This document shows positions 1 through 64,000 of a stretch of 64,000 bases of DNA, in pieces (position 1 is the first letter of the stretch; each line of letters opens with the position of its first letter). Made by a program: the position numbers and the translations under genes. Location of the stretch: contig JBCCYL010000003.1 of NCBI GenBank assembly GCA_039189765.1, forward strand, positions 64,001 through 128,000, given 5' to 3'. Origin of the DNA: Cyanobacteria bacterium P01_F01_bin.150 (lineage in GTDB: Bacteria; Cyanobacteriota; Cyanobacteriia; CAKZMO01). The notes under the pieces were generated by a model. That model was not told the origin of the DNA and made no database searches. It saw only the letters and a list, made by a program, of their open reading frames with translations.

Positions 1-232
1 GGTGCTGGGGGCGATTCCAGCAGAGGGCAAAGTAAGTCTAGTGGCGGCATTTGGAGCAGATATTAATAAAGCAGGGCTACAGGCCGGTAAGTTTATTGGT
101 GCCGTTGCCAAGATCTGTGGCGGTGGCGGCGGTGGCCGCCCCAATCTTGCTCAAGCAGGGGGCCGTGATGCGAGCAAGCTTCCAGAAGCGCTGGACAAAG
201 CTATGGCTGATTTAAAGGCTGCATTGGGTTAA
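1..232 (+). CDS. alaS: Alanine--tRNA ligase, C-terminal end (partial, DHHA1 domain)
   Basis: Typical AlaRS C-terminus ...[21 protein letters not shown]...; frame open at the window edge. Confidence 0.93.
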
Positions 233-263
233 AGTCATATCTATAGAGTCAACCTAATAGTCT

Positions 264-308
264 GAAGCGATCGCTATTTTCCCCTCTGGAGAGCGATCGT
301 TTCTTTTT
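264..308 (+). terminator. Hairpin plus T-tract after alaS, arms built from HIP1-like sequence
   Basis: GAAGCGATCGCT-loop-AGCGATCGTTTC followed by TTTTT. Confidence 0.5.
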
Positions 309-424
309 ACTGTCAGAAGAAATACTTGGGTTATCAGCGCTTCAGCGCGATATGAATCATTATTACCCTGTGTATCATGGGATTAGGAGCAGTCGCTTCT
401 AGATTCATCTAGGATTTTTAACTT

Positions 425-2776
425 ATGATCGGGACTATCTCTAAAATGACCCCCAAAAAGGTCATAGGCAATCCTCTACGGCTATTGATTATTCATCAGA
501 AGCTACATATTCAAGCTATTTATACAGAACTGGAAAAAGCCGGGATTGAATACTACTGCGATATTACCCAACGGGTTCTGACTTGTGAGCAGCTAGTCGC
601 CACGCATCACTATGATGCAGTCTTATGTGATGAGACGGTATCTAATGAGGAACCAAGCGGAGAAAACGCATTAGATATCTTTCGAGCTATTCAGAAAGCA
701 GGTAAAGGCATCCCGTTTATCGTACTCACGACGGAAGCTAAAGAGAAAACGGCTCTGGCCTGGGTAAATGATGGCATAACGGATTATGTGATAAGCGATC
801 GCCTGTTTCGTTTACCGATGGTCCTAAAGCGATCGCTCCACACATTTACCCTCCAGCGTCAGCAACAGGAGAGCATTAACCAACTACAGCAACAGGCCCG
901 AAAGGAAACGATTATTAGCCATATCCTCCAAGCAATGAGAAAGACTCTGGTATTGGAGGACATTTTACAAACGACTCTTAATCAACTACAAGATGCCCTA
1001 GAGGTGACCCGATGTCTATTTTTGCGATTTTCTGAGGTTGATTTTCGCATTCGATACATTGGTGAGACCACGCCCCATCGAGACCAAATGTATGATGTAC
1101 GCTGCGATTTGTGTAACTTCTACCGGTATTTATTGGTCAATGGTCAATTTGTCATTATTCAAGAATTTGACAAAGTTCCCGTCCCCGCTCAAAAGATAGC
1201 ACAGGACTTTAGCCTCTCAGCATCCATATTGGCTCCCCTGATTTATAATCAGCGATGTTTAGGCTTAATTTGTCTCCATCAGTGTACTAATGATGGTGAA
1301 CGAGACTGGACCCATGATGAAGTCCGGTTAGTAAAGGCGATTGCCAACCAATGCGCAATCGCCGTTTATCAATCAGAGCTCTACAGTAAGGCCCAACAAG
1401 AATTAGAGAAACGCGAACAGGTGGAAGCCAAACTCCGATACGATGCCTTCCATGATAGCCTCACCAATTTGCCAAACCGCACCCTCTTAACCCATCGTCT
1501 GAGCCATGCGTTAGAACGCGCTAAACATGAATCATTAAGTCGTCTAGATACACACACAGAACAAGAAGAGATATGCACGTTTGCGGTCTTGTTTATTGAT
1601 TTGGATCATTTTAAGGATATCAATGATAGCTTAGGGCATCTGGTGGGCGATCGCCTCCTGTGTGATGTTGCCAAGCGACTAGAATCCTGTATCCATTCCT
1701 GGGATACCATTGCTCGCCTAGGAGGGGATGAGTTTGTCGTCTTGATGGAAGAGATGACGGGGATAGCGGCAGCCATAGAAATGGCGGAGCATATTCACCG
1801 AGTATTGACCACTCCTTTACTTCTAGATGGCCAAGAAATTTTCATCAATGCCAGCATTGGGATTGCTCCGGGCTGTAGCCATTATGAACAATCGGCTCAA
1901 CTGCTGCGGGATGCTGATTCAGCGATGTATCGGGCCAAGCAAGACGGACGTCACGGCTACAAGGTTTTTGATGAATCGATGCATATTCAAGCATTGCAGC
2001 GCCTCAACCTGATGAATTCCCTTCGGAGCGCGATCGAAACCCAAGCCTTGCAAGTGTACTATCAGCCGATTATTAGTCTACCCAACCACCAGTTAGAAGG
2101 GTTTGAAGCCCTTGTTCGCTGGCACCATCCCCAACAGGGGCTGTTAACGCCGGATCGATTCATTGCCATGGCAGAAGAGACGGGGCTGATTTTCCCATTG
2201 GATCTTGCTGTTTTAGAGATGGCCTGCTGTCAGTTGCGAAGCTTGCGAACCCAATTTCCTCATCAGTCTTTAACTATCAGCGTCAATTTTTCTGGCAAAG
2301 AGTTATCTTACACTGACCTAATGGAGCAAATCGATCATATTCTTGGGGTTACAGGTGTTGATGCAGCGGGTCTTAAGCTGGAAATTACCGAAAGCAGCAT
2401 TATGCAAAATGATGCGATCGCCATGGAGCAGCTCCAGCAAATTAAGGCTCGTAACATCGAGCTATCCATCGATGATTTTGGCACTGGATATTCTTCACTG
2501 AGCTATCTACAACATTTACCCGTAGATCTTCTCAAAATTGATCGAGCATTTATCGATGCCATTGATCGCAACAGCACCAATTTAAAAATTGTTGAAACAA
2601 TTACAAACCTTGCCCATAGCCTAAATATCAGAGTTGTCGCAGAGGGGGTTGAGACCCATGCTCAGCTAGAACAGCTCACTCGCCTACAATGCGAATATGC
2701 CCAAGGCCATTTATTTGCAAAACCCATGCCAGCGACAGAGGTGGCTCAGTTTATACGCGATTATAATCTTCCCTAA
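425..2776 (+). CDS. Receiver-like/GAF/GGDEF/EAL c-di-GMP signalling protein
   Basis: HDSLTNLPNR, RLGGDEF, FEALVRW and IDDFGTGYSSLSYL motifs; GAF segment (LGLICLHQC...IANQCAIA); N-terminal receiver-like fold. Confidence 0.92.
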   Translation: MIGTISKMTPKKVIGNPLRLLIIHQKLHIQAIYTELEKAGIEYYCDITQRVLTCEQLVATHHYDAVLCDETVSNEEPSGENALDIFRAIQKAGKGIPFIVLTTEAKEKTALAWVNDGITDYVISDRLFRLPMVLKRSLHTFTLQRQQQESINQLQQQARKETIISHILQAMRKTLVLEDILQTTLNQLQDALEVTRCLFLRFSEVDFRIRYIGETTPHRDQMYDVRCDLCNFYRYLLVNGQFVIIQEFDKVPVPAQKIAQDFSLSASILAPLIYNQRCLGLICLHQCTNDGERDWTHDEVRLVKAIANQCAIAVYQSELYSKAQQELEKREQVEAKLRYDAFHDSLTNLPNRTLLTHRLSHALERAKHESLSRLDTHTEQEEICTFAVLFIDLDHFKDINDSLGHLVGDRLLCDVAKRLESCIHSWDTIARLGGDEFVVLMEEMTGIAAAIEMAEHIHRVLTTPLLLDGQEIFINASIGIAPGCSHYEQSAQLLRDADSAMYRAKQDGRHGYKVFDESMHIQALQRLNLMNSLRSAIETQALQVYYQPIISLPNHQLEGFEALVRWHHPQQGLLTPDRFIAMAEETGLIFPLDLAVLEMACCQLRSLRTQFPHQSLTISVNFSGKELSYTDLMEQIDHILGVTGVDAAGLKLEITESSIMQNDAIAMEQLQQIKARNIELSIDDFGTGYSSLSYLQHLPVDLLKIDRAFIDAIDRNSTNLKIVETITNLAHSLNIRVVAEGVETHAQLEQLTRLQCEYAQGHLFAKPMPATEVAQFIRDYNLP

Positions 2777-2880
2777 TCTCAAAAAGCTCTTCCTTGAGTT
2801 GCCCAAAGCGCATTGTCTCCAATATTCGACCCGCGTAAATAAACAGGGTGGTTTCTGGAGCTGCCACACCATGTGCAGAG

Positions 2881-3045
2881 CTAGGACCCTGGCATCGGCA
2901 GGACAACGATAGTGGCAGTTTCAGGGGCTGGAGCTTTACCAAACCACGTTTTATGAATCTCAGCCAGAGTGCCATCCTCTTTGAGAGTGGTAATCGCTGC
3001 ATTGACTTGATCGCGGAGAGGATTCTCTTGGCTAAACATCAATAG
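2881..3045 (-). pseudogene. C-terminal remnant of a polar amino-acid ABC transporter substrate-binding protein
   Basis: Manual translation FSQENPLRDQVNAAITTLKEDGTLAEIHKTWFGKAPAP...PGS* matches the family-3 SBP C-terminal helix pattern; no N-terminal part. Confidence 0.7.
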
Positions 3046-3202
3046 CAATGCCTAAGGTAATTCCATACCCGCAGTAGATTTGCTGTCCAATGCTCAAATG
3101 TTGGGTTTTGAGTAATAACTTTGGGATGCGCACAACGGAGCCAACCCCAGTATGCTTTTTCTGAGTGGACTGAGACACTGGGATAGGATCTGGCTCGGCC
3201 AT
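3032..3202 (-). pseudogene. N-terminal remnant of a membrane sensor (histidine kinase-like) gene
   Basis: 56-aa frame MAEPDP...HLSIGQQIYCGYGITLGIAIDV*; resembles the LSIxQKIxxGY-TM1 start of cyanobacterial sensors; cut inside TM1. Confidence 0.5.
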
Positions 3203-3334
3203 TAGTTATGTAGAACCATAGACAATATGAAGCGTTGAGGGAAAACGCTAGGACTTAGAGGGTAGTTGCCACCGCAATAGTAGCGATTTTATTTCAGGCG
3301 TACCCACCCATCGTGAACGTTTTGATTAGAATCC

Positions 3335-3376
3335 TTGTGAGGAGCGATCGCTAGGGTAGGCGATCGCTCCTCACAA
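3335..3376. repeat. Perfect 17-bp inverted repeat containing two HIP1 sites
   Basis: TTGTGAGGAGCGATCGC-tagggtag-GCGATCGCTCCTCACAA. Confidence 0.9.
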
Positions 3377-3509
3377 AAATAATATGCCCATCTCGCTGAT
3401 ATATGTTAACCCATCAGCACACACCCGTCTTCAGCTTACTCAAGGCTAGTGAAACGCAACCTTATCCTCCCCTCAACCATAAGTCATACTGCCAACGGCT
3501 AAGATTTGG

Positions 3510-3541
3510 AGGTGTGTCCCCCGCGCAGCGGGGACACACCT
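3510..3541 (-). terminator. GC-rich hairpin immediately after the oxidoreductase stop
   Basis: AGGTGTGTCCCCCGC-gca-GCGGGGACACACCT. Confidence 0.55.
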
Positions 3542-5457
3542 TATAAAAAGTCCAGCACTCGGCCGTGCAGAGTATATGTCTGTACCGTTTCTGTTCTCAA
3601 CCAAGGACCAGACCTATTCCAATATCCCTGCACCGTCATAGCAGTTTTATTAGGCCACGTTGCCAAGTGCTGCCTAACATCGGGATTTAGGGTAATTAAA
3701 GGCAAAAAGTCAACATGAAACTCAGACTGTAAATAAGATTGAAGTGCCAGCCGATAAGTCCCATCATCTATTCGTTCAAACTGGCCCGTAACCGTGACCC
3801 ATTGGGAGACATTGCTATTGTTTGACAGTAAGTTGGAGCCAATATTTTCATGGGAAGAAAAATGCGAGGTAGATGGACTTAAAGCAATATCTGCTTCAAG
3901 TATTGCCAGGTCATCGAGCCCATGTTCCAGACCGTGTCGTTGCCAATATTGCCACTTAGGATGATGGGGCAAACTATTCAACAAGGGAATAACGGCTGCG
4001 GGGGCGATCGCGTCCGTCAATAGCGCCTCCTGCAATATTCGCACGGGCAAGTCCCTGGGCTGACACCCTCGTTCAATACACAAAGCAGCGGCCATCCCCG
4101 CCGCTTGACCGATATTCATCACCGTAGGCTGTAGCCGAGTAGCTCCATTGGCAATATGGGAGACAGAAATATTTTTCTCACAGACGAGAAATCCATCCAT
4201 CGTTTCAGGAATCAAACATCTGTAGGGCAAAGCAAACGGCGTTCCGGTCCAGCGACCGCCCCAGCGTATGGATTTTGGGGCCAGCGTTAATAGCTCAGAT
4301 TCAGGCGAGGGATAGTGGTGGTCGTTGGCATAGTTGCCAATGGCGATCGCCTCAATTTCCCCATATTCATTTACGGGCAACGGTGCTATCCCGCTATCCC
4401 CCAAAGGCAAAATATCCTGTTCCCGGACGGTCACAAGTCCCTGAAGTCGTCGGCTTTCACGATAGTACGGATAAAGGGCATAGGCTCCTCCGCCTAGACT
4501 GTTTGGGGCGAGGGGAAAGGTATCGCTGGCCAAGCCATATCGCTGGCCTATATTAGCCTGGATATGTTGGGCAAAGGCTTGGGTATGCCAACGGGCCTCT
4601 TTGAGATACTCCCGTCGGGACTGCTCGGATTGCACCAGACGATTAAGGTCTTTCCCATAGTCATTGCCGTGCTGGGGCCAGTTGATCATAAAGCGATCGC
4701 CCGGCAGTCGCCCATAGTTGATAAATCTTTCTGGCCCATAGCCTTTCCAGGCATGGGCAAAGCCAGGCGGGGGAGCGGTCGGCGGATGAGTTGGGGAACA
4801 AGTGGGCGGAACAGGAATAGTTGGAGCCGTCTCCCCCTCACCAAAATCCTGCATTACTACCACCCATGTCGGCAGCTGCACTGGATAGGTTTTAGTCAGG
4901 TTGTTAGGCTCACGGAGTGCACTGGGTTCATCCCACTGACTAACTTCTGGCCAATCCCAGCCCCATCGATAGGGGATCTCAGCCAAGGCCATCACATCTC
5001 CAAGTTCCGTCCCATCAAGGATAATTTGGGCTTCAATCTCAATGTTATCGAATGTCACGGTGGTGACTTGGCTATCCGTTTTCCCAACTGTCACAGGCTT
5101 CTGGCCTGATATCCAATGCAAATTGGGCAACGCTTGGACCCAGTCGGCAAAAATCTTAGCCCCCACCCGTGGCTCAAACGTAAAGCAACTCACCCAGCCG
5201 TGGTCTATTCCACCCGCTTGCCGCTGCTGCACCGTCCGTAAAAAATCTCCCCAGATCCCTGTTTGTAGCGCCAGCAACTCGTTGCCATCCGGAGCACTTA
5301 CCCCCGCACTGGTCAGCATTCCCCCCAGCCAGGAAAACTCGCTAACCAGGGTCACTTGAGTATCTAAAGCGCGGCCCCGCCGAGCCGCCTGAATTGCCGC
5401 AACGGTTCCTCCCGTCCCACCACCGACGATTAAAATATCGGTTTTATAGTGTTTCAT
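3541..5457 (-). CDS. FAD-dependent oxidoreductase
   Basis: N-terminal DILIVGGGTGG Rossmann motif, LGGMLTSAG, YYRESRR, ANGATRLQP.VMNIGQAAG. Confidence 0.9.
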   Translation of the reverse strand: MKHYKTDILIVGGGTGGTVAAIQAARRGRALDTQVTLVSEFSWLGGMLTSAGVSAPDGNELLALQTGIWGDFLRTVQQRQAGGIDHGWVSCFTFEPRVGAKIFADWVQALPNLHWISGQKPVTVGKTDSQVTTVTFDNIEIEAQIILDGTELGDVMALAEIPYRWGWDWPEVSQWDEPSALREPNNLTKTYPVQLPTWVVVMQDFGEGETAPTIPVPPTCSPTHPPTAPPPGFAHAWKGYGPERFINYGRLPGDRFMINWPQHGNDYGKDLNRLVQSEQSRREYLKEARWHTQAFAQHIQANIGQRYGLASDTFPLAPNSLGGGAYALYPYYRESRRLQGLVTVREQDILPLGDSGIAPLPVNEYGEIEAIAIGNYANDHHYPSPESELLTLAPKSIRWGGRWTGTPFALPYRCLIPETMDGFLVCEKNISVSHIANGATRLQPTVMNIGQAAGMAAALCIERGCQPRDLPVRILQEALLTDAIAPAAVIPLLNSLPHHPKWQYWQRHGLEHGLDDLAILEADIALSPSTSHFSSHENIGSNLLSNNSNVSQWVTVTGQFERIDDGTYRLALQSYLQSEFHVDFLPLITLNPDVRQHLATWPNKTAMTVQGYWNRSGPWLRTETVQTYTLHGRVLDFL

Positions 5458-6334
5458 CTATTCGCTGGCAATACACATCAGTACTTTGGGTTGAATGAAC
5501 AGCGATTGGTGACCACTCATGGATGACAAATTCACTCAATCCAACGTTAACGGGGCGATCGCCATCAACATTATCCCAGTCGGCAGGATTGCCCCAATCG
5601 TAGGTATAGCCCAATTGAGTCCAGGGATACGGGAGATTTTTTTTATCAATATTGCTAGGACTCATCAGTTGTCCCGAGACTTGATAGCGCTGGTCATACT
5701 GCTGATAGAACCAGCGTTGATATTGTTGTTGATGTCTCTCTGAGTTCCCTGTAAATATGCCAGTTGGCTGGAAATCAACTTCTGCTTCATGGTCGGTAAT
5801 TTCTGGGTCGGGGCTGGGGCGAAACATAAATCGAGGATCTACCCACAGTTCAACGACTTGGCGATCGCCAGATGTATCGACGGTTCCTGGTACCAAACCC
5901 AAAACCTGGCGCAGGCGCTCTTCAAGGGATACCTCTTCAGTGGGTTCATAGGCCGAACAGAATGCCTTAAGTTCAAAGGGCGGGGTGACCCAAACATCTC
6001 GGGTAACGACAAGACGTTCACCAAGCCCAAGGGTATACCCTTCCCAGCCAGTCCAAAGCGTAACCAAGACTTGACCGTGGTCGTTCCAAATTAAGTTGGG
6101 ATTATGGGGAGCGATCGCGGTCAGGTCTCGAAAAATCTCTTGGGGTTCTGGTATTCTCGCATCTCGAACCGCGTCCCAATATTCAGGCGGAAGGGTTATG
6201 GTCTCTGTTTCTGTCTCTGTCTCTCTGACCTGGGCTAGAGCGGAAAAGCCTCCCAAGAGGGTCATACACGGAAAGAGGAAAAGGGTCCCCGAAAATAGAC
6301 AAAACCTGCGGAATTGATTTAAATGGCTCATCAC
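5444..6334 (-). CDS. Conserved hypothetical exported protein
   Basis: 296-aa ORF with signal peptide (ALA-Q) and motif YPWTQLGYTYDW...GLSEFV; overlaps the next gene by 14 bp. Confidence 0.75.
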   Translation of the reverse strand: MMSHLNQFRRFCLFSGTLFLFPCMTLLGGFSALAQVRETETETETITLPPEYWDAVRDARIPEPQEIFRDLTAIAPHNPNLIWNDHGQVLVTLWTGWEGYTLGLGERLVVTRDVWVTPPFELKAFCSAYEPTEEVSLEERLRQVLGLVPGTVDTSGDRQVVELWVDPRFMFRPSPDPEITDHEAEVDFQPTGIFTGNSERHQQQYQRWFYQQYDQRYQVSGQLMSPSNIDKKNLPYPWTQLGYTYDWGNPADWDNVDGDRPVNVGLSEFVIHEWSPIAVHSTQSTDVYCQRIDETL

Positions 6335-6341
6335 TTTAAAG

Positions 6342-6779
6342 CTAAAGAATAGTCAAATATGTATCCCAGGATTCTGAGGGTAGTACCTTCAGCGTTTGCT
6401 TTTGTAAATCTAGCTCCAGTCCCAATGCTTCCAGAGGGATGACCCCAATTAGCGGATCGCGTCCACCCGGCAATTCCAGACATTCAAATGTGCCTTCTCT
6501 TCCGCACAACGACATCTTGGCATCCTGAAAAATTCGTGCTGTACTCAATCCTGTGGCGGTGGAAACATTGACCTCTTTGAGAAGCTTTAGCCCAAGTTCT
6601 GCAATGACATTGGCGGGTAAACACAACGTGGTTGCCCCAGTATCGACCGAAACGTCATTTAGAGTAACGCTACGAACTTTTTCAGCGGGAAGTAATCCGG
6701 TTTCAGCATTCGCTTCGTCAATACGGTTAGTGACCGTTAGTGTTGTTAAAACTCTACCCATATCAGAAGTTTCGCTCAT
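6342..6779 (-). CDS. Clan AA (retropepsin-like) aspartyl protease
   Basis: VDTGATTLCLP catalytic motif and PLIGVIPLEALG; GGAGG RBS upstream. Confidence 0.88.
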   Translation of the reverse strand: MSETSDMGRVLTTLTVTNRIDEANAETGLLPAEKVRSVTLNDVSVDTGATTLCLPANVIAELGLKLLKEVNVSTATGLSTARIFQDAKMSLCGREGTFECLELPGGRDPLIGVIPLEALGLELDLQKQTLKVLPSESWDTYLTIL

Positions 6780-6957
6780 CTAATTATCCTCCGGGTCAGT
6801 CTATCCTAATTATGACAGCTCGCGCTGATGGACAAGGCTACGGTTGAAAATTAGGTTCGGATCATGAAAATGCTCTTCGCTGTAGTCAGAAATACCGTGT
6901 TCGGGAAACCTGAAGAAAGATAGTCAGCAAATATTTACTCTGAACTGGTATGGAACG

Positions 6958-7384
6958 GCGATCGCTTCGGTATATCGCCTTCGATTAGTGTAATCACTTG
7001 GGTCGCCAATTCTTACGAAAGTGCCTTGGCTTCCTGGGGCACATCAAAGATTTCGTCGTTTGCGTAAAAGAGCGATCGCGGCACAACAGTCCATGCTGAG
7101 TCCTTTAGAGCAACAAACGGAATGGCAGGCGAGAGTTCTGCCGCTTCGGAATAGTCCACAAGGGCAACATTTTGCTTGCGTTCAAACTCCAGACTTGCAA
7201 CGGGCACTTCCTTCATTTGTGTGGCTTTAACATCAAAACGACGACGGGTTTTGCGAGTTTGGCAAACCGTTATAAACGCTTGGATTGTTTTTTCTAACGG
7301 TGCCTTAACGGCTATCAGCGTGTACTCTGGATGACCCTGATAAATCATGTCTACAAAATCAATGATGCCTAAGGTTTCCGTCAT
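6958..7384 (-). pseudogene. Truncated hypothetical protein
   Basis: 123-aa ORF ends at TAA 7013-7015 but protein-like sequence continues in frame (EAKALS*ELATQVITLIEGD) up to a HIP1 site at 6958-6965. Confidence 0.5.
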
Positions 7385-7574
7385 AATTGATTATCCCGTT
7401 TTAAGTGAGTGAGTCATTTCAATGGTGAGCCACCGTGTTAGTGTCTTATCCAGTACCAGCATTCCCAATCCCAGAGGGTAATCATGCTTAAAGATAAATC
7501 AAGGTGTCTTCAGGCATAGGCATTTGATGCCATAATTTTTATCTGACGCACTCTTACGTTTGGACCCTGGTTCT

Positions 7575-8984
7575 ATGCCGATTTCTGATGACTTGCTTAA
7601 CGATTCCGAGGCATTGCTGGTGGAAATATACAGCGCGTTTGAACCGTTTCAGCCGCCACCAAAGGATGCCTATGTGAATTGTGAGGAAGTGCGGGGCGGA
7701 TGGGATATTATCCGTGAGCTGGGCAAAAAGATTACCCTATCGAAAAATCCGACCTGTCAACTTTACAGTGGCCATCGGGGGGTGGGAAAGTCCACAGAGT
7801 TGGGGCGATTAAAGGTTTACCTGGAATCCAAGAAGTATAAAGTTGTGTCCTTTGCTGTGGACGAGGAAGATATTGAACCCCAGGATGCAGAATACGCGGA
7901 TATTCTATTTGCCTGTACGCGAAAGTTGGTGGAAGATGTCAAGCTGGAAAAAGACCGTAATCCCCTGGTGCAGTGGATTGCAAAACGATGGACCGCTTGG
8001 AAAGATTTTGCCCAAACAGATGTTGAATTTGACGGACTGACCATAGAGCAGCAGGTTAGTGCGTTTCGCAAACTATCAGCGACGTTTAAGGCCGTACCCG
8101 ACAAGCGGCGACAGATGCGACAGAACATTAATGCGGAAACTCCATCGCTGGTGGAGGCGCTCAATGAGTTTATTCAAAATGCCAAGGAAGACCTGGCCGC
8201 TGACTATCCCCGTGGCTTGGTGGTAATTGTGGATAATCTGGACAGAATTGCGGAAACCCAGGCCGACAAGGGAGCGCCTAGCAATTATGACGAGATTTTT
8301 ATTAATCGCAGTGAAATGCTGCGAGGGCTGGCGTGCCATGTCATCTACACGGCACCGATTTCGATGATTTATTCGGAACGAGCGACTCAGCTAGAAGACC
8401 GCTTTGATACTCCGGACGTGTTGCCAATGATTACGGTGCGAACGCGGGAGAATCAGGTGAATCCGGCGGGGTTAAGGAAGCTAAAGGAACTGATTACTCG
8501 GCGAGTGCAAACGGTGCATCCAAAGCTGGTGCAGACCCTGGAGGGATCTGTGGACGGTGTTGATATTCCGGCGGTGTTTGATAGCCCCAAGTCAGTGGAA
8601 GACCTCTGCATTATGAGTGGAGGCCATGTGCGGAATCTGGTGCAGCTTGTGCAAAAGGCGATCGAGTGGACGGATGAGCTACCGATTTCGGAAAGGGCGG
8701 TGAGGCGAGCCATTGCCGACGCCAGAGCAACCTACCTAAAAACTATCCAAGAATCACAGTGGACACTGTTGGTCACCGCCTATAAAAAGCGGGACTATAA
8801 GCGCGACCCAGATCATTTACGACTATTGCTTAATCGCTGTCTACTAGAATATCGGGACTATGATGAAATAGTGGGGACTAGCGAAACCTGGTGTAATATT
8901 CATCCCTTGATTGAAGCGATTCCCCAGTTTCAGGCTGCATTAAAGGCGTTGGAGGCAGCGCAAAATGGCCAAAGCTCCAATTGA
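7575..8984 (+). CDS. P-loop NTPase (STAND/Orc-Cdc6-like AAA+ ATPase)
   Basis: Walker A GHRGVGKST, Walker B VVIVDNLDR, SGGHVRNL motif; ATG at 7575 preferred. Confidence 0.85.
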   Translation: MPISDDLLNDSEALLVEIYSAFEPFQPPPKDAYVNCEEVRGGWDIIRELGKKITLSKNPTCQLYSGHRGVGKSTELGRLKVYLESKKYKVVSFAVDEEDIEPQDAEYADILFACTRKLVEDVKLEKDRNPLVQWIAKRWTAWKDFAQTDVEFDGLTIEQQVSAFRKLSATFKAVPDKRRQMRQNINAETPSLVEALNEFIQNAKEDLAADYPRGLVVIVDNLDRIAETQADKGAPSNYDEIFINRSEMLRGLACHVIYTAPISMIYSERATQLEDRFDTPDVLPMITVRTRENQVNPAGLRKLKELITRRVQTVHPKLVQTLEGSVDGVDIPAVFDSPKSVEDLCIMSGGHVRNLVQLVQKAIEWTDELPISERAVRRAIADARATYLKTIQESQWTLLVTAYKKRDYKRDPDHLRLLLNRCLLEYRDYDEIVGTSETWCNIHPLIEAIPQFQAALKALEAAQNGQSSN

Positions 8985-10098
8985 TGATCAAGCATCTCCC
9001 GATGAAATATACGAGACATTGATCCGATCGCTACGACGGCGGAAAGGGTTTGGGCTGGTGTTTGTTAACTGTACGCCAGTCAGAGGCACTCAGCTAATAG
9101 AGGAAATCCGGCGAGATCTGCCCCAGAAGCAAGTGGGAGTAATGGCGCTAACGGAGCCTGTGGAGACGCTGCGGGATTTAGTCGCAGCCAAGGCGGATAT
9201 TGCAGAACTAAATATTCTGGTCATTACAGGGCTGGAAAAATCCCTGGAAGCCGATATTAAACCAGGTTACGGTGGCAACGGGGATTATTACAACTTGAAT
9301 ACGGTTCCGCCTATCTTGGCCCATCTCAACCAGCAACGGGAAAACTTTCGGGACCGCTTTGACCACCTCTGTTTTGTGTTTTTACTGCCCATCTATGCCA
9401 TAAAGTACATTGTGCGTCGTGCGCCTGATTTTTTTGATTGGGGGACGGGGGTAGTTGAGCTACCTACAGATGAAGAGACTACTGAGCGTAAATCTGGCCA
9501 ACTGTTTGGTGACTACCATCAATATCTAACTTGGACGCAGACAGAGAGGGATCGCCGTATTCTTCAAATTCAAACCTGGCTAGCAGAATGCAAAGATAAT
9601 GCAATCCGCCAGTCAGAACTCTTTTTTGAGCAGGGCAATCTTTTTGCTGCATCACAGCGACTTGAAGAGGCGATCGCATCCTATGACAAAGCCATTGCAT
9701 TCAAACCAGACATGCATAAAGCATGGTCTAATCGGGGGCTTTCGCTGGATGATTTAGGGCGACGAGAAGAGGCGATCGCATCCTATGATAAAGCCATTGC
9801 ATTCAGACCGAACATGCATGAAGCATGGTCCAATCGAGGGGTGTCGCTGGACGATTTAGGGCGACGAGAAGAGGCGATTGTGTCCTATGACAAAGCGCTT
9901 GAATTCAAACCGGACTTTTCAAGTGCAATGTATAACAAAGCTTGTTCTCTCAGCTTAATGGGCGATCGAGATGGGGCATTGGAGTGGTTAAAAAAGGCGA
10001 TCGCTTTGGATGCCAAGTATCGGGAGATGGCAAAGACCGATGAGGATTTTTCAGAGTTGAGGGACGATCCAAGATTTCAGAAACTGGTGCAACTTTAG
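8965..10098 (+). CDS. TPR protein with N-terminal degenerate NTPase-like domain
   Basis: C-terminal 34-aa TPRs (EEAIASYDKAI...), N-terminal LNQQRENF...RRAPDFFDW motif; overlaps the ATPase by 20 bp. Confidence 0.85.
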   Translation: MAKAPIDDQASPDEIYETLIRSLRRRKGFGLVFVNCTPVRGTQLIEEIRRDLPQKQVGVMALTEPVETLRDLVAAKADIAELNILVITGLEKSLEADIKPGYGGNGDYYNLNTVPPILAHLNQQRENFRDRFDHLCFVFLLPIYAIKYIVRRAPDFFDWGTGVVELPTDEETTERKSGQLFGDYHQYLTWTQTERDRRILQIQTWLAECKDNAIRQSELFFEQGNLFAASQRLEEAIASYDKAIAFKPDMHKAWSNRGLSLDDLGRREEAIASYDKAIAFRPNMHEAWSNRGVSLDDLGRREEAIVSYDKALEFKPDFSSAMYNKACSLSLMGDRDGALEWLKKAIALDAKYREMAKTDEDFSELRDDPRFQKLVQL

Positions 10099-10143
10099 AT
10101 TTTGGATTGGTTGGTGAGGGGGCGATTGCATCTGCCCCATATT

Positions 10144-10209
10144 CTATATTAGGGAAACCTTGATTTTTCTCAGGTCCTTCTTGAAGTTCGGCTTAAACCT
10201 GATTTTCAT
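10144..10209 (-). pseudogene. Truncated RelE/ParE-family toxin
   Basis: MKIRFKPNFKKDLRKIKVSLI* (21 aa); its ATG overlaps the upstream gene's TGA (ATGA); FxxxFxKDLxKI is a RelE-type N-terminus. Confidence 0.7.
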
Positions 10210-10427
10210 GCTTCTCCCCGAAGAATATTGCGAATGTCGCTTTCATCGACCCATTCTTCATCGTCCCCATCGGCGGCCATACCCTCTTCAATCGCCCGAG
10301 CTAAGCCAACATCCTCCAAAGCCTCCAAGACAATGTCATAAAATACTTCTCGCTTTTGCTGCAATAGCTCCACCAGAATTTCAGTCATTAATTCCTTCGT
10401 TTTGGGGTCATCTAGGCTGATGGTCAT
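10206..10427 (-). CDS. Small acidic protein, putative type II antitoxin
   Basis: 73 aa, LEALEDVGLARAIEEG...WVDESDI; translationally coupled to the RelE remnant. Confidence 0.7.
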   Translation of the reverse strand: MTISLDDPKTKELMTEILVELLQQKREVFYDIVLEALEDVGLARAIEEGMAADGDDEEWVDESDIRNILRGEA

Positions 10428-10549
10428 GTCTCTTTTACATTGATTGTAGTCCTAGTATAGCCACCCTCGTGTAGCCTTGCTTTATGGCAATGGGTTCGCT
10501 TCAATAGGGTCGTCTACAGGGCGATCGCCTCTTCTCATGACCTCGTCAC

Positions 10550-10798
10550 TTACTCGTCAACTTCCTGCAATGCTTTTTCCTGCTCGTCTTCAATCCAGGC
10601 TGTGCTGGGTGCGATTTCTAAGGCCCGGTCAAAATCAGCTAGGGCATCTTCAAAACGCCCCGTAAGATAGGTCGTGTTGCGATCTATCAGAGCATCCCAA
10701 CCCCCTAGAGTTTCCTCAATTTCTTTGATAGTGATATGAATGGTTCGAACAACGTCGGCCTTTGCGTCCTGAGTTCGAACCATTTGCTGATAAATCAA
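10550..10798 (-). pseudogene. TPR protein C-terminal remnant
   Basis: GRFEDALADFDRALEIAP single TPR joined to unrelated sequence; no good start. Confidence 0.5.
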
Positions 10799-10824
10799 CC
10801 CTTAATGGGCTAATTTCCATACCG

Positions 10825-13800
10825 CTATACAAAATCAGCCTGATCTAGAACCTGGAGAGAAGTATCCTCAAGGCGTAGAAGCTTTTGTCTCCCAAGCTTG
10901 ACGATGACATCATCTTTTTGTTGCTGGAGCGTTAGCTGATTAAAGTTGATATTGACTAAGTCAATTTTGTCACGACCATCACGGAAATCTTTTACCCGAT
11001 CAAAGCCTTGGCCACGACGGATAAGAATGCGATCGCGGCCTCCACCCGTTACGATAATATCGCTGCCTTTGCCGCCATCGAAGCGATCGCTGCCGCCGCC
11101 ACCTTTCAGAGTATCATTCCCACCGCCACCTGTTAGGATATCGTCGCCGCCGCCACCTTTCAGAGTATCATTCCCACTGCCACCTGTTAGGATATCGTCG
11201 CCGCCGCCACCTTTCAGAGTATCATTCCCACCGCCGCCGACTAGGGTATCGTCGCCGCTGCCGCCTTTTAGCGTATCATTCCCACTGCCGCCGATAAGCT
11301 GGTCATTCCCTGACTTGCCGAGCAGAAAATCATTGCCTGCTTTGCCAAGAAGCCGATCGTTTTGCCTACTTCCCACCAGTCGATCGCGACCTTTTCCTCC
11401 GACTTGTTTGGTTGACTTCTCAAGTGTACTGTCAGAACCACCTCCATTATTTCCAGAACCATCGTCATTGGTGCCGCCATTTGGCTGCGCTCCATCCCAT
11501 CTAGGTTCGTCTTCACCTTTATTTTCTATTGCCAAGAGCAGACTGTAGCGCCCTTGGCTACCCACTGCCGCGCCTGAACCGTTCAACGGATCGTAATTTC
11601 GAGCACTGGGACTGTATCCGTTTACCCCAATAAAGTAGTCTTGTCCTGCCGTTACCGAAGCCTGGATAAAGCTGCTGCGGGTGGTGCTGGACTCGTCATC
11701 ATTAAAGGCAATTTCATTGCCGCTGCTGTCAAAGAGCCGCAGCACCGTGTCCGCAGAAAATGATTCATTGGCAAAGGTGCGAATACTTACGGTGCCTGTC
11801 GCAGATGGCTGAAACTGGTACATATCGATGTCTGCGGCACCTATGGTAAAGCTATCATCTGTGCCAATATCACCCTCAATTATTTCGTTCAAATGAATAG
11901 TTGTTACCGCCAGGTTTTCAATTCCGCCATCTGATAGGCTCGATAGCTGGGCAGACGGCAGCAGACGACTACTTAACCGATAATCTCCGGTTGCGCCAGG
12001 GGAGCCACTTCCAGTTAGAAACGGGTCAAAACTACCGTTGCCGTAGCCTGCCACTGCCACATAGTAGTCTGTATCGGCGGCGATCTGGAACTGTATCCTC
12101 GGGTCTAAGGAATCATAATCGTCATTCTCTGCCAGTAGGTTTCCATCACTATCAAAAAGAGACAGGGTCGTATCAACATAATCTGTAATTGATAGGTCTG
12201 TAAACGAGTCTACGTCTACTTCCAGAATTCCAGCTTGAGGAGATCTAATGCGAATAAAATCAACGTCGAGATCGCCCACCTCTTGATCTTGATTCGTTTG
12301 GGGATTGCGATCGCGCCCAATCGTTCCGAACTGGTTATTCAGCGACAACGATGGCTGACTGCGACTGGCCTGATCAATGCTGCCGTCGGTATCTTGGCTG
12401 ATAAAGTCAACCCGTAAATTATATGACCCACCGTCGCCAATATCAGCTCGATTATCTAGATTGGTCGGGTCATAGTTGCTATTGAAAAAATCGGAAACGC
12501 CGATATAGTAAATATCTCCTCGTTCAACTGATGCGCTGATAAAACTATCAGTAGTATGGCCATAAAACAAACGTCGATCCGTTGGGTCGTTAAACACCAA
12601 GCCTGGATAGCGGAAGTCGGTAAATTCGACTGGATTGCCGAAGTAATCAGTGGCTAAATCATCATCACTTTCAACTAATCCACCATCAGTGAAATATAGC
12701 TCGTTCCCGTCTTCATCAAATAACCTCAGATAGGAATCGACATACCCGCTCTCGTAGGGAGTATCAATATCGATAAACAGGGCACCATCGTCGGGAACCA
12801 CTATTTTATATAGGTCAACATCGGATACTCCCACCGGCTCACCGTAATCAAACCCGATCATTCCTTCTTGATCATCGGTAATGATTAGAGGATCGCGACT
12901 ATTCCCTAAACTGATAGGAACGGCTCCGCTGAGTAAACCATTTGGGTCAGGATTCTCTAGACTAAATTCAATGGAATAGTTTCCTGTCGCAGCCGCAACG
13001 CCGCTACCTGCAACATTGGGATTATAGTTGCGGTTGCCATAGCCGCTGACCCCCGCAAAATAGGTTCCCGGATCAAGAAAAACCTCGATTTTGGAAAATA
13101 GCCCTGCTCCATCATCGTCATCAAATGCGATTTCAGTCCCTGACTCATTAAATAGCCTTAAAAGGGTATCAAAGTCATCGGGATTATTTGCCCTGGAGCC
13201 TAGCTCAATCGTAACAAATCCTGGAGACAGTACCTCAAACCGGAAAATATCCACATCCGTATCTCTAACGGGATTGCCGCTGAAGTCAACACCAATAGTG
13301 CCATTCCAAAAATTAACGGGAGAACCATCTAAGGTTGGTCCCGTAATCGCGCCTTCAAAGGTTCCGTTTGGATCGTTGGTTGAGCCGTCACTTGATTGGA
13401 ACCGATTAAAAATTTCTTCAACGGCTTTGTAGATATTTAACCGGGGGTAAACCTCATTGGTATTTGCAACATTGTCGTCCCCAATGCCATCACCATCCGA
13501 GTCTGGCCCATCAAAAATTTCGTCAGCGGTTGAGCGGATAATATCAACGATTTCATCCGGTGACAAATAACGTCCACCAAATTGCTGTGCTGCTTCCTGC
13601 ATCAGGGCAACTGCTCCGGCCACATGGGGAGCGGCCTGACTGGTTCCACCTTGAAGGCCAGTCGTTTGTCCGTCTTTGGGTGGAAGAGTACTATTAATTA
13701 ACGCACCCGGTGCGAAGATGGTTGTTTCCGAAACGAGACGTTGACTAAAGCTAGTGATAAAATCGCTGCCTGTATCGTAGTCAACTGCCCCGCTTCTCCA

Positions 13801-14970
13801 TTGCAGGGAGTTTCTTCCAGATAAAGATAGATAGTCATTTTGCCAGACGGCACCTACGTTAAGCGTGCTGGAAATAGCCGGAAAGGAAATGCCTTGCTTT
13901 TGGTCGCTAAAATAATCATTGCCTGCCGACGACACAATGGTAACGCCAGAGTTTTCAAGCTGTTGGATGAGGTTCTGAATCTCAAGGGCAATGCCCCCTG
14001 AGATTTGAGTTCTTGACGTTAGGAATAGATCGCCACCTCCCAAGGACATATTGACGGCGACAATGTTGTATTCTTGCTGGTTATCTAAAACCCATTGAAG
14101 CGCATCTCGAACCGCTAAGTTAGTCCCTGACCCATTTTCGTCAAGAACCCTTAGGCCAATTAAGTCCACATCAGGGGCCACTCCCAAGTTCTCGTCAGAT
14201 GCGCCTATCGTCCCGGCAACATGGGTTCCATGACCATCAGCGTCATCTGGAATCGTATCTCCGTATACAAAGTCAAACCCTGCAACGTAGTTTGACAACA
14301 GGAGTGGATGGTTCTGAAATAAGCCGGAATCGATAACGGCAACGCTGACGTTGCTGCCGTCAATGCCAGCAAAGCGGGGATCATTACGCAGTTGGGTGAG
14401 GCCAATCAAATCGAAGGCCGGGTTAATGCCAGCGGTGGCTTGCTCAAGCTGGATGAGCTGACCGTCGAGGTTAACGCTGACGCGATCGCTTTCCCGATAA
14501 AGCTGGTCCAGAGCAGACGGAGTAAGCTCAGTCCCTCTCACTAACGCGCTAAAAATAGCCCCCTCATCCCCAGCGGCATCGCTGTAATTTAGGGTTGCAT
14601 CTACAAAGTGCCCTAGTTCTTCGATCCATACATCCATAATGGTGGCTGGGTTATCCAGGTGGTTGAGTAAAAACTCATTGGATAAATAAATTGTGTTGGT
14701 CTCAGCCGAGAATGCGCCGTAGGCTCCGTTGATGTCCCGTGCTGATCGAACCTCAATGTTGGGAAGATTGCTCCCGTCTTGAACCATATCGAGGATGAGC
14801 TGGGAAGCCGCGTTGACGTCAATGCCCTCGCCAAATGCTAGCTTCAGACTGTCTGCAAATTCTGGGCTGTTTTCAAACGACAGAAGCAAATTCTCAATGG
14901 AATTCCACAGGCGAAACAACACTGTATCTATGGAGTTAGTGGCTGTGGAGATTTGGTATGAAATGTTCAT
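10825..14970 (-). CDS. Secreted S8 (subtilisin-like) serine protease with PPC-like repeats and RTX tail
   Basis: VAVIDSG, HGTHVAGT, SAGN, GTSQAAPHVAG; four DVD.F...DTxLRLFD repeats; GGxGxDxL nonapeptides; C-terminal ADFV. Confidence 0.92.
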   Translation of the reverse strand: MNISYQISTATNSIDTVLFRLWNSIENLLLSFENSPEFADSLKLAFGEGIDVNAASQLILDMVQDGSNLPNIEVRSARDINGAYGAFSAETNTIYLSNEFLLNHLDNPATIMDVWIEELGHFVDATLNYSDAAGDEGAIFSALVRGTELTPSALDQLYRESDRVSVNLDGQLIQLEQATAGINPAFDLIGLTQLRNDPRFAGIDGSNVSVAVIDSGLFQNHPLLLSNYVAGFDFVYGDTIPDDADGHGTHVAGTIGASDENLGVAPDVDLIGLRVLDENGSGTNLAVRDALQWVLDNQQEYNIVAVNMSLGGGDLFLTSRTQISGGIALEIQNLIQQLENSGVTIVSSAGNDYFSDQKQGISFPAISSTLNVGAVWQNDYLSLSGRNSLQWRSGAVDYDTGSDFITSFSQRLVSETTIFAPGALINSTLPPKDGQTTGLQGGTSQAAPHVAGAVALMQEAAQQFGGRYLSPDEIVDIIRSTADEIFDGPDSDGDGIGDDNVANTNEVYPRLNIYKAVEEIFNRFQSSDGSTNDPNGTFEGAITGPTLDGSPVNFWNGTIGVDFSGNPVRDTDVDIFRFEVLSPGFVTIELGSRANNPDDFDTLLRLFNESGTEIAFDDDDGAGLFSKIEVFLDPGTYFAGVSGYGNRNYNPNVAGSGVAAATGNYSIEFSLENPDPNGLLSGAVPISLGNSRDPLIITDDQEGMIGFDYGEPVGVSDVDLYKIVVPDDGALFIDIDTPYESGYVDSYLRLFDEDGNELYFTDGGLVESDDDLATDYFGNPVEFTDFRYPGLVFNDPTDRRLFYGHTTDSFISASVERGDIYYIGVSDFFNSNYDPTNLDNRADIGDGGSYNLRVDFISQDTDGSIDQASRSQPSLSLNNQFGTIGRDRNPQTNQDQEVGDLDVDFIRIRSPQAGILEVDVDSFTDLSITDYVDTTLSLFDSDGNLLAENDDYDSLDPRIQFQIAADTDYYVAVAGYGNGSFDPFLTGSGSPGATGDYRLSSRLLPSAQLSSLSDGGIENLAVTTIHLNEIIEGDIGTDDSFTIGAADIDMYQFQPSATGTVSIRTFANESFSADTVLRLFDSSGNEIAFNDDESSTTRSSFIQASVTAGQDYFIGVNGYSPSARNYDPLNGSGAAVGSQGRYSLLLAIENKGEDEPRWDGAQPNGGTNDDGSGNNGGGSDSTLEKSTKQVGGKGRDRLVGSRQNDRLLGKAGNDFLLGKSGNDQLIGGSGNDTLKGGSGDDTLVGGGGNDTLKGGGGDDILTGGSGNDTLKGGGGDDILTGGGGNDTLKGGGGSDRFDGGKGSDIIVTGGGRDRILIRRGQGFDRVKDFRDGRDKIDLVNINFNQLTLQQQKDDVIVKLGRQKLLRLEDTSLQVLDQADFV

Positions 14971-15213
14971 TGGTTGATTTTTGTGGGGGTAGTGTAGATA
15001 CAGAAAACTTAGAAATGAGATGAACTATTAAGGTGATCCTTGAGGCGGAGCCACCAAACGAAGAGATTTGCGTAAAGGAATATACCGCTTGCGTAGGATG
15101 GGCAAAATGAACGGGGGCCAATCAGGGATTGGCTTTGATTGGTCCCTTCTAACGTGCTTTTCCGACCCTACGCTGGTACTTTATTTTCTGGTAGAACCCT
15201 AAAAAGGACAATG

Positions 15214-17322
15214 CTAAGTAAGCGTGCCAAGATCGCTGACAAGAAGTTCAGAGACCCCTTCTACTACTGCGATGACGTTTCCCTGATAAAGCAGTTGGGT
15301 GTCAAGAGCAGGGGAACCAGAAACTTGAAGCGTTCGAGTCCGATAGTTTGCTTTATCTCCTATGACGCCAATGCGATCGCCTTCCTCTCTTGAAAAGTCA
15401 GTAATGGTGGCAAATCCATCTCCCTGGTAGAAGATATCGCCCAGTTCCGGACTGCTGCCGATGCTGCCAAGATAGAAAATATCGGCTCCAGCTCCACCGG
15501 TCAAAACGTCTCGCTCTGATGTCGGGATTGAAAAGGCAGAAACGTGGCCGCTCAAATAATCGTTACCGTTACCCCCAATTAAGGTATCGTTTCCTCGCCC
15601 CCCTCTCAACTGATCGTTGCCATTGCCACCATTGAGGATGTCATTATCATTCGGATTATCGATGGATGCTACGCTAATATCGTCTCCACTAATTAAGTCA
15701 TTCCCCTCTCCTCCATCTAAGGTGTCATTGCCTAGACCTCCAATTATGAGATCGTCACCAGCTCCACCGTTTGCCTGATCGTCACCGGCCTGTCCGTTGA
15801 TTAAATTGTTTCCTGCGTTACCCGTAATACTATTGTTGAGGCTGTTGCCATAGCCGATGGCGTAGGCTGATGTATCGTTGACAGCAAGTTCATCCAGATA
15901 GCGATCGCCCCTAAAATTAGGCTCACCTAAGGGAAACGACAGTCCCCCAACCATCACGAGATTTTCGATATGATCCGGTAAGCGAATTGCTCCACTACCT
16001 TCAATGGTGTCAATGCCGCCGTTTGCCTCTTCAACAATGCTAGTAGAGGTTAAAAAGCGACTTTCAAGGATAAATGAATTGTTGATGCCATCATCATCAC
16101 TATCTGTAAGAGTGTAGAATGCATTGCTTTGAATAACATAGGTGTCATTCCCGGAACCACCCGTTAAGCTATCGATTCCCGAACCAATTAACCGATCGTT
16201 GCCAGGTCCCCCGAATAGGGTATCTAGACCCAGGCCGCCATCGAGTAAATCATCGCCATCTTCACCATTGAGGCGATCGCTCCCCTCTCCACCCAACAGA
16301 GCGTCTGCTCCGGCACCACCGTTGAGAGTATCATCCCCCCCTTCCCCAGAAAGAATATCGTTGACGGCTGACCCGGTCAGGACATTATTCCCGCTGTTGC
16401 CTTGGCCGATGGCGAGGGCCGAACCAATGATGAAAGTTGCCAGGGTTTGATTGACCGTTGTCAGGTCTTGGATTGCAATCGTGTTGGACTGGACCCCCGA
16501 TAGCGTTAGATTTTCGATATTGTCCGGTAGTCTAAAGGCCACGCTGGTTAAGACGGTGTCGTTGCCGCCCCCGGCGTTTTCAATCAGTGCCCTGGATGTA
16601 GGGGCGGCTGAAAGAATATATTGATCATCCCCCGTCCCCCCGATGGCAGTATCGTTGCCGTCAGTGATACGGAGAATATCATTGCCGTCGCCCCCAGAGA
16701 GACGATCTTGTCCTTTTCCTCCGGATAGGTCATCGTTGCCCGCACCACCGTTGACACGGTCGTTTCCCCCTCCGCCTTGGATGGTGTCGTTGCCTGTACC
16801 GCCGTTGAGTCTGTCATTGCCACCGTTGCCTTTGGTGCGATCGTTGCCTGCATCTCCGTTGACTCTATCGTTACCGCCGCCACCTTTTAGGTTGTCGTTG
16901 CCTGCACCACCATTAACCCTGTCATTGCCACCATTCCCGTTGATGATATCGTTCCCGCGACCACCCTCTAGCGTATCGTTGCCCTGCTTGCCGCTGATTC
17001 TATCGTTGCCACCTCTGCCGGAAATGCGATCGCCCTTTGAGGTGCCTCTAAACGTTTCAGCTGAACTATTGCCTTTTATATTGAGTGCCTTCGTGTTTCT
17101 GTTCGTATTGCGCCCCTGGATAGTGGACGCTGCTCGAGACAATTTAGCACGGCCATTTTGGCGAGTCGTTTGCTGTGTGTTCTGTTGAATAAGCTGGACA
17201 TCCGATAATTCATCTCCTGGTAACGTCACTGCAAGTAAATCAGTGGATTCGGGACCGGGTAAGATTGATGCTTGATGACGTGTCATGGGCTTGTATCTAT
17301 ATTGAGCTTGTTCTGTAATCAT
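15214..17322 (-). CDS. RTX (hemolysin-type) calcium-binding secreted protein
   Basis: Numerous GGxGNDxLx repeats, two E.A.GG.DT...LPD.IENL units, C-terminal ATITDF...GDRI domain; ATG at 17322 preferred. Confidence 0.88.
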   Translation of the reverse strand: MITEQAQYRYKPMTRHQASILPGPESTDLLAVTLPGDELSDVQLIQQNTQQTTRQNGRAKLSRAASTIQGRNTNRNTKALNIKGNSSAETFRGTSKGDRISGRGGNDRISGKQGNDTLEGGRGNDIINGNGGNDRVNGGAGNDNLKGGGGNDRVNGDAGNDRTKGNGGNDRLNGGTGNDTIQGGGGNDRVNGGAGNDDLSGGKGQDRLSGGDGNDILRITDGNDTAIGGTGDDQYILSAAPTSRALIENAGGGNDTVLTSVAFRLPDNIENLTLSGVQSNTIAIQDLTTVNQTLATFIIGSALAIGQGNSGNNVLTGSAVNDILSGEGGDDTLNGGAGADALLGGEGSDRLNGEDGDDLLDGGLGLDTLFGGPGNDRLIGSGIDSLTGGSGNDTYVIQSNAFYTLTDSDDDGINNSFILESRFLTSTSIVEEANGGIDTIEGSGAIRLPDHIENLVMVGGLSFPLGEPNFRGDRYLDELAVNDTSAYAIGYGNSLNNSITGNAGNNLINGQAGDDQANGGAGDDLIIGGLGNDTLDGGEGNDLISGDDISVASIDNPNDNDILNGGNGNDQLRGGRGNDTLIGGNGNDYLSGHVSAFSIPTSERDVLTGGAGADIFYLGSIGSSPELGDIFYQGDGFATITDFSREEGDRIGVIGDKANYRTRTLQVSGSPALDTQLLYQGNVIAVVEGVSELLVSDLGTLT

Positions 17323-17370
17323 GTATTTCTCACCTGTGCATACCCGATGCACAGGCGACAGGATGAAGGG

Positions 17371-19497
17371 CTAGACGACGAAGTCAAAATCCTGAGTTAA
17401 CACGACATCAGTGGTGTCTTCGACAATGCCGATAATGTCATTTCGGTAACGAATCACTGAATCTAAGGCGCTGCTGCCAGACCAGGATTCAAAGCCGATG
17501 GTGTAATCGGCGATGGAACCATATAATTGGATGCGATCGCCTTCTAGCCAGTAAAAATCTGTAATAGTGGCATAGCCGAAGCCAATATAGTAGGCTCCAA
17601 TAATGCTGTCTCCCAGGACAAATCGATCGGCCCCATCGAGGATATCTATCTGATTTGGCACAGAGGAGCTTAAGTCGCCAGTCAACACATCATATTCTTG
17701 GATGCCGCCGTTATAGCCAATTAAAGTATCACTGTCTGCTTCGCCCAATAGCTGATCAGAGCCTTGACCACCATAGAGAATATCATTGCCTGTAAATCCT
17801 AGCAGCGTATCGTCGCCTTCATTGCCAATCAGGGTATCGTTTCCGGTCCAACCATCCAGGAAGTCGTCTCCTTCAGACCCCCAAATCACATCAGCCCCAT
17901 CCCCACCATCAATGATGTCATCGCCATCCCCGCCGTCAAGCATGTCATCACCGTTTTCGCCAAAAAGGATGTCATCACCACCGATGCCCTGGAGAAGGTT
18001 GTCAAATTCATTACCGAACAACGTGTCATCACTGCTGCCCCCTACTGCATTTTCGATAACCACACCGTTGGCGATGGTAAGCCCGCCGTAGACCCCGTCT
18101 GCTGAAGAGATATATCCCCCGGCATTGGGTCCGGTTAATGGGGCATCGTTGAGGTCAATGGTCACGGGGGTGAGGGAGGCGATCGCCGAAATCGTGTCAT
18201 TTCCCCCCGTATCCCAAATCGCCGTGTAAGCGGTGCCCGGACCATTTTGGCTTGGCAACTCGTAGATGTCATCGCCATTATTGTGGTTGGGGTTAATGCC
18301 GTATAGGGCTTGAATTGCCCCAATGTCTAGGGTCATTGGCGAGGCTTGATAGCCATAATTGCTCAAGCGTAGTCGCCCATCCTCTTCTCGACCATCGCTA
18401 TCGGCGTCTAGTCCATCGTTATAGGACATGGTGGTCCATACCCCTTGATTGAGGCCAAACAGTCCAGTGGTATAGCTATCGATAAATCCGTCAGCATCAG
18501 CGTCGATACCTTCGACCCCGGGAAACGTTGCAGACCCACTACTATCATCATGGGGATGGGCTAACCCCAAACCATGCCCTAGTTCATGCAGGACCGTCAC
18601 AAATCCATAGCCTCCAGGCTGTAAGCCCGCAGAATCCCAACCCAACCCTTGCCAGTTAAAGTAGGTCATCCCTTCAGCGAAGGTCTGGGGCGGAGAGCTT
18701 TGGCCTAAAATGCCAAAACCAATTTCGCTATCATTGACCAGTGTAAATTTTAAATCTGCCGATGGGCTGTTATCGTTGAGTGGCACAAATTCAATATTTG
18801 CAACGTTTGCCCAAAACTCCAACCCTGTCTCCACGGCGGCCATTTCATAGTCAAACCATGGCGTATCTAGGGTGTCGTAGGCATAGAAGTCATCGTCAAG
18901 GCTGGCATCGTTCCAAAATGAGTAGGTGATAATTGTAGGCTCATTTGGCTCATTGCCTGGCTGATTAACTGGATTGTCAGCAATGTTACTGCCCCATTTG
19001 TTGCCGCCCCACAGAAGCGCATCAATATAGGAAAAGTCCACAGGAGGCGGGGGGAGGATGTCCAAGGACTCGGCTGTCATACTAATGTCGTAGCTAAAGC
19101 GGGGCTGGGGGCTGGCATTAGCTCGGCTGACCTGTACCGCATAGCTTCCTGGAGCAAGGTTAATGCTAATTGTTTCATCAACAGAGCCAAGGGTAAGCGA
19201 TGTGGCAATTACTTCTAACAGATCGTCTGGATCAAAAAGGGCTGGGTTTAAGCTATTGTAGGGACCATCACCGTCCACATCCGTGTAGGTAAATAGCTGT
19301 AGATCGACATCTCCATTGGCACTGATATCTGAGATATTGACCGTAAATGCCTGAGCTTCGGATAGGCTAAAGATATAGAAATCGGCTTCGGGGGCTAAGC
19401 CGGACCGATCCAGACCAACAGTTTTATTTTGCTCAGCAAATGATCCAATGGTATTGAAGGGAATGGTAGGGGTTCCGGTAACGAATGAAATAGACAT
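17371..19497 (-). CDS. Serralysin-like M10 zinc metalloprotease with RTX repeats
   Basis: HELGHGLGLAHPH zinc motif, TTMSY Met-turn, DIGAIQALYG, IWDTGGNDTI, RTX repeats. Confidence 0.93.
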   Translation of the reverse strand: MSISFVTGTPTIPFNTIGSFAEQNKTVGLDRSGLAPEADFYIFSLSEAQAFTVNISDISANGDVDLQLFTYTDVDGDGPYNSLNPALFDPDDLLEVIATSLTLGSVDETISINLAPGSYAVQVSRANASPQPRFSYDISMTAESLDILPPPPVDFSYIDALLWGGNKWGSNIADNPVNQPGNEPNEPTIITYSFWNDASLDDDFYAYDTLDTPWFDYEMAAVETGLEFWANVANIEFVPLNDNSPSADLKFTLVNDSEIGFGILGQSSPPQTFAEGMTYFNWQGLGWDSAGLQPGGYGFVTVLHELGHGLGLAHPHDDSSGSATFPGVEGIDADADGFIDSYTTGLFGLNQGVWTTMSYNDGLDADSDGREEDGRLRLSNYGYQASPMTLDIGAIQALYGINPNHNNGDDIYELPSQNGPGTAYTAIWDTGGNDTISAIASLTPVTIDLNDAPLTGPNAGGYISSADGVYGGLTIANGVVIENAVGGSSDDTLFGNEFDNLLQGIGGDDILFGENGDDMLDGGDGDDIIDGGDGADVIWGSEGDDFLDGWTGNDTLIGNEGDDTLLGFTGNDILYGGQGSDQLLGEADSDTLIGYNGGIQEYDVLTGDLSSSVPNQIDILDGADRFVLGDSIIGAYYIGFGYATITDFYWLEGDRIQLYGSIADYTIGFESWSGSSALDSVIRYRNDIIGIVEDTTDVVLTQDFDFVV

Positions 19498-19935
19498 GGG
19501 GATAGATCTTGATTTTAGTAGATAAAAATTGACAAATAAAACCCTGTGGATTTTTCAATGGGAAGCTCTAAGCAGAAAAAACTCGATCAATTGAATGCAG
19601 GACAATCAGGACGCAAAGAAAGAGTCTTCTCTTTGGTCCAGTCATTAAATGGCTGAAAGGCAGATGTTTGAGACTGTTCTGAACACCTGACCTGGGGCAT
19701 TAGCCGACGAAATGGTTAAAGGGGGTGATTCATGCCTCCATGAATCACCAAATCACCAAATAGGATGCTCCTGAACGATAAACTGCGTTATCTGCTCATG
19801 TGTAAGGATGTATATCTCAAAGGGTTGGAGTTATGCATTTAGATTCATGGGGTATCATGAAACGCTGAGGTTATCGGACATTACGACGCTTTATGAGCCA
19901 GTGCGTTGTAAATCAGAATGCTTTTGCTCCTATTC

Positions 19936-20077
19936 GAAATCGTGGCTGTATACGAACGCACCAATACCCTAGTACTCTGTCAGGAACTAAATGAGGGGAA
20001 AATCCCGTAGGGATTTTCCCCTCAAAATAAAGCTGACGCGGTACTAGTCACATTGCAGCGTTTTATCGAGGTTTTGC
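19936..20077. repeat. Dispersed 67-bp repeat, copy A (interrupted by a 75-bp insertion)
   Basis: After removing 19973-20047 it aligns without gaps to 27056-27122 (54/67 identical by manual count). Confidence 0.8.
19969..20047. mobile_element. MITE-like miniature inverted-repeat element
   Basis: Ends CTAGTACTCTGTCAG / CTGACGCGGTACTAG (13/15 inverted match), internal palindrome TGAGGGGAAAATCC-cgta-GGGATTTTCCCCTCA, CTAG at both ends. Confidence 0.7.
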
Positions 20078-20184
20078 ATCGGCAAAAAATAATCACAGCA
20101 GTGTGAGGCATGGTGCACCCCCCACTGCCGTTTTGAACTTAATGCGGTTGCCCACCGCTACACGTCATGATTTTTTGTCAGACA

Positions 20185-20480
20185 TCACACGGCGATAAAG
20201 TCAGCCTCTGTCAGGCCGATCAGATCGGCATCCTGCTCAAAGTCTCGAATAATATCGGCATCTTTACTCGGCTGTAGGACAAAAATATCTTCGCCAGGTC
20301 CTCCCCATGGGTGATCGTTATTATCGCCACCGTATAAGACATCATTGCCATTTCCCCCCCGCAGGGTATCGTCTCCAGTCCCTCCACGCAGGTGATGATC
20401 GCCATCGCCACCCAACAGGCGATCATCACCATCGCCACCGAGCAAAATATCATGATTGCTCCGGCCCCAAATGCGATGGA
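20185..20480 (-). pseudogene. Decayed RTX protein C-terminal remnant
   Basis: LLGGDGDDRLLGG...GGPGEDIFVL...IIRDFEQ...EADFIAV*; degenerate repeats, shortened C-terminal domain, no plausible 5' part. Confidence 0.7.
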
Positions 20481-20858
20481 CAAAATTGGGGCAAAGGTCC
20501 TGTCAGCCTGTGTTTTCAGTCGTCGAGTCAACCCGCTTCAAGACGGGCAAACAATGATCTCTGCCAACCAACCGTATTGTGGCGACATGGACCCCTGAGA
20601 CTCAATCGGAAATGTCGGGTTCTGGATGTCGGCAGACATAAATTTGATGAGTTTAAGCGATCGCGCTAATTTAAGGCTTAATGACCTCCCACCATACGTT
20701 CCGTGATCTTACTGACAGACTACGCTGGGTTTATCTGCACCAATTACAGGCGTTACTGGCATTAGTCTGGACCAACTGAGAGCTGAGGCTATAGAGCTCT
20801 CCTGGGACGAGTATTTGTACTATGGAAATCACGGATTCTTGATAAATCATTGGCGCAG

Positions 20859-20918
20859 TTGGCATATATATGCTAGTACAGAGCAGTTTTGGTATGTATA
20901 TGCTAGTACAGAGCAGTT
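20859..20918. repeat. 30-bp tandem duplication upstream of the haemagglutinin gene
   Basis: TTGGCATATATATGCTAGTACAGAGCAGTT / TTGGTATGTATATGCTAGTACAGAGCAGTT (2 mismatches). Confidence 0.9.
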
Positions 20919-20960
20919 GATATTACGGTTCCCCCCATAAGTTTTAGATTTTTTGCTCCT

Positions 20961-23900
20961 ATGGTCTCTTCAACTTGTTGGTCTAATAATTCTTTGTTTC
21001 TGGGGCGGTGGGCGATCGCGCTTCCCTTCACGCTTCTGCCGATAACCGTAATCACTAGTCTGGAAAGCGGTCCGGTGCTGGCTCAGATTGTGCCGGATCA
21101 GACGCTGGGGGCAGAGGCGTCGGTAGTGGTGCCGAATATGTCGATCAATGGGCTGGATGCGGATCGGATTGAGGGGGGCGCAATTCGATCGGAGGTGCTA
21201 TTCCATAGTTTTGATCAGTTTAATGTAGCGGAGCAGCAGGGGGCGTATTTTGCCAGCCCGGTGGGGATTGAGCGGATTCTGAGTCGGGTGACGGGGTCTG
21301 ATGTGTCGGATATTTTTGGCACGTTGGGGGTGGAAGGTACGGCGGATTTGTTTTTTCTGAATCCCAATGGCATTGTCTTTGGTCCCAACTCATTGCTGGA
21401 TATTGGTGGGTCGTTTGTGGCGACAACGGCGGATGCTTTTGAATTTGGCGAGTTGGGCACCTTTAGCGCCCGTGATCCGGAGTCACCCTCACCATTACTG
21501 ACCATTGCCCCCTCAGCGTTTCTGTTTGGTCAGCAGCCTTCAGGGGAGATTGTGAATCGCTCGACGGCTAAGGTGGCGGCGGATGGGGATTTTCCGGATT
21601 TAGCGGTGGGGTTACGGGTGCCCAATGGCGAGATGCTGCTGTTGTTGGGAGGCGATGTGGTGGTGGATGGGGGCCGATTGAGTGCCTTTGGGGGGCGTAT
21701 AGAGATTGGCTCGGTGGCGGGAGTGGGCAGCATTGGGGTGGATGGAGAGGGAGGCTTAATGTTTCCCGATGACGTTAAGAGGGGGAGCGTTCGTCTGGAG
21801 AATGATGCGGTGCTGGATGGGGCGCTAGATGGGGGCGGCGATATTCAAATGCAGGCCGGGATTATAGATGTTCTGGCTAGCGTGGTGCAAACGGGCATTC
21901 GAGAAAATTTTGAGGCAGTCGGAGGTCAGGCTGGAGATATCCGAGTGGATGCCACTGAGCAGGTGACAGTTGATTCCGCCTCGGTTGTTACCATTCCTAA
22001 TGAGAGCCGTTTTGTTTCTGGAATCGGTAACGTAATAGAGCAAGGAGCAATAGGGAATTCAGGCAGGATAGACATCATCACACCTATTCTGCAGGTATTG
22101 AATGGTGGCCAGATTAGCTCTAGCACTTTTGGAGAAGGGAATGCAGGGAGTGTGACAATCACCGCGACTCAATCTGCGACCGTTGATGGAACTGATTCCA
22201 TTGATGAAGAGTTTCCCAGTGGAGTGTTCAGTGTCGTAGTCTCAGGATCGATGGGTAATGCTGGTGATGTAAGCATTAATACCCCTATTCTGCAGGTATT
22301 GAATGGTGGCCAGATTAGCTCTAGCGCCTTTGGAGAAGGGGATGCAGGGAGTGTGACAATCACCACGACTCAATCTGCGACCGTTGATGGAACGTCCTCC
22401 GGTGGTGCGATTTCCAGTGGAGTCAGTAGTGACGTGATATCAGGAGCAATGGGCAATGCCGGTAGCGTCAGCATTAATACCCCTATTCTACAGATATTGA
22501 ATGGTGGTCAGATTCGTTCTAGCACCTTTGAAGAAGGGGATGCCGGGAATGTGACAATCATCGCAACTCAATCCACGACCATTGATGGAACGTCCTCCAG
22601 TGGTGCGTTTTCCAGTGGAGTCTTTAGTGAAGTAGTGTCAGGAGCTACGGGCAATGCTGGTAGCGTAAGCGTTAATACTCCTGTTCTGAATATATCAGAT
22701 GGGGGCGAGATTAGCTCTAGCACTTTTGGAGAGGGGGATGCCGGGAGTGTGACAATCACCGCAACTCAATCTGCGACCGTTGATGGCACTAATGCCATTG
22801 ATGAGGAGTTGGACAGTGGAGTGTTCAGTGTCGTAGCATCAGGAGCGATGGGTAATGCTGGTGATGTCAGCATTAATACCCCTATTTTGCAGGTATTGAA
22901 TGGTGGCCAGATTAGCGCTAGCACCCTTGGAGAAGGGGATGCAGGGAGTGTGGCAATCACCGCAACTCAATCCACGACCGTTGATGGAACGTTCTCCAGT
23001 GGTGCGTTTCCCAGTGGCGTCTTTAGTACCGTGGAGGCAGGAGCGACGGGTAATGCTGGTAGTATCAGCGTTAATACTCCCGTTCTTAATATATCGAATG
23101 GTGGTCAGATTATCTCTAGCACCTTTGGAGAAGGGAATGCCGGGAGTGTGACAATCACCGCGACTCAATCCACGACTGTTGATGGCGCGTCCTCCAGTGG
23201 TGCGTTTCCTAGTGGAGTCTTGAGTGACGTGGAGGCAGAGGCTATGGGTAATGCTGGTAGTGTCAGCGTTAATACTCCCGTTCTAAATATATTGAATGGT
23301 GGCCAGATTAGCTCTAGCACCCTTGGGGAAGGGGATGCCGGGAATGTGACAATCATCGCGACTCAATCCACAATCGTTGATGGAACGTCTTCTAGTGGAA
23401 CGTTTTCCAGTGGAGTCAGTAGTGCCGTGGAGACAGGATCTATGGGTAATGCTGGTAGTGTCAGCGTTAATACTCCCGTTCTAAATATATTGAATGGTGG
23501 CCAGATTAGCTCTAGCACCCTTGGAGAAGGGGATGCCGGGAATGTGACAATCATCGCGACTCAATCCACGACCGTTGATGGTACGTCCTCCAGTGGTGCG
23601 TTTCCCAGTGGAGTCTTTAGCACCGTGGAGGCAGGAGCGGTGGGTAATGCTGGTAATGTAAGCGTTAATACCCCCGTTCTGAATATATCGAATAGTGGCC
23701 GGATTAGCTCTAGCACCCTTGGAGAAGGGGATGCAGGGAGTGTGATAATCACCGCAACCCAATCTGCAACCATCGATGGAACGGATGGATTTGCCGATAT
23801 CTTCAGTCTCGTTGATTCAGACGCTATTGGGGATGGTGGAAGTATAAGGATTATGACTCCTCTATTGAATATCCAAAATGGGGCGAGTATCAGTGCAGAA

Positions 23901-25112
23901 AATTTGAATGACAGGGATGGCGGCGATATTGTGATTGCAGCTAAAGTAGTCAACCTAGAAAATCAATCTAGAATCCTTGCCTCTTCTGAATCCGGTAGTG
24001 GCGGCGATATCATATTCACGGGACTTGAAACCCTAACCGTGAATAACCATGGTCAGATTGCCGCTGCAACTAATACGGGTGTAGCAGGCCGAATTGACAT
24101 TGTGGCAAGCGATACCGTTCACCTTAGCAATCACTCCCAATTATCGGTTGAAACAGGCATCGAATCCGCAGTCTCTCCAAACCGCACTCGGTTTGCTCCG
24201 GTCAGAACGGAGGACAATACATTCATTCCCAAAGGAGGAGATATTGCCATCACCAGCGATCGCCTGATCGTTGAAGGCAATTCTGATATCTTGGTCAGCA
24301 GCCCTAATGGCCAAGCTGGGAATATCGACATCAATGCCCGTCTTGTCCATCTGGATGAGGGAGAATTCCGGGCAACTACCAATGCCAATGCCCCAGACCG
24401 AGACTCTGCCACTATTACCCTAAGCGGATTAGACCTATTGGCTGTGACCAATGACAGCTTAATCTCTGCCGAAGCATTTGCTGCAGCGGATGGTGGTAAT
24501 GTCATTATCAACGCCGAAGATGGATTTATCGCAGCTCCGGCCAACGCCAACAGCGACCTTATTGCTAACGCTATTGGTGGTAACGGAGGAAACATTAGTA
24601 TTAATGCTGTCCAGATCTTTGGTCTTGCTCTGAACTCTGGTGAAATAGAAGTACTACGGGCTAATCAAACTAACGACCTCAGCGTCAGTTCCCAGTTAGG
24701 CATTGATGGTGCTGTGGTGATTGAAACCCTGGGGATTGACCCCAGCCGAGGACTTGGTGAACTCCCCGGCGAAGTCGTAGACGCACCCCCACTAGACGCC
24801 GTCTGCTCCGCCAACTCCCAACGCCAAAGCCAATTTATCCAAGCCGGACGCGGCGGCCTCCCCACCACCCCTACCGATCCCTTCAACGGCAGCACCCCCT
24901 CCACCCCCTGGGTTATCCGCCCCACCCCAGAAAGTGCCCAATCCACTCCCCCCGCCCCCCTCACCCAATCTCCCACTCCCCACCTCCCCACCCTCACCGA
25001 AGCCCAAGGCTGGGCCACCCACCCCAACGGCACCATCACCCTAATCGCCACCCATCCCCAAACCACCCCTCAAGAATCAGATCAACCTCCCCAAGGCGTC
25101 TGTCACCCCTAA
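20961..25112 (+). CDS. Filamentous haemagglutinin N-terminal (TPS) domain exoprotein
   Basis: Signal peptide VLA-QIVPD, LFHSFDQFNV, FLNPNGIVFG, beta-helical G.AG.V.I repeats, C-terminal GRGGLP and EAQGW motifs. Confidence 0.92.
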   Translation: MVSSTCWSNNSLFLGRWAIALPFTLLPITVITSLESGPVLAQIVPDQTLGAEASVVVPNMSINGLDADRIEGGAIRSEVLFHSFDQFNVAEQQGAYFASPVGIERILSRVTGSDVSDIFGTLGVEGTADLFFLNPNGIVFGPNSLLDIGGSFVATTADAFEFGELGTFSARDPESPSPLLTIAPSAFLFGQQPSGEIVNRSTAKVAADGDFPDLAVGLRVPNGEMLLLLGGDVVVDGGRLSAFGGRIEIGSVAGVGSIGVDGEGGLMFPDDVKRGSVRLENDAVLDGALDGGGDIQMQAGIIDVLASVVQTGIRENFEAVGGQAGDIRVDATEQVTVDSASVVTIPNESRFVSGIGNVIEQGAIGNSGRIDIITPILQVLNGGQISSSTFGEGNAGSVTITATQSATVDGTDSIDEEFPSGVFSVVVSGSMGNAGDVSINTPILQVLNGGQISSSAFGEGDAGSVTITTTQSATVDGTSSGGAISSGVSSDVISGAMGNAGSVSINTPILQILNGGQIRSSTFEEGDAGNVTIIATQSTTIDGTSSSGAFSSGVFSEVVSGATGNAGSVSVNTPVLNISDGGEISSSTFGEGDAGSVTITATQSATVDGTNAIDEELDSGVFSVVASGAMGNAGDVSINTPILQVLNGGQISASTLGEGDAGSVAITATQSTTVDGTFSSGAFPSGVFSTVEAGATGNAGSISVNTPVLNISNGGQIISSTFGEGNAGSVTITATQSTTVDGASSSGAFPSGVLSDVEAEAMGNAGSVSVNTPVLNILNGGQISSSTLGEGDAGNVTIIATQSTIVDGTSSSGTFSSGVSSAVETGSMGNAGSVSVNTPVLNILNGGQISSSTLGEGDAGNVTIIATQSTTVDGTSSSGAFPSGVFSTVEAGAVGNAGNVSVNTPVLNISNSGRISSSTLGEGDAGSVIITATQSATIDGTDGFADIFSLVDSDAIGDGGSIRIMTPLLNIQNGASISAENLNDRDGGDIVIAAKVVNLENQSRILASSESGSGGDIIFTGLETLTVNNHGQIAAATNTGVAGRIDIVASDTVHLSNHSQLSVETGIESAVSPNRTRFAPVRTEDNTFIPKGGDIAITSDRLIVEGNSDILVSSPNGQAGNIDINARLVHLDEGEFRATTNANAPDRDSATITLSGLDLLAVTNDSLISAEAFAAADGGNVIINAEDGFIAAPANANSDLIANAIGGNGGNISINAVQIFGLALNSGEIEVLRANQTNDLSVSSQLGIDGAVVIETLGIDPSRGLGELPGEVVDAPPLDAVCSANSQRQSQFIQAGRGGLPTTPTDPFNGSTPSTPWVIRPTPESAQSTPPAPLTQSPTPHLPTLTEAQGWATHPNGTITLIATHPQTTPQESDQPPQGVCHP
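22017..23790 (+). repeat. Nine intragenic tandem repeats of about 198-201 bp (66-67 aa)
   Basis: SGV.S.V..GA.GNAG.VS.NTP.L.I.NGGQISSST.GEGDAG.VTI.ATQS.TVDGT repeated with high DNA identity. Confidence 0.9.
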
Positions 25113-25471
25113 TCGCCACCATCTCTCTGACATAGGTCAACATACAGCGCAGCAACTGGGCCATAGCCTGGCCCCAAAGCTCAAAGCCCCAGCGGCAGGC
25201 CACCGTATTAAGTCCAAACCAGCCGCGTGGGCAACCAGCACAGTCCCACTGCCGTTTTTGGCTGGCAAGTATCCGACATTTCCAACATTTAGAGCCGACA
25301 TGCCCGACTGACAGAGCCTCAGCAAACAGTGCATGATGCAAACAGAACACACGATTGTAAGCCTGTGCAGGTGTTTTTGAAGTGATGGGCACACGTTGTT
25401 TTGTCCATCTTACATGGCTGCTCAGATTTGTCCTCTACCAACACACAAATAACACACAAGGATGCCCTCCC

Positions 25472-25953
25472 ATGACTCAACAGGAAATTCAAGTGGCAGA
25501 CCTGAATGGCACCAATGGCTTTGGCGTTGCAGGCTCAAACCTCCTCGAACAGCTCGGCACATCCGTTAGTATTTTGCAGGACTTTAATGGCGATGGCATT
25601 GATGACTACCTGATTGGTGCCCCTAACACAAACCGGGCCTATTTGATTTATGGACGACAAGGCACACAGTCTACGGTGGACCTAGCTCAACTCATGGCTT
25701 CTCAAGGAGTCGTCTTGCGGGGGGTAAACGACGACTTTGCCGGATCCACCGTGCGTGGCATCGGTGACTTTAATGGGGATGGGTTTGATGACGTGGCGAT
25801 CGCTTTACTTTAGCTGGAGGCTTTCGCTTTAATCAGCTTACGATTGTCCAGCAGGGAGATGACGCTCTTGTGCGTATTGGCAATACCAACATTGCTCTAG
25901 TGAAGAATACAAATGCCAATCGTTTAGACCATCCCCAAATTTGGCAAGCATAA
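25472..25953 (+). pseudogene. FG-GAP (integrin-alpha-like) / RTX secreted protein with its centre deleted at a HIP1 site
   Basis: Frame 1 gives DLNGTNGF..., DFNGDGIDDYLIGAP, GDFNGDGFDDVAIA; frame 2 from the same HIP1 gives DRFTLAGGFRFNQLTIVQQGDDALVRIGNTNIALV...*, an RTX C-terminal domain. Confidence 0.85.
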
Positions 25954-26018
25954 GTAAGACACTAAGGTGTGCATCCCTATCAGGAGCGCACAACTCAATA
26001 AAAGTATGTCCCTTTGGC

Positions 26019-26939
26019 TTAAGTAACCAGTTTTTTTTTCTCAGTAAATGACATCGCCACACCCTTCTCATAGTAGGCCGCTTCATTAATAAAAATTGGG
26101 TAGACGGGCGTCTTGCCCTCATAGCTAATGGTTTCTCCCTCAAACGTCAAAAACATCGGATCGCCAAGATTTACAACTTCGTAGTCCTGAAATTGTCGTT
26201 GGGGATGGGTCATCGCGATCATCTCTGCGTTGTTATTTTTGGGATAGTCAATGGCACCGATATATTGATAGACCGTTAAAGGGGTTGGCTCACCGGATTG
26301 TGTTGGTCGCTGAGTGGGTGATTGTGTTGGCGATCGCTGGGGCGAAGCATACTGGCAATTATGCTGATCCGCATAGTCTAAGGCATGGTGAATCAACGCC
26401 TCCGTTTTCTGAAACAGGTCGGCATTCAATGTGGCGTGAGCCAGGGGACCCACCTCAATGCCCAGCCGATATTTGCCCAACGTTCGCATGGAATCATTCT
26501 CCCGGCCTGACCCTGTGGAGCTGTAGAGCTTAACAGCGGGGGTTTTAGCCTGTAAGTAGGCCGCAAGACCAAGGGTAAAGGGATCAAGATGATCTAGAAT
26601 CAACATCAGCCCAGCATTGGATGTGGTGCTATGGAGATCAATCACAAAGTCAGTCGGCGTTTCCCCCTTTGGGCCATACTGCTTTAAAAGATTTTTTGCC
26701 CTGGCTTCTTCGTAAATCGACGCAGATGCACTCCATGCTTGATGATCAAAGCAGCGATTTAAGTCTTTATCAAGATAGCGGGTCACCTGACTGACCGCTC
26801 GAGGATTGCCCATTAAAGAACGGGCTGCAAAACTAGTCCGTTTGATTAAGTCTGGACATTCTTGAAATTTCCTAACCATGTAAATGCCAGTCAGTTCATT
26901 CCCATGGGTCCCTCCCACAATTAAAACCTGATGAATCAT
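26019..26939 (-). CDS. Aspartoacylase (AstE/AspA family)
   Basis: IVGGTHGNELTG, RYLDKDLNRCF, IDLHSTTSN, FINEAAYYEK; ATG at 26939 with AAGGAG RBS. Confidence 0.92.
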   Translation of the reverse strand: MIHQVLIVGGTHGNELTGIYMVRKFQECPDLIKRTSFAARSLMGNPRAVSQVTRYLDKDLNRCFDHQAWSASASIYEEARAKNLLKQYGPKGETPTDFVIDLHSTTSNAGLMLILDHLDPFTLGLAAYLQAKTPAVKLYSSTGSGRENDSMRTLGKYRLGIEVGPLAHATLNADLFQKTEALIHHALDYADQHNCQYASPQRSPTQSPTQRPTQSGEPTPLTVYQYIGAIDYPKNNNAEMIAMTHPQRQFQDYEVVNLGDPMFLTFEGETISYEGKTPVYPIFINEAAYYEKGVAMSFTEKKKLVT

Positions 26940-27055
26940 TTTCGCTCCTTTACTGTCAAGGCTATGAGAGGGCACATCCGCTAAAACAGTAGTCATGATT
27001 TCTTCAGCAAATTGGCGTAGTTGATCGTGATATGGAAGCGCGATCGCCCTCCTTA

Positions 27056-27122
27056 GAAATTGTAGCTGTGTACGAACACACAAATCCTTTGGCTACATTG
27101 CAGCGCTTTATCAAGGTTTTGC
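27056..27122. repeat. Dispersed 67-bp repeat, copy B (uninterrupted)
   Basis: GAAATTGTAGCTGTGTACGAACACACAAATCCTTTGGCTACATTGCAGCGCTTTATCAAGGTTTTGC. Confidence 0.8.
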
Positions 27123-27145
27123 GGGAAATAGAGTAATTGTACTGC

Positions 27146-27230
27146 TAGGGGCTTCAACGTAAGGCGGAACAAATTTGTGGAAAATTGGGGCGCAACGCGC
27201 CCCAATTTTCCACCTTAAGTTGATACCCTA
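27146..27230. mobile_element. MITE-like element
   Basis: Ends TAGGGGCTTCAACGTAAGG / CCTTAAGTTGATACCCTA with internal palindrome GTGGAAAATTGGGGCGC-aac-GCGCCCCAATTTTCCAC. Confidence 0.6.
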
Positions 27231-27448
27231 CTGCAAAATGAATTGTCGTATGTGAGCATCACCTACATCCCCTTTATTTTGGACAAATTTTGTACGCGCC
27301 TGAGCGTGATGCTGGCAGATAACATATACGCTTATTTTCAGAAAATTTAACGGCCTCACAACTGCACGATGACGACTAGGCTGTAAATTTATTGTGCTGT
27401 TTATTTATATTTAGCTAGCTTCGCGCAATTGATTTTGAGCGATCTTCA

Positions 27449-30160
27449 ATGCTTTCGCCAATGACTTTCTCTCCCGTTCCTGATTCTAAGTTCCAGAACA
27501 TACGCTATTTACAGCGGGCTATCCTTGGGTATTCGGCTCTAACCTTACTGTTGCTGAGTTCATCAGTGGCGGTCGTTAGTCTGCTTCCGCTGTATCGAGG
27601 CATGCGGGAAGAGCGGCAAGAGCATCTTCTTGATGCTCTCCATTCTCGGAGCCTTACTGTAGTAGAATGGAAAGATCGTACCCGGCAGATTGCTCTACAG
27701 ATTGCTAGTCGTACCACAGCAAGACAACAGCTTGAATCCTACAATCGCGGTGACGTTGAACTGGTTGCCCTTCGTCAAAAGAGTCAGGAACTACTCCTAG
27801 ATGCCTTACAGAAAAGCCATGATGTGGTGGGTATTACGCGCTTGGACATAATGCAGCAGCCGATTATTGATATTGGGATGAAAATCCCCACTGAAGCTTG
27901 GCCAATACCTCCCCATCAGTCCCAACCGGCTGAGGTAAAAACCATGGTTGAGCATATTGATGATCGTACCTATATCGTTGTCGGTGCACCCATTGTTAAT
28001 GCTCGTGGAGAACGGGTTGGGACAGATATTGTTCTGTTTGATGCTGATAAGCTTCAGCAAATCCTTGCTGATTTTGAGGGTTGGGGAGCAACTGGAAATC
28101 TCCTCCTTGGAACCGTTTGGCAAGATAGACCTCAACTCCTATTGCCTAATGAAAAGGATAAGCAAATTGATCGGCAAGTGAAAACCGCCATGACCTTGGC
28201 TTGGCGCGGAGACATGGGGCTATTGTCGAATCGGCGACAAACGACTACCGTTGCCTATACTCCTGTTACCGAGAGCTTATGGGTACTTGTTGCTGTCGTT
28301 GACTCTAAAAAACTCTACGCGCCAGTATGGCGTCAATTGTGGAACATTGTTGGGACGACAGGCATTCTTATTCTTTTAAGTATTGGTGGAATGTTGTTGT
28401 TGTTGCAGCCTTTGACCGGACGGATTATTCTGCGGGCTGAAGAACTTGCCGAAATTGTCCGCAGTCAGACTGCAGCTTTGCGAGAGGCCCGTGATGATCT
28501 CGAACGGCGAGTTGATGAACGGACAGCTCAACTCTCTCAAGAAGTTAGCGATCGCAAACATGCCGAAGCAGAATTACAGGCGGTATCTGAGCGGCTAACC
28601 CTGGCGCTACGATCGGGTGATTTAGGCTACTGGCAATGGTTACTTGCAACCAACGAAGTATATTGGGACGATCGCCTTTATGAGCTTCATGGCATTCCTA
28701 AAGGGATTATGGACTACGACATCTTCTGTTCTACCGTGCATCCCGATGACGTTGTGTCACTCCAAGAGCTGATGCGACGAGCCATTGCGGAAGAATCCTA
28801 TGAAAATGAAATTGGTCATTCGATTCCCTATGAGGTTATTTACCGAACGGCGGGTCATGGAGGAGAGACGAATTATCTTAAAGCTTATGGCTCCGTTTTA
28901 CGAGATCAGGCCGGTAAGGTTACAGGATTGTTGGGCGTAACCTTTAATATCACTCGCTTTAAGCTGGCGGAAAAGCAGCTAGCACTCTCAAACCAAGAGC
29001 TAAAGCGGGCTAGTCAAATGAAAGATGAATTTTTGGCAACCATGAGTCATGAACTGCGCACTCCTCTCAATGCGGTTTTAGGAATGGCAGAGATTTTGCA
29101 GAAGGAAATTTATGGGGCCGTTAATCCTAGACAACGGGATGCACTCAACATTATTGAGCAGAGTAGTCAGCACCTGCTGAATTTGATCAATGGTATTTTA
29201 GACCTCTCAAAAATTGCGGCTGGCCAAATGCAGCTATATTCAACCCCTACAGATGTAGCTGAGCTTTGTCACAATAGTTTGTCCCTCATTCGACAGCAGG
29301 CCCAGTTGAAACAGCTTCAACTGCATCTAAAGTGTCCAGATAGCATTCCATGCCTCATGTTGGATCAACAGCGGATTTATCAAGTCTTGATCAACCTGTT
29401 GAATAATGCGGTCAAATTTACGCCAGAAGAGGGCCAGATTACTCTTTTGATTGACCCACAGCCTGTACCCGATCCCGCAGGCTTTTTCCCCTGCGGTTTT
29501 CTTCGATTGACGGTCAGCGACACTGGAATTGGTATCCCACCCGAAGACATCGATAAACTCTTCCAACCTTTTTTTCAAGTTGATAGTACCCTTAATCGTC
29601 ATTATGAAGGAACAGGACTCGGATTAGCCTTAGTCAAACGTTTTGTGGAACTTCATAGGGGGCGAGTCAGCGTAAAAAGCAAAGTTAGTGTTGGTAGTTC
29701 TTTTACGGTGGAACTTCCTTGGACCGTAGCAGTACACTCTCCGGCTTATTCATCGATACCTCAAGCTAATGTCGCTGCGATCCAAGCAAATGATGTTCCG
29801 GACATCCTGCTTGCTGAAGACGACACAGCTAATATTCGGACGCTCTCTAGTTATTTAGAGGCAACAGGATACTGTCTTGCGGTAGTAAGAAATGGGCAGG
29901 AAGCCGTTGAGCTGATCCAAAAATGGCAACCAAAGCTAGTGCTGATGGACGTTCAAATGCCGGTGATGGATGGGCTTGAAGCAACACAGTATATTCGACA
30001 AACTCTTGACTTGGTTGATATCCCGATTATTGCGCTAACCGCACTAGCTTTGGAGGGGGATCAAGAACGTTGCCTGGAGGCTGGTGCCAATGATTACCTA
30101 AGTAAGCCAATACGCTTAGAGTATCTGGACGACCTCCTGAAACGATATTTATTAAAGTAA
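27449..30160 (+). CDS. Membrane hybrid histidine kinase (periplasmic sensor, PAS, HisKA, HATPase, receiver)
   Basis: Two TM helices, VHPDD PAS motif, MSHELRTPLN, NAVKFT, DTGIG, GTGLGL, LMDVQMPVMDG. Confidence 0.94.
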   Translation: MLSPMTFSPVPDSKFQNIRYLQRAILGYSALTLLLLSSSVAVVSLLPLYRGMREERQEHLLDALHSRSLTVVEWKDRTRQIALQIASRTTARQQLESYNRGDVELVALRQKSQELLLDALQKSHDVVGITRLDIMQQPIIDIGMKIPTEAWPIPPHQSQPAEVKTMVEHIDDRTYIVVGAPIVNARGERVGTDIVLFDADKLQQILADFEGWGATGNLLLGTVWQDRPQLLLPNEKDKQIDRQVKTAMTLAWRGDMGLLSNRRQTTTVAYTPVTESLWVLVAVVDSKKLYAPVWRQLWNIVGTTGILILLSIGGMLLLLQPLTGRIILRAEELAEIVRSQTAALREARDDLERRVDERTAQLSQEVSDRKHAEAELQAVSERLTLALRSGDLGYWQWLLATNEVYWDDRLYELHGIPKGIMDYDIFCSTVHPDDVVSLQELMRRAIAEESYENEIGHSIPYEVIYRTAGHGGETNYLKAYGSVLRDQAGKVTGLLGVTFNITRFKLAEKQLALSNQELKRASQMKDEFLATMSHELRTPLNAVLGMAEILQKEIYGAVNPRQRDALNIIEQSSQHLLNLINGILDLSKIAAGQMQLYSTPTDVAELCHNSLSLIRQQAQLKQLQLHLKCPDSIPCLMLDQQRIYQVLINLLNNAVKFTPEEGQITLLIDPQPVPDPAGFFPCGFLRLTVSDTGIGIPPEDIDKLFQPFFQVDSTLNRHYEGTGLGLALVKRFVELHRGRVSVKSKVSVGSSFTVELPWTVAVHSPAYSSIPQANVAAIQANDVPDILLAEDDTANIRTLSSYLEATGYCLAVVRNGQEAVELIQKWQPKLVLMDVQMPVMDGLEATQYIRQTLDLVDIPIIALTALALEGDQERCLEAGANDYLSKPIRLEYLDDLLKRYLLK

Positions 30161-30384
30161 AGAATCTATCTCTGACCCAACTGATCCCATTCTCTATGGA
30201 AGTGAGCCTGAAATTAGTCCGGAATGCATCCCTAATTGAAATAAGTCTTCAAATACATCTAGAATCGCCGTTAAGGCTTTTGTGTTAAAATTTATAGGCA
30301 ATTTGGTCTTGGGCCTCTCTTCGGACTTCAGACCTGCGACTTCCCCTAGTTGTAACACCTAGAAACGTAGGAGCAACAGCATTT

Positions 30385-33279
30385 ATGGCAACGGAATACG
30401 GTGCTGATCAGATTCAAGTCCTGGAAGGGCTAGAACCCGTTCGTAAGCGTCCAGGCATGTATATTGGCAGCACGGGACCCCGTGGGCTTCATCACTTAGT
30501 CTACGAGGTGGTGGATAATTCGGTGGACGAAGCGTTAGCAGGCCACTGTAAAACCATTCGAGTCGATCTGAATGCCGATGGCAGTGTTCGTGTTATAGAT
30601 GATGGGCGAGGCATTCCCACGGACATCCATCCTACCACTGGAAAGTCAGCCCTAGAGACTGTAATGACGGTTCTCCATGCGGGCGGTAAATTTGGAGGAG
30701 GAGGATACAAAGTCTCTGGTGGTCTGCATGGCGTTGGTATTTCCGTTGTGAACGCTCTATCTGAAATGGTAGAAGTAACGGTATGGCGTAAGGGCAAAAC
30801 CCATATTCAAAAGTATGCCCAGGGTATTCCCCAGGGAGATTTAGCCATTACTGACTCCGACGATACGTCTCGGACTGGAACATCAGTATGTTTTAAGCCT
30901 GATATCGAAATTTTCAAAACCACAGGCATTAAATTTGAATACATCACCCTGGCCAGTAGACTGCGCGAGTTAGCCTATTTGAATGCAGGGGTAGAAATTA
31001 TTTTCACCGATTACCGCTTGGAGCTAATCAAAGCGGAGGAGCCTCATTCAGAGACCTATCACTACGCTGGCGGTATTAAGGAATATGTAAGTTACATTAA
31101 TAATGAGAAGCAAGTCCTGCATGAGGACATCATCTATGTCCAAAGTGAAAAGAAAGGGGTGCAGGTCGAGGTGGCAATGCAGTGGTGTATTGATGCCTAC
31201 TCCGATAATCTGCTGGGGTTTGCTAACAATATTCGCACGGTAGATGGGGGAACCCATTTAGAGGGACTCAAAACGGTTTTGACCCGCACCATGAACAGCA
31301 TTGCCCGCAAGCGTAAAAAGCTTAAGGACAATGATTCTAACCTGGCGGGGGAGAACATTCGAGAAGGGCTAACTGCGGTGATTTCGGTAAAAGTACCGGA
31401 CCCTGAATTTGAGGGACAGACCAAGACAAAATTGGGCAACACCGAAGTGCGGGGAATTGTAGACTCAATTGTGGGTGAAACCCTGACGGAATATTTGGAT
31501 TTTCACCCCAGCGTTGGCGATACGATTTTAGAGAAAGCGATCGAGGCGTTTAACGCTGCTGAGGCGGCTCGACGAGCGCGGGAGCTGGTACGACGCAAGT
31601 CGGTGCTGGAGTCATCGACGCTGCCGGGGAAGCTAGCGGATTGCAGTAGTCGAGACCCGTCTGAGTCTGAAATCTATATTGTTGAGGGAGACTCAGCCGG
31701 AGGCTGTTTTCATGGTGATACTAAAGTTGCTTTGGCCGATGGGCGTAACCTCAGCTTTAGAGATATTGTGACTGAACAGCAGGAAGGGAAAGAGCATTTC
31801 TGTTATACAATCCGACAGGATGGCAAGATCGGCATAGAGCGCATTCTCCATCCCCGTATTACTAAAGCAAATGCTGAGGTAATTAAGGTCACCCTTGATA
31901 ACGGAGAAGACATTATTTGTACTTCTGACCATCGGTTTATGTTGCGAGATGGCTCCTATCGCCAGGCCGCAGAGCTTACCCCCAATGATTCGTTAATGCC
32001 TCTTTACCGAAAGTTCTCTGATATGAAGGACCCTGGCATTACTATTGACGGATATGAGATGGTGTGGAATCCAGCGTCGGACTCTTGGATGTTTACCCAT
32101 ACTCTTGCTGATTGGTGGAACCGTGAGCAATTGAATCAGACTCAAAAGGAGTACTGGAGCGATTATCACAACCGCCAAGCTCAGGCTGAACGGACAAGAC
32201 GCTACTTTGAAGACAACCCTGATCAAAAGACTGTTCTATCTCGAAATGCCCAGAAGCAATGGAATAATCCTGAACTTTTAGAGTGGAGACGACAAGAAAC
32301 GAAAAAACAATGGACTCCTGAGTTTCGAGAGAAACGGCGTATGGCGCTTCGTAAAACTTACTATCGTAAAACTTTAGCAGCCTTGAAGCAGATTGAGGTT
32401 GAACAAGGATGCTTTGATTTGGGCGCTTATCAAGCCTATCGAGTTCAGACGAAAGATAAGTCTTTGCTGAAGTTTGAGACATTTTGCGATCGCTACTTCG
32501 AAGGTAGTGCTGACTTCGCCCAAGAGGCAGTTGCCAACTATAATCACCGAGTGGTGTCTGTGGAACCCATTGCGGAGCGATTTGATGTTTATGACATTGA
32601 AGTGCCCCACAGCCATAATTTTGCGTTGGCAAATGGTGTGTTTGTGCATAACAGTGCCAAGCAGGGGCGCGATCGCCGTTTCCAAGCAATCCTTCCCCTA
32701 CGCGGTAAAATCCTCAATATTGAAAAAACTGACGACTCCAAAATCTACAAAAACAATGAGATCCAGTCATTGATTACCGCGTTGGGCTTGGGAATCAAAG
32801 GGGAAGAATTTAATCCGTCCCAGCTCCGGTACCACCGCATTATCATTATGACCGACGCAGACGTAGACGGTGCCCATATTCGCACCCTGCTGCTAACCTT
32901 CTTCTATCGCTATCAGCGAGACATTGTGGAGCAGGGCTATGTCTATGTGGCCTGTCCGCCGCTGTATAAGGTAGAACGGGGTCGACAGCACTACTACTGC
33001 TATAGCGACACGGAGCTTAATCAGCTTACCCAGGAGCAGTTTCCGGCTAATGCCAACTACACTATTCAGCGATTTAAGGGCTTGGGCGAGATGATGCCCC
33101 AGCAGCTATGGGACACTACAATGGATCCGGAAAATCGGGCGTTGAAGAAAATTGAAATTGAAGACGCAGTGGAAGCGGATCGGATCTTTACGGTGCTAAT
33201 GGGCGATCGCGTCGCCCCCCGTCGGGAGTTTATTGAGACCTACGGTTCCAAACTAGATCTAACGGATTTAGATATTTAA
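30385..33279 (+). CDS. gyrB: DNA gyrase subunit B with intein
   Basis: [18 protein letters not shown]|intein|[32 protein letters not shown]. Confidence 0.98.
31705..32652 (+). mobile_element. GyrB intein, 316 aa, no recognisable HNH core
   Basis: Starts [13 protein letters not shown], block B CTSDHRF, block F VYDIEV, ends [13 protein letters not shown] followed by Ser+1. Confidence 0.95.
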
Positions 33280-33325
33280 TCCACACTTTCACAGGGTCTC
33301 ATCTTAATCTGAAACAAAATCAATG

Positions 33326-33354
33326 GTTTTAGGGGTGCATTGCACCCCTAAAAC
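33326..33354. repeat. Perfect palindrome / possible bidirectional terminator after gyrB
   Basis: GTTTTAGGGGTGCA-t-TGCACCCCTAAAAC. Confidence 0.7.
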
Positions 33355-33393
33355 GAACGTAAAGTTGGTACCCTTTTCATATTTCATATTCCT

Positions 33394-34581
33394 ATGAGGA
33401 TAGAAACAATCCGAATTAAGAATTTTAAGGTTCTCCAGAATCTTGAAATGAATAACCTTCCTCAGCTTTGCGTTATCGTTGGTGCAAACGGTACTGGAAA
33501 ATCGACTTTATTCGATGTATTTGGGTTTATTAAAGATTGTCTCATTCATAACGTACGAAGAGCATTACAGGTGCGAGGAGGGTTTTCCGAAGTTCTTAGC
33601 CGTAATGCTAAGCAACGAAAAATTGAGATTGAGATTCAATTTCGCTTGGAGATTGCAGGGAAAGAACGATTAGTCACCTATATATTATCTATCTGCGAAA
33701 AAGCTCGAAAGATTGTGATCGATCGAGAAATTCTAAGGTATAAACGCGGATCGTATGGTAGTCCGTTTCATTTTCTTGATTTCTCTAATGGTAAGGGATT
33801 TGCCATTACCAATGAGGAAGATTTCTCGAAACCAGATGAAGAACTGCATCGTGAAGAACAGGATTTAGATGCAACCGATATTTTAGCGGTAAAAGGTCTT
33901 GGACAGTTCGATCGCTTTAAGGCGGCCAATGCCTTTCGTAAACTAATTGAAAACTGGCACGTGTCGGATTTTCATATTTCCGCAGCCCGAGGGGCAAAAT
34001 ATGCAGCAGGCTACGAGGAGCATTTATCGGACAGTGGGGATAACCTCCAGCTTGTTGCCCGCAATATTTTTGAAAATCACCCTGATATTTTTGACCAAAT
34101 TATCAACGCCATGAAACATCGGGTCCCTGGAATTGCCGATGTTAAGACTTTGAGTACAGAAGATGGTCGTTTGCTGCTGCAATTTCAAGATGGCTCGTTC
34201 AAAGATCCGTTTATCGATCGTTATGTATCTGATGGCACGATTAAGATGTTTGCCTACTTGGTTTTACTGTACGATCCATCGCCCCATCCCGTTTTGTGTG
34301 TGGAAGAGCTTGAAAATCAACTATACGTCAACTTAATGCCAGAACTGGCTGAGGAATTCCGCAGCTATTCCCATCGCGGCGGGCAGGTATTTGTTTCGAC
34401 TCATTCTCCTGATTTTCTCAATGCTACCCGGTTAGAAGAAGTATTTTGGCTTCAGAAACGCAACGGTTATTCACAAGTTTTCCGAGCCAAAGATAACCAT
34501 CAATTGGCTGCATTTATGGCAGAGGGCGATCAAATGGGTTATTTGTGGAAACAAGGATTCTTTGAAGGAATTGATCCATAA
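33394..34581 (+). CDS. ABC-type (AAA_21 / SMC-like) ATPase
   Basis: IKNFK, Walker A GANGTGKST, signature VSDGT, Walker B LCVEELEN, H-loop STHSP. Confidence 0.9.
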   Translation: MRIETIRIKNFKVLQNLEMNNLPQLCVIVGANGTGKSTLFDVFGFIKDCLIHNVRRALQVRGGFSEVLSRNAKQRKIEIEIQFRLEIAGKERLVTYILSICEKARKIVIDREILRYKRGSYGSPFHFLDFSNGKGFAITNEEDFSKPDEELHREEQDLDATDILAVKGLGQFDRFKAANAFRKLIENWHVSDFHISAARGAKYAAGYEEHLSDSGDNLQLVARNIFENHPDIFDQIINAMKHRVPGIADVKTLSTEDGRLLLQFQDGSFKDPFIDRYVSDGTIKMFAYLVLLYDPSPHPVLCVEELENQLYVNLMPELAEEFRSYSHRGGQVFVSTHSPDFLNATRLEEVFWLQKRNGYSQVFRAKDNHQLAAFMAEGDQMGYLWKQGFFEGIDP

Positions 34582-35141
34582 TGTTCGAGCTAGTTTTTTT
34601 TGTGGAGGGAAGAAGTGAGAAGGTGATGCTGGAGGCATTCTTACCCACAATCCTACCGCCTCATATCTCCCCTCGCTGTGTCCCGTTTGAAGGAAAAAAT
34701 GATTTGCTCAGACGCCTGCCTACTAAGTTACGGGCATGGCAAAATCCACAGTCTAAGTTTATTATTCTACGCGATCAAGATAGTGGCGATTGTCTCAAAA
34801 TTAAAGAAAAAATCCTTAATATTTGTCGTAATGAGAACAAAAATGATGCGGTTGTTCGAATCGCTTGTCGAGAGTTAGAGAGTTGGTCCTTGGGAGATCT
34901 TGTAGCGGTTGAAGAAGGACTACAAATATCTGGCTTAGTGCGTCATCAAAACAAGAAGAAATTTCGTAATCCAGATACATTAGACAATGCTGCCCAAGAG
35001 CTGGGAAAACTGACGAATCAAAAATATCAAAAAGTGTCAGGTTCTCGTGCTATTGGTCCACATCTCAATGTGAAACGCAATCGTTCCCATAGTTTTCGAG
35101 TATTTGTAGAAGGCGTGATGCGGATTGTTAATTCTGCATAA
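34581..35141 (+). CDS. DUF4276/RloB-like TOPRIM-fold protein
   Basis: FFVEGRSE, ILRDQD and RELESW motifs; TAATG coupling to the ATPase. Confidence 0.82.
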   Translation: MFELVFFVEGRSEKVMLEAFLPTILPPHISPRCVPFEGKNDLLRRLPTKLRAWQNPQSKFIILRDQDSGDCLKIKEKILNICRNENKNDAVVRIACRELESWSLGDLVAVEEGLQISGLVRHQNKKKFRNPDTLDNAAQELGKLTNQKYQKVSGSRAIGPHLNVKRNRSHSFRVFVEGVMRIVNSA

Positions 35142-35274
35142 TTGGGTTCCCACCGTCAAGTTAATCTCGCATGATTTACATCAGATGCGGAACATTACCG
35201 GGGTTGGGTAACGTCTGGCAATAAGGGTGACGTTCATATCAAGAGAAATCCCTTTGCGCTTGCAGGACACTTCG

Positions 35275-36024
35275 ATGAAAACCGAGCCTAATTCCGTTGC
35301 TATCCCGTTACCCCAAAATGTATCTCGACAATCTGTTGCTGGGCAGCGGCAGTTTAGGCGATTAATAACGCCTCAGAGCATGATTGCTCTGGCAACTCTA
35401 ACCTTTAGTGCTGTAAGTTTAGGGCATCTGCATAAAAGCCATCTGCTGTCCGGATCTAGTCTGCAAACATTTATCCAAGATGCGGGAGCGATCGCCCCCA
35501 TTCTGTTCATCCTGTTAATGGCATTAACGGTGGTGGTCAGTAGCTTACCGGGTTTGCCGCTGGTCTGTGTGGCTGGCGCGATGTGGGGTGGAGTTTGGGG
35601 CGGAATCTATAGTGTGGTCGGGGGATTTCTGGGTAGTTTGATTGCTTATGGATTGGGGCGATCGCTGGGCAATTCTGCTATCAAAGCTATCACGGGTAAA
35701 ACCATCACTTTTACAACCCATCGCAGCCATGCCGTCATTGGAGGTCTAATTTTTCTTACCCGTCTAGTGCCGGTATTTCCTTTTGACGTCATTAGCTATG
35801 GAGCTGGACTGACGCGATTACCATTAATGATTTACGCAAGTACAACGCTTTTGGGAATGGCCCCTCCCACATTTGCCATTGCGTTTCTGGGCAAATCTCC
35901 CAGTACTGCTCTTCCCGCTAGCCCCCTAATGTGGGTAATGATCGCTGGGCTATGTGTGATAATGCCTCTGGCAATATGGCAATACAACTGGTTAGGGTTA
36001 CGGTCTATGATGCGAATCGATTAG
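35275..36024 (+). CDS. TVP38/TMEM64 (DedA/VTT) family membrane protein
   Basis: LPGLPL..VAGAMWG...G, LTRLVPVFPFDVISYGAGL; start uncertain (35227 GTG or 35275 ATG). Confidence 0.88.
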   Translation: MKTEPNSVAIPLPQNVSRQSVAGQRQFRRLITPQSMIALATLTFSAVSLGHLHKSHLLSGSSLQTFIQDAGAIAPILFILLMALTVVVSSLPGLPLVCVAGAMWGGVWGGIYSVVGGFLGSLIAYGLGRSLGNSAIKAITGKTITFTTHRSHAVIGGLIFLTRLVPVFPFDVISYGAGLTRLPLMIYASTTLLGMAPPTFAIAFLGKSPSTALPASPLMWVMIAGLCVIMPLAIWQYNWLGLRSMMRID

Positions 36025-36154
36025 ACGGAAGGAAAAAATCCTTACGGTTTAAGAGTAAGAGTAAAACTTTGAGAGAGATGTGAGGCCTGAGTAAAACGCG
36101 CTAAACTTAACCTGAAGCACCCTAGCTATGAAAGACATTGCACAATCTCAGTCT

Positions 36155-37597
36155 CTAATCCATCTTGCGATCGGACCATTCCCCTCTAAGGGTCTTAAGG
36201 GCTGCGATCGCATGCAGCTTTACCCTCGCATCTTCATCCTGACTGAGCTGCACTAGCGTGGCTTCCGCTTGGGGTTGTCTGAGCTGCCCCAAGCTCATCG
36301 CAATAGACTGTTTAATAATGACTGACTGTCGGGTAACCCCATGATTATTCAATAAATCTAACAGAATAAACGTGGCCTGCTCATAAAGTTGAGGCGACTC
36401 AACTCGCCCTAACATCACCGCAATTTCTTGATAAATGGATGCTTTTGGGTGATAGTCATGTAAATATGAGCTAAGGATATTTAGCCCTTCCTCAGTATTT
36501 GTCCAAATTAGAGAACGAATGACATCGGGCTTAATCACCGTCGGAAAATCCTCAGCCGTCAGTGCGCTACATAACAATGTGGCTGACTCAACCATCTGAA
36601 TCCGACCAAGGGCGATCGCTGTTTGCCGCCTAACCTCCATATCCAAATCCCAAAGCCGAGGCTCAAGGCTCTTGAGAATAGTAGGAATAATAGATGCATC
36701 GCATACTTTCGCCTGTATGCCCAGACCCGTAACCGCTGCTCGACGCACGATTGCCGCAACATCATCTGACGCTATAACTAGGAGATCGGTAACCTGGGAT
36801 TGATGAGCATGGCTAAGGGCTTCAATCACGACTGCGCGCACGGATGCATTGACATCTTGGGTAATGGTCATCAAGATGTCGCGCAGTGCCATATTGGGCT
36901 CCTCAGCAAATATGCGGGCCAATGCTTGAGTTGCTACTAATTTGGTTGCATCATAATGTAACAATTTACTGAGAGGCGCGATCGCTCCCTTTCCTTGCTG
37001 TGCTAGACCCATCACCGCTGCTGTAACGACGTCCTCGCTAGGAGACGTTTGCAGGATTTGAATCAGGGCAGTAATGGCATCTGGATGCTGGATATTTCCC
37101 AAAATCCGCGCGATAAACCACAATAAATCCCAGTCTTCGTCGTCTTCATCATTGTTTGGGACCGACAGGATAGACGGAGACGTGTTGGCCTCAAAGGATG
37201 AAAGGTTGCTTGAAGAGATATTGGAGCGATCGCCATTTTCTGCTTCTCCCTGCTCTGCTTCCTGCGCTGAAGAGCTTAGATTTTCGGCTTTAAACTGGTT
37301 CAAAAGGGTAATCAGTGGTGCAATTGAATCTGGACCAAACCTCTTAATGAGCGATACCAGTTCCCAACGAGTTTGAAAATCTACCCAAGGCATTGCCTGA
37401 ACAGCAAGCTGAATTATTGCCATTCGATCAGATACTAGGCAGTCATCAAAGGATTTCTTGGCCCCATTTGCCTGGACGGAAGGGTTGGCACGCTTGCTTT
37501 TAACTTTGCCTAAAAATTTTCGAATATCTAGAATTAGAGTCGCCCAGTCATGACGTTCGAAGGCGTTGCGAGCATGGGTCAATAAATTATCAGACAT
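36155..37597 (-). CDS. HEAT repeat (PBS lyase-like) protein
   Basis: Repeated D.D..VR..A..ALG helices. Confidence 0.85.
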   Translation of the reverse strand: MSDNLLTHARNAFERHDWATLILDIRKFLGKVKSKRANPSVQANGAKKSFDDCLVSDRMAIIQLAVQAMPWVDFQTRWELVSLIKRFGPDSIAPLITLLNQFKAENLSSSAQEAEQGEAENGDRSNISSSNLSSFEANTSPSILSVPNNDEDDEDWDLLWFIARILGNIQHPDAITALIQILQTSPSEDVVTAAVMGLAQQGKGAIAPLSKLLHYDATKLVATQALARIFAEEPNMALRDILMTITQDVNASVRAVVIEALSHAHQSQVTDLLVIASDDVAAIVRRAAVTGLGIQAKVCDASIIPTILKSLEPRLWDLDMEVRRQTAIALGRIQMVESATLLCSALTAEDFPTVIKPDVIRSLIWTNTEEGLNILSSYLHDYHPKASIYQEIAVMLGRVESPQLYEQATFILLDLLNNHGVTRQSVIIKQSIAMSLGQLRQPQAEATLVQLSQDEDARVKLHAIAALKTLRGEWSDRKMD

Positions 37598-37841
37598 CAA
37601 GGACGACTCATATACATAAGGTCACTAATTACGTTTAGGCAGTGGTAAATCGAGACTATTACCATGAAGGCGGATGATAGTAACGAATTGCCTTTCTCAT
37701 TTTGCTAAAGAACATCTAGTCATTGTGCTTTGGACATCCTTGCTGTTGCAATCATTGCTAAGTGCGATCTCTTCCCTATCCATACCTATGATACTAATAG
37801 TATCAAAGGAGAAAGCTGATATATTTTCATCTCCCTATCAC

Positions 37842-39263
37842 TTATTCTGCGGTACGTTCATCTGGCAACAATCCAACTCCGTCAGCTTCATCCAATCCAT
37901 CATCAGTTATGGAATCATTAGATGAAAATTCTTCCACTACCTCCACTAGGTCTGTTTGCTCTGTATCTTCTGAAACTAGGCTATCTGCGACTTCAGAATG
38001 TTCCAGTGCTAATGAATCTGTATCACCTATCTCTTCAATCATCTCATTGACAGCAGCCTTGCTATCCATTTCTTCAATCATTTCATCGACAGGATCTAGA
38101 GTATCGATATTGTCATTTCGGTGACTAGATTCATCTACTCTGTTAGCCTCTTCTCTAGCCTCAATCTCGTCTAAAGATGGCTCAATCCCAACCTCTCCTG
38201 TGACAGTCTCCAGGCTACCATCGTCTATACTGGCGTTCTTAGAATCTTTTGGAGGCTCATTGGTATTAGACGTATCGCGGCGACTTACTCCATTATCTTC
38301 AGGCTCCTCAATATCCTCAGATTCGTTACTATCGATAGATGGTGGCATATAGTTAGGGTCAATTAAGGCCCCAGCCTCTTCCAAGGTCAGAGCATCTCGC
38401 ATAAGTAAGGAAAGAGTATCATTCCCGCCCGGTTCATACTGGATGATACGTGCTGTATTGTTAAATAAACCCTCGATAGGCTGCTGGTTATCATCTAGCA
38501 ACTCTAGCTGGACCCAATTTTTACCTGGCTTAAATCCTTGGAGATAAATAGGCTCCCATCGCTTAAAAATGAATGGCTCCCCGTTAACCGTGGCACGCAC
38601 TTGCCAATTCTGAGTGATGTTATCTTGGGCCTCTTCAATAGCTTGGCCTAGTGATTCTTGAATAGACGTTTTTGAGTTGAAAAAGTAGTCTAGCAGAATA
38701 GGTTCTGCTCCATAAGTCCCCGTTGGTTGACCGTAGGCCAGCAAAGGTAAATCGTCAGGTGGTACCGTGAGAGGAGTTTTGGTGAAAACGTGGAAAATGG
38801 CTTGGGCATAAGCCTCTGGATTTTTAAAGCTTTCATTCCAAGCTGATGAAGCGATCGCCCGTATCATATGGGTCCCTGGCGTCAGACCTTTCAGCTTTAA
38901 AGGTTCTGTCGTGTCATACACCATCCCATAAAACTGATTATCCAACAGGATGATGAGATGAGGCCCTAGACCAAGCGAATCATCTCTGTATAATTCCAAG
39001 TCACTGGTTTGAAATTTCACAGATACCTCATCGCTGTCAATAATGGCATCAGCCTGCGGTGAAGCAATTGCAACTTTTGGCTTAGCATCGTTGATAGTTC
39101 TCAACATCTGCACGACTGTAGGGGGGGAAACTTCCGAGATACGTTTAATAATGCGGGAGGAAGCCTCTATCGATGGGGCCGCACTACTGCATGCTGTCAT
39201 CCCCAGCACTAGCGCAAGTAAACACGCGATCGCTCCTTTAAATCTTTGCCTCTTATCAAGCAT
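37842..39263 (-). CDS. Conserved cyanobacterial lipoprotein with acidic disordered tail
   Basis: Lipobox LGMTAC, LGLGPHL...PGTHMIRA...WNESFKN, YGAEPILLDY; ATG at 39263 preferred. Confidence 0.75.
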   Translation of the reverse strand: MLDKRQRFKGAIACLLALVLGMTACSSAAPSIEASSRIIKRISEVSPPTVVQMLRTINDAKPKVAIASPQADAIIDSDEVSVKFQTSDLELYRDDSLGLGPHLIILLDNQFYGMVYDTTEPLKLKGLTPGTHMIRAIASSAWNESFKNPEAYAQAIFHVFTKTPLTVPPDDLPLLAYGQPTGTYGAEPILLDYFFNSKTSIQESLGQAIEEAQDNITQNWQVRATVNGEPFIFKRWEPIYLQGFKPGKNWVQLELLDDNQQPIEGLFNNTARIIQYEPGGNDTLSLLMRDALTLEEAGALIDPNYMPPSIDSNESEDIEEPEDNGVSRRDTSNTNEPPKDSKNASIDDGSLETVTGEVGIEPSLDEIEAREEANRVDESSHRNDNIDTLDPVDEMIEEMDSKAAVNEMIEEIGDTDSLALEHSEVADSLVSEDTEQTDLVEVVEEFSSNDSITDDGLDEADGVGLLPDERTAE

Positions 39264-40229
39264 CAATCTCACTAACAGTGACAATAATGCTTTGAAGCAC
39301 TTCCATCCTCGAACAGTTTGCAACACAGTGGTGTAGTCCTCCACTTAACCGGGCAGGCATCTAGGTTTGACACACTTGTCAACCTACCAGTACTTGGCCC
39401 TTTTCAGCAATTCGGATAAGACTAAAATTCATATTTTCGAGGGATACAATACGTTCAAAATGCGAGAAACACGTCGTGTTTCTTAGGAGAAACCTTTTGC
39501 TTGCGATCGCTCTACCTTAATGTGCTTAGTTTAGATAAATTCATAATTTTACAAGAGAACCATGCCGAAAAGCGCATTCTTAATGAATGCAGCTATAGAT
39601 TTTCCCTATAGACATCCTATTTTATTATGATTGATAATTTTTCCTATTTTGAGACTGCACATGTTTGTTTCGTAGAAATGTGGCTTTCATGGCTTACTAA
39701 GACTTACAGCTTGAGAGGTTGCCTTCAGCCCTCAAACCACTATTAGGTATATCTTAAAAGCATCAGACTCTTCCCTGAAAATGGTGTACTTTTATAACTT
39801 TATGTCTACGATGAACGGCTGAGCAGTATTGAGAATTAGTCGCAATCCTATGAAGATCAAGCCTTTCAGAGTTTGAATTATTGTTAAATCGCTTCAAAAT
39901 CATATAAAATACAGAACTATAATGCACTCAATGCCAAACCTCTTGCACTGTTCAATCGTATCTTTTGATACAAAATGGAGCAGTTAGTGAGAATAGTGTT
40001 TGTTCTCTTGCTGCTCAAGGTCTGCATCTGCTTTCTGAAGCTAGATGCGATAGATTGAAACTTGTATCCGTTTAAGAAATCTTAAATAGGATTTATTGCC
40101 GTTACTTTTCGGTATATTTACATCCCTCGGCATTTAGCCGAAGTTTCTTTCGATACTTGTTCTATAGCAGGACACTGCACGAAGGATTGGATGAATTCGT
40201 TCCTGTCTGAAAGAGAGGAGAGTCTCTAA

Positions 40230-42494
40230 ATGACAACTACCCCACGGGAGCGAAAGGCGGAGGTAATAGTCGATAAGGATCCAGTACCTACTTCGTTTGA
40301 GAAGTGGGCAAAGCCGGGTCATTTCGATAGGAACCTTGCGAAGGGGCCAAAAACAACCACTTGGATTTGGAATCTTCACGCTGACGCTCACGATTTCGAT
40401 AGTCATACTAGCGATTTAGAAGATATTTCGCGAAAAATCTTTAGCGCTCACTTCGGCCACTTGGCAGTTGTGTTCGTTTGGCTGAGCGGCATGTATTTTC
40501 ATGGCGCTCGCTTTTCAAATTATGAGGCCTGGCTTACAGATCCACTGAGTATTAAGCCCAGTGCACAGGTTGTGTGGCCTATTGTGGGTCAGGAAATCTT
40601 GAATGGTGATGTCGGTGGTGGGTTCCACGGAATTCAGATTACTACTGGCTTTTTCCAGCTTTGGAGAGCATCTGGTATCACCAATTCTACTCAGCTATAT
40701 GCAACAGCGATTGGTGGCTTGGTAATGGCTGGCTTGATGCTGTTTGCAGGATGGTTCCATTATCACAAGAGGGCTCCTAAGCTTGAGTGGTTCCAAAATA
40801 CTGAGTCTATGTTGAATCACCATTTGGCAGGTCTGCTTGGTTTAGGTTCTCTAAGCTGGGCTGGTCACCAGATTCACGTATCTTTACCCGTTAATAAGCT
40901 GTTGGATGCGGGTGTCGCGCCTAGTGATATTCCTTTGCCTCATGAGTTTCTTTTACATAGAAGCTTGATGGCTGATTTATATCCCAGCTTTGCGAAGGGA
41001 TTAACCCCGTTCTTTACTTTGAATTGGGGAGTCTACTCTGACTTCCTGACTTTTAAAGGGGGATTAAATCCTACTACAGGTGGGTTATGGCTAAGTGATA
41101 CGGCTCATCATCACCTTGCTATTGCTGTTCTGTTCCTCATTGCTGGTCACATGTACCGCACAAACTGGGGGATCGGGCATAGCATCAAAGAAATTTTGGA
41201 AGGGCAGAAAGGTGATAAGATTCTTTTCCCTGGAAAGGGAGGCCATGACGGTCTTTATGAGATCTTAACGACTTCTTGGCATGCACAACTGGCGTTGAAC
41301 CTTGCGTTGCTTGGTTCTCTGACCATAATTGTGGCTCAGCATATGTATGCAATGCCGCCCTATCCTTATTTGGCTACTGATTATCCCACCATGCTGTGCT
41401 TGTTCACTCATCACATGTGGATTGGTGCATTTTTAATCTGTGGTGCGGGTGCTCACGGAGCAATCTTTATGGTTCGTGACTACGACCCTGCTCAGAATGT
41501 GGATAATGTCTTAGACAGAGTATTGCGTTCGCGCGATGCGATTATTTCCCATTTGAACTGGGTTTGTATTTTCCTCGGCACCCATAGCTTTGGTCTATAC
41601 GTGCACAACGACACCATGCGTGCATTGGGTCGTCCTCAGGACATGTTTTCTGATACGGCGATTCAGTTACAGCCAGTATTTGCTCAGTGGATTCAAAGTA
41701 TCCACAACGTAGCGCCTCTTGGTACAGCTCCAAACGCATTGTCGTCTGTTAGCCAGGTCTTTAATGGTGACGTAGTTGCCGTCGGTGGTAAGGTCGCCAT
41801 GATGGGTATGCCTTTGGGCACAGCCGATTTCATGGTTCACCACATTCATGCCTTCACGATTCACGTTACTGTTTTGATCTTGCTCAAGGGTGTACTTTAT
41901 GCGCGCAGTTCTCGTCTGATTCCTGATAAGGGTCAGATTGGATTCCGCTTCCCTTGCGACGGTCCTGGACGAGGTGGTACTTGTCAGGTATCCGGTTGGG
42001 ACCATGTGTTCCTAGGCTTGTTCTGGATGTACAACTCTATTTCGGTCGTAATTTTCAACTTTAGTTGGAAAATGCAATCGGACATTTGGGGCACTGTTAA
42101 TCCGGATGGATCTATTGCGCACATTACTGCTGGTAACTTTGCTCAAAGCTCAATTACCATCAACGGTTGGTTGCGTGATTTCTTGTGGTCCCAAGCTGCA
42201 AACGTTATCAACTCATACGGATCTCCATTGTCTGCCTACGGCATCATGTTCCTTGGTGGTCACTTTGTATGGGCCTTCAGTCTTATGTTCCTGTTCAGTG
42301 GTCGCGGCTACTGGCAAGAGCTGATTGAATCTATTGTTTGGGCGCATAACAAGTTGAGACTCACGCCTGCTATACAGCCCCGTGCAATGAGTATTACTCA
42401 GGGCCGTGCGGCAGGATTAGCACACTATCTCCTCGGAGGGATTGTGGTGACGTGGTCATTCTTTATATGCCGAATAATTGCAGTTTCTGGATGA
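40230..42494 (+). CDS. psaA: Photosystem I P700 apoprotein A1
   Basis: [37 protein letters not shown]. Confidence 0.99.
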
Positions 42495-42520
42495 GCCTGA
42501 CGAGGACCTAATTAAGACTT

Positions 42521-44719
42521 ATGGCAACTAAATTTCCAAAATTTAGCCAAGCCCTCGCCCAAGATCCAACGACTCGGCGGATCTGGTACGGGATTGCCAC
42601 TGCTCATGACTTTGAGAGTCACGACGGCATGACAGAAGAAAATCTTTATCAAAAGATTTTTGCTTCTCACTTTGGCCATCTGGCAATCATTTTCCTGTGG
42701 ACATCTGGCAACCTGTTTCACGTTGCTTGGCAAGGTAACTTTGAACAGTGGATTCAAGATCCTTTACATGTTCGTCCCATCGCCCATGCGATTTGGGATC
42801 CCCACTTTGGTAAAGGCGCAATTGATGCTTTTACCCAAGCAGGTGCTTCTGGCCCTGTGAACATTGCTTACTCTGGTGTGTACCATTGGTGGTACACCAT
42901 TGGGATGCGAACAGATGGTGACCTCTATGCAGGCTCCCTCTTCCTGTTGGTGCTGTCTACCCTCATGCTTTTTGCAGGTTGGTTGCACCTACAGCCCAAG
43001 TTTCGTCCAAGCTTGTCTTGGTTCAAGAATGCTGAATCCCGTTTGAATCACCATTTGGCTGGTTTGTTTGGTTTCAGCTCCATTGCTTGGACTGGTCACT
43101 TGGTGCACGTAGCTATTCCTGAGGCTCGGGGTGAGCATATCCGTTGGGGTAATTTCATTGCTCACTCCCCTCACCCTGCTGGGTTGATGCCATTCTTCAC
43201 CGGGAACTGGGGTGTGTATGCGAGAAATCCTGACACTTTAGAGCATGCGTTTGGTACTTCTGATGGTGCGGGTACTGCGATTCTTACCTTCTTGGGTGGA
43301 TTCCATCCCCAAACCGAAGCTTTATGGCTGACGGATATTGCCCATCACCATTTAGCCATTGGTGTTCTGTTTGTTATTGCTGGTCATATGTACCGGACAA
43401 ACTGGGGCATCGGTCACAGTATCAGAGAAATCTTAGATAGCCACATTCCCCCAAGCGGTAAGCTGGGAGCGGGTCATACAGGCTTGTATGATACTCTAAA
43501 CAACTCCTTGCACTTTCAGCTTGGATTGGCACTGGCCAGTTTGGGTGTGATAACCTCTTTGGTTGCCCAACACATGTATGCTATGCCCTCCTATGCCTTT
43601 ATTGCTAAGGCCTACACGACTCAAGCTGCACTTTATACTCATCATCAGTATATTGCTGGCTTCCTAATGGCAGGTGCTTTTGCTCACGGTGCCATCTTTT
43701 TTGTACGGGATTACGATCCTGTGGCTAATAAAGATAACGTGCTGTATCGGATGCTTGAGCACAAAGAAGCGATCATTTCCCACTTAAGCTGGATCTCTTT
43801 GTTCCTCGGATTCCATACTTTAGGGCTGTATGTGCACAATGATGTTGTAATGGCCTTTGGGACTCCTGAGAAGCAGATTCTGGTAGAGCCTGTGTTCGCT
43901 CAGTGGGTGCAAGCGGCTTCTGGTAAGGCGCTGTATGGTTTTGAGATTTTATTGTCTAATCCTGACAGTGCTGCTAATGGTGCGGCTGCTTGGCTACCAG
44001 GTTGGCAAAATGCTATCAATAGCAATGGCAACTCTTTGTTCTTGACTATTGGGCCTGGTGACTTTTTGGTTCACCATGCGATCGCTCTAGGGTTGCACAC
44101 CACTACTCTTGTTTTGGTCAAAGGTGCTCTGGATGCTCGTGGTTCTAAGCTGATGCCCGATAAGAAGGACTTCGGTTTTAGCTTCCCTTGTGACGGCCCT
44201 GGTCGTGGTGGTACTTGTGATATTGCTGCTTGGGATGCTTTCTACCTAGCCATGTTCTGGATGCTCAATACCATTGCTTGGCTGACCTTTTACTGGCATT
44301 GGAAACACTTGGCAGCATGGTCTGGTAATGTGGCCCAGTTCAATACGTCTTCAACTCACTTGATGGGTTGGTTCCGAGACTATCTCTGGCTAAACTCTGC
44401 CCAGTTAATTAATGGATACAACCCATTTGGGGTAAATAACCTTTCTGTTTGGGCTTGGATGTTCCTATTTGGACACCTTGTTTGGGCGACTGGTTTTATG
44501 TTCTTGATTTCCTGGCGTGGTTACTGGCAAGAGCTAATCGAAACGATTGTTTGGGCACACGAGCGTACTCCCCTAGCGAATCTTGTTCGTTGGAAGGATA
44601 AGCCTGTTGCATTGTCTATTGTTCAGGCCCGCTTGGTTGGTTTAGCTCACTTTACCATCGGCTTTTTCTTAACGTATGCTGCATTCTTGATTGCATCGAC
44701 CTCCGGTCGGTACGGCTAA
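42521..44719 (+). CDS. psaB: Photosystem I P700 apoprotein A2
   Basis: [48 protein letters not shown]. Confidence 0.99.
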
Positions 44720-44751
44720 CCTAGTTAGTTCAATCTAGGATGTAATATAGG

Positions 44752-44784
44752 AAATCCCCACGCCGTAAGGCGTGGGGATTTTTT
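44752..44784 (+). terminator. Rho-independent terminator of psaAB
   Basis: AAATCCCCACGCC-gtaa-GGCGTGGGGATTT followed by TTT. Confidence 0.85.
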
Positions 44785-44899
44785 ATTGAGATAGAGATAA
44801 TAGCTGAGAATGGTAATGACATTCTTTGGGGTGAGGTTAAGAATGATTTGTTGAATGGAGGAGAGAGAGAAACGATCGCCTCTTTGTCCAAAATGATAA

Positions 44900-45331
44900 T
44901 GACACGTTGGTCGGCGATTGTTGCCCGTTGTTTTTCCTGCTCCGCCCGTTGTTTTTCCTGCTCAACCTGTCGTTCTGCTAACTTGGCCCGCTGGTCTAAT
45001 TCTAGAGGAGTGAGAAATTTGCGGCCATTCGGTTGATAAATCTCCAAATCTGTATGTTATCTTCTTGCCATTGTCGATAGGAACCTCGGTCTCCTTTGGG
45101 TCTACCAAACGTAACCATCGTATCGGGCGCTAGCGTTAGGGTATTGTTCCCTTCTACTGGATACCATAGTAAATCTCCTGCAACAAAGACATCGGACTGC
45201 TCAGCAAACAGGATCTCCAAATTTTCTTTAATGGTTACAATCCAGCGAAATTGTTTGGTATTGTCAGCCATTGGTTGCCCGGCACTGTCGGGGTAGATGA
45301 TGTCACTGCTGGTGGAACGAATGGCGGTCAT
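44900..45331 (-). pseudogene. Uma2-family endonuclease with internal deletion and frameshift
   Basis: YPDSAGQPMADNTKQFRWI...APDTMV.FGRPKGDRGSY.QWQEDNI jumps out of frame near 45053 to LEIYQPNGRKFLT...EQEKQRAEQEKQRA; the expected VVFEILSP core is missing. Confidence 0.85.
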
Positions 45332-45425
45332 AGGTCACTCCTTTGTGGCGATCGCAATCCAAACAAAATAGAGTTTCTAAGAATAGTATACGTATTGGTT
45401 ACCTGGGCATCGCCCGCATCGCTGA

Positions 45426-45650
45426 AAGGCAGAAGGCAGAAGGCAGAAGGTAGAAGCAGAATGGGGCGTTGGTTTACCTGTACGTAGTGCGTATTGCCTT
45501 CCTCATCTCCAAAATCCAAAATCCAAAATCGCTTGACTCTGACAAAAATTCAGCTGTGGATTACGCTGTCGCGTTTCTTTTATGCTCCTTGGGCTATATC
45601 CACCCTCTTGCTCCGGCTCCCCCAATCCAAAATCCAACATCTAAAGTCCG
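45426..45650. repeat. Short tandem heptamer repeats (STRR-like)
   Basis: (AAGGCAG)n at 45426-45461; (CCAAAAT)n at about 45509-45531 and 45624-45650. Confidence 0.85.
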
Positions 45651-45749
45651 GTGGGCGATCGCTTTTGGTAGATAGAGGCGATACGTGCAAAGCACAGACA
45701 ATCCAACGCCATTTTGGCATTTGGATGATGAATCTGTCAGGTTTGTAGA

Positions 45750-45787
45750 TCGCGTAGGGTGTGTGTAGGCGACAGCCGTAACGCACC
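45750..45787 (+). repeat. GTAG-type REP-like palindrome
   Basis: TCGCGTAGGGTGTGTGTAGGCGACAGCCGTAACGCACC; 37/38 identical to the inverted copy at 53375-53412. Confidence 0.85.
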
Positions 45788-45792
45788 GATAT

Positions 45793-46575
45793 TTAGCCAA
45801 AGCCGCCCAAAGATGTTTGGCTAAAGCTGCCTGCGCTTTGGCTGGCTCGTATAGCCGATTGGGAAAATATTTGAAACGCCTGACGAATATCCTTTTGGCT
45901 ATTACCCGGTGTCAGAATCCACTCATCGCGAATCCCCATTGCCCGAAATACATGATGGAAATCCGTTTGGCCATCATCAATGCCCATGCCCGCAACAATA
46001 TGATTTTCACTGCGCAACATAGCCTCCACCAGCGTTTTCACCTGTTTCGCCGTAGCCCGACTAGAGCCATCCGCCCCATCAGTAATGATTAAGGTTACCG
46101 TCCGTACTGGAACACCATTATCGTCAAACTCTTGAGTCTTCGCCAGCACCGTCCCCAGTAGCACCAGCGTTTGTTCATACAGCGGTGTACCTTTGTTGGG
46201 ATTGTAATTTTGGCTGTCCATCCGCACCGCCTGCTTGACCGGGCAGTAGGGATATAGCACCGCTCCGTTTAAATAGCGATTGTGTACCAGAATATTGTCC
46301 TGTTGTTTGGAAGTCGCCAACGCATCCAGAATTGTATTATGTCCGGCTCGCACCACCGCACTATTGCCTGAAAATTTAATCGACCCGGAATCATCCGGCA
46401 TAATCGTCATCAGCACCACTTCACTGGACATCACATCATCCACATGAATACCCAGCCCGGCCTGAATTTGGGCACCAATATCCACCACATTAAGCGCCTG
46501 CATTGACGCATTCGATAATAAACCATCCTCATGGGCAGTCTGAAACAGATTATCGATATTAGGAGTTGAAGTCAT
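45793..46575 (-). CDS. vWA-domain protein (TerY/YegL-like)
   Basis: MIDAS elements PDDSGSI, GTPLY, IITDGAD; GGAG RBS. Confidence 0.82.
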   Translation of the reverse strand: MTSTPNIDNLFQTAHEDGLLSNASMQALNVVDIGAQIQAGLGIHVDDVMSSEVVLMTIMPDDSGSIKFSGNSAVVRAGHNTILDALATSKQQDNILVHNRYLNGAVLYPYCPVKQAVRMDSQNYNPNKGTPLYEQTLVLLGTVLAKTQEFDDNGVPVRTVTLIITDGADGSSRATAKQVKTLVEAMLRSENHIVAGMGIDDGQTDFHHVFRAMGIRDEWILTPGNSQKDIRQAFQIFSQSAIRASQSAGSFSQTSLGGFG

Positions 46576-46586
46576 TGAAATTCTCC

Positions 46587-47117
46587 GAATTTTAGATTTT
46601 GGATTTTGAGATTACTGTCAAAAAATGCACGCAGAAATCCTGTGATGCGATAAGCCAGAGACCATGAGTGGCAGACCCTCACCGCACCTTAATTAATTGA
46701 ATGAACCCTTAAAGCCCTGAACGATTCTCTCCAACTCCCCTTAATCAAGCAGGGAATTCAGCTGAGACGTTCGGCGATCGCTCAGCCGAGCCGCTCACAT
46801 CGAAACCTAGCCCCCTCTCAAGCCAGGAAATTAGACATTTACAGAAAAAGACTACCGAATATTCACAGCAAATGGAGGTCAAGTGTTCCTGCTAATGACA
46901 CGTTCCCCTCCTGGGAGGGGCTAGGGGTGGGTCTGATCGACACGCTAAACACATACCGCTTTTTAAGAGAGATTGAAGGGGATCTCTTCCCTTGTTTCCA
47001 GTGTCCCGCAGAAAAGCCCATCTGAGACTCTGCCTCAGACAAGATAGCGGAGCCAGAGTCTCCTGAAAGAGCACCCAGCCAGAGTCTGGGCACCAGGAAT
47101 TTTAGATTTTGGATTTT
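46587..47117. repeat. Repeat-rich spacer bounded by identical 21-bp direct repeats
   Basis: GAATTTTAGATTTTGGATTTT at 46587-46607 and 47097-47117; inside are small palindromic repeats such as CCCCTCCTGGGAGGGG and CCCAGCCAGAGTCTGGG. Confidence 0.85.
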
Positions 47118-48159
47118 AGCTTAGCTCTATCCCTGGCCAAGTCTCGATCGCATCTATGGATTGCACCACCTTCATTCCCGCATCAGCAAATCGCTGAAAC
47201 GCACCATCTGCCTGATCCGTAAAGTCCACCACCCCCGGCACCACCACTGGAGACGTACAGTCCTCCAGCAGGTAGACTTTTTGGGCTAATGCCGGATCTT
47301 TGGCCTGAATTTCCGTAAGCAAATCATCGATTGTCCATGCGACACAGTGGCTCTTAGCCTGTCCCGCGATAATCACCGCATCAAAGTCCAGAAGCTTTTG
47401 GATAAAGCGAGTATTCTTCTGGGCAATGGGCCGACCATCGGGACCGTCTAATACCTCTGGTCGCAACACCGAGTAGTTTTCCGTTAAGGGGTTGCCGCCT
47501 TTGACCTCAAAATTTGTTTGGCTATTACGAGCCAGATTATGGAAAAAGCACGCTTCCTCCACCGCTGACACCAGCGCGTAGCTAATGCCCCCCAGCATGG
47601 CATGATAGGGCCAAATGGTCAGGGGATATTTGCCATCTTCACTCAGGCGCTTGGCATAGTGGAGAGCAAAGGATTGCAGCGCCATATAGTTGCCGTTGGC
47701 AATGCTGTAGGCGATCGCCGGATTGATTTTCCAGCGTCCCTGCTGCACATCATCCAAATCAATCATAGTTAGCGGTGCCGGATTTTCTCCCGCATCGTTA
47801 ATCCAAAAATCGCTATGGAAAATCTGCATCGCCGTATGGGTATCCAGCGTCGGCGCAATTTCCGTTATCATCCCCAAATTACGATAGATAAATTCGCACA
47901 GCCGCACATTATCCTCCACTGCCCCCGTCCCCGATCGCCCCCCAACAAATAGCTCAAAATCGGGAATACAGAACGTATTTTGGGCATCAATAATCATCAG
48001 ACAAATGCGGGTTTTATCCTTAGCAGCAGGGGGTAGCTGATGCTGCTTAGCCCACTGTTTGGCCTGGCCTGCTCTCTCTTGGTAGGGGACGCGCCACACT
48101 TCACCAACGCGGGTGCGATCAAAATGGGTAGGAATAGGAAGCTGGGTCAAGGTAGTCAT
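47116..48159 (-). CDS. Cysteine hydrolase (isochorismatase superfamily), nicotinamidase/PncA-like
   Basis: Catalytic D (IIDAQNTF), K (EVKG) and C (AGQAKSHCV); metal-site-like TLDTH and WPYH; ATG at 48159 with GGAG RBS. Confidence 0.82.
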   Translation of the reverse strand: MTTLTQLPIPTHFDRTRVGEVWRVPYQERAGQAKQWAKQHQLPPAAKDKTRICLMIIDAQNTFCIPDFELFVGGRSGTGAVEDNVRLCEFIYRNLGMITEIAPTLDTHTAMQIFHSDFWINDAGENPAPLTMIDLDDVQQGRWKINPAIAYSIANGNYMALQSFALHYAKRLSEDGKYPLTIWPYHAMLGGISYALVSAVEEACFFHNLARNSQTNFEVKGGNPLTENYSVLRPEVLDGPDGRPIAQKNTRFIQKLLDFDAVIIAGQAKSHCVAWTIDDLLTEIQAKDPALAQKVYLLEDCTSPVVVPGVVDFTDQADGAFQRFADAGMKVVQSIDAIETWPGIELS

Positions 48160-48172
48160 AGCGTGTTCTCCG

Positions 48173-50140
48173 TTAGGTAAGTTGAAGTTGTTGAATGTGG
48201 TGGGCACTGACAGCGTAAAGACCAGAGGTCGCTGGCAGCAGACGACAGCTTGAATCTACAAAGGGTTCAGTGTCCGGAAATACCTTAGTTTGCATTAGCT
48301 GATCGTTTTGGCGGTCGATACGAATAATTCCTGTATCGGTGGCCGCCAGCAGAAAATCATTGACGGCATAGAAGGGACAAGGATCGATAAATAATGCTTT
48401 GGAATCGCCCAAATGTGCCAACCAATGCTCCAATCCTTGAGACGCTTTTGTTTCAGCCAGGACTGTACCGTCAGCATTAAGAACGATGCAGCGGTAGTGG
48501 ATCTGCCCCTGCTCCTGGGTAATTAAAAATAGCCAGCCACGGCTCGACTTTCGCACCGCTGAGCGGTTAAAACCGCAGGTGGCGTGAATCAGCGCTCCCT
48601 GCCATGTCGGAAGCTGGACCCGGTCGTTAATCCCAGGACGCTCCCCATCAAAGACAAACGCAACGGTTAATTCCCCTGCCTGATAAAAACCAAAGCCAAA
48701 GCGATCGCCCACCCATATTTGCGTATGTCCCCCTGGCAAGACCGTCCCCATAACTATGCTGCTGTCCTGAGCGATCGCGACTGATGTCTGCATCTGATTG
48801 CCCGATAACTGACGCCGCAATAGTTGTCCTTGATTGATCCAGTATTGGGATTGGGAATTTACGTCAAACTGGGCGATCGCGCCGTAACTCTCTACGGCTA
48901 AGCGGGACTGCGGTGAGACCAAACAAACCACCTGTCCCTGTTGACCAATAAGCGTAGTTCCACCCTGAATTCGCCAGCGGAGGTTGGGCATTAAAGAACC
49001 ATTTAGCAACACCGTGCCATCCTCTCGCTTAAACGCATCCTGCTCCCAATAGATCCAAGACAGCTTTCCAGCCTCAACCGTAGCCGATAAGATAATACCT
49101 TCGGTGGTAAAAACAGGCGTAACGGTAACATTCCCATAAACCGTTTCCGTTGGTATGGCGGACGCTTGACGAGACGCCTGAATAGGTGAAGACACCGTGC
49201 AGTTAGGACAGTGCGATCGCGCATGGTCAATCCCGCAGGTGGTGCAGGTGGTCCACCGAAGGCTTTCGAGGAGCGATCGCGGCAGCATACCCCGCCAATC
49301 CTGTTCAAACACTTGATGAAAATGCTGCAAGAGTTCATCCGGCAGGCAGTCGTACGGTAAAGCAGGCTTGGGATAGCGCACCTCTGGGTGAAACACAGTA
49401 ATCCGCTTCAATGACCGGGCACTTTGGGGAACGCGCTGACTTTTATCCTTGGGTTTATGCACACCACCATAAGGATCGACAAACAACAAACACTGCATCA
49501 GCATTACCGAAAAGGCATACCAGTCGGATTCCACCGTATGGGACTGCTGTAGTATCGGTTGATTCGCATCAGGGTCACAAAGTAACGGATCGACAAAGCG
49601 GGCCGTAAACATAGGACAGGAAAACGCTCCAAACTGAAAGGAATCGGTATCAATAATGTACGCTGACCTATCCTTGACCAGCACGTTTAAATCATTAAAA
49701 TCGCCAATTACAACGTTCTGCTGATGTAGCTGGGTGATAGTGCGGTGCAAATCCAAGAAGATATCCACCACGGTTTGAGCCGCAATCCCCTGGCGGAAAG
49801 CGCGATCGCCATACCTCAACAATACCTCCGTATCCTTTACCAACGGCATGGTGTAGCCTAATATCTGCCGCTCTCGCTTATCCATCGCTAACTCTTGGGG
49901 ACTAATCACTCGTTCCGGTAAGCCCACCGGAAACTGACGGAGCTTTTGCTGATGCTGGCGGAGGCGATCGCGTGCGGCTTGCTGAGCCTCTGGCATCCCC
50001 GCAAAGTCTGGGTGGTCAGGGGGCTTAAAGACCTTTATGGCGCGATCGCGTCTCCATTGAAAGACGTCTGCTTCTCCTCCCTTGCCAATGGCATTTTTTG
50101 CAGTGAGCCGAACTTTTTGCTGATTAACGTAAATATCCAT
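48173..50140 (-). CDS. YegI-like Ser/Thr protein kinase with zinc ribbon and beta-rich C-terminal region
   Basis: GKGGEA, AIKVF, HQQNVVIGDFNDLNVLV, IIDTDSFQ, SDWYAF; CTTC-x8-CPNC. Confidence 0.85.
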   Translation of the reverse strand: MDIYVNQQKVRLTAKNAIGKGGEADVFQWRRDRAIKVFKPPDHPDFAGMPEAQQAARDRLRQHQQKLRQFPVGLPERVISPQELAMDKRERQILGYTMPLVKDTEVLLRYGDRAFRQGIAAQTVVDIFLDLHRTITQLHQQNVVIGDFNDLNVLVKDRSAYIIDTDSFQFGAFSCPMFTARFVDPLLCDPDANQPILQQSHTVESDWYAFSVMLMQCLLFVDPYGGVHKPKDKSQRVPQSARSLKRITVFHPEVRYPKPALPYDCLPDELLQHFHQVFEQDWRGMLPRSLLESLRWTTCTTCGIDHARSHCPNCTVSSPIQASRQASAIPTETVYGNVTVTPVFTTEGIILSATVEAGKLSWIYWEQDAFKREDGTVLLNGSLMPNLRWRIQGGTTLIGQQGQVVCLVSPQSRLAVESYGAIAQFDVNSQSQYWINQGQLLRRQLSGNQMQTSVAIAQDSSIVMGTVLPGGHTQIWVGDRFGFGFYQAGELTVAFVFDGERPGINDRVQLPTWQGALIHATCGFNRSAVRKSSRGWLFLITQEQGQIHYRCIVLNADGTVLAETKASQGLEHWLAHLGDSKALFIDPCPFYAVNDFLLAATDTGIIRIDRQNDQLMQTKVFPDTEPFVDSSCRLLPATSGLYAVSAHHIQQLQLT

Positions 50141-51065
50141 AATTTTTCCTCATCACTACCAACGTCGTGTCGTCTGGCAGCAATCCTCCAGTTTTAATAA
50201 GCTGTTGGCTAGCCCAGTCTGGCGTTGTCCGCTCACGATTAATTAGGGCCAACCGTCGTCGAACCATGTCAGGATTTTGAAAGTAGCGATCGCCCTGCCA
50301 AAACTGACTGAGATCGCCAATCGGTTCAGGGTTATTCGATAGTTTGCTTGGAAGTGAATGAGAAGCGATTGCCCTCAGATCCTCTACGCCATCGCTACCA
50401 ATCAGAATCGATCGCACCTCTGATGTTGGCGCTTGATAATGCATGGCAAATTGTAGTTTTTCAGGGATAAAGGATGTGTAGCCTTCCGGCATCAGACCAT
50501 AGGCTAAATAAGGCGGTGCATTATTGGAAAATGGCCCAATGGAGAACACGTCATCATTGACGGCAAAGACACCATCGCCGACCCCAAACACAAGGGTTGT
50601 CTCAGGAGTCATAACGGCCCCAATGACGGTGAATAGTAAATAGGATTGAATAATTGACCAGTTGGTGATGTCAGATGAGGACGGCTGGAGGGTCGTAATC
50701 AGCGATCGCATCTTTCCCAACACATCCTGCTGTACCCGACGCCATAATTGAGGGTCTGTAATATCAGCACGAACTTGGAGCTGGGCAGCAACGGCATTTA
50801 CAACCCACTTTGCGCCTAACCTTGCGCCGACCTCGCTAAAGGGACCGCTCCCACAGCCATCACAGACAACGGCGATCGCCCCGGTATTTCCTGCTTGCTG
50901 CGGATAACTAGATGACTCGACACTGTCTTTATCTTCAATCGTCGGCAGCTCTAAATAACGCCAGGCAAATGCGTCCTGATTATTCTGGCCTTTACGTCGA
51001 TGGACGTGCCCCTGGACAGAGCCAGCGGCAATCTCAATATGTTGTTGAGTAGGGTGCTGCTGCAT
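50124..51065 (-). CDS. PP2C-family phosphatase (YegK-like)
   Basis: GSVQG..H....NNQDA, VCDGCGS, GVGDG, GSDGV, DDTTL; ATG at 51065 with AAGGAG RBS; overlaps the kinase by 17 bp. Confidence 0.88.
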   Translation of the reverse strand: MQQHPTQQHIEIAAGSVQGHVHRRKGQNNQDAFAWRYLELPTIEDKDSVESSSYPQQAGNTGAIAVVCDGCGSGPFSEVGARLGAKWVVNAVAAQLQVRADITDPQLWRRVQQDVLGKMRSLITTLQPSSSDITNWSIIQSYLLFTVIGAVMTPETTLVFGVGDGVFAVNDDVFSIGPFSNNAPPYLAYGLMPEGYTSFIPEKLQFAMHYQAPTSEVRSILIGSDGVEDLRAIASHSLPSKLSNNPEPIGDLSQFWQGDRYFQNPDMVRRRLALINRERTTPDWASQQLIKTGGLLPDDTTLVVMRKNYGYLR

Positions 51066-51086
51066 AGGAATGCGGCTCCTTTTTGA

Positions 51087-51107
51087 ATAGTGTAAATAAA
51101 ACACTTA
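51087..51107. promoter_or_regulatory. Operator palindrome 2 (NrtR-type GT-N7-AC box) in the 5' UTR
   Basis: aTAGTGT-aaataaa-ACACTTa. Confidence 0.7.
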
Positions 51108-51120
51108 TCCCGACGCTTCC

Positions 51121-51149
51121 ATGTTAGTGTTCAAAATACACTATGTCAA
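51121..51149 (-). promoter_or_regulatory. Sigma70-type promoter of the PP2C-kinase-nicotinamidase-vWA operon
   Basis: Minus strand TTGACA (51149-51144), 17-bp spacer, TAACAT (51126-51121). Confidence 0.8.
51124..51144. promoter_or_regulatory. Operator palindrome 1 (NrtR-type GT-N7-AC box) between -35 and -10
   Basis: tTAGTGT-tcaaaat-ACACTAt, perfect 6-bp arms. Confidence 0.75.
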
Positions 51150-51224
51150 GATAGAGTTTTGCTATTCCTCTGTTAGAAGTCTGTATGCGTTGAAATAATT
51201 GGGGGATAGCCTATAGGTTTAAAT

Positions 51225-52292
51225 TTAAGAGACCAGAATATGGCCCATGCAAAGTCCAATCAGCAGACCAACAGCAGCACTGATAGCAAAGACTTGACTT
51301 CTTGCCCGCTGCGTATATCCCAGAGTTTTCATTTCAACCCAGCCAATTGCCCCTAATCCAAGTCCTCCGATGCCCAAAAACAGCAAAATAGCCATGGGAA
51401 AACGACCAGACACAATTACCGTACGGCCATAGCCCGCAAACAGCCAGTTGGCGCTACTAATGAAAAGAGTTGCAATTCCTGCGACCCATAAGCTGTCAGA
51501 CAAGGCTTTGCGCCAAGACCACCCTAAAAATTTCAAACTGACGATAAGGGTTAACAGGACCAACCCAGCAAACAACAGCGCCCAGAGAGAAAGGCCAATA
51601 CTGACTAGGGTGGCGATCGCACCACACACTGGCAAAAACCAAACCAGCGCCTCATCCCAAGCCACAATCAAGGCACTACTCCAAACCAAAAGTCCTGCCC
51701 CCACTCCCGTCTGATATAGTCCCAGCAAAATTCCCAAACACACATACCCCAGGATTAATAGTGCGAGAGGAGGGCGGGGAAGTTTTGTCCAGTGCTGTAA
51801 AGTAAGACGAGTGTAAGCAGGAGTAGCGAGAGTTTGTGGCCGCGAAAGCGTTACGGAAGCTGGGATCTGGGATCTAGGCAATGTAGCTTCAGGGTTATCA
51901 GGCACAGGAGTAGACAACGGGGTTGCAGTTGATTCTACGACCGGGATTCTTAATTCATCAGGGCGTACAGCCTCGGGTAAGTGCTCAATATCACTCGGCG
52001 AAAATTGAGCACCGTCTAATTGTGCCTGCTCCCAAACAATGCCCTCCAACTGGGCACCACGAACGTTGGCCTTTTTTAGATTGGCTCCCGTGAAATTTGC
52101 GTGGCTGAGGTTTGCTTTATACAGATTAGCGGTGAAAAGATTGGCCTGTTCAAACTGAGCATGGGAGAGATTGGCTCTGCTAAAATCGGCCCCCACCAAC
52201 TCTGCGCCTCTTAAATCAGCGTGACGTAAATCGATCCATTTAAAATTGCGCTTGCCCGTTTTATACAAGTCTAAAAATTCCGCCACATTCAT
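51225..52292 (-). CDS. Pentapeptide-repeat membrane protein
   Basis: Y..GKRNF..IDL.HADL.GAEL..ADFSRANL repeats followed by several TM helices. Confidence 0.88.
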   Translation of the reverse strand: MNVAEFLDLYKTGKRNFKWIDLRHADLRGAELVGADFSRANLSHAQFEQANLFTANLYKANLSHANFTGANLKKANVRGAQLEGIVWEQAQLDGAQFSPSDIEHLPEAVRPDELRIPVVESTATPLSTPVPDNPEATLPRSQIPASVTLSRPQTLATPAYTRLTLQHWTKLPRPPLALLILGYVCLGILLGLYQTGVGAGLLVWSSALIVAWDEALVWFLPVCGAIATLVSIGLSLWALLFAGLVLLTLIVSLKFLGWSWRKALSDSLWVAGIATLFISSANWLFAGYGRTVIVSGRFPMAILLFLGIGGLGLGAIGWVEMKTLGYTQRARSQVFAISAAVGLLIGLCMGHILVS

Positions 52293-52469
52293 ATTGTGCC
52301 TCGTGATGCTGCTATCCTATGGCAAATTATGGCGTAGCATCTGCACAGCGTGAAGGGGAAGGGCGATCGCCTTCATAGAGCTATAGACTTCTTCCAGGAT
52401 TACTGGGAGTCTGCGATCAGGAAAGGCTTCCAGTAAGCTTAAAAGGATTACTAATATAGTGAATGCTCT

Positions 52470-53348
52470 GTGGTATCTCAATTTGTTCAATTGCTGGTCC
52501 GCTCTTCTACCACCCTAATGAAGAGATTAATGTCTTTGACTACGGTTTGGGTCGTGCTGGTTTTAGCTGTTGGGATGCTGAGCGAGCCAGCGTGGGCCGG
52601 AGCATTGCCTCAACTACCGCTGTTTAGGACCCAACATGAATTGAGCGATCGCATTGCATCGTTTCCAAACTGGACCACTAAGCCACCAGTAAAAGACTCT
52701 GAAGGAGATTTGGTCTATCCTGACTGGTTTGAAGGGGAGTGGCAGATGACGTCAACCCTCGTGAATATGGTAGCTCCACTGGCACCTGACGTGATCACGC
52801 CAGGGTTTGAGGGAAATCGGCAGTTTTTAGACCGACCCATTACAGCTCCCATTCGATTTGTCAGAAAGCCGGTGGAAAGCGGTCGGTTTTTGGGCCAAAG
52901 CATTAAGGCACAAGAAAAAGTGGTCTCGGATCGGGCCTTTAATGGGTTAAGTTTGGCGCGGGCTTACCTGGGGGATGAAGCCGTAGATGATGTAAAGGTC
53001 GATCCGGATAATGCTAATCGTCAGATTACGTTTCTAAATGATGGACAACAGTTAAGTTCTACTGTAACGGGACGATTAGTGGAGCAGGCGGCTGACGATA
53101 GATTTACTACGACAGAGATTTTTCAGCAGTTTTTTGGGGGCGATCGCCCCACCATCTACCTAAATGCAGTCGAAAATACAACCGCCTATCATCAGATTGA
53201 TTCCGAAGAGGATGTCCAAACGTCTCCCGTAATTACGGCGGATCAAATTACTGCTATTTACCTATCGCCTCAAGACCCAGACTACTTTAAAGCTAGGGAT
53301 AAACCCGTGGCTCTTTATCGTTATCGCCTGGATCTTAAGCGAGACTGA
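52470..53348 (+). CDS. Conserved exported protein (DUF6816-like)
   Basis: Signal peptide AWA, GDLVYPDWFEGEW, DRAFNG, YLSPQDPDYF...PVALYRY; start uncertain. Confidence 0.75.
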   Translation: MVSQFVQLLVRSSTTLMKRLMSLTTVWVVLVLAVGMLSEPAWAGALPQLPLFRTQHELSDRIASFPNWTTKPPVKDSEGDLVYPDWFEGEWQMTSTLVNMVAPLAPDVITPGFEGNRQFLDRPITAPIRFVRKPVESGRFLGQSIKAQEKVVSDRAFNGLSLARAYLGDEAVDDVKVDPDNANRQITFLNDGQQLSSTVTGRLVEQAADDRFTTTEIFQQFFGGDRPTIYLNAVENTTAYHQIDSEEDVQTSPVITADQITAIYLSPQDPDYFKARDKPVALYRYRLDLKRD

Positions 53349-53374
53349 GGGGCTTGCAAAAAAATGGACTAGCT

Positions 53375-53412
53375 GGTGCGTTACGGCTGTCGCCTACACG
53401 CACCCTACGCGA
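53375..53412 (-). repeat. GTAG-type REP-like palindrome (inverted copy)
   Basis: Reverse complement of 45750-45787 with one mismatch. Confidence 0.85.
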
Positions 53413-53422
53413 GCTGATGCTT

Positions 53423-56400
53423 CTAGACAAAGTCAGCACTGGTGATTTGGTTTACGTCAACTCCGACTAGAATAGCGACTTGATTTTGTCCTTGGGACAG
53501 GATGGTATTGTTGCCCTCTTGAGTCAGGGTGAGTTTATTAAATTTAACGCCTCTCAGCAAATCAGTGCCATCTTGGAATTTGCGAATGGTATCGGGTCCT
53601 CCCTTCTTAGAAAGAACGAAAATATCCTTTCCTCCGCCACCAATTAGCAGGTCTTCCCCTTTACCTCCAACTAATTTATCGTTGCCGCCGCCCCCTTTAA
53701 GAACATCGTTGCCCTTACCGCCTTTGAGAGTGTCATTACCGCCGCCGCCGATTAGGACATCGTCTCCATTGCCGCCCTTAAGATTGTCTCGACCCTGGCC
53801 ACCTACTAGACGATCGTTGCCGTTAAAACCCAGCAATTTATCGTTCCCTCCTTGTCCTTTAATCGTGTCGTTAGCATCGCTACCGACTAGGCGATCGCCA
53901 CTGGCACTACCCACAAGATCTAAGGAAGCAGAAGCACCATCATCGCTTTTAGGGGTAAGAACATCCGTTGAGGTATCCAGGTCATTAGCGGTTGGAGATG
54001 TCGTTGGTGTAGTCGGCGTTATTGTGGCCGTATCATCACTGGGAGTCGTTGTCGGCGTTGTCGGCGTTGTTGTTGGCGTTGTTGTTGGCGTTGTTGTTGG
54101 GGTGGTTATGGGAGGCGTTACTACGACCGGAGCCTCTGCGATGGTGAGAACCATCTGGTTGGCCACGCTTAAGCCAGCTCGGTCTGTGGCCATAACCTCA
54201 AGCGTTAGCTGTCCTACATCACTATCTGTGGGGGTACCGCTAAAGGTTTGGGTATTTCCATTGAAGACTAGCCAACTGGGCAAAGCTGCACCGTTGGATT
54301 GTTTTGCACTAAAGGTTAGGCGATCGCTTGGGTCCACATCTGCAAACGTACCGTCAGGCACAGTCGCCGTAAAGGCAACGGTTGCGGTGGCAGAGGCATC
54401 GGCCAGAGGACTGGCGACAGTGGGGGCATTGTTGGCAATCACATTCAGTTCAAAGGTGTCTTCTGTGGATTGATTATCTTGGTCCGTGGCGGTAACTGTC
54501 ACCCGAATGGTTCCCACATCGCCATCGGTGGGTTGACCACTAAAGGTTTGGGTCATGACATCAAAGGTAAGCCAGCCGGGCAAAACGCTGCCATCGTCAA
54601 GATTTGCCGTATATGTCAATTGATCATTAATATCCACATCTTGGAACGTAAGCGGGTCAACGGCCATATCAAAAGTGGCTCCAGCGATCGCCACCTGGTC
54701 GGCCAGCGGATTGATAGTGGTAGGCGCATCGTTTAATGGTTCCACCAGTAATTCAAAGGTTTCTACTGTGGACACGGTACCATCACTAACGCTAACGCTA
54801 ATGGTGGCTGTACCGACCTGATTAGATTGTGGCGTGACGGTAAGAGTACGACTATCACCACTGCCAGTTATAGCAAGTCCATCCACTGTCACTAGATCGG
54901 GATTTGAAGAGGTAGCAACAACCGCAAGCGCCCCAGAGGGGGTTTCAGTATCGCTCAAATTGTTAATCTCAACAGTGACGCTGGTGTCCTCATCAAGGGT
55001 TTGGTCGCTGATGGCATCCATTTGAGGCGCATCATTGCTTGCAGCAACAGTGACATCAAACTGGGTAGAGACCTCATCGGTGCCATCACTGGTAGTAACG
55101 GTGACAGTCGCACGTCCTGACTGGTCCGCAGCAGGGGTAATGGAAAGGCTGCGATCGCTCCCCGTCCCGTCTAAGACCAAACCGGATTGGGGCAATAACG
55201 CTGAATCGGACGAAGTAACACTTACCGTCAGATTGTCAGGATCGAGTTCTAAATCATCCAATCGAATGGCGATCGCATCAATCACCCCATCTTCATCCAC
55301 CGTCTGGTCGGCGATCGCCTCGATCATTGGCACATCATTTACGGCTTCTACATCCACCGTAAAGCTATCGGTAGTGATATTTGTGCCATCATTTACCGTT
55401 ATCGTTAGTGTCGTTGTGCCAAAGGCATTCGCGACAGGTTCCAAACTGAGAGTGCGATTTTCGCCATTGCCGCCAAGCATAATATTGGCATCGGGCAAGA
55501 GCCCAGGATTGGAGGACGTAACCGTCACCAGCAAGTTGTTGGCATTAGTTTCCAAGTCGCTAACTGTAAATGGAATATTGGTAAGGGGGGTATCTTCTAG
55601 TGTTGTTTGGGCGATTGGAACCTGTAGCGTTGGCGCATCATCAACCGGATCAACAACAACATCAAAGATTTGGGTGGCGGTAGCAAAGCCATCACTGAGG
55701 GTAAGGGTAATGGTGCTGGAACCAATAGCATTGGCGCTAGGAGTAATAGATAGAGTGCGATCGCTGCCTGAGCCTTCCACCACAATATTATTGACGGGAA
55801 TCAGTTCAGGATTGGAGGACGCTGCCGTAATCGTCAACGCTCCCGCTGGGCTTTCCACATCAGATACTTGAACCGAAATATTGGTAAGGGATGTATCTTC
55901 CGCCGTGCGTTGAGTGGCGATTGGCCCTAAAACTGGCGCATCGTTATCCGGCACCACCGTAATTTCAAAGGTTTGGGTAGAGATATTGGTGCCGTCGCTA
56001 ACCTTTACGGTAATTTCAGTGGTGCCAAACTGATCGGGGGCAGGCAGGATCGTCAAACTGCGATTGGCGGTTGTCCCAGTAATCGTGATATTTTCGTCAG
56101 GAATCAACACCGTATCGGTGGACGTAGCACTGACCAATAAGGCACCAACTGGGTTGTCAGAATCCGCAACCACAAACTCAATGGGGGCAGAAAGCGTATC
56201 TTCTAAGGTGCTCTGTGCATCAATAACCGACACAATGGGCGCATCGTTATCGGCTCCAACGGTCACAGCAAAAGAGGTCTCTGTGGTTTTATCTCCATCA
56301 GTGACCATTAGGGTAACAGTGGTGCTGCCGGACTGATCAGCCTCTGGGGTAAGCACTAGGGAGCGACTAGTGCCAGTCCCGCTGATAGCGATGCCGTTGG

Positions 56401-59400
56401 GCGTCAGCAGATCTAAGTTAGAAGAGGTCGCAGTAATGCTTAACCCGCCGATGTCGGAGTCAATATCATCCACGGTAAAGGGAATGGCATTGGAAAATCC
56501 ATCTTCAGAAATCGCCTGATTGGAAATAGTTGAGATGCTGGGAGCATCATTGACGGGAGTAACCGTTAACTCAAAGTCTTGGCTGCTGGATGTAATTCCA
56601 TCACTAACCGTCACGGTAACCATGGTGGTTCCAGATGCATCTTCGGCTGGAGTAATGGCGATCGCCCGTTCACTGCCCGTGCCCGCAATGGTAATATTTT
56701 CGTCCGGAACCAAAGCACCGTCAGCCGCTGTGGCCGTAACGGTAAGCTCCCCAGCGCTATGGTCAAGATCAGAGATGGTAACCATGATTGGAGAAGTTGT
56801 GCCGTCTTCTGCAACCGACTGATCTGCTATTACAGATAGGGTAGGAGCATCATTTTCAGCAGCGACAATCACCTCAAACATCTCAGTTGTTGTAATGTCG
56901 CCATCGTCCACCAAAAGAGTAATAGTAGCCGTGCCGCTGCTGTTGCTGACGGGAGAAATGCTTAGGGTGCGGTCATTTCCCCTACCGCCAAGGATAATTT
57001 GGCTGGAGGGAATTAAAGCCGAATTGTCAGAGGTGGCCGTAACCGTGATCGCCTCAGCATCCGTTTCCAAATCATCAACGGTAAAGTTTAAGGCTGCAAC
57101 GGTGCCATCTTCTGCAATTAGCTGGTCGGCGATCGCAGTAATCGTCGGCTGATCGTTGACTGCATTGACAACCACATCAAAGGTCTGGGTGACGGTGGCT
57201 TCTCCATCATTAACGGCAATAGTAATCGCCGTAGTGCCGGACAAATCGGCATTGGGAGTAATAGTTAGAAATCGCTCGCTGCCTGTGCCCGTAATGACAA
57301 TATTGTTGTTGGGGACTAAGGTGGTGTTAGAAGACGTAGCCGTGACCAGTAGGTTTTCCGCTGCCGTTTCAATATCACCAATGGCGATCGCCAGCCCGTC
57401 TATGGGAGTGTCCTCATCGGTTATTTGGGTGGCGATCGCCGCTAACGTGGGTTGATCATTATCAGGGACGACCACAACTTCAAAGGTCTCTTCTGTCAGT
57501 AGGCTGCCATCATTGACGCCAAGGGTAATCATGGTAGTGCCAAATTGATTCACCGCAGGGGTGACGGTGATCGTCCGATTTGCGCCGTTGCCACCTAGGG
57601 TAATCGCGCCATTGGGAATCAGCGCTTGATTGGAGGATATAGCCGTAACCACCAGGTCTTCAGTTAGGGTCTCCACATCACCAATGGTAAAGCTGATCGC
57701 CTCACTCCGGCTATCTTCGACGATGATCTGATTGCCAATGGAGCTGAGGGTCGGTGCATCATTCTCCTCTCCCACTGACAAATTAAAGGTTTCCGTTATC
57801 CGATCAACCCCATCGTTAACGGTGATAGTGATAATAGCTGAACCAGAGGTATTGCTGGCAGGGTTTAGGGTCAGCGTTCGATCTTGACCCGAACCGCCTA
57901 GAACAATGCCATTAGCTGGCAGTAAATCGGGGTTGGAGGATGTCGCGGTAATGATTAGACTATCCGGAGCCGTCTCCACATCACTAACGCTAAAGGTCAG
58001 CCCTGAGACCGTCTCGTCTTCTCCGATCGCCTGGTCTTCAATGGCCGTAATCGTGGGCAAATCGTTTTCGGGAGAGACAACCACATCAAAGGTTTGAGAA
58101 ACCGTATTATTTCCGTCATCCTCTAGCTGAACCGTAATGGTTGCCGTGCCAAAAGCATTGGCCACAGGGGTAAAGGAAAGCGTTCGAGCGGTACCGCTAC
58201 CGCTGACCACAATGGCGTCATTGGGCAATAGATCCGTATTATCTGAACTCGCGGCAATGGTGAACAAACTGGTGGGAGTATCCACATCATTGACGCTAAA
58301 AGGAATGGATACCGTATTGCTATCCTCCAAAAGCTGCTGGTCGTTAAAGATGGACAGCACAGGGGCGTCGTTTTCTGGAGCTACCACTACATCAAAGGTC
58401 TCGGTAGTAGTGTTCAGCCCATCTTCAACCGTTACGGTAATCGTGGCGGTGCCAAACTGATCGGCGGCGGGGGTAATGGTTAGGGTGCGATCGCCCCCAA
58501 TCCCCGATAGCTGAATATTGTCGTTGGGAATCAGGGTTGTATCAGAGGACATGGCCTGAACCGTCAACGTGTGAATGGCATCATCCACATCATCGATTTG
58601 AACGGCGATCGCCTCCGTTACCCCATCTTCAGCAATTGCCTGGTCGCCAATACTGCTAATAGTAGGGGCATCGTTTTCCGGCGATACGGTGACGCTAAAG
58701 GTCTCAGTGGTGGTGAGGTTTCCATCCCCCACAGTAATCGTAATATCGGTAGTCCCCGTTTGATTGGCTATCGGATCAATGGTGATAGTGCGGCTATCTC
58801 CCGTCCCCGTGGCCACTAAGCTATCCACCAGCGTCGTATTGGAGGAGCTAACGTTAACAGTTAACGTATCGCTGGCGGTTTCAGCATCACCAATGGTAAA
58901 CGTAAAGGCATTATTGGTGCTGTCTTCAAGGATGACGCGATCGCTAACCGCACTAATGGTGGGGGCATCGTTTTCTGGATCGACCGTAACCGTAAAGGTT
59001 TCTTCAGTTGTGTTTTCCCCATCCGTAACGCTGAGGGTAATTATGGCAGTCCCTGACTGATTTGGCTCAGGGGTGATAGAAAGGGTTCGAGCGTCGCCAA
59101 ACCCCAGTAACTCAATATTGTCATTGGCAATCAAAGCCTGATTATCCGAGACAGCGGTGACCTGGAGAGCAAGGGACGGAGATTCAATATCACTGATGGT
59201 AAAGGGAATCGCCGTAATTGCTGTGTCTTCCGTGGTTGTTTGATCGCTAACGGCATTGATAGTGGGAGCATCATTATCAGGCGTTATGGTGACATCAAAG
59301 GTCTCCGTAACGGCATCAGCGCCATCATCCACTGTCAGAGTAATCGTGGCCGTGCCGTATCCATCGGCGGCTGGGGTCACGGTGATGGTGCGATTCTCCC

Positions 59401-61714
59401 CGGCTCCATCAATTTGAATATTACCATCGGGAATTAGGGTGCCATTGGAAGAGACTGCGGTTACGGTCAGATTTGCCGCAGCTGTTTCCAAATCACCAAC
59501 CGTAAAGGCTAGCGCAGCAGTGCTACCGTCCTCGATAATCTGTTGATTATCAACGGAGCTAATCGTCGGTAGATCATTTACGGGCGTCACGGCAACCTCA
59601 AAGGTCTCCGTGGAACTCTTGTCGCCATCGCTAATGGTTAAGGTAATCGTTGCCGTGCCGTTAGCATCTGCCGCTGGGGTCACGGTAACCGTGCGGTTCT
59701 CTCCGGTTCCAGTGACGACGATGTTACCGTCAGAGATTAGCGTGGTATCCGAGGAGCTACCCACAACCGTTAAGCCGTTGACGTTGGAATCAATATCGCT
59801 GAGGGTAAAGGCGATCGCCCCCGTATTTCCATCCTCGTCAATTACCTGATCCGCAATAGTTGTACTGATAGGCGTATCATTAACCGGATCCACGGTAATC
59901 GCAAACATTTGACTAGCGGTTTTATCCCCATCACTTACAGTCACGGTAATATCGGCAGTTCCGACCCCATCCGTAACGGGATTCACCACTAGGGTGCGAT
60001 TGGCCCCCGTGCCAAACACCTCAATGCCCGCATTGGCCACCACCGAGGAGTCAGAGGAGGTCGCGGTAATCGTTAATTCGCCCGAATCGTTGTCGATATC
60101 CCCCAGAGTTAGGGCAATGGCTTGGCTGGGGGTGTCTTCATCGGTATTTTGATTGGCGATCGCTGCAATAGTCGGGGCATCGTTATCTGGATTAACCGTA
60201 ACCTCAAAGGTTTGCTGAGTGGTATTTACACCATCGCTAACGTTAACCGTAATTACCGCAGTTCCAAATTGATCAGCGGTCGGGCTTAAACTAATGCTCT
60301 GATTAGCCCCCGTTCCGTTGACCGTAATAGCATTGTCAGCAATTAAAGCCTGGTTGGAGGATGTCGCTGTTACCGTCAAGCTATCGGTCAATGTTTCCTG
60401 ATCGCCAATAGTAAAGGCGACATTTGCAAGATCCGTGTCTTCTAGAGTTTCCTGATTGGCGATCGCACTCACCGTTGGCGCATCGTTGACCTCATTGACC
60501 TGGACATCAAATGTCTCCGTTGTAGTATTTACACCATCACTGACCTGGAGCGTAATTGTGGCTTGCCCTGACGCTTCAGCTACGGGGGTGACAGTAACGC
60601 TACGATCAGCCCCAGTACCGCTGATCACAATATCACCGTCGGCCACAATCCCCTGATCGCTGGATACGGCAGAAACCGTTAAATTACCGGCATTCGTTTC
60701 TTCATCACCAACGGTAAAGGATAGGGCTGTCGTACTGCCATCTTCGTCAATGGCCTGATCCGCAACCGCGCTAATCGTAGGCGCATCATTTTCCGCCGTA
60801 ACGGTAACGGTAAAGATTTCTTCTGTGACGTTAATGCCGTCGCTAACGGTAACGGTAATAATGGCCGTCCCAGATTGGTTCGCAGCGGGGAGAAAGGCAA
60901 TGGATTGATTGTTGCCTGTTCCTACTACCTGGATATTCTCATCAGGAAACAGGGCCAAATTACTGGATGATGTGGTGATAATCAGGTCATTGGCATCGAT
61001 AGTCTCAGTATCGGCGATGGTAAAGGCCAAAACTGTTGCATTAGCATCTTCCGCAATAATCTGATCGTCAATGGCACTAATGGTCGGCGGGGTGTTGAAA
61101 ACACCCGCGTAGGTTTGTTGTGTATCGGGGGCGATCGCAATGCTCGATTGTAAATCAGCCGCCAGTTCTCCAATACGATGCTCCAGCCCCCACACGCCTC
61201 CAAGCAAGGCATTTCCAACCTTATACGCCGATGCCGCAATGCTAGCTCCAGTCAGTTGGTGTAGTGTCCTCAGAAAAGATGGAGCAGACAATTGAGAGGC
61301 ATGCTCAAGGGATGCAGCCACTTCACAGGCATAAAGGCAAATTTCAACAACCCCCCAGGATTGCAGCAACAGGCGGTACTGCTCTAAATCCGCAGAGGTA
61401 ACCGTCTGTCCTCCTAAAGACAACTGCCCTGGAGCACCGTGACAGAAAATATGGAGATGGGTAATGGGATTGCTTTGAAGGGTAGCAGTGGCGATCGCAT
61501 CGCTGATCTCCTGTAGACCACCATTTGCATTTAGAACCAGCGAAGTCGCATTTGAAGAGAGGCCATTAACCAGCGCTTGAGGGTCGTCTACAAGGGAATC
61601 AATCACGACCAAAAGATTGGGCGTGGGTTTGAGATTTAAAGTTGAATAAGAAGCAGTTCCGGAAAGAGTCTGGCCGAAATTTAGAGTATTGGTAGTCTGA
61701 CCCACAAGCGCCAT
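53423..61714 (-). CDS. Giant RTX adhesin: DUF4347-like N-terminus, 21 cadherin-like repeats, 2 He_PIG/CADG-like domains, Thr/Pro linker, RTX tail
   Basis: LHIFCHGAPGQL.LG and LYACEVA; about 101-aa NDAPT...DQ...ED repeats; LPGWLTFD/LPSWLVFN; GGGGNDxL; C-terminal ADFV. Confidence 0.92.
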   Translation of the reverse strand: MALVGQTTNTLNFGQTLSGTASYSTLNLKPTPNLLVVIDSLVDDPQALVNGLSSNATSLVLNANGGLQEISDAIATATLQSNPITHLHIFCHGAPGQLSLGGQTVTSADLEQYRLLLQSWGVVEICLYACEVAASLEHASQLSAPSFLRTLHQLTGASIAASAYKVGNALLGGVWGLEHRIGELAADLQSSIAIAPDTQQTYAGVFNTPPTISAIDDQIIAEDANATVLAFTIADTETIDANDLIITTSSSNLALFPDENIQVVGTGNNQSIAFLPAANQSGTAIITVTVSDGINVTEEIFTVTVTAENDAPTISAVADQAIDEDGSTTALSFTVGDEETNAGNLTVSAVSSDQGIVADGDIVISGTGADRSVTVTPVAEASGQATITLQVSDGVNTTTETFDVQVNEVNDAPTVSAIANQETLEDTDLANVAFTIGDQETLTDSLTVTATSSNQALIADNAITVNGTGANQSISLSPTADQFGTAVITVNVSDGVNTTQQTFEVTVNPDNDAPTIAAIANQNTDEDTPSQAIALTLGDIDNDSGELTITATSSDSSVVANAGIEVFGTGANRTLVVNPVTDGVGTADITVTVSDGDKTASQMFAITVDPVNDTPISTTIADQVIDEDGNTGAIAFTLSDIDSNVNGLTVVGSSSDTTLISDGNIVVTGTGENRTVTVTPAADANGTATITLTISDGDKSSTETFEVAVTPVNDLPTISSVDNQQIIEDGSTAALAFTVGDLETAAANLTVTAVSSNGTLIPDGNIQIDGAGENRTITVTPAADGYGTATITLTVDDGADAVTETFDVTITPDNDAPTINAVSDQTTTEDTAITAIPFTISDIESPSLALQVTAVSDNQALIANDNIELLGFGDARTLSITPEPNQSGTAIITLSVTDGENTTEETFTVTVDPENDAPTISAVSDRVILEDSTNNAFTFTIGDAETASDTLTVNVSSSNTTLVDSLVATGTGDSRTITIDPIANQTGTTDITITVGDGNLTTTETFSVTVSPENDAPTISSIGDQAIAEDGVTEAIAVQIDDVDDAIHTLTVQAMSSDTTLIPNDNIQLSGIGGDRTLTITPAADQFGTATITVTVEDGLNTTTETFDVVVAPENDAPVLSIFNDQQLLEDSNTVSIPFSVNDVDTPTSLFTIAASSDNTDLLPNDAIVVSGSGTARTLSFTPVANAFGTATITVQLEDDGNNTVSQTFDVVVSPENDLPTITAIEDQAIGEDETVSGLTFSVSDVETAPDSLIITATSSNPDLLPANGIVLGGSGQDRTLTLNPASNTSGSAIITITVNDGVDRITETFNLSVGEENDAPTLSSIGNQIIVEDSRSEAISFTIGDVETLTEDLVVTAISSNQALIPNGAITLGGNGANRTITVTPAVNQFGTTMITLGVNDGSLLTEETFEVVVVPDNDQPTLAAIATQITDEDTPIDGLAIAIGDIETAAENLLVTATSSNTTLVPNNNIVITGTGSERFLTITPNADLSGTTAITIAVNDGEATVTQTFDVVVNAVNDQPTITAIADQLIAEDGTVAALNFTVDDLETDAEAITVTATSDNSALIPSSQIILGGRGNDRTLSISPVSNSSGTATITLLVDDGDITTTEMFEVIVAAENDAPTLSVIADQSVAEDGTTSPIMVTISDLDHSAGELTVTATAADGALVPDENITIAGTGSERAIAITPAEDASGTTMVTVTVSDGITSSSQDFELTVTPVNDAPSISTISNQAISEDGFSNAIPFTVDDIDSDIGGLSITATSSNLDLLTPNGIAISGTGTSRSLVLTPEADQSGSTTVTLMVTDGDKTTETSFAVTVGADNDAPIVSVIDAQSTLEDTLSAPIEFVVADSDNPVGALLVSATSTDTVLIPDENITITGTTANRSLTILPAPDQFGTTEITVKVSDGTNISTQTFEITVVPDNDAPVLGPIATQRTAEDTSLTNISVQVSDVESPAGALTITAASSNPELIPVNNIVVEGSGSDRTLSITPSANAIGSSTITLTLSDGFATATQIFDVVVDPVDDAPTLQVPIAQTTLEDTPLTNIPFTVSDLETNANNLLVTVTSSNPGLLPDANIMLGGNGENRTLSLEPVANAFGTTTLTITVNDGTNITTDSFTVDVEAVNDVPMIEAIADQTVDEDGVIDAIAIRLDDLELDPDNLTVSVTSSDSALLPQSGLVLDGTGSDRSLSITPAADQSGRATVTVTTSDGTDEVSTQFDVTVAASNDAPQMDAISDQTLDEDTSVTVEINNLSDTETPSGALAVVATSSNPDLVTVDGLAITGSGDSRTLTVTPQSNQVGTATISVSVSDGTVSTVETFELLVEPLNDAPTTINPLADQVAIAGATFDMAVDPLTFQDVDINDQLTYTANLDDGSVLPGWLTFDVMTQTFSGQPTDGDVGTIRVTVTATDQDNQSTEDTFELNVIANNAPTVASPLADASATATVAFTATVPDGTFADVDPSDRLTFSAKQSNGAALPSWLVFNGNTQTFSGTPTDSDVGQLTLEVMATDRAGLSVANQMVLTIAEAPVVVTPPITTPTTTPTTTPTTTPTTPTTTPSDDTATITPTTPTTSPTANDLDTSTDVLTPKSDDGASASLDLVGSASGDRLVGSDANDTIKGQGGNDKLLGFNGNDRLVGGQGRDNLKGGNGDDVLIGGGGNDTLKGGKGNDVLKGGGGNDKLVGGKGEDLLIGGGGKDIFVLSKKGGPDTIRKFQDGTDLLRGVKFNKLTLTQEGNNTILSQGQNQVAILVGVDVNQITSADFV

Positions 61715-61866
61715 AGATAAAAGATCCCCTTAGTTAGTCTTGCAGCTCCCTGAAAAGTATTCAGACAGTTTGCATCTGGAGACCAGACCACCTATTGCTC
61801 AATGGACGTCACTTATTCGGGGTCACGAAATCGACTGCATTAAAGAATCTAATACGCAGTAAGGCT

Positions 61867-61949
61867 ATTTCTGAAAAAGAATTTACCGCTTGTAGGATGG
61901 GTTAGCGATAGCGTAACCCATCTGCGTTGGTATATTTATTTCAAGAAAT
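61867..61949. mobile_element. MITE-like element enclosing a GTAG REP hairpin
   Basis: Imperfect inverted ends ATTTCTGAAAAAGAATTTACC / GGTATATTTATTTCAAGAAAT around GTAGGATGGGTTAGCGATAGCGTAACCCATC. Confidence 0.55.
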
Positions 61950-62191
61950 CACTTAAGTGCATTTAATCCTACATTGCAGAGTGCTATTCGTTGGTTCTAT
62001 TGCAATCGACAGAAGCCAACCAATGCTTAGCGCTCAAACCTGTTCCTGATTCAGTGATAGTACGCGATTAGCAGATAGACAGTTTGATCTGAACATCAAA
62101 AAGTATGGCACCACGTAAATTACTTCCTAATCAGAAAAATCACCGATTTGAGTTCAAAGCCAGATAGATATGGGGGCAGAGGCAGGTTAGA

Positions 62192-63217
62192 TTACGGATT
62201 AGCAACAGCAACAGATAGTTCGTTGGAAAAATTCTGGCGAATCCATTTGAGGCTGAGGTTTGCCACCTCCCGTGGAACTTCATCTTGGGGACAATGGCCT
62301 GCATTATTCAGCACAACAAAGTCATCCACTGAATCAAAATCCGCCCACGGCTTAGCCATATCCATCGGTTCCCATGGATCGTCCTGGCCCCATAAAATCA
62401 AGGCTCGACAGGGGAGCTGAGAATACAGGTCCTCCGGTAACGGCCCTTGGGAATAGCGAGTAAAGGCGGCAAATACATCCGCTGCACCGGGGTCTGCGGC
62501 TGGCCCCATCAGAATATCCACCAGTTCATCCGTCACCGCATCCGGCTGAGCATAGGCCTGGAGCAAGACTTGTCGTACCGTTCGGGGACGGGCCAGGGCG
62601 CTAAAAAACAAACGGCTAAACCAGGACATTCCCAGCATCGATTGAATAATCGGCGTACTAAGCTGCTGATGCCATGGAATTTGGCTGCGTCGCCGTTCGT
62701 GGAGCATCCGCACGGAGCAGTTAATGGTAACAACGCCTTGGAATAGATCTGGGTAGGCGATCGCCGCCTGCATTGCCGCAATACAGCCAATGGAATTGCC
62801 AATCAAGAAGGCGGGAGTCTGCACCACTTCCCGACAAAAATCTCCAAGCTGCTGGCCCCAGGTTTCAAAGGTATAGGGCAACGGGTCCCCCGGCGTGGGC
62901 TTATCTGAACCGCCAAATCCCAGCAAATCAATGGCATACACCCGACAGGACTCAGCCATCAGTGGCATAACCTTACGCCAGTGCCCCCATGAGGCCCCAA
63001 AACCATGCACTAAGATCACTGCAGGTTTCTGAAGCTCCTGGGATTTATCTTCTGAGCCATTTTCCCCATGGTTCTCTTCTCCCTGGACCTGATAGCAAAT
63101 ATTAAAACCTCGCCACTGCCAAGACTTTGCAGGGGGAAACGACTCGATGGACGTCGAGTATCTAGTTAAGTCGGTAGCGTTTGTCAAAGAATCGGAAGTC
63201 GCAGGCATAGAACTCAT
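62192..63217 (-). CDS. Alpha/beta fold hydrolase
   Basis: LVHGFGAS, IDLLGFG, GNSIG nucleophile elbow, WGQDD, AGHCPQDE. Confidence 0.92.
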   Translation of the reverse strand: MSSMPATSDSLTNATDLTRYSTSIESFPPAKSWQWRGFNICYQVQGEENHGENGSEDKSQELQKPAVILVHGFGASWGHWRKVMPLMAESCRVYAIDLLGFGGSDKPTPGDPLPYTFETWGQQLGDFCREVVQTPAFLIGNSIGCIAAMQAAIAYPDLFQGVVTINCSVRMLHERRRSQIPWHQQLSTPIIQSMLGMSWFSRLFFSALARPRTVRQVLLQAYAQPDAVTDELVDILMGPAADPGAADVFAAFTRYSQGPLPEDLYSQLPCRALILWGQDDPWEPMDMAKPWADFDSVDDFVVLNNAGHCPQDEVPREVANLSLKWIRQNFSNELSVAVANP

Positions 63218-63303
63218 ATCGCACGCCGAGAGTAACAGTCAGAATTTTACAATATGTTAACGCAGGACAGGATTAGTCCCCATAATGGAGCTTAGGAATG
63301 GAT

Positions 63304-63350
63304 GAGTTTTGAGTTTTGAGTTTTGAATTTTGAGTTTTGAGTTTTGAATT
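63304..63350. repeat. Heptamer tandem repeat (GAGTTTT)x6+
   Basis: gagtttt gagtttt gagtttt gaatttt gagtttt gagtttt gaatt; short inverted copy ACTCAAAATT near 63398. Confidence 0.9.
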
Positions 63351-63548
63351 ACCCGTACGACTTAGGATTTCTTCTACGGAGACGCTGCGCGAACAAGACT
63401 CAAAATTGATAACTTATCAAATGCCCATTCCTTAGCCCCGTTTATCGATAATTGCTTATCGACAATAATGTCCCAGTCACAAATCTATTGTACTAGTATT
63501 AAGTAATCTGCTACAGTGAAGCCAAAGCGCGGTTTTGGGAGTAGGGCA

Positions 63549-63739
63549 ATGGTTTCTCAAGCGCAATCTAACATTCTGCAAGGTTCAGCGTCCGCTCAAA
63601 AATATCCGCCTCTGCAAAGTGGCGATCGCCTCTATTGTTAGATGAGGATGCCTTGCTAAACGATCGAATGACAAAAGTGTTAGAGGTCGTGCAGGCAGTA
63701 CTACAGTCAATGGAGCATAAAACAATGGCGCTGACGTAA
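63549..63739 (+). pseudogene. Second Uma2-family endonuclease remnant (only N- and C-termini left)
   Basis: MVSQ...KYPPLQSGDRL, then out of frame LLLDEDALLNDRMTKVLEVVQAVLQSMEH...*; matches the PPLExGDRL start and L.LD..ALL...M..VL..LQ end of one Uma2 subfamily. Confidence 0.7.
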
Positions 63740-63753
63740 GCTTCTGGTGGGCC

Positions 63754-63786
63754 AGATCCCAGGGTTCTTAAAGAACCCTGGGATCT
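63754..63786. repeat. Small palindromic dispersed repeat
   Basis: AGATCCCAGGGTTCT-taa-AGAACCCTGGGATCT. Confidence 0.85.
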
Positions 63787-64000
63787 AAATCCGCCTGTGG
63801 GTTGGGGGAATCATTATCGTGAGAATTAGAGATGATTCCCTCTGTGTTGAATATGCCAAGACAACCGCGAGACTTAAAACCAGGGTATTGCTATCACATC
63901 ACGACAAGATGTAATAATCGAGAATTTCTTCTCTATCGGCAGGAATGCAGGGAAGTATTTCTCTATGCTATTAAGCAGGCCCAAGAGAAATTTGACTTCA

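Follow-up and report, generated by a model that had tools for sequence, protein, structure and literature searches.

On the minus strand of the window, which comprises 64,000 nucleotides of contig JBCCYL010000003.1 from Cyanobacteria bacterium P01_F01_bin.150, four co-directional genes encode a PP2C-type protein phosphatase, a Ser/Thr kinase, a nicotinamidase-like cysteine hydrolase and a vWA-fold protein, and we consider it probable that they form an operon for NAD-turnover-responsive nicotinamide salvage, which is induced by ADP-ribose and equipped with a phosphorylation switch. The original prediction had described the same gene set as a TerY-P-type defence or stress system with a built-in nicotinamidase under NrtR control; all sequence features that it listed were confirmed. 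The TerY-P-type architecture, the nicotinamidase and the NrtR control are supported by our analysis, whereas the defence framing is not, and of the two roles offered at that time, the gating of salvage after NAD loss fits better and the denial of nicotinamide to phages fits worse. We found no paper describing this four-gene cassette.

The open reading frame of the PP2C gene spans positions 50124-51104 and its upstream GTG (51104) falls within one of the two operators discussed below; the ATG at 51065, with AGGAG 10 nt before it, is likely the true start, resulting in a protein of 313 amino acids (50124..51065, minus strand), which matches PF13672 (PP2C_2, E 4.8e-19) and contains CDGCGSG, GSDG and DDTT, which we take to be the motifs of PP2C. 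Orthologues with 33-55% identity occur in 22 of the 80 loci surveyed. The gene overlaps the kinase gene by 17 bp (50124-50140) and the ATG of the hydrolase follows the kinase stop after 13 bp, both as originally read. Genes surrounding the operon in the window are of the housekeeping type (psaAB, gyrB).

Upstream of the PP2C gene, a -35 hexamer TTGACA (51144..51149, minus strand) and a -10 hexamer TAACAT (51121..51126, minus strand), read in the sequence by consensus, together match the consensus in 10 of 12 positions with a 17-nt spacer. By themselves, such hexamers are no more frequent than chance would give (7 promoter-like sites against 7.4 expected); the two accompanying palindromes, found as originally read, far exceed chance expectation. 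Both are of the form GTGT-N7-ACAC: operator 1 (GTGTATTTTGAACAC, 51127..51141, extended palindrome 51122-51146, 25.7 bits) is situated within the promoter spacer, and operator 2 (GTGTTTTATTTACAC, 51090..51104, extended palindrome 51085-51109, 22.8 bits) between the -10 hexamer and the ribosome-binding site, at a distance of 37 bp that recurs in two other loci (L015 and L041). Scored with a matrix made from 37 sites of related loci (training minimum 16.9 bits), they are the best and second-best sites of the 10.64-Mb genome and its sole strong ones, the third-ranked site (11.3 bits) staying below the training minimum. Of 71 loci tested, 28 have at least one box of this form ahead of the orthologous cluster (39 sites in total), namely the 18 in which nrtR adjoins the cluster and 10 others, and the flanks of the boxes are conserved outside the imposed core (cTTAGTGTaa-N3-ttACACTAAg); six tested triad loci (L037, L038, L060, L070, L073 and L078) have no such box. 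The nrtR gene adjoining the cluster in these 18 loci is divergent and encodes a second NrtR paralog, NrtR-2, which is also present in 24 of the 26 kinase-positive genomes; altogether, an NrtR gene lies near the cluster in 22 of the 80 loci. The NrtR-2 orthologue of P01_F01_bin.150 has an intact Nudix box and is 62-73% identical to five cluster-linked NrtRs (43% for the pncB-linked paralog), and is encoded on another contig (C28:3544-4248), unlinked to the operon. The palindromes are predicted to be operators of this dedicated NrtR-2, an assignment supported in silico by the boxes that all 18 loci with a divergent nrtR share. Since neither pncB nor nrtR-2 has a GTGT-N7-ACAC box upstream in the P01_F01_bin.150 genome and nrtR-2 is unlinked, coordination of the operon with the pathway is only putative. 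ADP-ribose weakens the DNA binding of NrtR in vitro (Rodionov et al. 2008, PMC2330246) and, by analogy with the proteins described there, it would turn the operon on.

The kinase gene (48173..50140, minus strand) encodes an N-terminal kinase domain, a zinc ribbon and a C-terminal domain of ~330 amino acids; the C-terminal half gave no match in domain and profile searches. The protein matches Pkinase weakly (E 5e-4, below the cut-off) and can be aligned with E. coli YegI over 326 aa (E 1e-9). All 18 orthologues compared retain G19, G21, K36, D147, N152, D164 and D166 as well as C299, C302, C311 and C314 of the zinc ribbon (49199..49246, minus strand), which itself gave weak matches to Nop10-type zinc ribbons. 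The last gene (45793..46575, minus strand; 260 aa) encodes a protein without a match in Pfam, NCBIfam or PADLOC, the AlphaFold2 model of which (pLDDT 86) has its best Foldseek matches among vWA and integrin I domains (E about 1e-6); the MIDAS residues D61, S63, S65, T130 and D166, and also D62, are invariant in 28 homologues, confirming the predicted vWA protein with a complete MIDAS motif. It is separated from the hydrolase gene by 540 bp (46576..47115), in which two dispersed repeats (~46806-46959 and ~46975-47099), flanked by a 21-bp direct repeat AAAATCCAAAATCTAAAATTC, have 220 BLASTN matches genome-wide (80-88% identity over 100-155 bp), and one of which contains a terminator-like hairpin (47017..47043, minus strand; a 12-pair stem followed by a T-rich tail, by consensus match only). 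As repeats and hairpin fill this gap, co-transcription of the vWA gene is not assured in P01_F01_bin.150, where the insertion may have uncoupled it.

The four genes occur in identical order in 19 of the 80 loci, and the vWA gene directly 3' of the hydrolase gene in 30. Among 121 cyanobacterial genomes, the hydrolase is present in 89, the kinase in 26, the vWA protein in 23 and an ADP-ribosylglycohydrolase in 26; kinase and vWA occur together in 22, all 23 vWA-positive genomes possess the hydrolase, and its gene adjoins that of the vWA protein in all of them except one (G161). Kinase, vWA protein and glycohydrolase are add-ons to the nicotinamidase, and since 89 genomes have the hydrolase but only 26 the kinase, phospho-control is not essential to hydrolase function. 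None of the six genomes of the window's own family contains the kinase, and in a quick tree the triad-linked hydrolases do not form one clade.

The glycohydrolase (PF03747, E about 1e-36) is encoded within the cluster or adjacent to it in 17 of the 80 loci and occurs in 16 of the 26 kinase-positive genomes, which is compatible with a cyanobacterial variant of the ARG-centred systems (Iyer, Burroughs, Anantharaman and Aravind 2022, PMC9503650). In that case, the main task would be to remove ADP-ribose from modified proteins, with binding of these proteins assigned to the vWA protein and signalling to kinase and PP2C; the nicotinamidase would serve to clear nicotinamide, both a product and an inhibitor of ADP-ribosyl transfer. 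The systems of section 3.8 of that paper likewise feature a Nudix-HTH regulator and a vWA protein, and a TY-Chap1/YbjN chaperone is encoded near the cluster at one locus (L054). However, a close glycohydrolase orthologue is absent from P01_F01_bin.150 (best match 40% over 128 residues, on another contig), whose operon and operators are nonetheless intact, and it is the nicotinamidase that is most conserved and widespread (89 against 26 of 121 genomes). Furthermore, the phosphatases of the published systems are rhodanese-type, calcineurin-like, HD or HAD, and the main text of PMC9503650 contains no PP2C, TerY, nicotinamidase or isochorismatase and has the word cyanobacteria once, outside section 3.8. 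We therefore regard this explanation as unlikely.

Regulated nicotinamide salvage, the reading we prefer, depends on the identity of the hydrolase (47116..48159, minus strand; 347 aa), which has no match in Pfam (including PF00857, Isochorismatase), NCBIfam (including the nicotinamidase model) or PADLOC. A profile of 79 homologues matches yeast Pnc1 (3.9e-8), A. baumannii PncA (3.2e-7) and M. tuberculosis PncA (1.2e-6), and a Foldseek search with the AlphaFold2 model (pLDDT 97.3) places nicotinamidases on all ranks from 1 to 15, with other amidases of the fold ranking lower, at TM-scores of up to 0.81 (normalised to the solved chain) and 11-18% identity to the solved nicotinamidases. The predicted D/K/C triad (D58, K220, C272) and DTH/WPxH pattern (D106-T-H108, W183-P-Y-H186) were found and are conserved in the 79 homologues, with D106, H108 and H186 forming the D-H-H metal site; D8 and H94 of yeast Pnc1 align with D58 and H186. 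Within this fold, an Asp-His-His metal site marks nicotinamidases. The hydrolase also tracks pncB: in the 121 genomes, which are related and hence not independent in these co-occurrence counts, both genes are present in 86, only the hydrolase in 3, only pncB in 6 and neither in 26. The pncB gene adjoins the hydrolase gene divergently in six genomes of one family and lies upstream of the PP2C gene at L060, and cluster neighbours elsewhere include NMNAT-NAD kinase fusions, Nudix, NadE and NadD-like genes. P01_F01_bin.150 itself carries pncB-nadD-nrtR away from the operon and, as all six of its PF00857 paralogs stay below the cut-off of the NCBIfam nicotinamidase model, apparently no canonical PncA or other candidate nicotinamidase. 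Fold, profile matches, active-site residues and pncB coupling support in silico that the protein is a cyanobacterial long-form nicotinamidase and the partner of PncB.

Alternatively, the protein might be an amidase that shares the fold and the metal dependence but has a different substrate, either another pyridine-carboxamide or a signalling molecule with an amide group, which would place the triad outside the NAD pathway. The protein has ~130 extra residues, which in the structure model extend the N terminus and form helices around positions 135-174, and is missed by the family models, so its substrate could differ; the low identity to the solved enzymes and the N-terminal domain of ~245 aa on fused relatives point in the same direction. 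Against this stand the Foldseek ranking, the metal site retained alongside the triad, the tight coupling to pncB, NrtR and further NAD genes in bacteria and phage, and the want of an alternative nicotinamidase in a genome that bears pncB, and we judge another substrate to be quite improbable.

The same four genes are also found in a complete phage genome (96,961 bp; terminal repeats, HK97 capsid gene), in the tight string pncB-like-PP2C-kinase-hydrolase-vWA, the PncB-like gene (1ybe, E 3.6e-41) being directly 5' of the PP2C gene; no GTGT-N7-ACAC box was found at this cassette. Because a complete phage genome bears them, the genes appear to serve regulated NAD recycling rather than to act as an anti-phage weapon. 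A TerY-P-type defence system, induced by ADP-ribose from immune NADases and destroying nicotinamide, so as to keep phages from restoring NAD, or signalling abortive infection through its kinase, would agree with the triad architecture, with the stand-alone anti-phage TerY-P-like modules reported, with reference to Gao et al. 2020, in PMC11090510, with the patchy distribution of the triad (26 of 121 genomes have the kinase, and none of the six of the window's family) and with a NAD cleavage product as a plausible inducer, but it is very improbable: the PADLOC scan, in which none of the models matched, TerY-P included, gave only weak generic kinase matches, no nuclease, TIR, SIR2 or ART domain was detected in the 87 neighbour ORFs scanned (of 204 flagged), the strong conservation of the hydrolase and of the vWA protein (70-81% identity) across cyanobacterial families is not what rapidly evolving defence genes show, the hydrolase goes together with pncB across genomes, the pyridine ring survives deamidation and the product feeds PncB-based resynthesis, the surroundings in the window are housekeeping genes, and a phage is unlikely to keep a system that starves phages of NAD precursors.

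In the salvage operon as we envisage it, nicotinamide and ADP-ribose would come from NAD-consuming reactions. NrtR-2 bound at the operators should block RNA polymerase, because these lie in the -35/-10 spacer and just past the -10 hexamer, and ADP-ribose would free it, as it does other NrtR proteins, allowing transcription; as its Nudix box is intact, NrtR-2 may hydrolyse its own inducer, which would make the response transient. The hydrolase, in silico the partner enzyme of PncB, would convert nicotinamide to nicotinate, from which PncB and NadD, whose genes are located elsewhere together with that of the other NrtR paralog, would lead to NAD, the final step being presumably catalysed by a NAD synthetase, the gene of which was not located in P01_F01_bin.150. 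PP2C, zinc-ribbon kinase and vWA-MIDAS protein represent a TerY-P-type triad accompanying the nicotinamidase in bacteria and phage: kinase and PP2C may set the phosphorylation of the hydrolase, the vWA protein or another target, the MIDAS site may read this state and the ~330-aa C-terminal domain of the kinase may sense a signal.

With the NrtR salvage regulons (e.g. nrtR-pncA-pncB; Rodionov et al. 2008, PMC2330246) the operon shares a Nudix-wHTH repressor, palindromic operators with a GT-N7-AC core that either overlap the promoter or lie behind it, a target that is a nicotinamidase in the PncA-PncB route and ADP-ribose as the expected inducer. The cyanobacterial regulon in Table 1 of that paper (pncB-nadD-nrtR-nadE, nadA, nadM-nadV) differs in listing no nicotinamidase, kinase, PP2C or vWA genes, and here a second, Nudix-intact paralog has one operon as its sole strong genomic target. 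The hydrolase resembles PncA/Pnc1 (2h0r, 2wt9, 3pl1, 1ilw) in fold, Asp-Lys-Cys triad, Asp-His-His site and WPxH and KG...YS motifs, but it is longer (347 versus 180-235 aa), shares 11-18% identity, escapes the Pfam and NCBIfam models and is a member of a separate, extensive family (2339 representative clusters at E up to 1e-3).

The triad corresponds to TerY-P as defined in PMC11090510, i.e. vWA-MIDAS, PP2C and a Ser/Thr kinase followed by a zinc ribbon, encoded together, yet it has an enzyme gene between kinase and vWA, another gene order and no match to the PADLOC TerY-P models. In the comparison with E. coli YegL-PphC-YegI, the kinase domain shows homology to YegI (E 1e-9) and the ~330-aa domain past the zinc ribbon is extra; the match of PP2C to PphC covers 25 residues at E 0.003, and that of the vWA profile to YegL has 31% probability.

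NARP1 and NARP2 are NAD reconstitution pathways of phages. These pathways and the phage NadV-NadM salvage covered in section 3.6 of PMC9503650 are comparable to the 97-kb phage in that NAD rebuilding is phage-borne; its route would be deamidating (nicotinamide to nicotinate to NaMN), unlike theirs, and it adds a kinase, phosphatase and vWA module; a use of the cassette by phages against immune NAD depletion is hypothetical. From the ARG-centred systems with Nudix or WYL regulators (PMC9503650, section 3.8), the operon differs in being centred on a nicotinamidase, in pairing its PP2C with a kinase, in having no nuclease effectors and, in P01_F01_bin.150, no glycohydrolase, and in the cassette being carried by a phage as well, whereas the NrtR-type regulator, the glycohydrolase (in the loci of relatives), the vWA protein, a phosphatase and the lack of a linked ADP-ribosyltransferase are common to both.

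The minus strand of the window carries four genes in head-to-tail order: a PP2C phosphatase ORF (50124-51104, with the likely start ATG at 51065 and AGGAG 10 nt before it), a protein kinase (48173-50140), which overlaps the phosphatase by 17 bp, a hydrolase (47116-48159), which starts 13 bp past the kinase stop, and a vWA protein of 260 aa (45793-46575). On the same strand, TTGACA (51149-51144) and TAACAT (51126-51121) stand 17 nt apart; one palindrome, GTGTATTTTGAACAC (box 1, 51141-51127), occupies the spacer between them and a second one, GTGTTTTATTTACAC (box 2, 51104-51090), is found between the -10 element and the ribosome-binding site. On reading the sequence, all of the items named in the original prediction, that is genes, overlap, promoter and both palindromes, were thus located. 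A gap of 540 bp (46576-47115) separates the hydrolase from the vWA gene and carries two dispersed repeats of ~155 and ~125 bp, which have 220 BLASTN matches genome-wide (80-88% identity) and are bordered by a 21-bp direct repeat. Since these repeats, one of them with a terminator-like hairpin, occupy the gap, the vWA gene may be uncoupled from the rest of the operon in this genome. Rfam yielded no match across 45500-51400. A single marine metagenome study accounts for all DNA runs in which the stretch is present, three in number and one of them a possible source; no RNA run is listed.

Around the operon, the window holds psaA-psaB and gyrB, along with genes for a pentapeptide membrane protein and for a giant adhesin. 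The gyrB gene (30385-33279) is interrupted by an intein, with DNA_gyraseB, Toprim and Intein_splicing domains in one ORF of 964 aa. At 33394-35141, ~10 kb from the operon, an AAA_21/AAA_15 ATPase (395 aa) adjoins a DUF4276 protein (186 aa), a pair which looks like a small defence-type module. Upstream of the operon, the pentapeptide-repeat membrane protein (51225-52292) and a DUF6816 protein (52470-53348) are followed by the adhesin ORF (53423-61714; 2763 aa), which contains Big_9, cadherin-like, He_PIG and RTX repeats.

No match was found for the hydrolase in Pfam, NCBIfam, PADLOC or PHROGs, and PF00857 and NCBIfam NF008623 in particular did not match even at E up to 10; among 19 scanned relatives, PF00857 matched one above the cut-off and one more just under it. 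As neither these sequence-only searches nor a single-sequence PDB search gave anything useful for the hydrolase or the vWA protein, profiles and structure models were needed for both. The AlphaFold2 model of the hydrolase (pLDDT 97.3) adopts an isochorismatase-like alpha/beta fold, and in Foldseek ranks 1-15 are all nicotinamidases, with 2wta at the top (E 1.3e-11, TM 0.79 on the target). A profile built from 79 homologues retrieved yeast Pnc1 (3.9e-8), Acinetobacter PncA (3.2e-7) and M. tuberculosis PncA (1.2e-6). Within these 79 homologues the Asp-Lys-Cys triad (D58, K220, C272) is conserved to at least 90% at each position and falls on the triad positions of yeast Pnc1 in the alignment, D8 being confirmed by counting; the Asp-His-His metal ligands are equally well kept, with D106 and H108 conserved to at least 90% and H186, which corresponds to Pnc1 H94 in the profile alignment, invariant, and these ligands, too, fall on their counterparts in Pnc1. 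Within the fold, an Asp-His-His metal site is known as a mark of nicotinamidases. Six canonical isochorismatase-family genes of the same genome resemble BiuH, RutB or YcaC, and none of the six attains the nicotinamidase cut-off in NCBIfam. The hydrolase is therefore the likely nicotinamidase of pncB-bearing cyanobacteria, which escapes the standard models.

The family shows some variation of its own. Six relatives (P0243, P0247, P0250, P0252, P0256, P0280) are fused to an N-terminal domain of ~245 aa, conserved in six representative clusters. Comparison ruled out that this domain is the vWA protein; Pfam scans of six fused proteins at full length gave no match for it, nor did the Atlas (P0243, residues 1-245), and it is absent from the window's genome and from the fetched loci. 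P0340 is a shorter form of the enzyme, duplicated in tandem. Two genomes (G156, G243) hold two hydrolase copies each, one of them 81% identical to that of the window and placed beside kinase and vWA genes, the other 61-64% identical and located elsewhere.

The distribution of the hydrolase follows that of nicotinate phosphoribosyltransferase, PncB. The hydrolase occurs in 89 and PncB in 92 of 121 genomes of the class: 86 hold both, three the hydrolase only, six PncB only and 26 neither, counts which are not independent because the 121 genomes are related. Several exceptions concern incomplete assemblies or lie at contig ends. Both genes are divergent neighbours in six genomes of one family (f32), pncB lies upstream of the PP2C gene in locus L060, and in the window's genome pncB is found on another contig (C67), as part of pncB-nadD-nrtR. 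By this pattern of co-occurrence and neighbourhood, the hydrolase is the predicted partner of PncB.

NrtR repressors recognise a GT-N7-AC core at repressor-like operator positions, and two NrtR proteins are released by ADP-ribose, as described in the accessible text of Rodionov et al. (2008, PMC2330246). In each of the 71 loci with sufficient upstream DNA we searched 320 bases around the start of the first cluster gene and found the GTGT-N7-ACAC palindrome 39 times, in 28 of the 71 loci, with ~0.35 expected at base-neutral odds; every one of the 18 loci in which nrtR is adjacent carries one box or more. The consensus is cTTAGTGTaa-N3-ttACACTAAg, in which the flanks are conserved though not imposed by the search. 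In a matrix scan of the whole 10.64-Mb genome the two boxes of the window rank first and second (25.7 and 22.8 bits), the third-best site reaching 11.3 bits and the weakest training site 16.9; no operator of the GTGT-N7-ACAC type is found upstream of pncB or of the gene for the second NrtR in this genome. Regulators adjoining the cluster match NrtR_WHD and NUDIX. The window's genome has two NrtR paralogs: that of pncB-nadD-nrtR carries a degenerate Nudix box, and the second one (NrtR-2, contig C28, 3544-4248; NrtR_WHD 7.5e-26, NUDIX 1.8e-21), unlinked to the operon, is 62-73% identical to five cluster-linked NrtRs and holds an intact GX5EX7REUXEEXGU box. Rodionov et al. also note that an NrtR homologue from cyanobacteria whose Nudix signature is intact is active as an ADP-ribose pyrophosphatase (PMC2330246, accessible text). 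The palindromes are thus the predicted operators of a dedicated NrtR paralog, and the data define a second NrtR paralog with an operator of its own. The part of the original prediction which concerned NAD and NrtR is supported.

The three remaining proteins are the constituents of a TerY-P-type triad. The PP2C protein matches PF13672 (E 4.8e-19). The kinase has a weak Pkinase match under the cut-off (E 5e-4), and E. coli YegI aligns with its first 326 residues (E 1e-9); in 18 orthologues the glycine loop, K36, D147, N152, D164 and D166 are invariant, as are all four residues of a zinc ribbon (C299, C302, C311, C314). After the ribbon follows an additional domain of ~330 residues, and for this C-terminal half of the kinase neither Pfam nor a profile search of the PDB gave a match and the Atlas returned its own kin only. 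The vWA protein was modelled with a pLDDT of 86 (AlphaFold2) and matches vWA/integrin I domains (Foldseek, E ~1e-6); its MIDAS residues D61, S63, S65, T130 and D166 are invariant in 28 homologues. A complex prediction for the hydrolase and the vWA protein scored 0.02 against a mark of 0.32 and weighs neither way.

The complete four-gene set is one of several arrangements. We fetched 80 hydrolase loci and mapped the window proteins and recurrent neighbours onto them; one locus (L010) contains decayed remnants and a few are truncated by contig ends. The whole set in the order of the window is present in 19 of the 80 loci and a vWA gene follows the hydrolase in 30. The full cluster is also carried by a culturable strain, Nodosilinea nodulosa PCC 7104 (L043). 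An NrtR-type regulator (NUDIX and NrtR_WHD) occurs in 22 of the 80 loci, usually divergent and upstream, and an ADP-ribosylglycohydrolase (ARH, PF03747) is found in 17, either between PP2C and kinase or directly 5' of the hydrolase. The forms seen are nrtR divergent from PP2C-ARH-kinase-hydrolase-vWA, also without ARH; nrtR divergent from ARH-hydrolase or from the hydrolase alone; hydrolase-vWA; and a lone hydrolase. Further recurrent neighbours, in a scan of 87 of 204 flagged ORFs, are pncB, NMNAT-NAD kinase fusions, Nudix genes and a second glycohydrolase. Of the 121 genomes, 26 have the kinase, 23 the vWA protein and 22 both; 26 have the glycohydrolase. The NrtR type linked to the cluster, recognised at 60% identity or more, is found in 34, the others having only a ~45%-identity paralog, and 24 of the 26 kinase-positive genomes have it. 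Kinase and vWA protein are absent from all six genomes of the window's own family in this sample, and in a quick tree the triad-linked hydrolases do not form one clade.

Several peculiarities of these loci should also be noted. In the cyanobacterial loci L010, L011, L036, L052 and L061, Uma2-family genes (putative restriction-endonuclease-like) interrupt the gene row, either within the cluster itself or in the interval from nrtR to PP2C. The cluster-linked ADP-ribosylglycohydrolase gene contains one in-frame TGA in each of three genomes of one genus (G157, G176, G196), and is tandemly duplicated in G192, G210, G241 and G254. Eight loci (L007, L014, L020, L032, L037, L038, L076, L078) encode hydrolases 66-81% identical to that of the window, most with the full cassette, on contigs labelled Actinomycetota, Gammaproteobacteria, Andersenbacteria, Spirochaetes, Patescibacteria, Parcubacteria, Planctomycetota or Woesearchaeota; these labels reflect either mis-binning or true spread outside the cyanobacteria.

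Searching viral records with single proteins, we found the cassette in a complete phage. This IMG/VR record (L100; 96,961 bp) is rated 100% complete by CheckV, shows direct terminal repeats and encodes an HK97-type capsid protein (E 2.7e-42); it carries a PncB-like gene, PP2C, kinase, hydrolase and vWA genes in a tight string. The best PDB match of the PncB-like gene is the nicotinate phosphoribosyltransferase 1ybe (E 3.6e-41), and identities to the window proteins are 30% for PP2C, 42% for the kinase, 70% for the hydrolase and 58% for the vWA protein; neither an NrtR gene nor boxes were found in the record. At 8922-9902, 3' of the phage cassette, lies a gene for an RNA ligase of the Naegleria Rnl type (E 9e-44). 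A further record (L099), 99.97% identical, represents only part of this phage. In a third one of 318 kb (L098) the cassette sits between NadE and an NMNAT-like gene; as it is classed as a provirus and has no terminase or capsid match, it was not counted as phage.

These data bear directly on the defence role which had been proposed for the operon, namely that of a TerY-P-type anti-phage system by which the host starves phages of nicotinamide. In its favour speaks the architecture, as vWA-MIDAS protein, PP2C and kinase with zinc ribbon are all present; this part of the TerY-P assignment stands, but with a limit of E 0.01 none of the four proteins matches a TerY-P model of PADLOC, the hits being confined to weak PD-T4-6 and MkoA kinase ones. 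The neighbourhood survey likewise revealed no SIR2, TIR or ADP-ribosyltransferase domain (87 of 204 flagged ORFs). A phage retaining the cassette beside pncB, moreover, is hard to reconcile with a weapon starving phages; keeping the cassette next to pncB fits NAD rebuilding. The defence role is not supported. Because the four genes adjoin a PncB-like gene in a complete phage, the cassette is relevant to the contest between NAD-depleting immunity and phage NAD rebuilding, and its side in this contest is probably that of rebuilding.

We therefore favour regulated NAD salvage: the operon appears to be an NrtR-controlled nicotinamide salvage operon that took in a TerY-P-type triad, is shared with a phage and is undescribed. 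The in silico data show the enzyme type, the link to PncB, the operator with its regulator and the constant company of the triad, this last for some of the genomes and for one phage. According to the proposed chain, NAD-consuming reactions would release nicotinamide and ADP-ribose; ADP-ribose would lift NrtR-2 off both boxes, whereupon NrtR-2 may degrade it; the hydrolase would convert nicotinamide to nicotinate for PncB; and kinase and PP2C, for which the MIDAS protein would serve as reader or target, would gate the enzyme or its partner, the C-terminal domain of the kinase sensing the signal behind this gating. We consider the whole chain, including phospho-gating, somewhat probable, and the first three of the points shown in silico, taken alone, more so; direct phospho-control of the hydrolase in particular seems rather doubtful. 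Still more speculative, and in our opinion improbable, is the wider proposal that one conserved cassette for gated rebuilding of NAD, with a triad-switched nicotinamidase, is swapped between bacteria and phages, under NrtR control in the host and with PncB in the phage. Here, the C-terminal domain of the kinase would detect NAD loss or infection and the triad toggle the nicotinamidase; hosts would hold the cassette under an NrtR paralog which both senses and hydrolyses ADP-ribose, and in phages the cassette, paired with their own PncB, would provide a third, deamidating route of restoring NAD after the action of immune NADases.

What is known of the control of bacterial NAD salvage is mainly transcriptional (NrtR, NiaR, NadR). 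If the salvage reading is true, dedicated Ser/Thr phosphorylation of the first salvage enzyme would represent a new layer of control, and TerY-P triads, for which we know of no established mechanism, would gain a concrete biochemical setting.

No paper describing this combination of genes was found in the open literature searched; the hydrolase gene may already have been named pncA. TerY-P systems are defined by a vWA protein, a PP2C and a kinase with C-terminal zinc ribbon (PMC11090510, text as accessible), and with this definition the operon agrees at the level of architecture; compared with E. coli, the likeness of its PP2C to PphC and of its vWA protein to YegL is weak. The operon is not on the list of the cyanobacterial NrtR regulon in the accessible part of Rodionov et al. 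(2008, PMC2330246). Systems centred on ADP-ribosylglycohydrolase (ARG) were compared as well (Iyer et al. 2022, PMC9503650): in the available portions of that paper nicotinamidase, isochorismatase, PP2C and TerY are unmentioned and 'cyanobacteria' appears once, outside section 3.8. The window lacks the glycohydrolase gene and its genome a close orthologue, and in place of a rhodanese-type, calcineurin-like, HD or HAD phosphatase the operon has a PP2C paired with a kinase. With the ARG-centred systems, as far as the available portions describe them, our clusters share the type of regulator, the glycohydrolase and the vWA protein.
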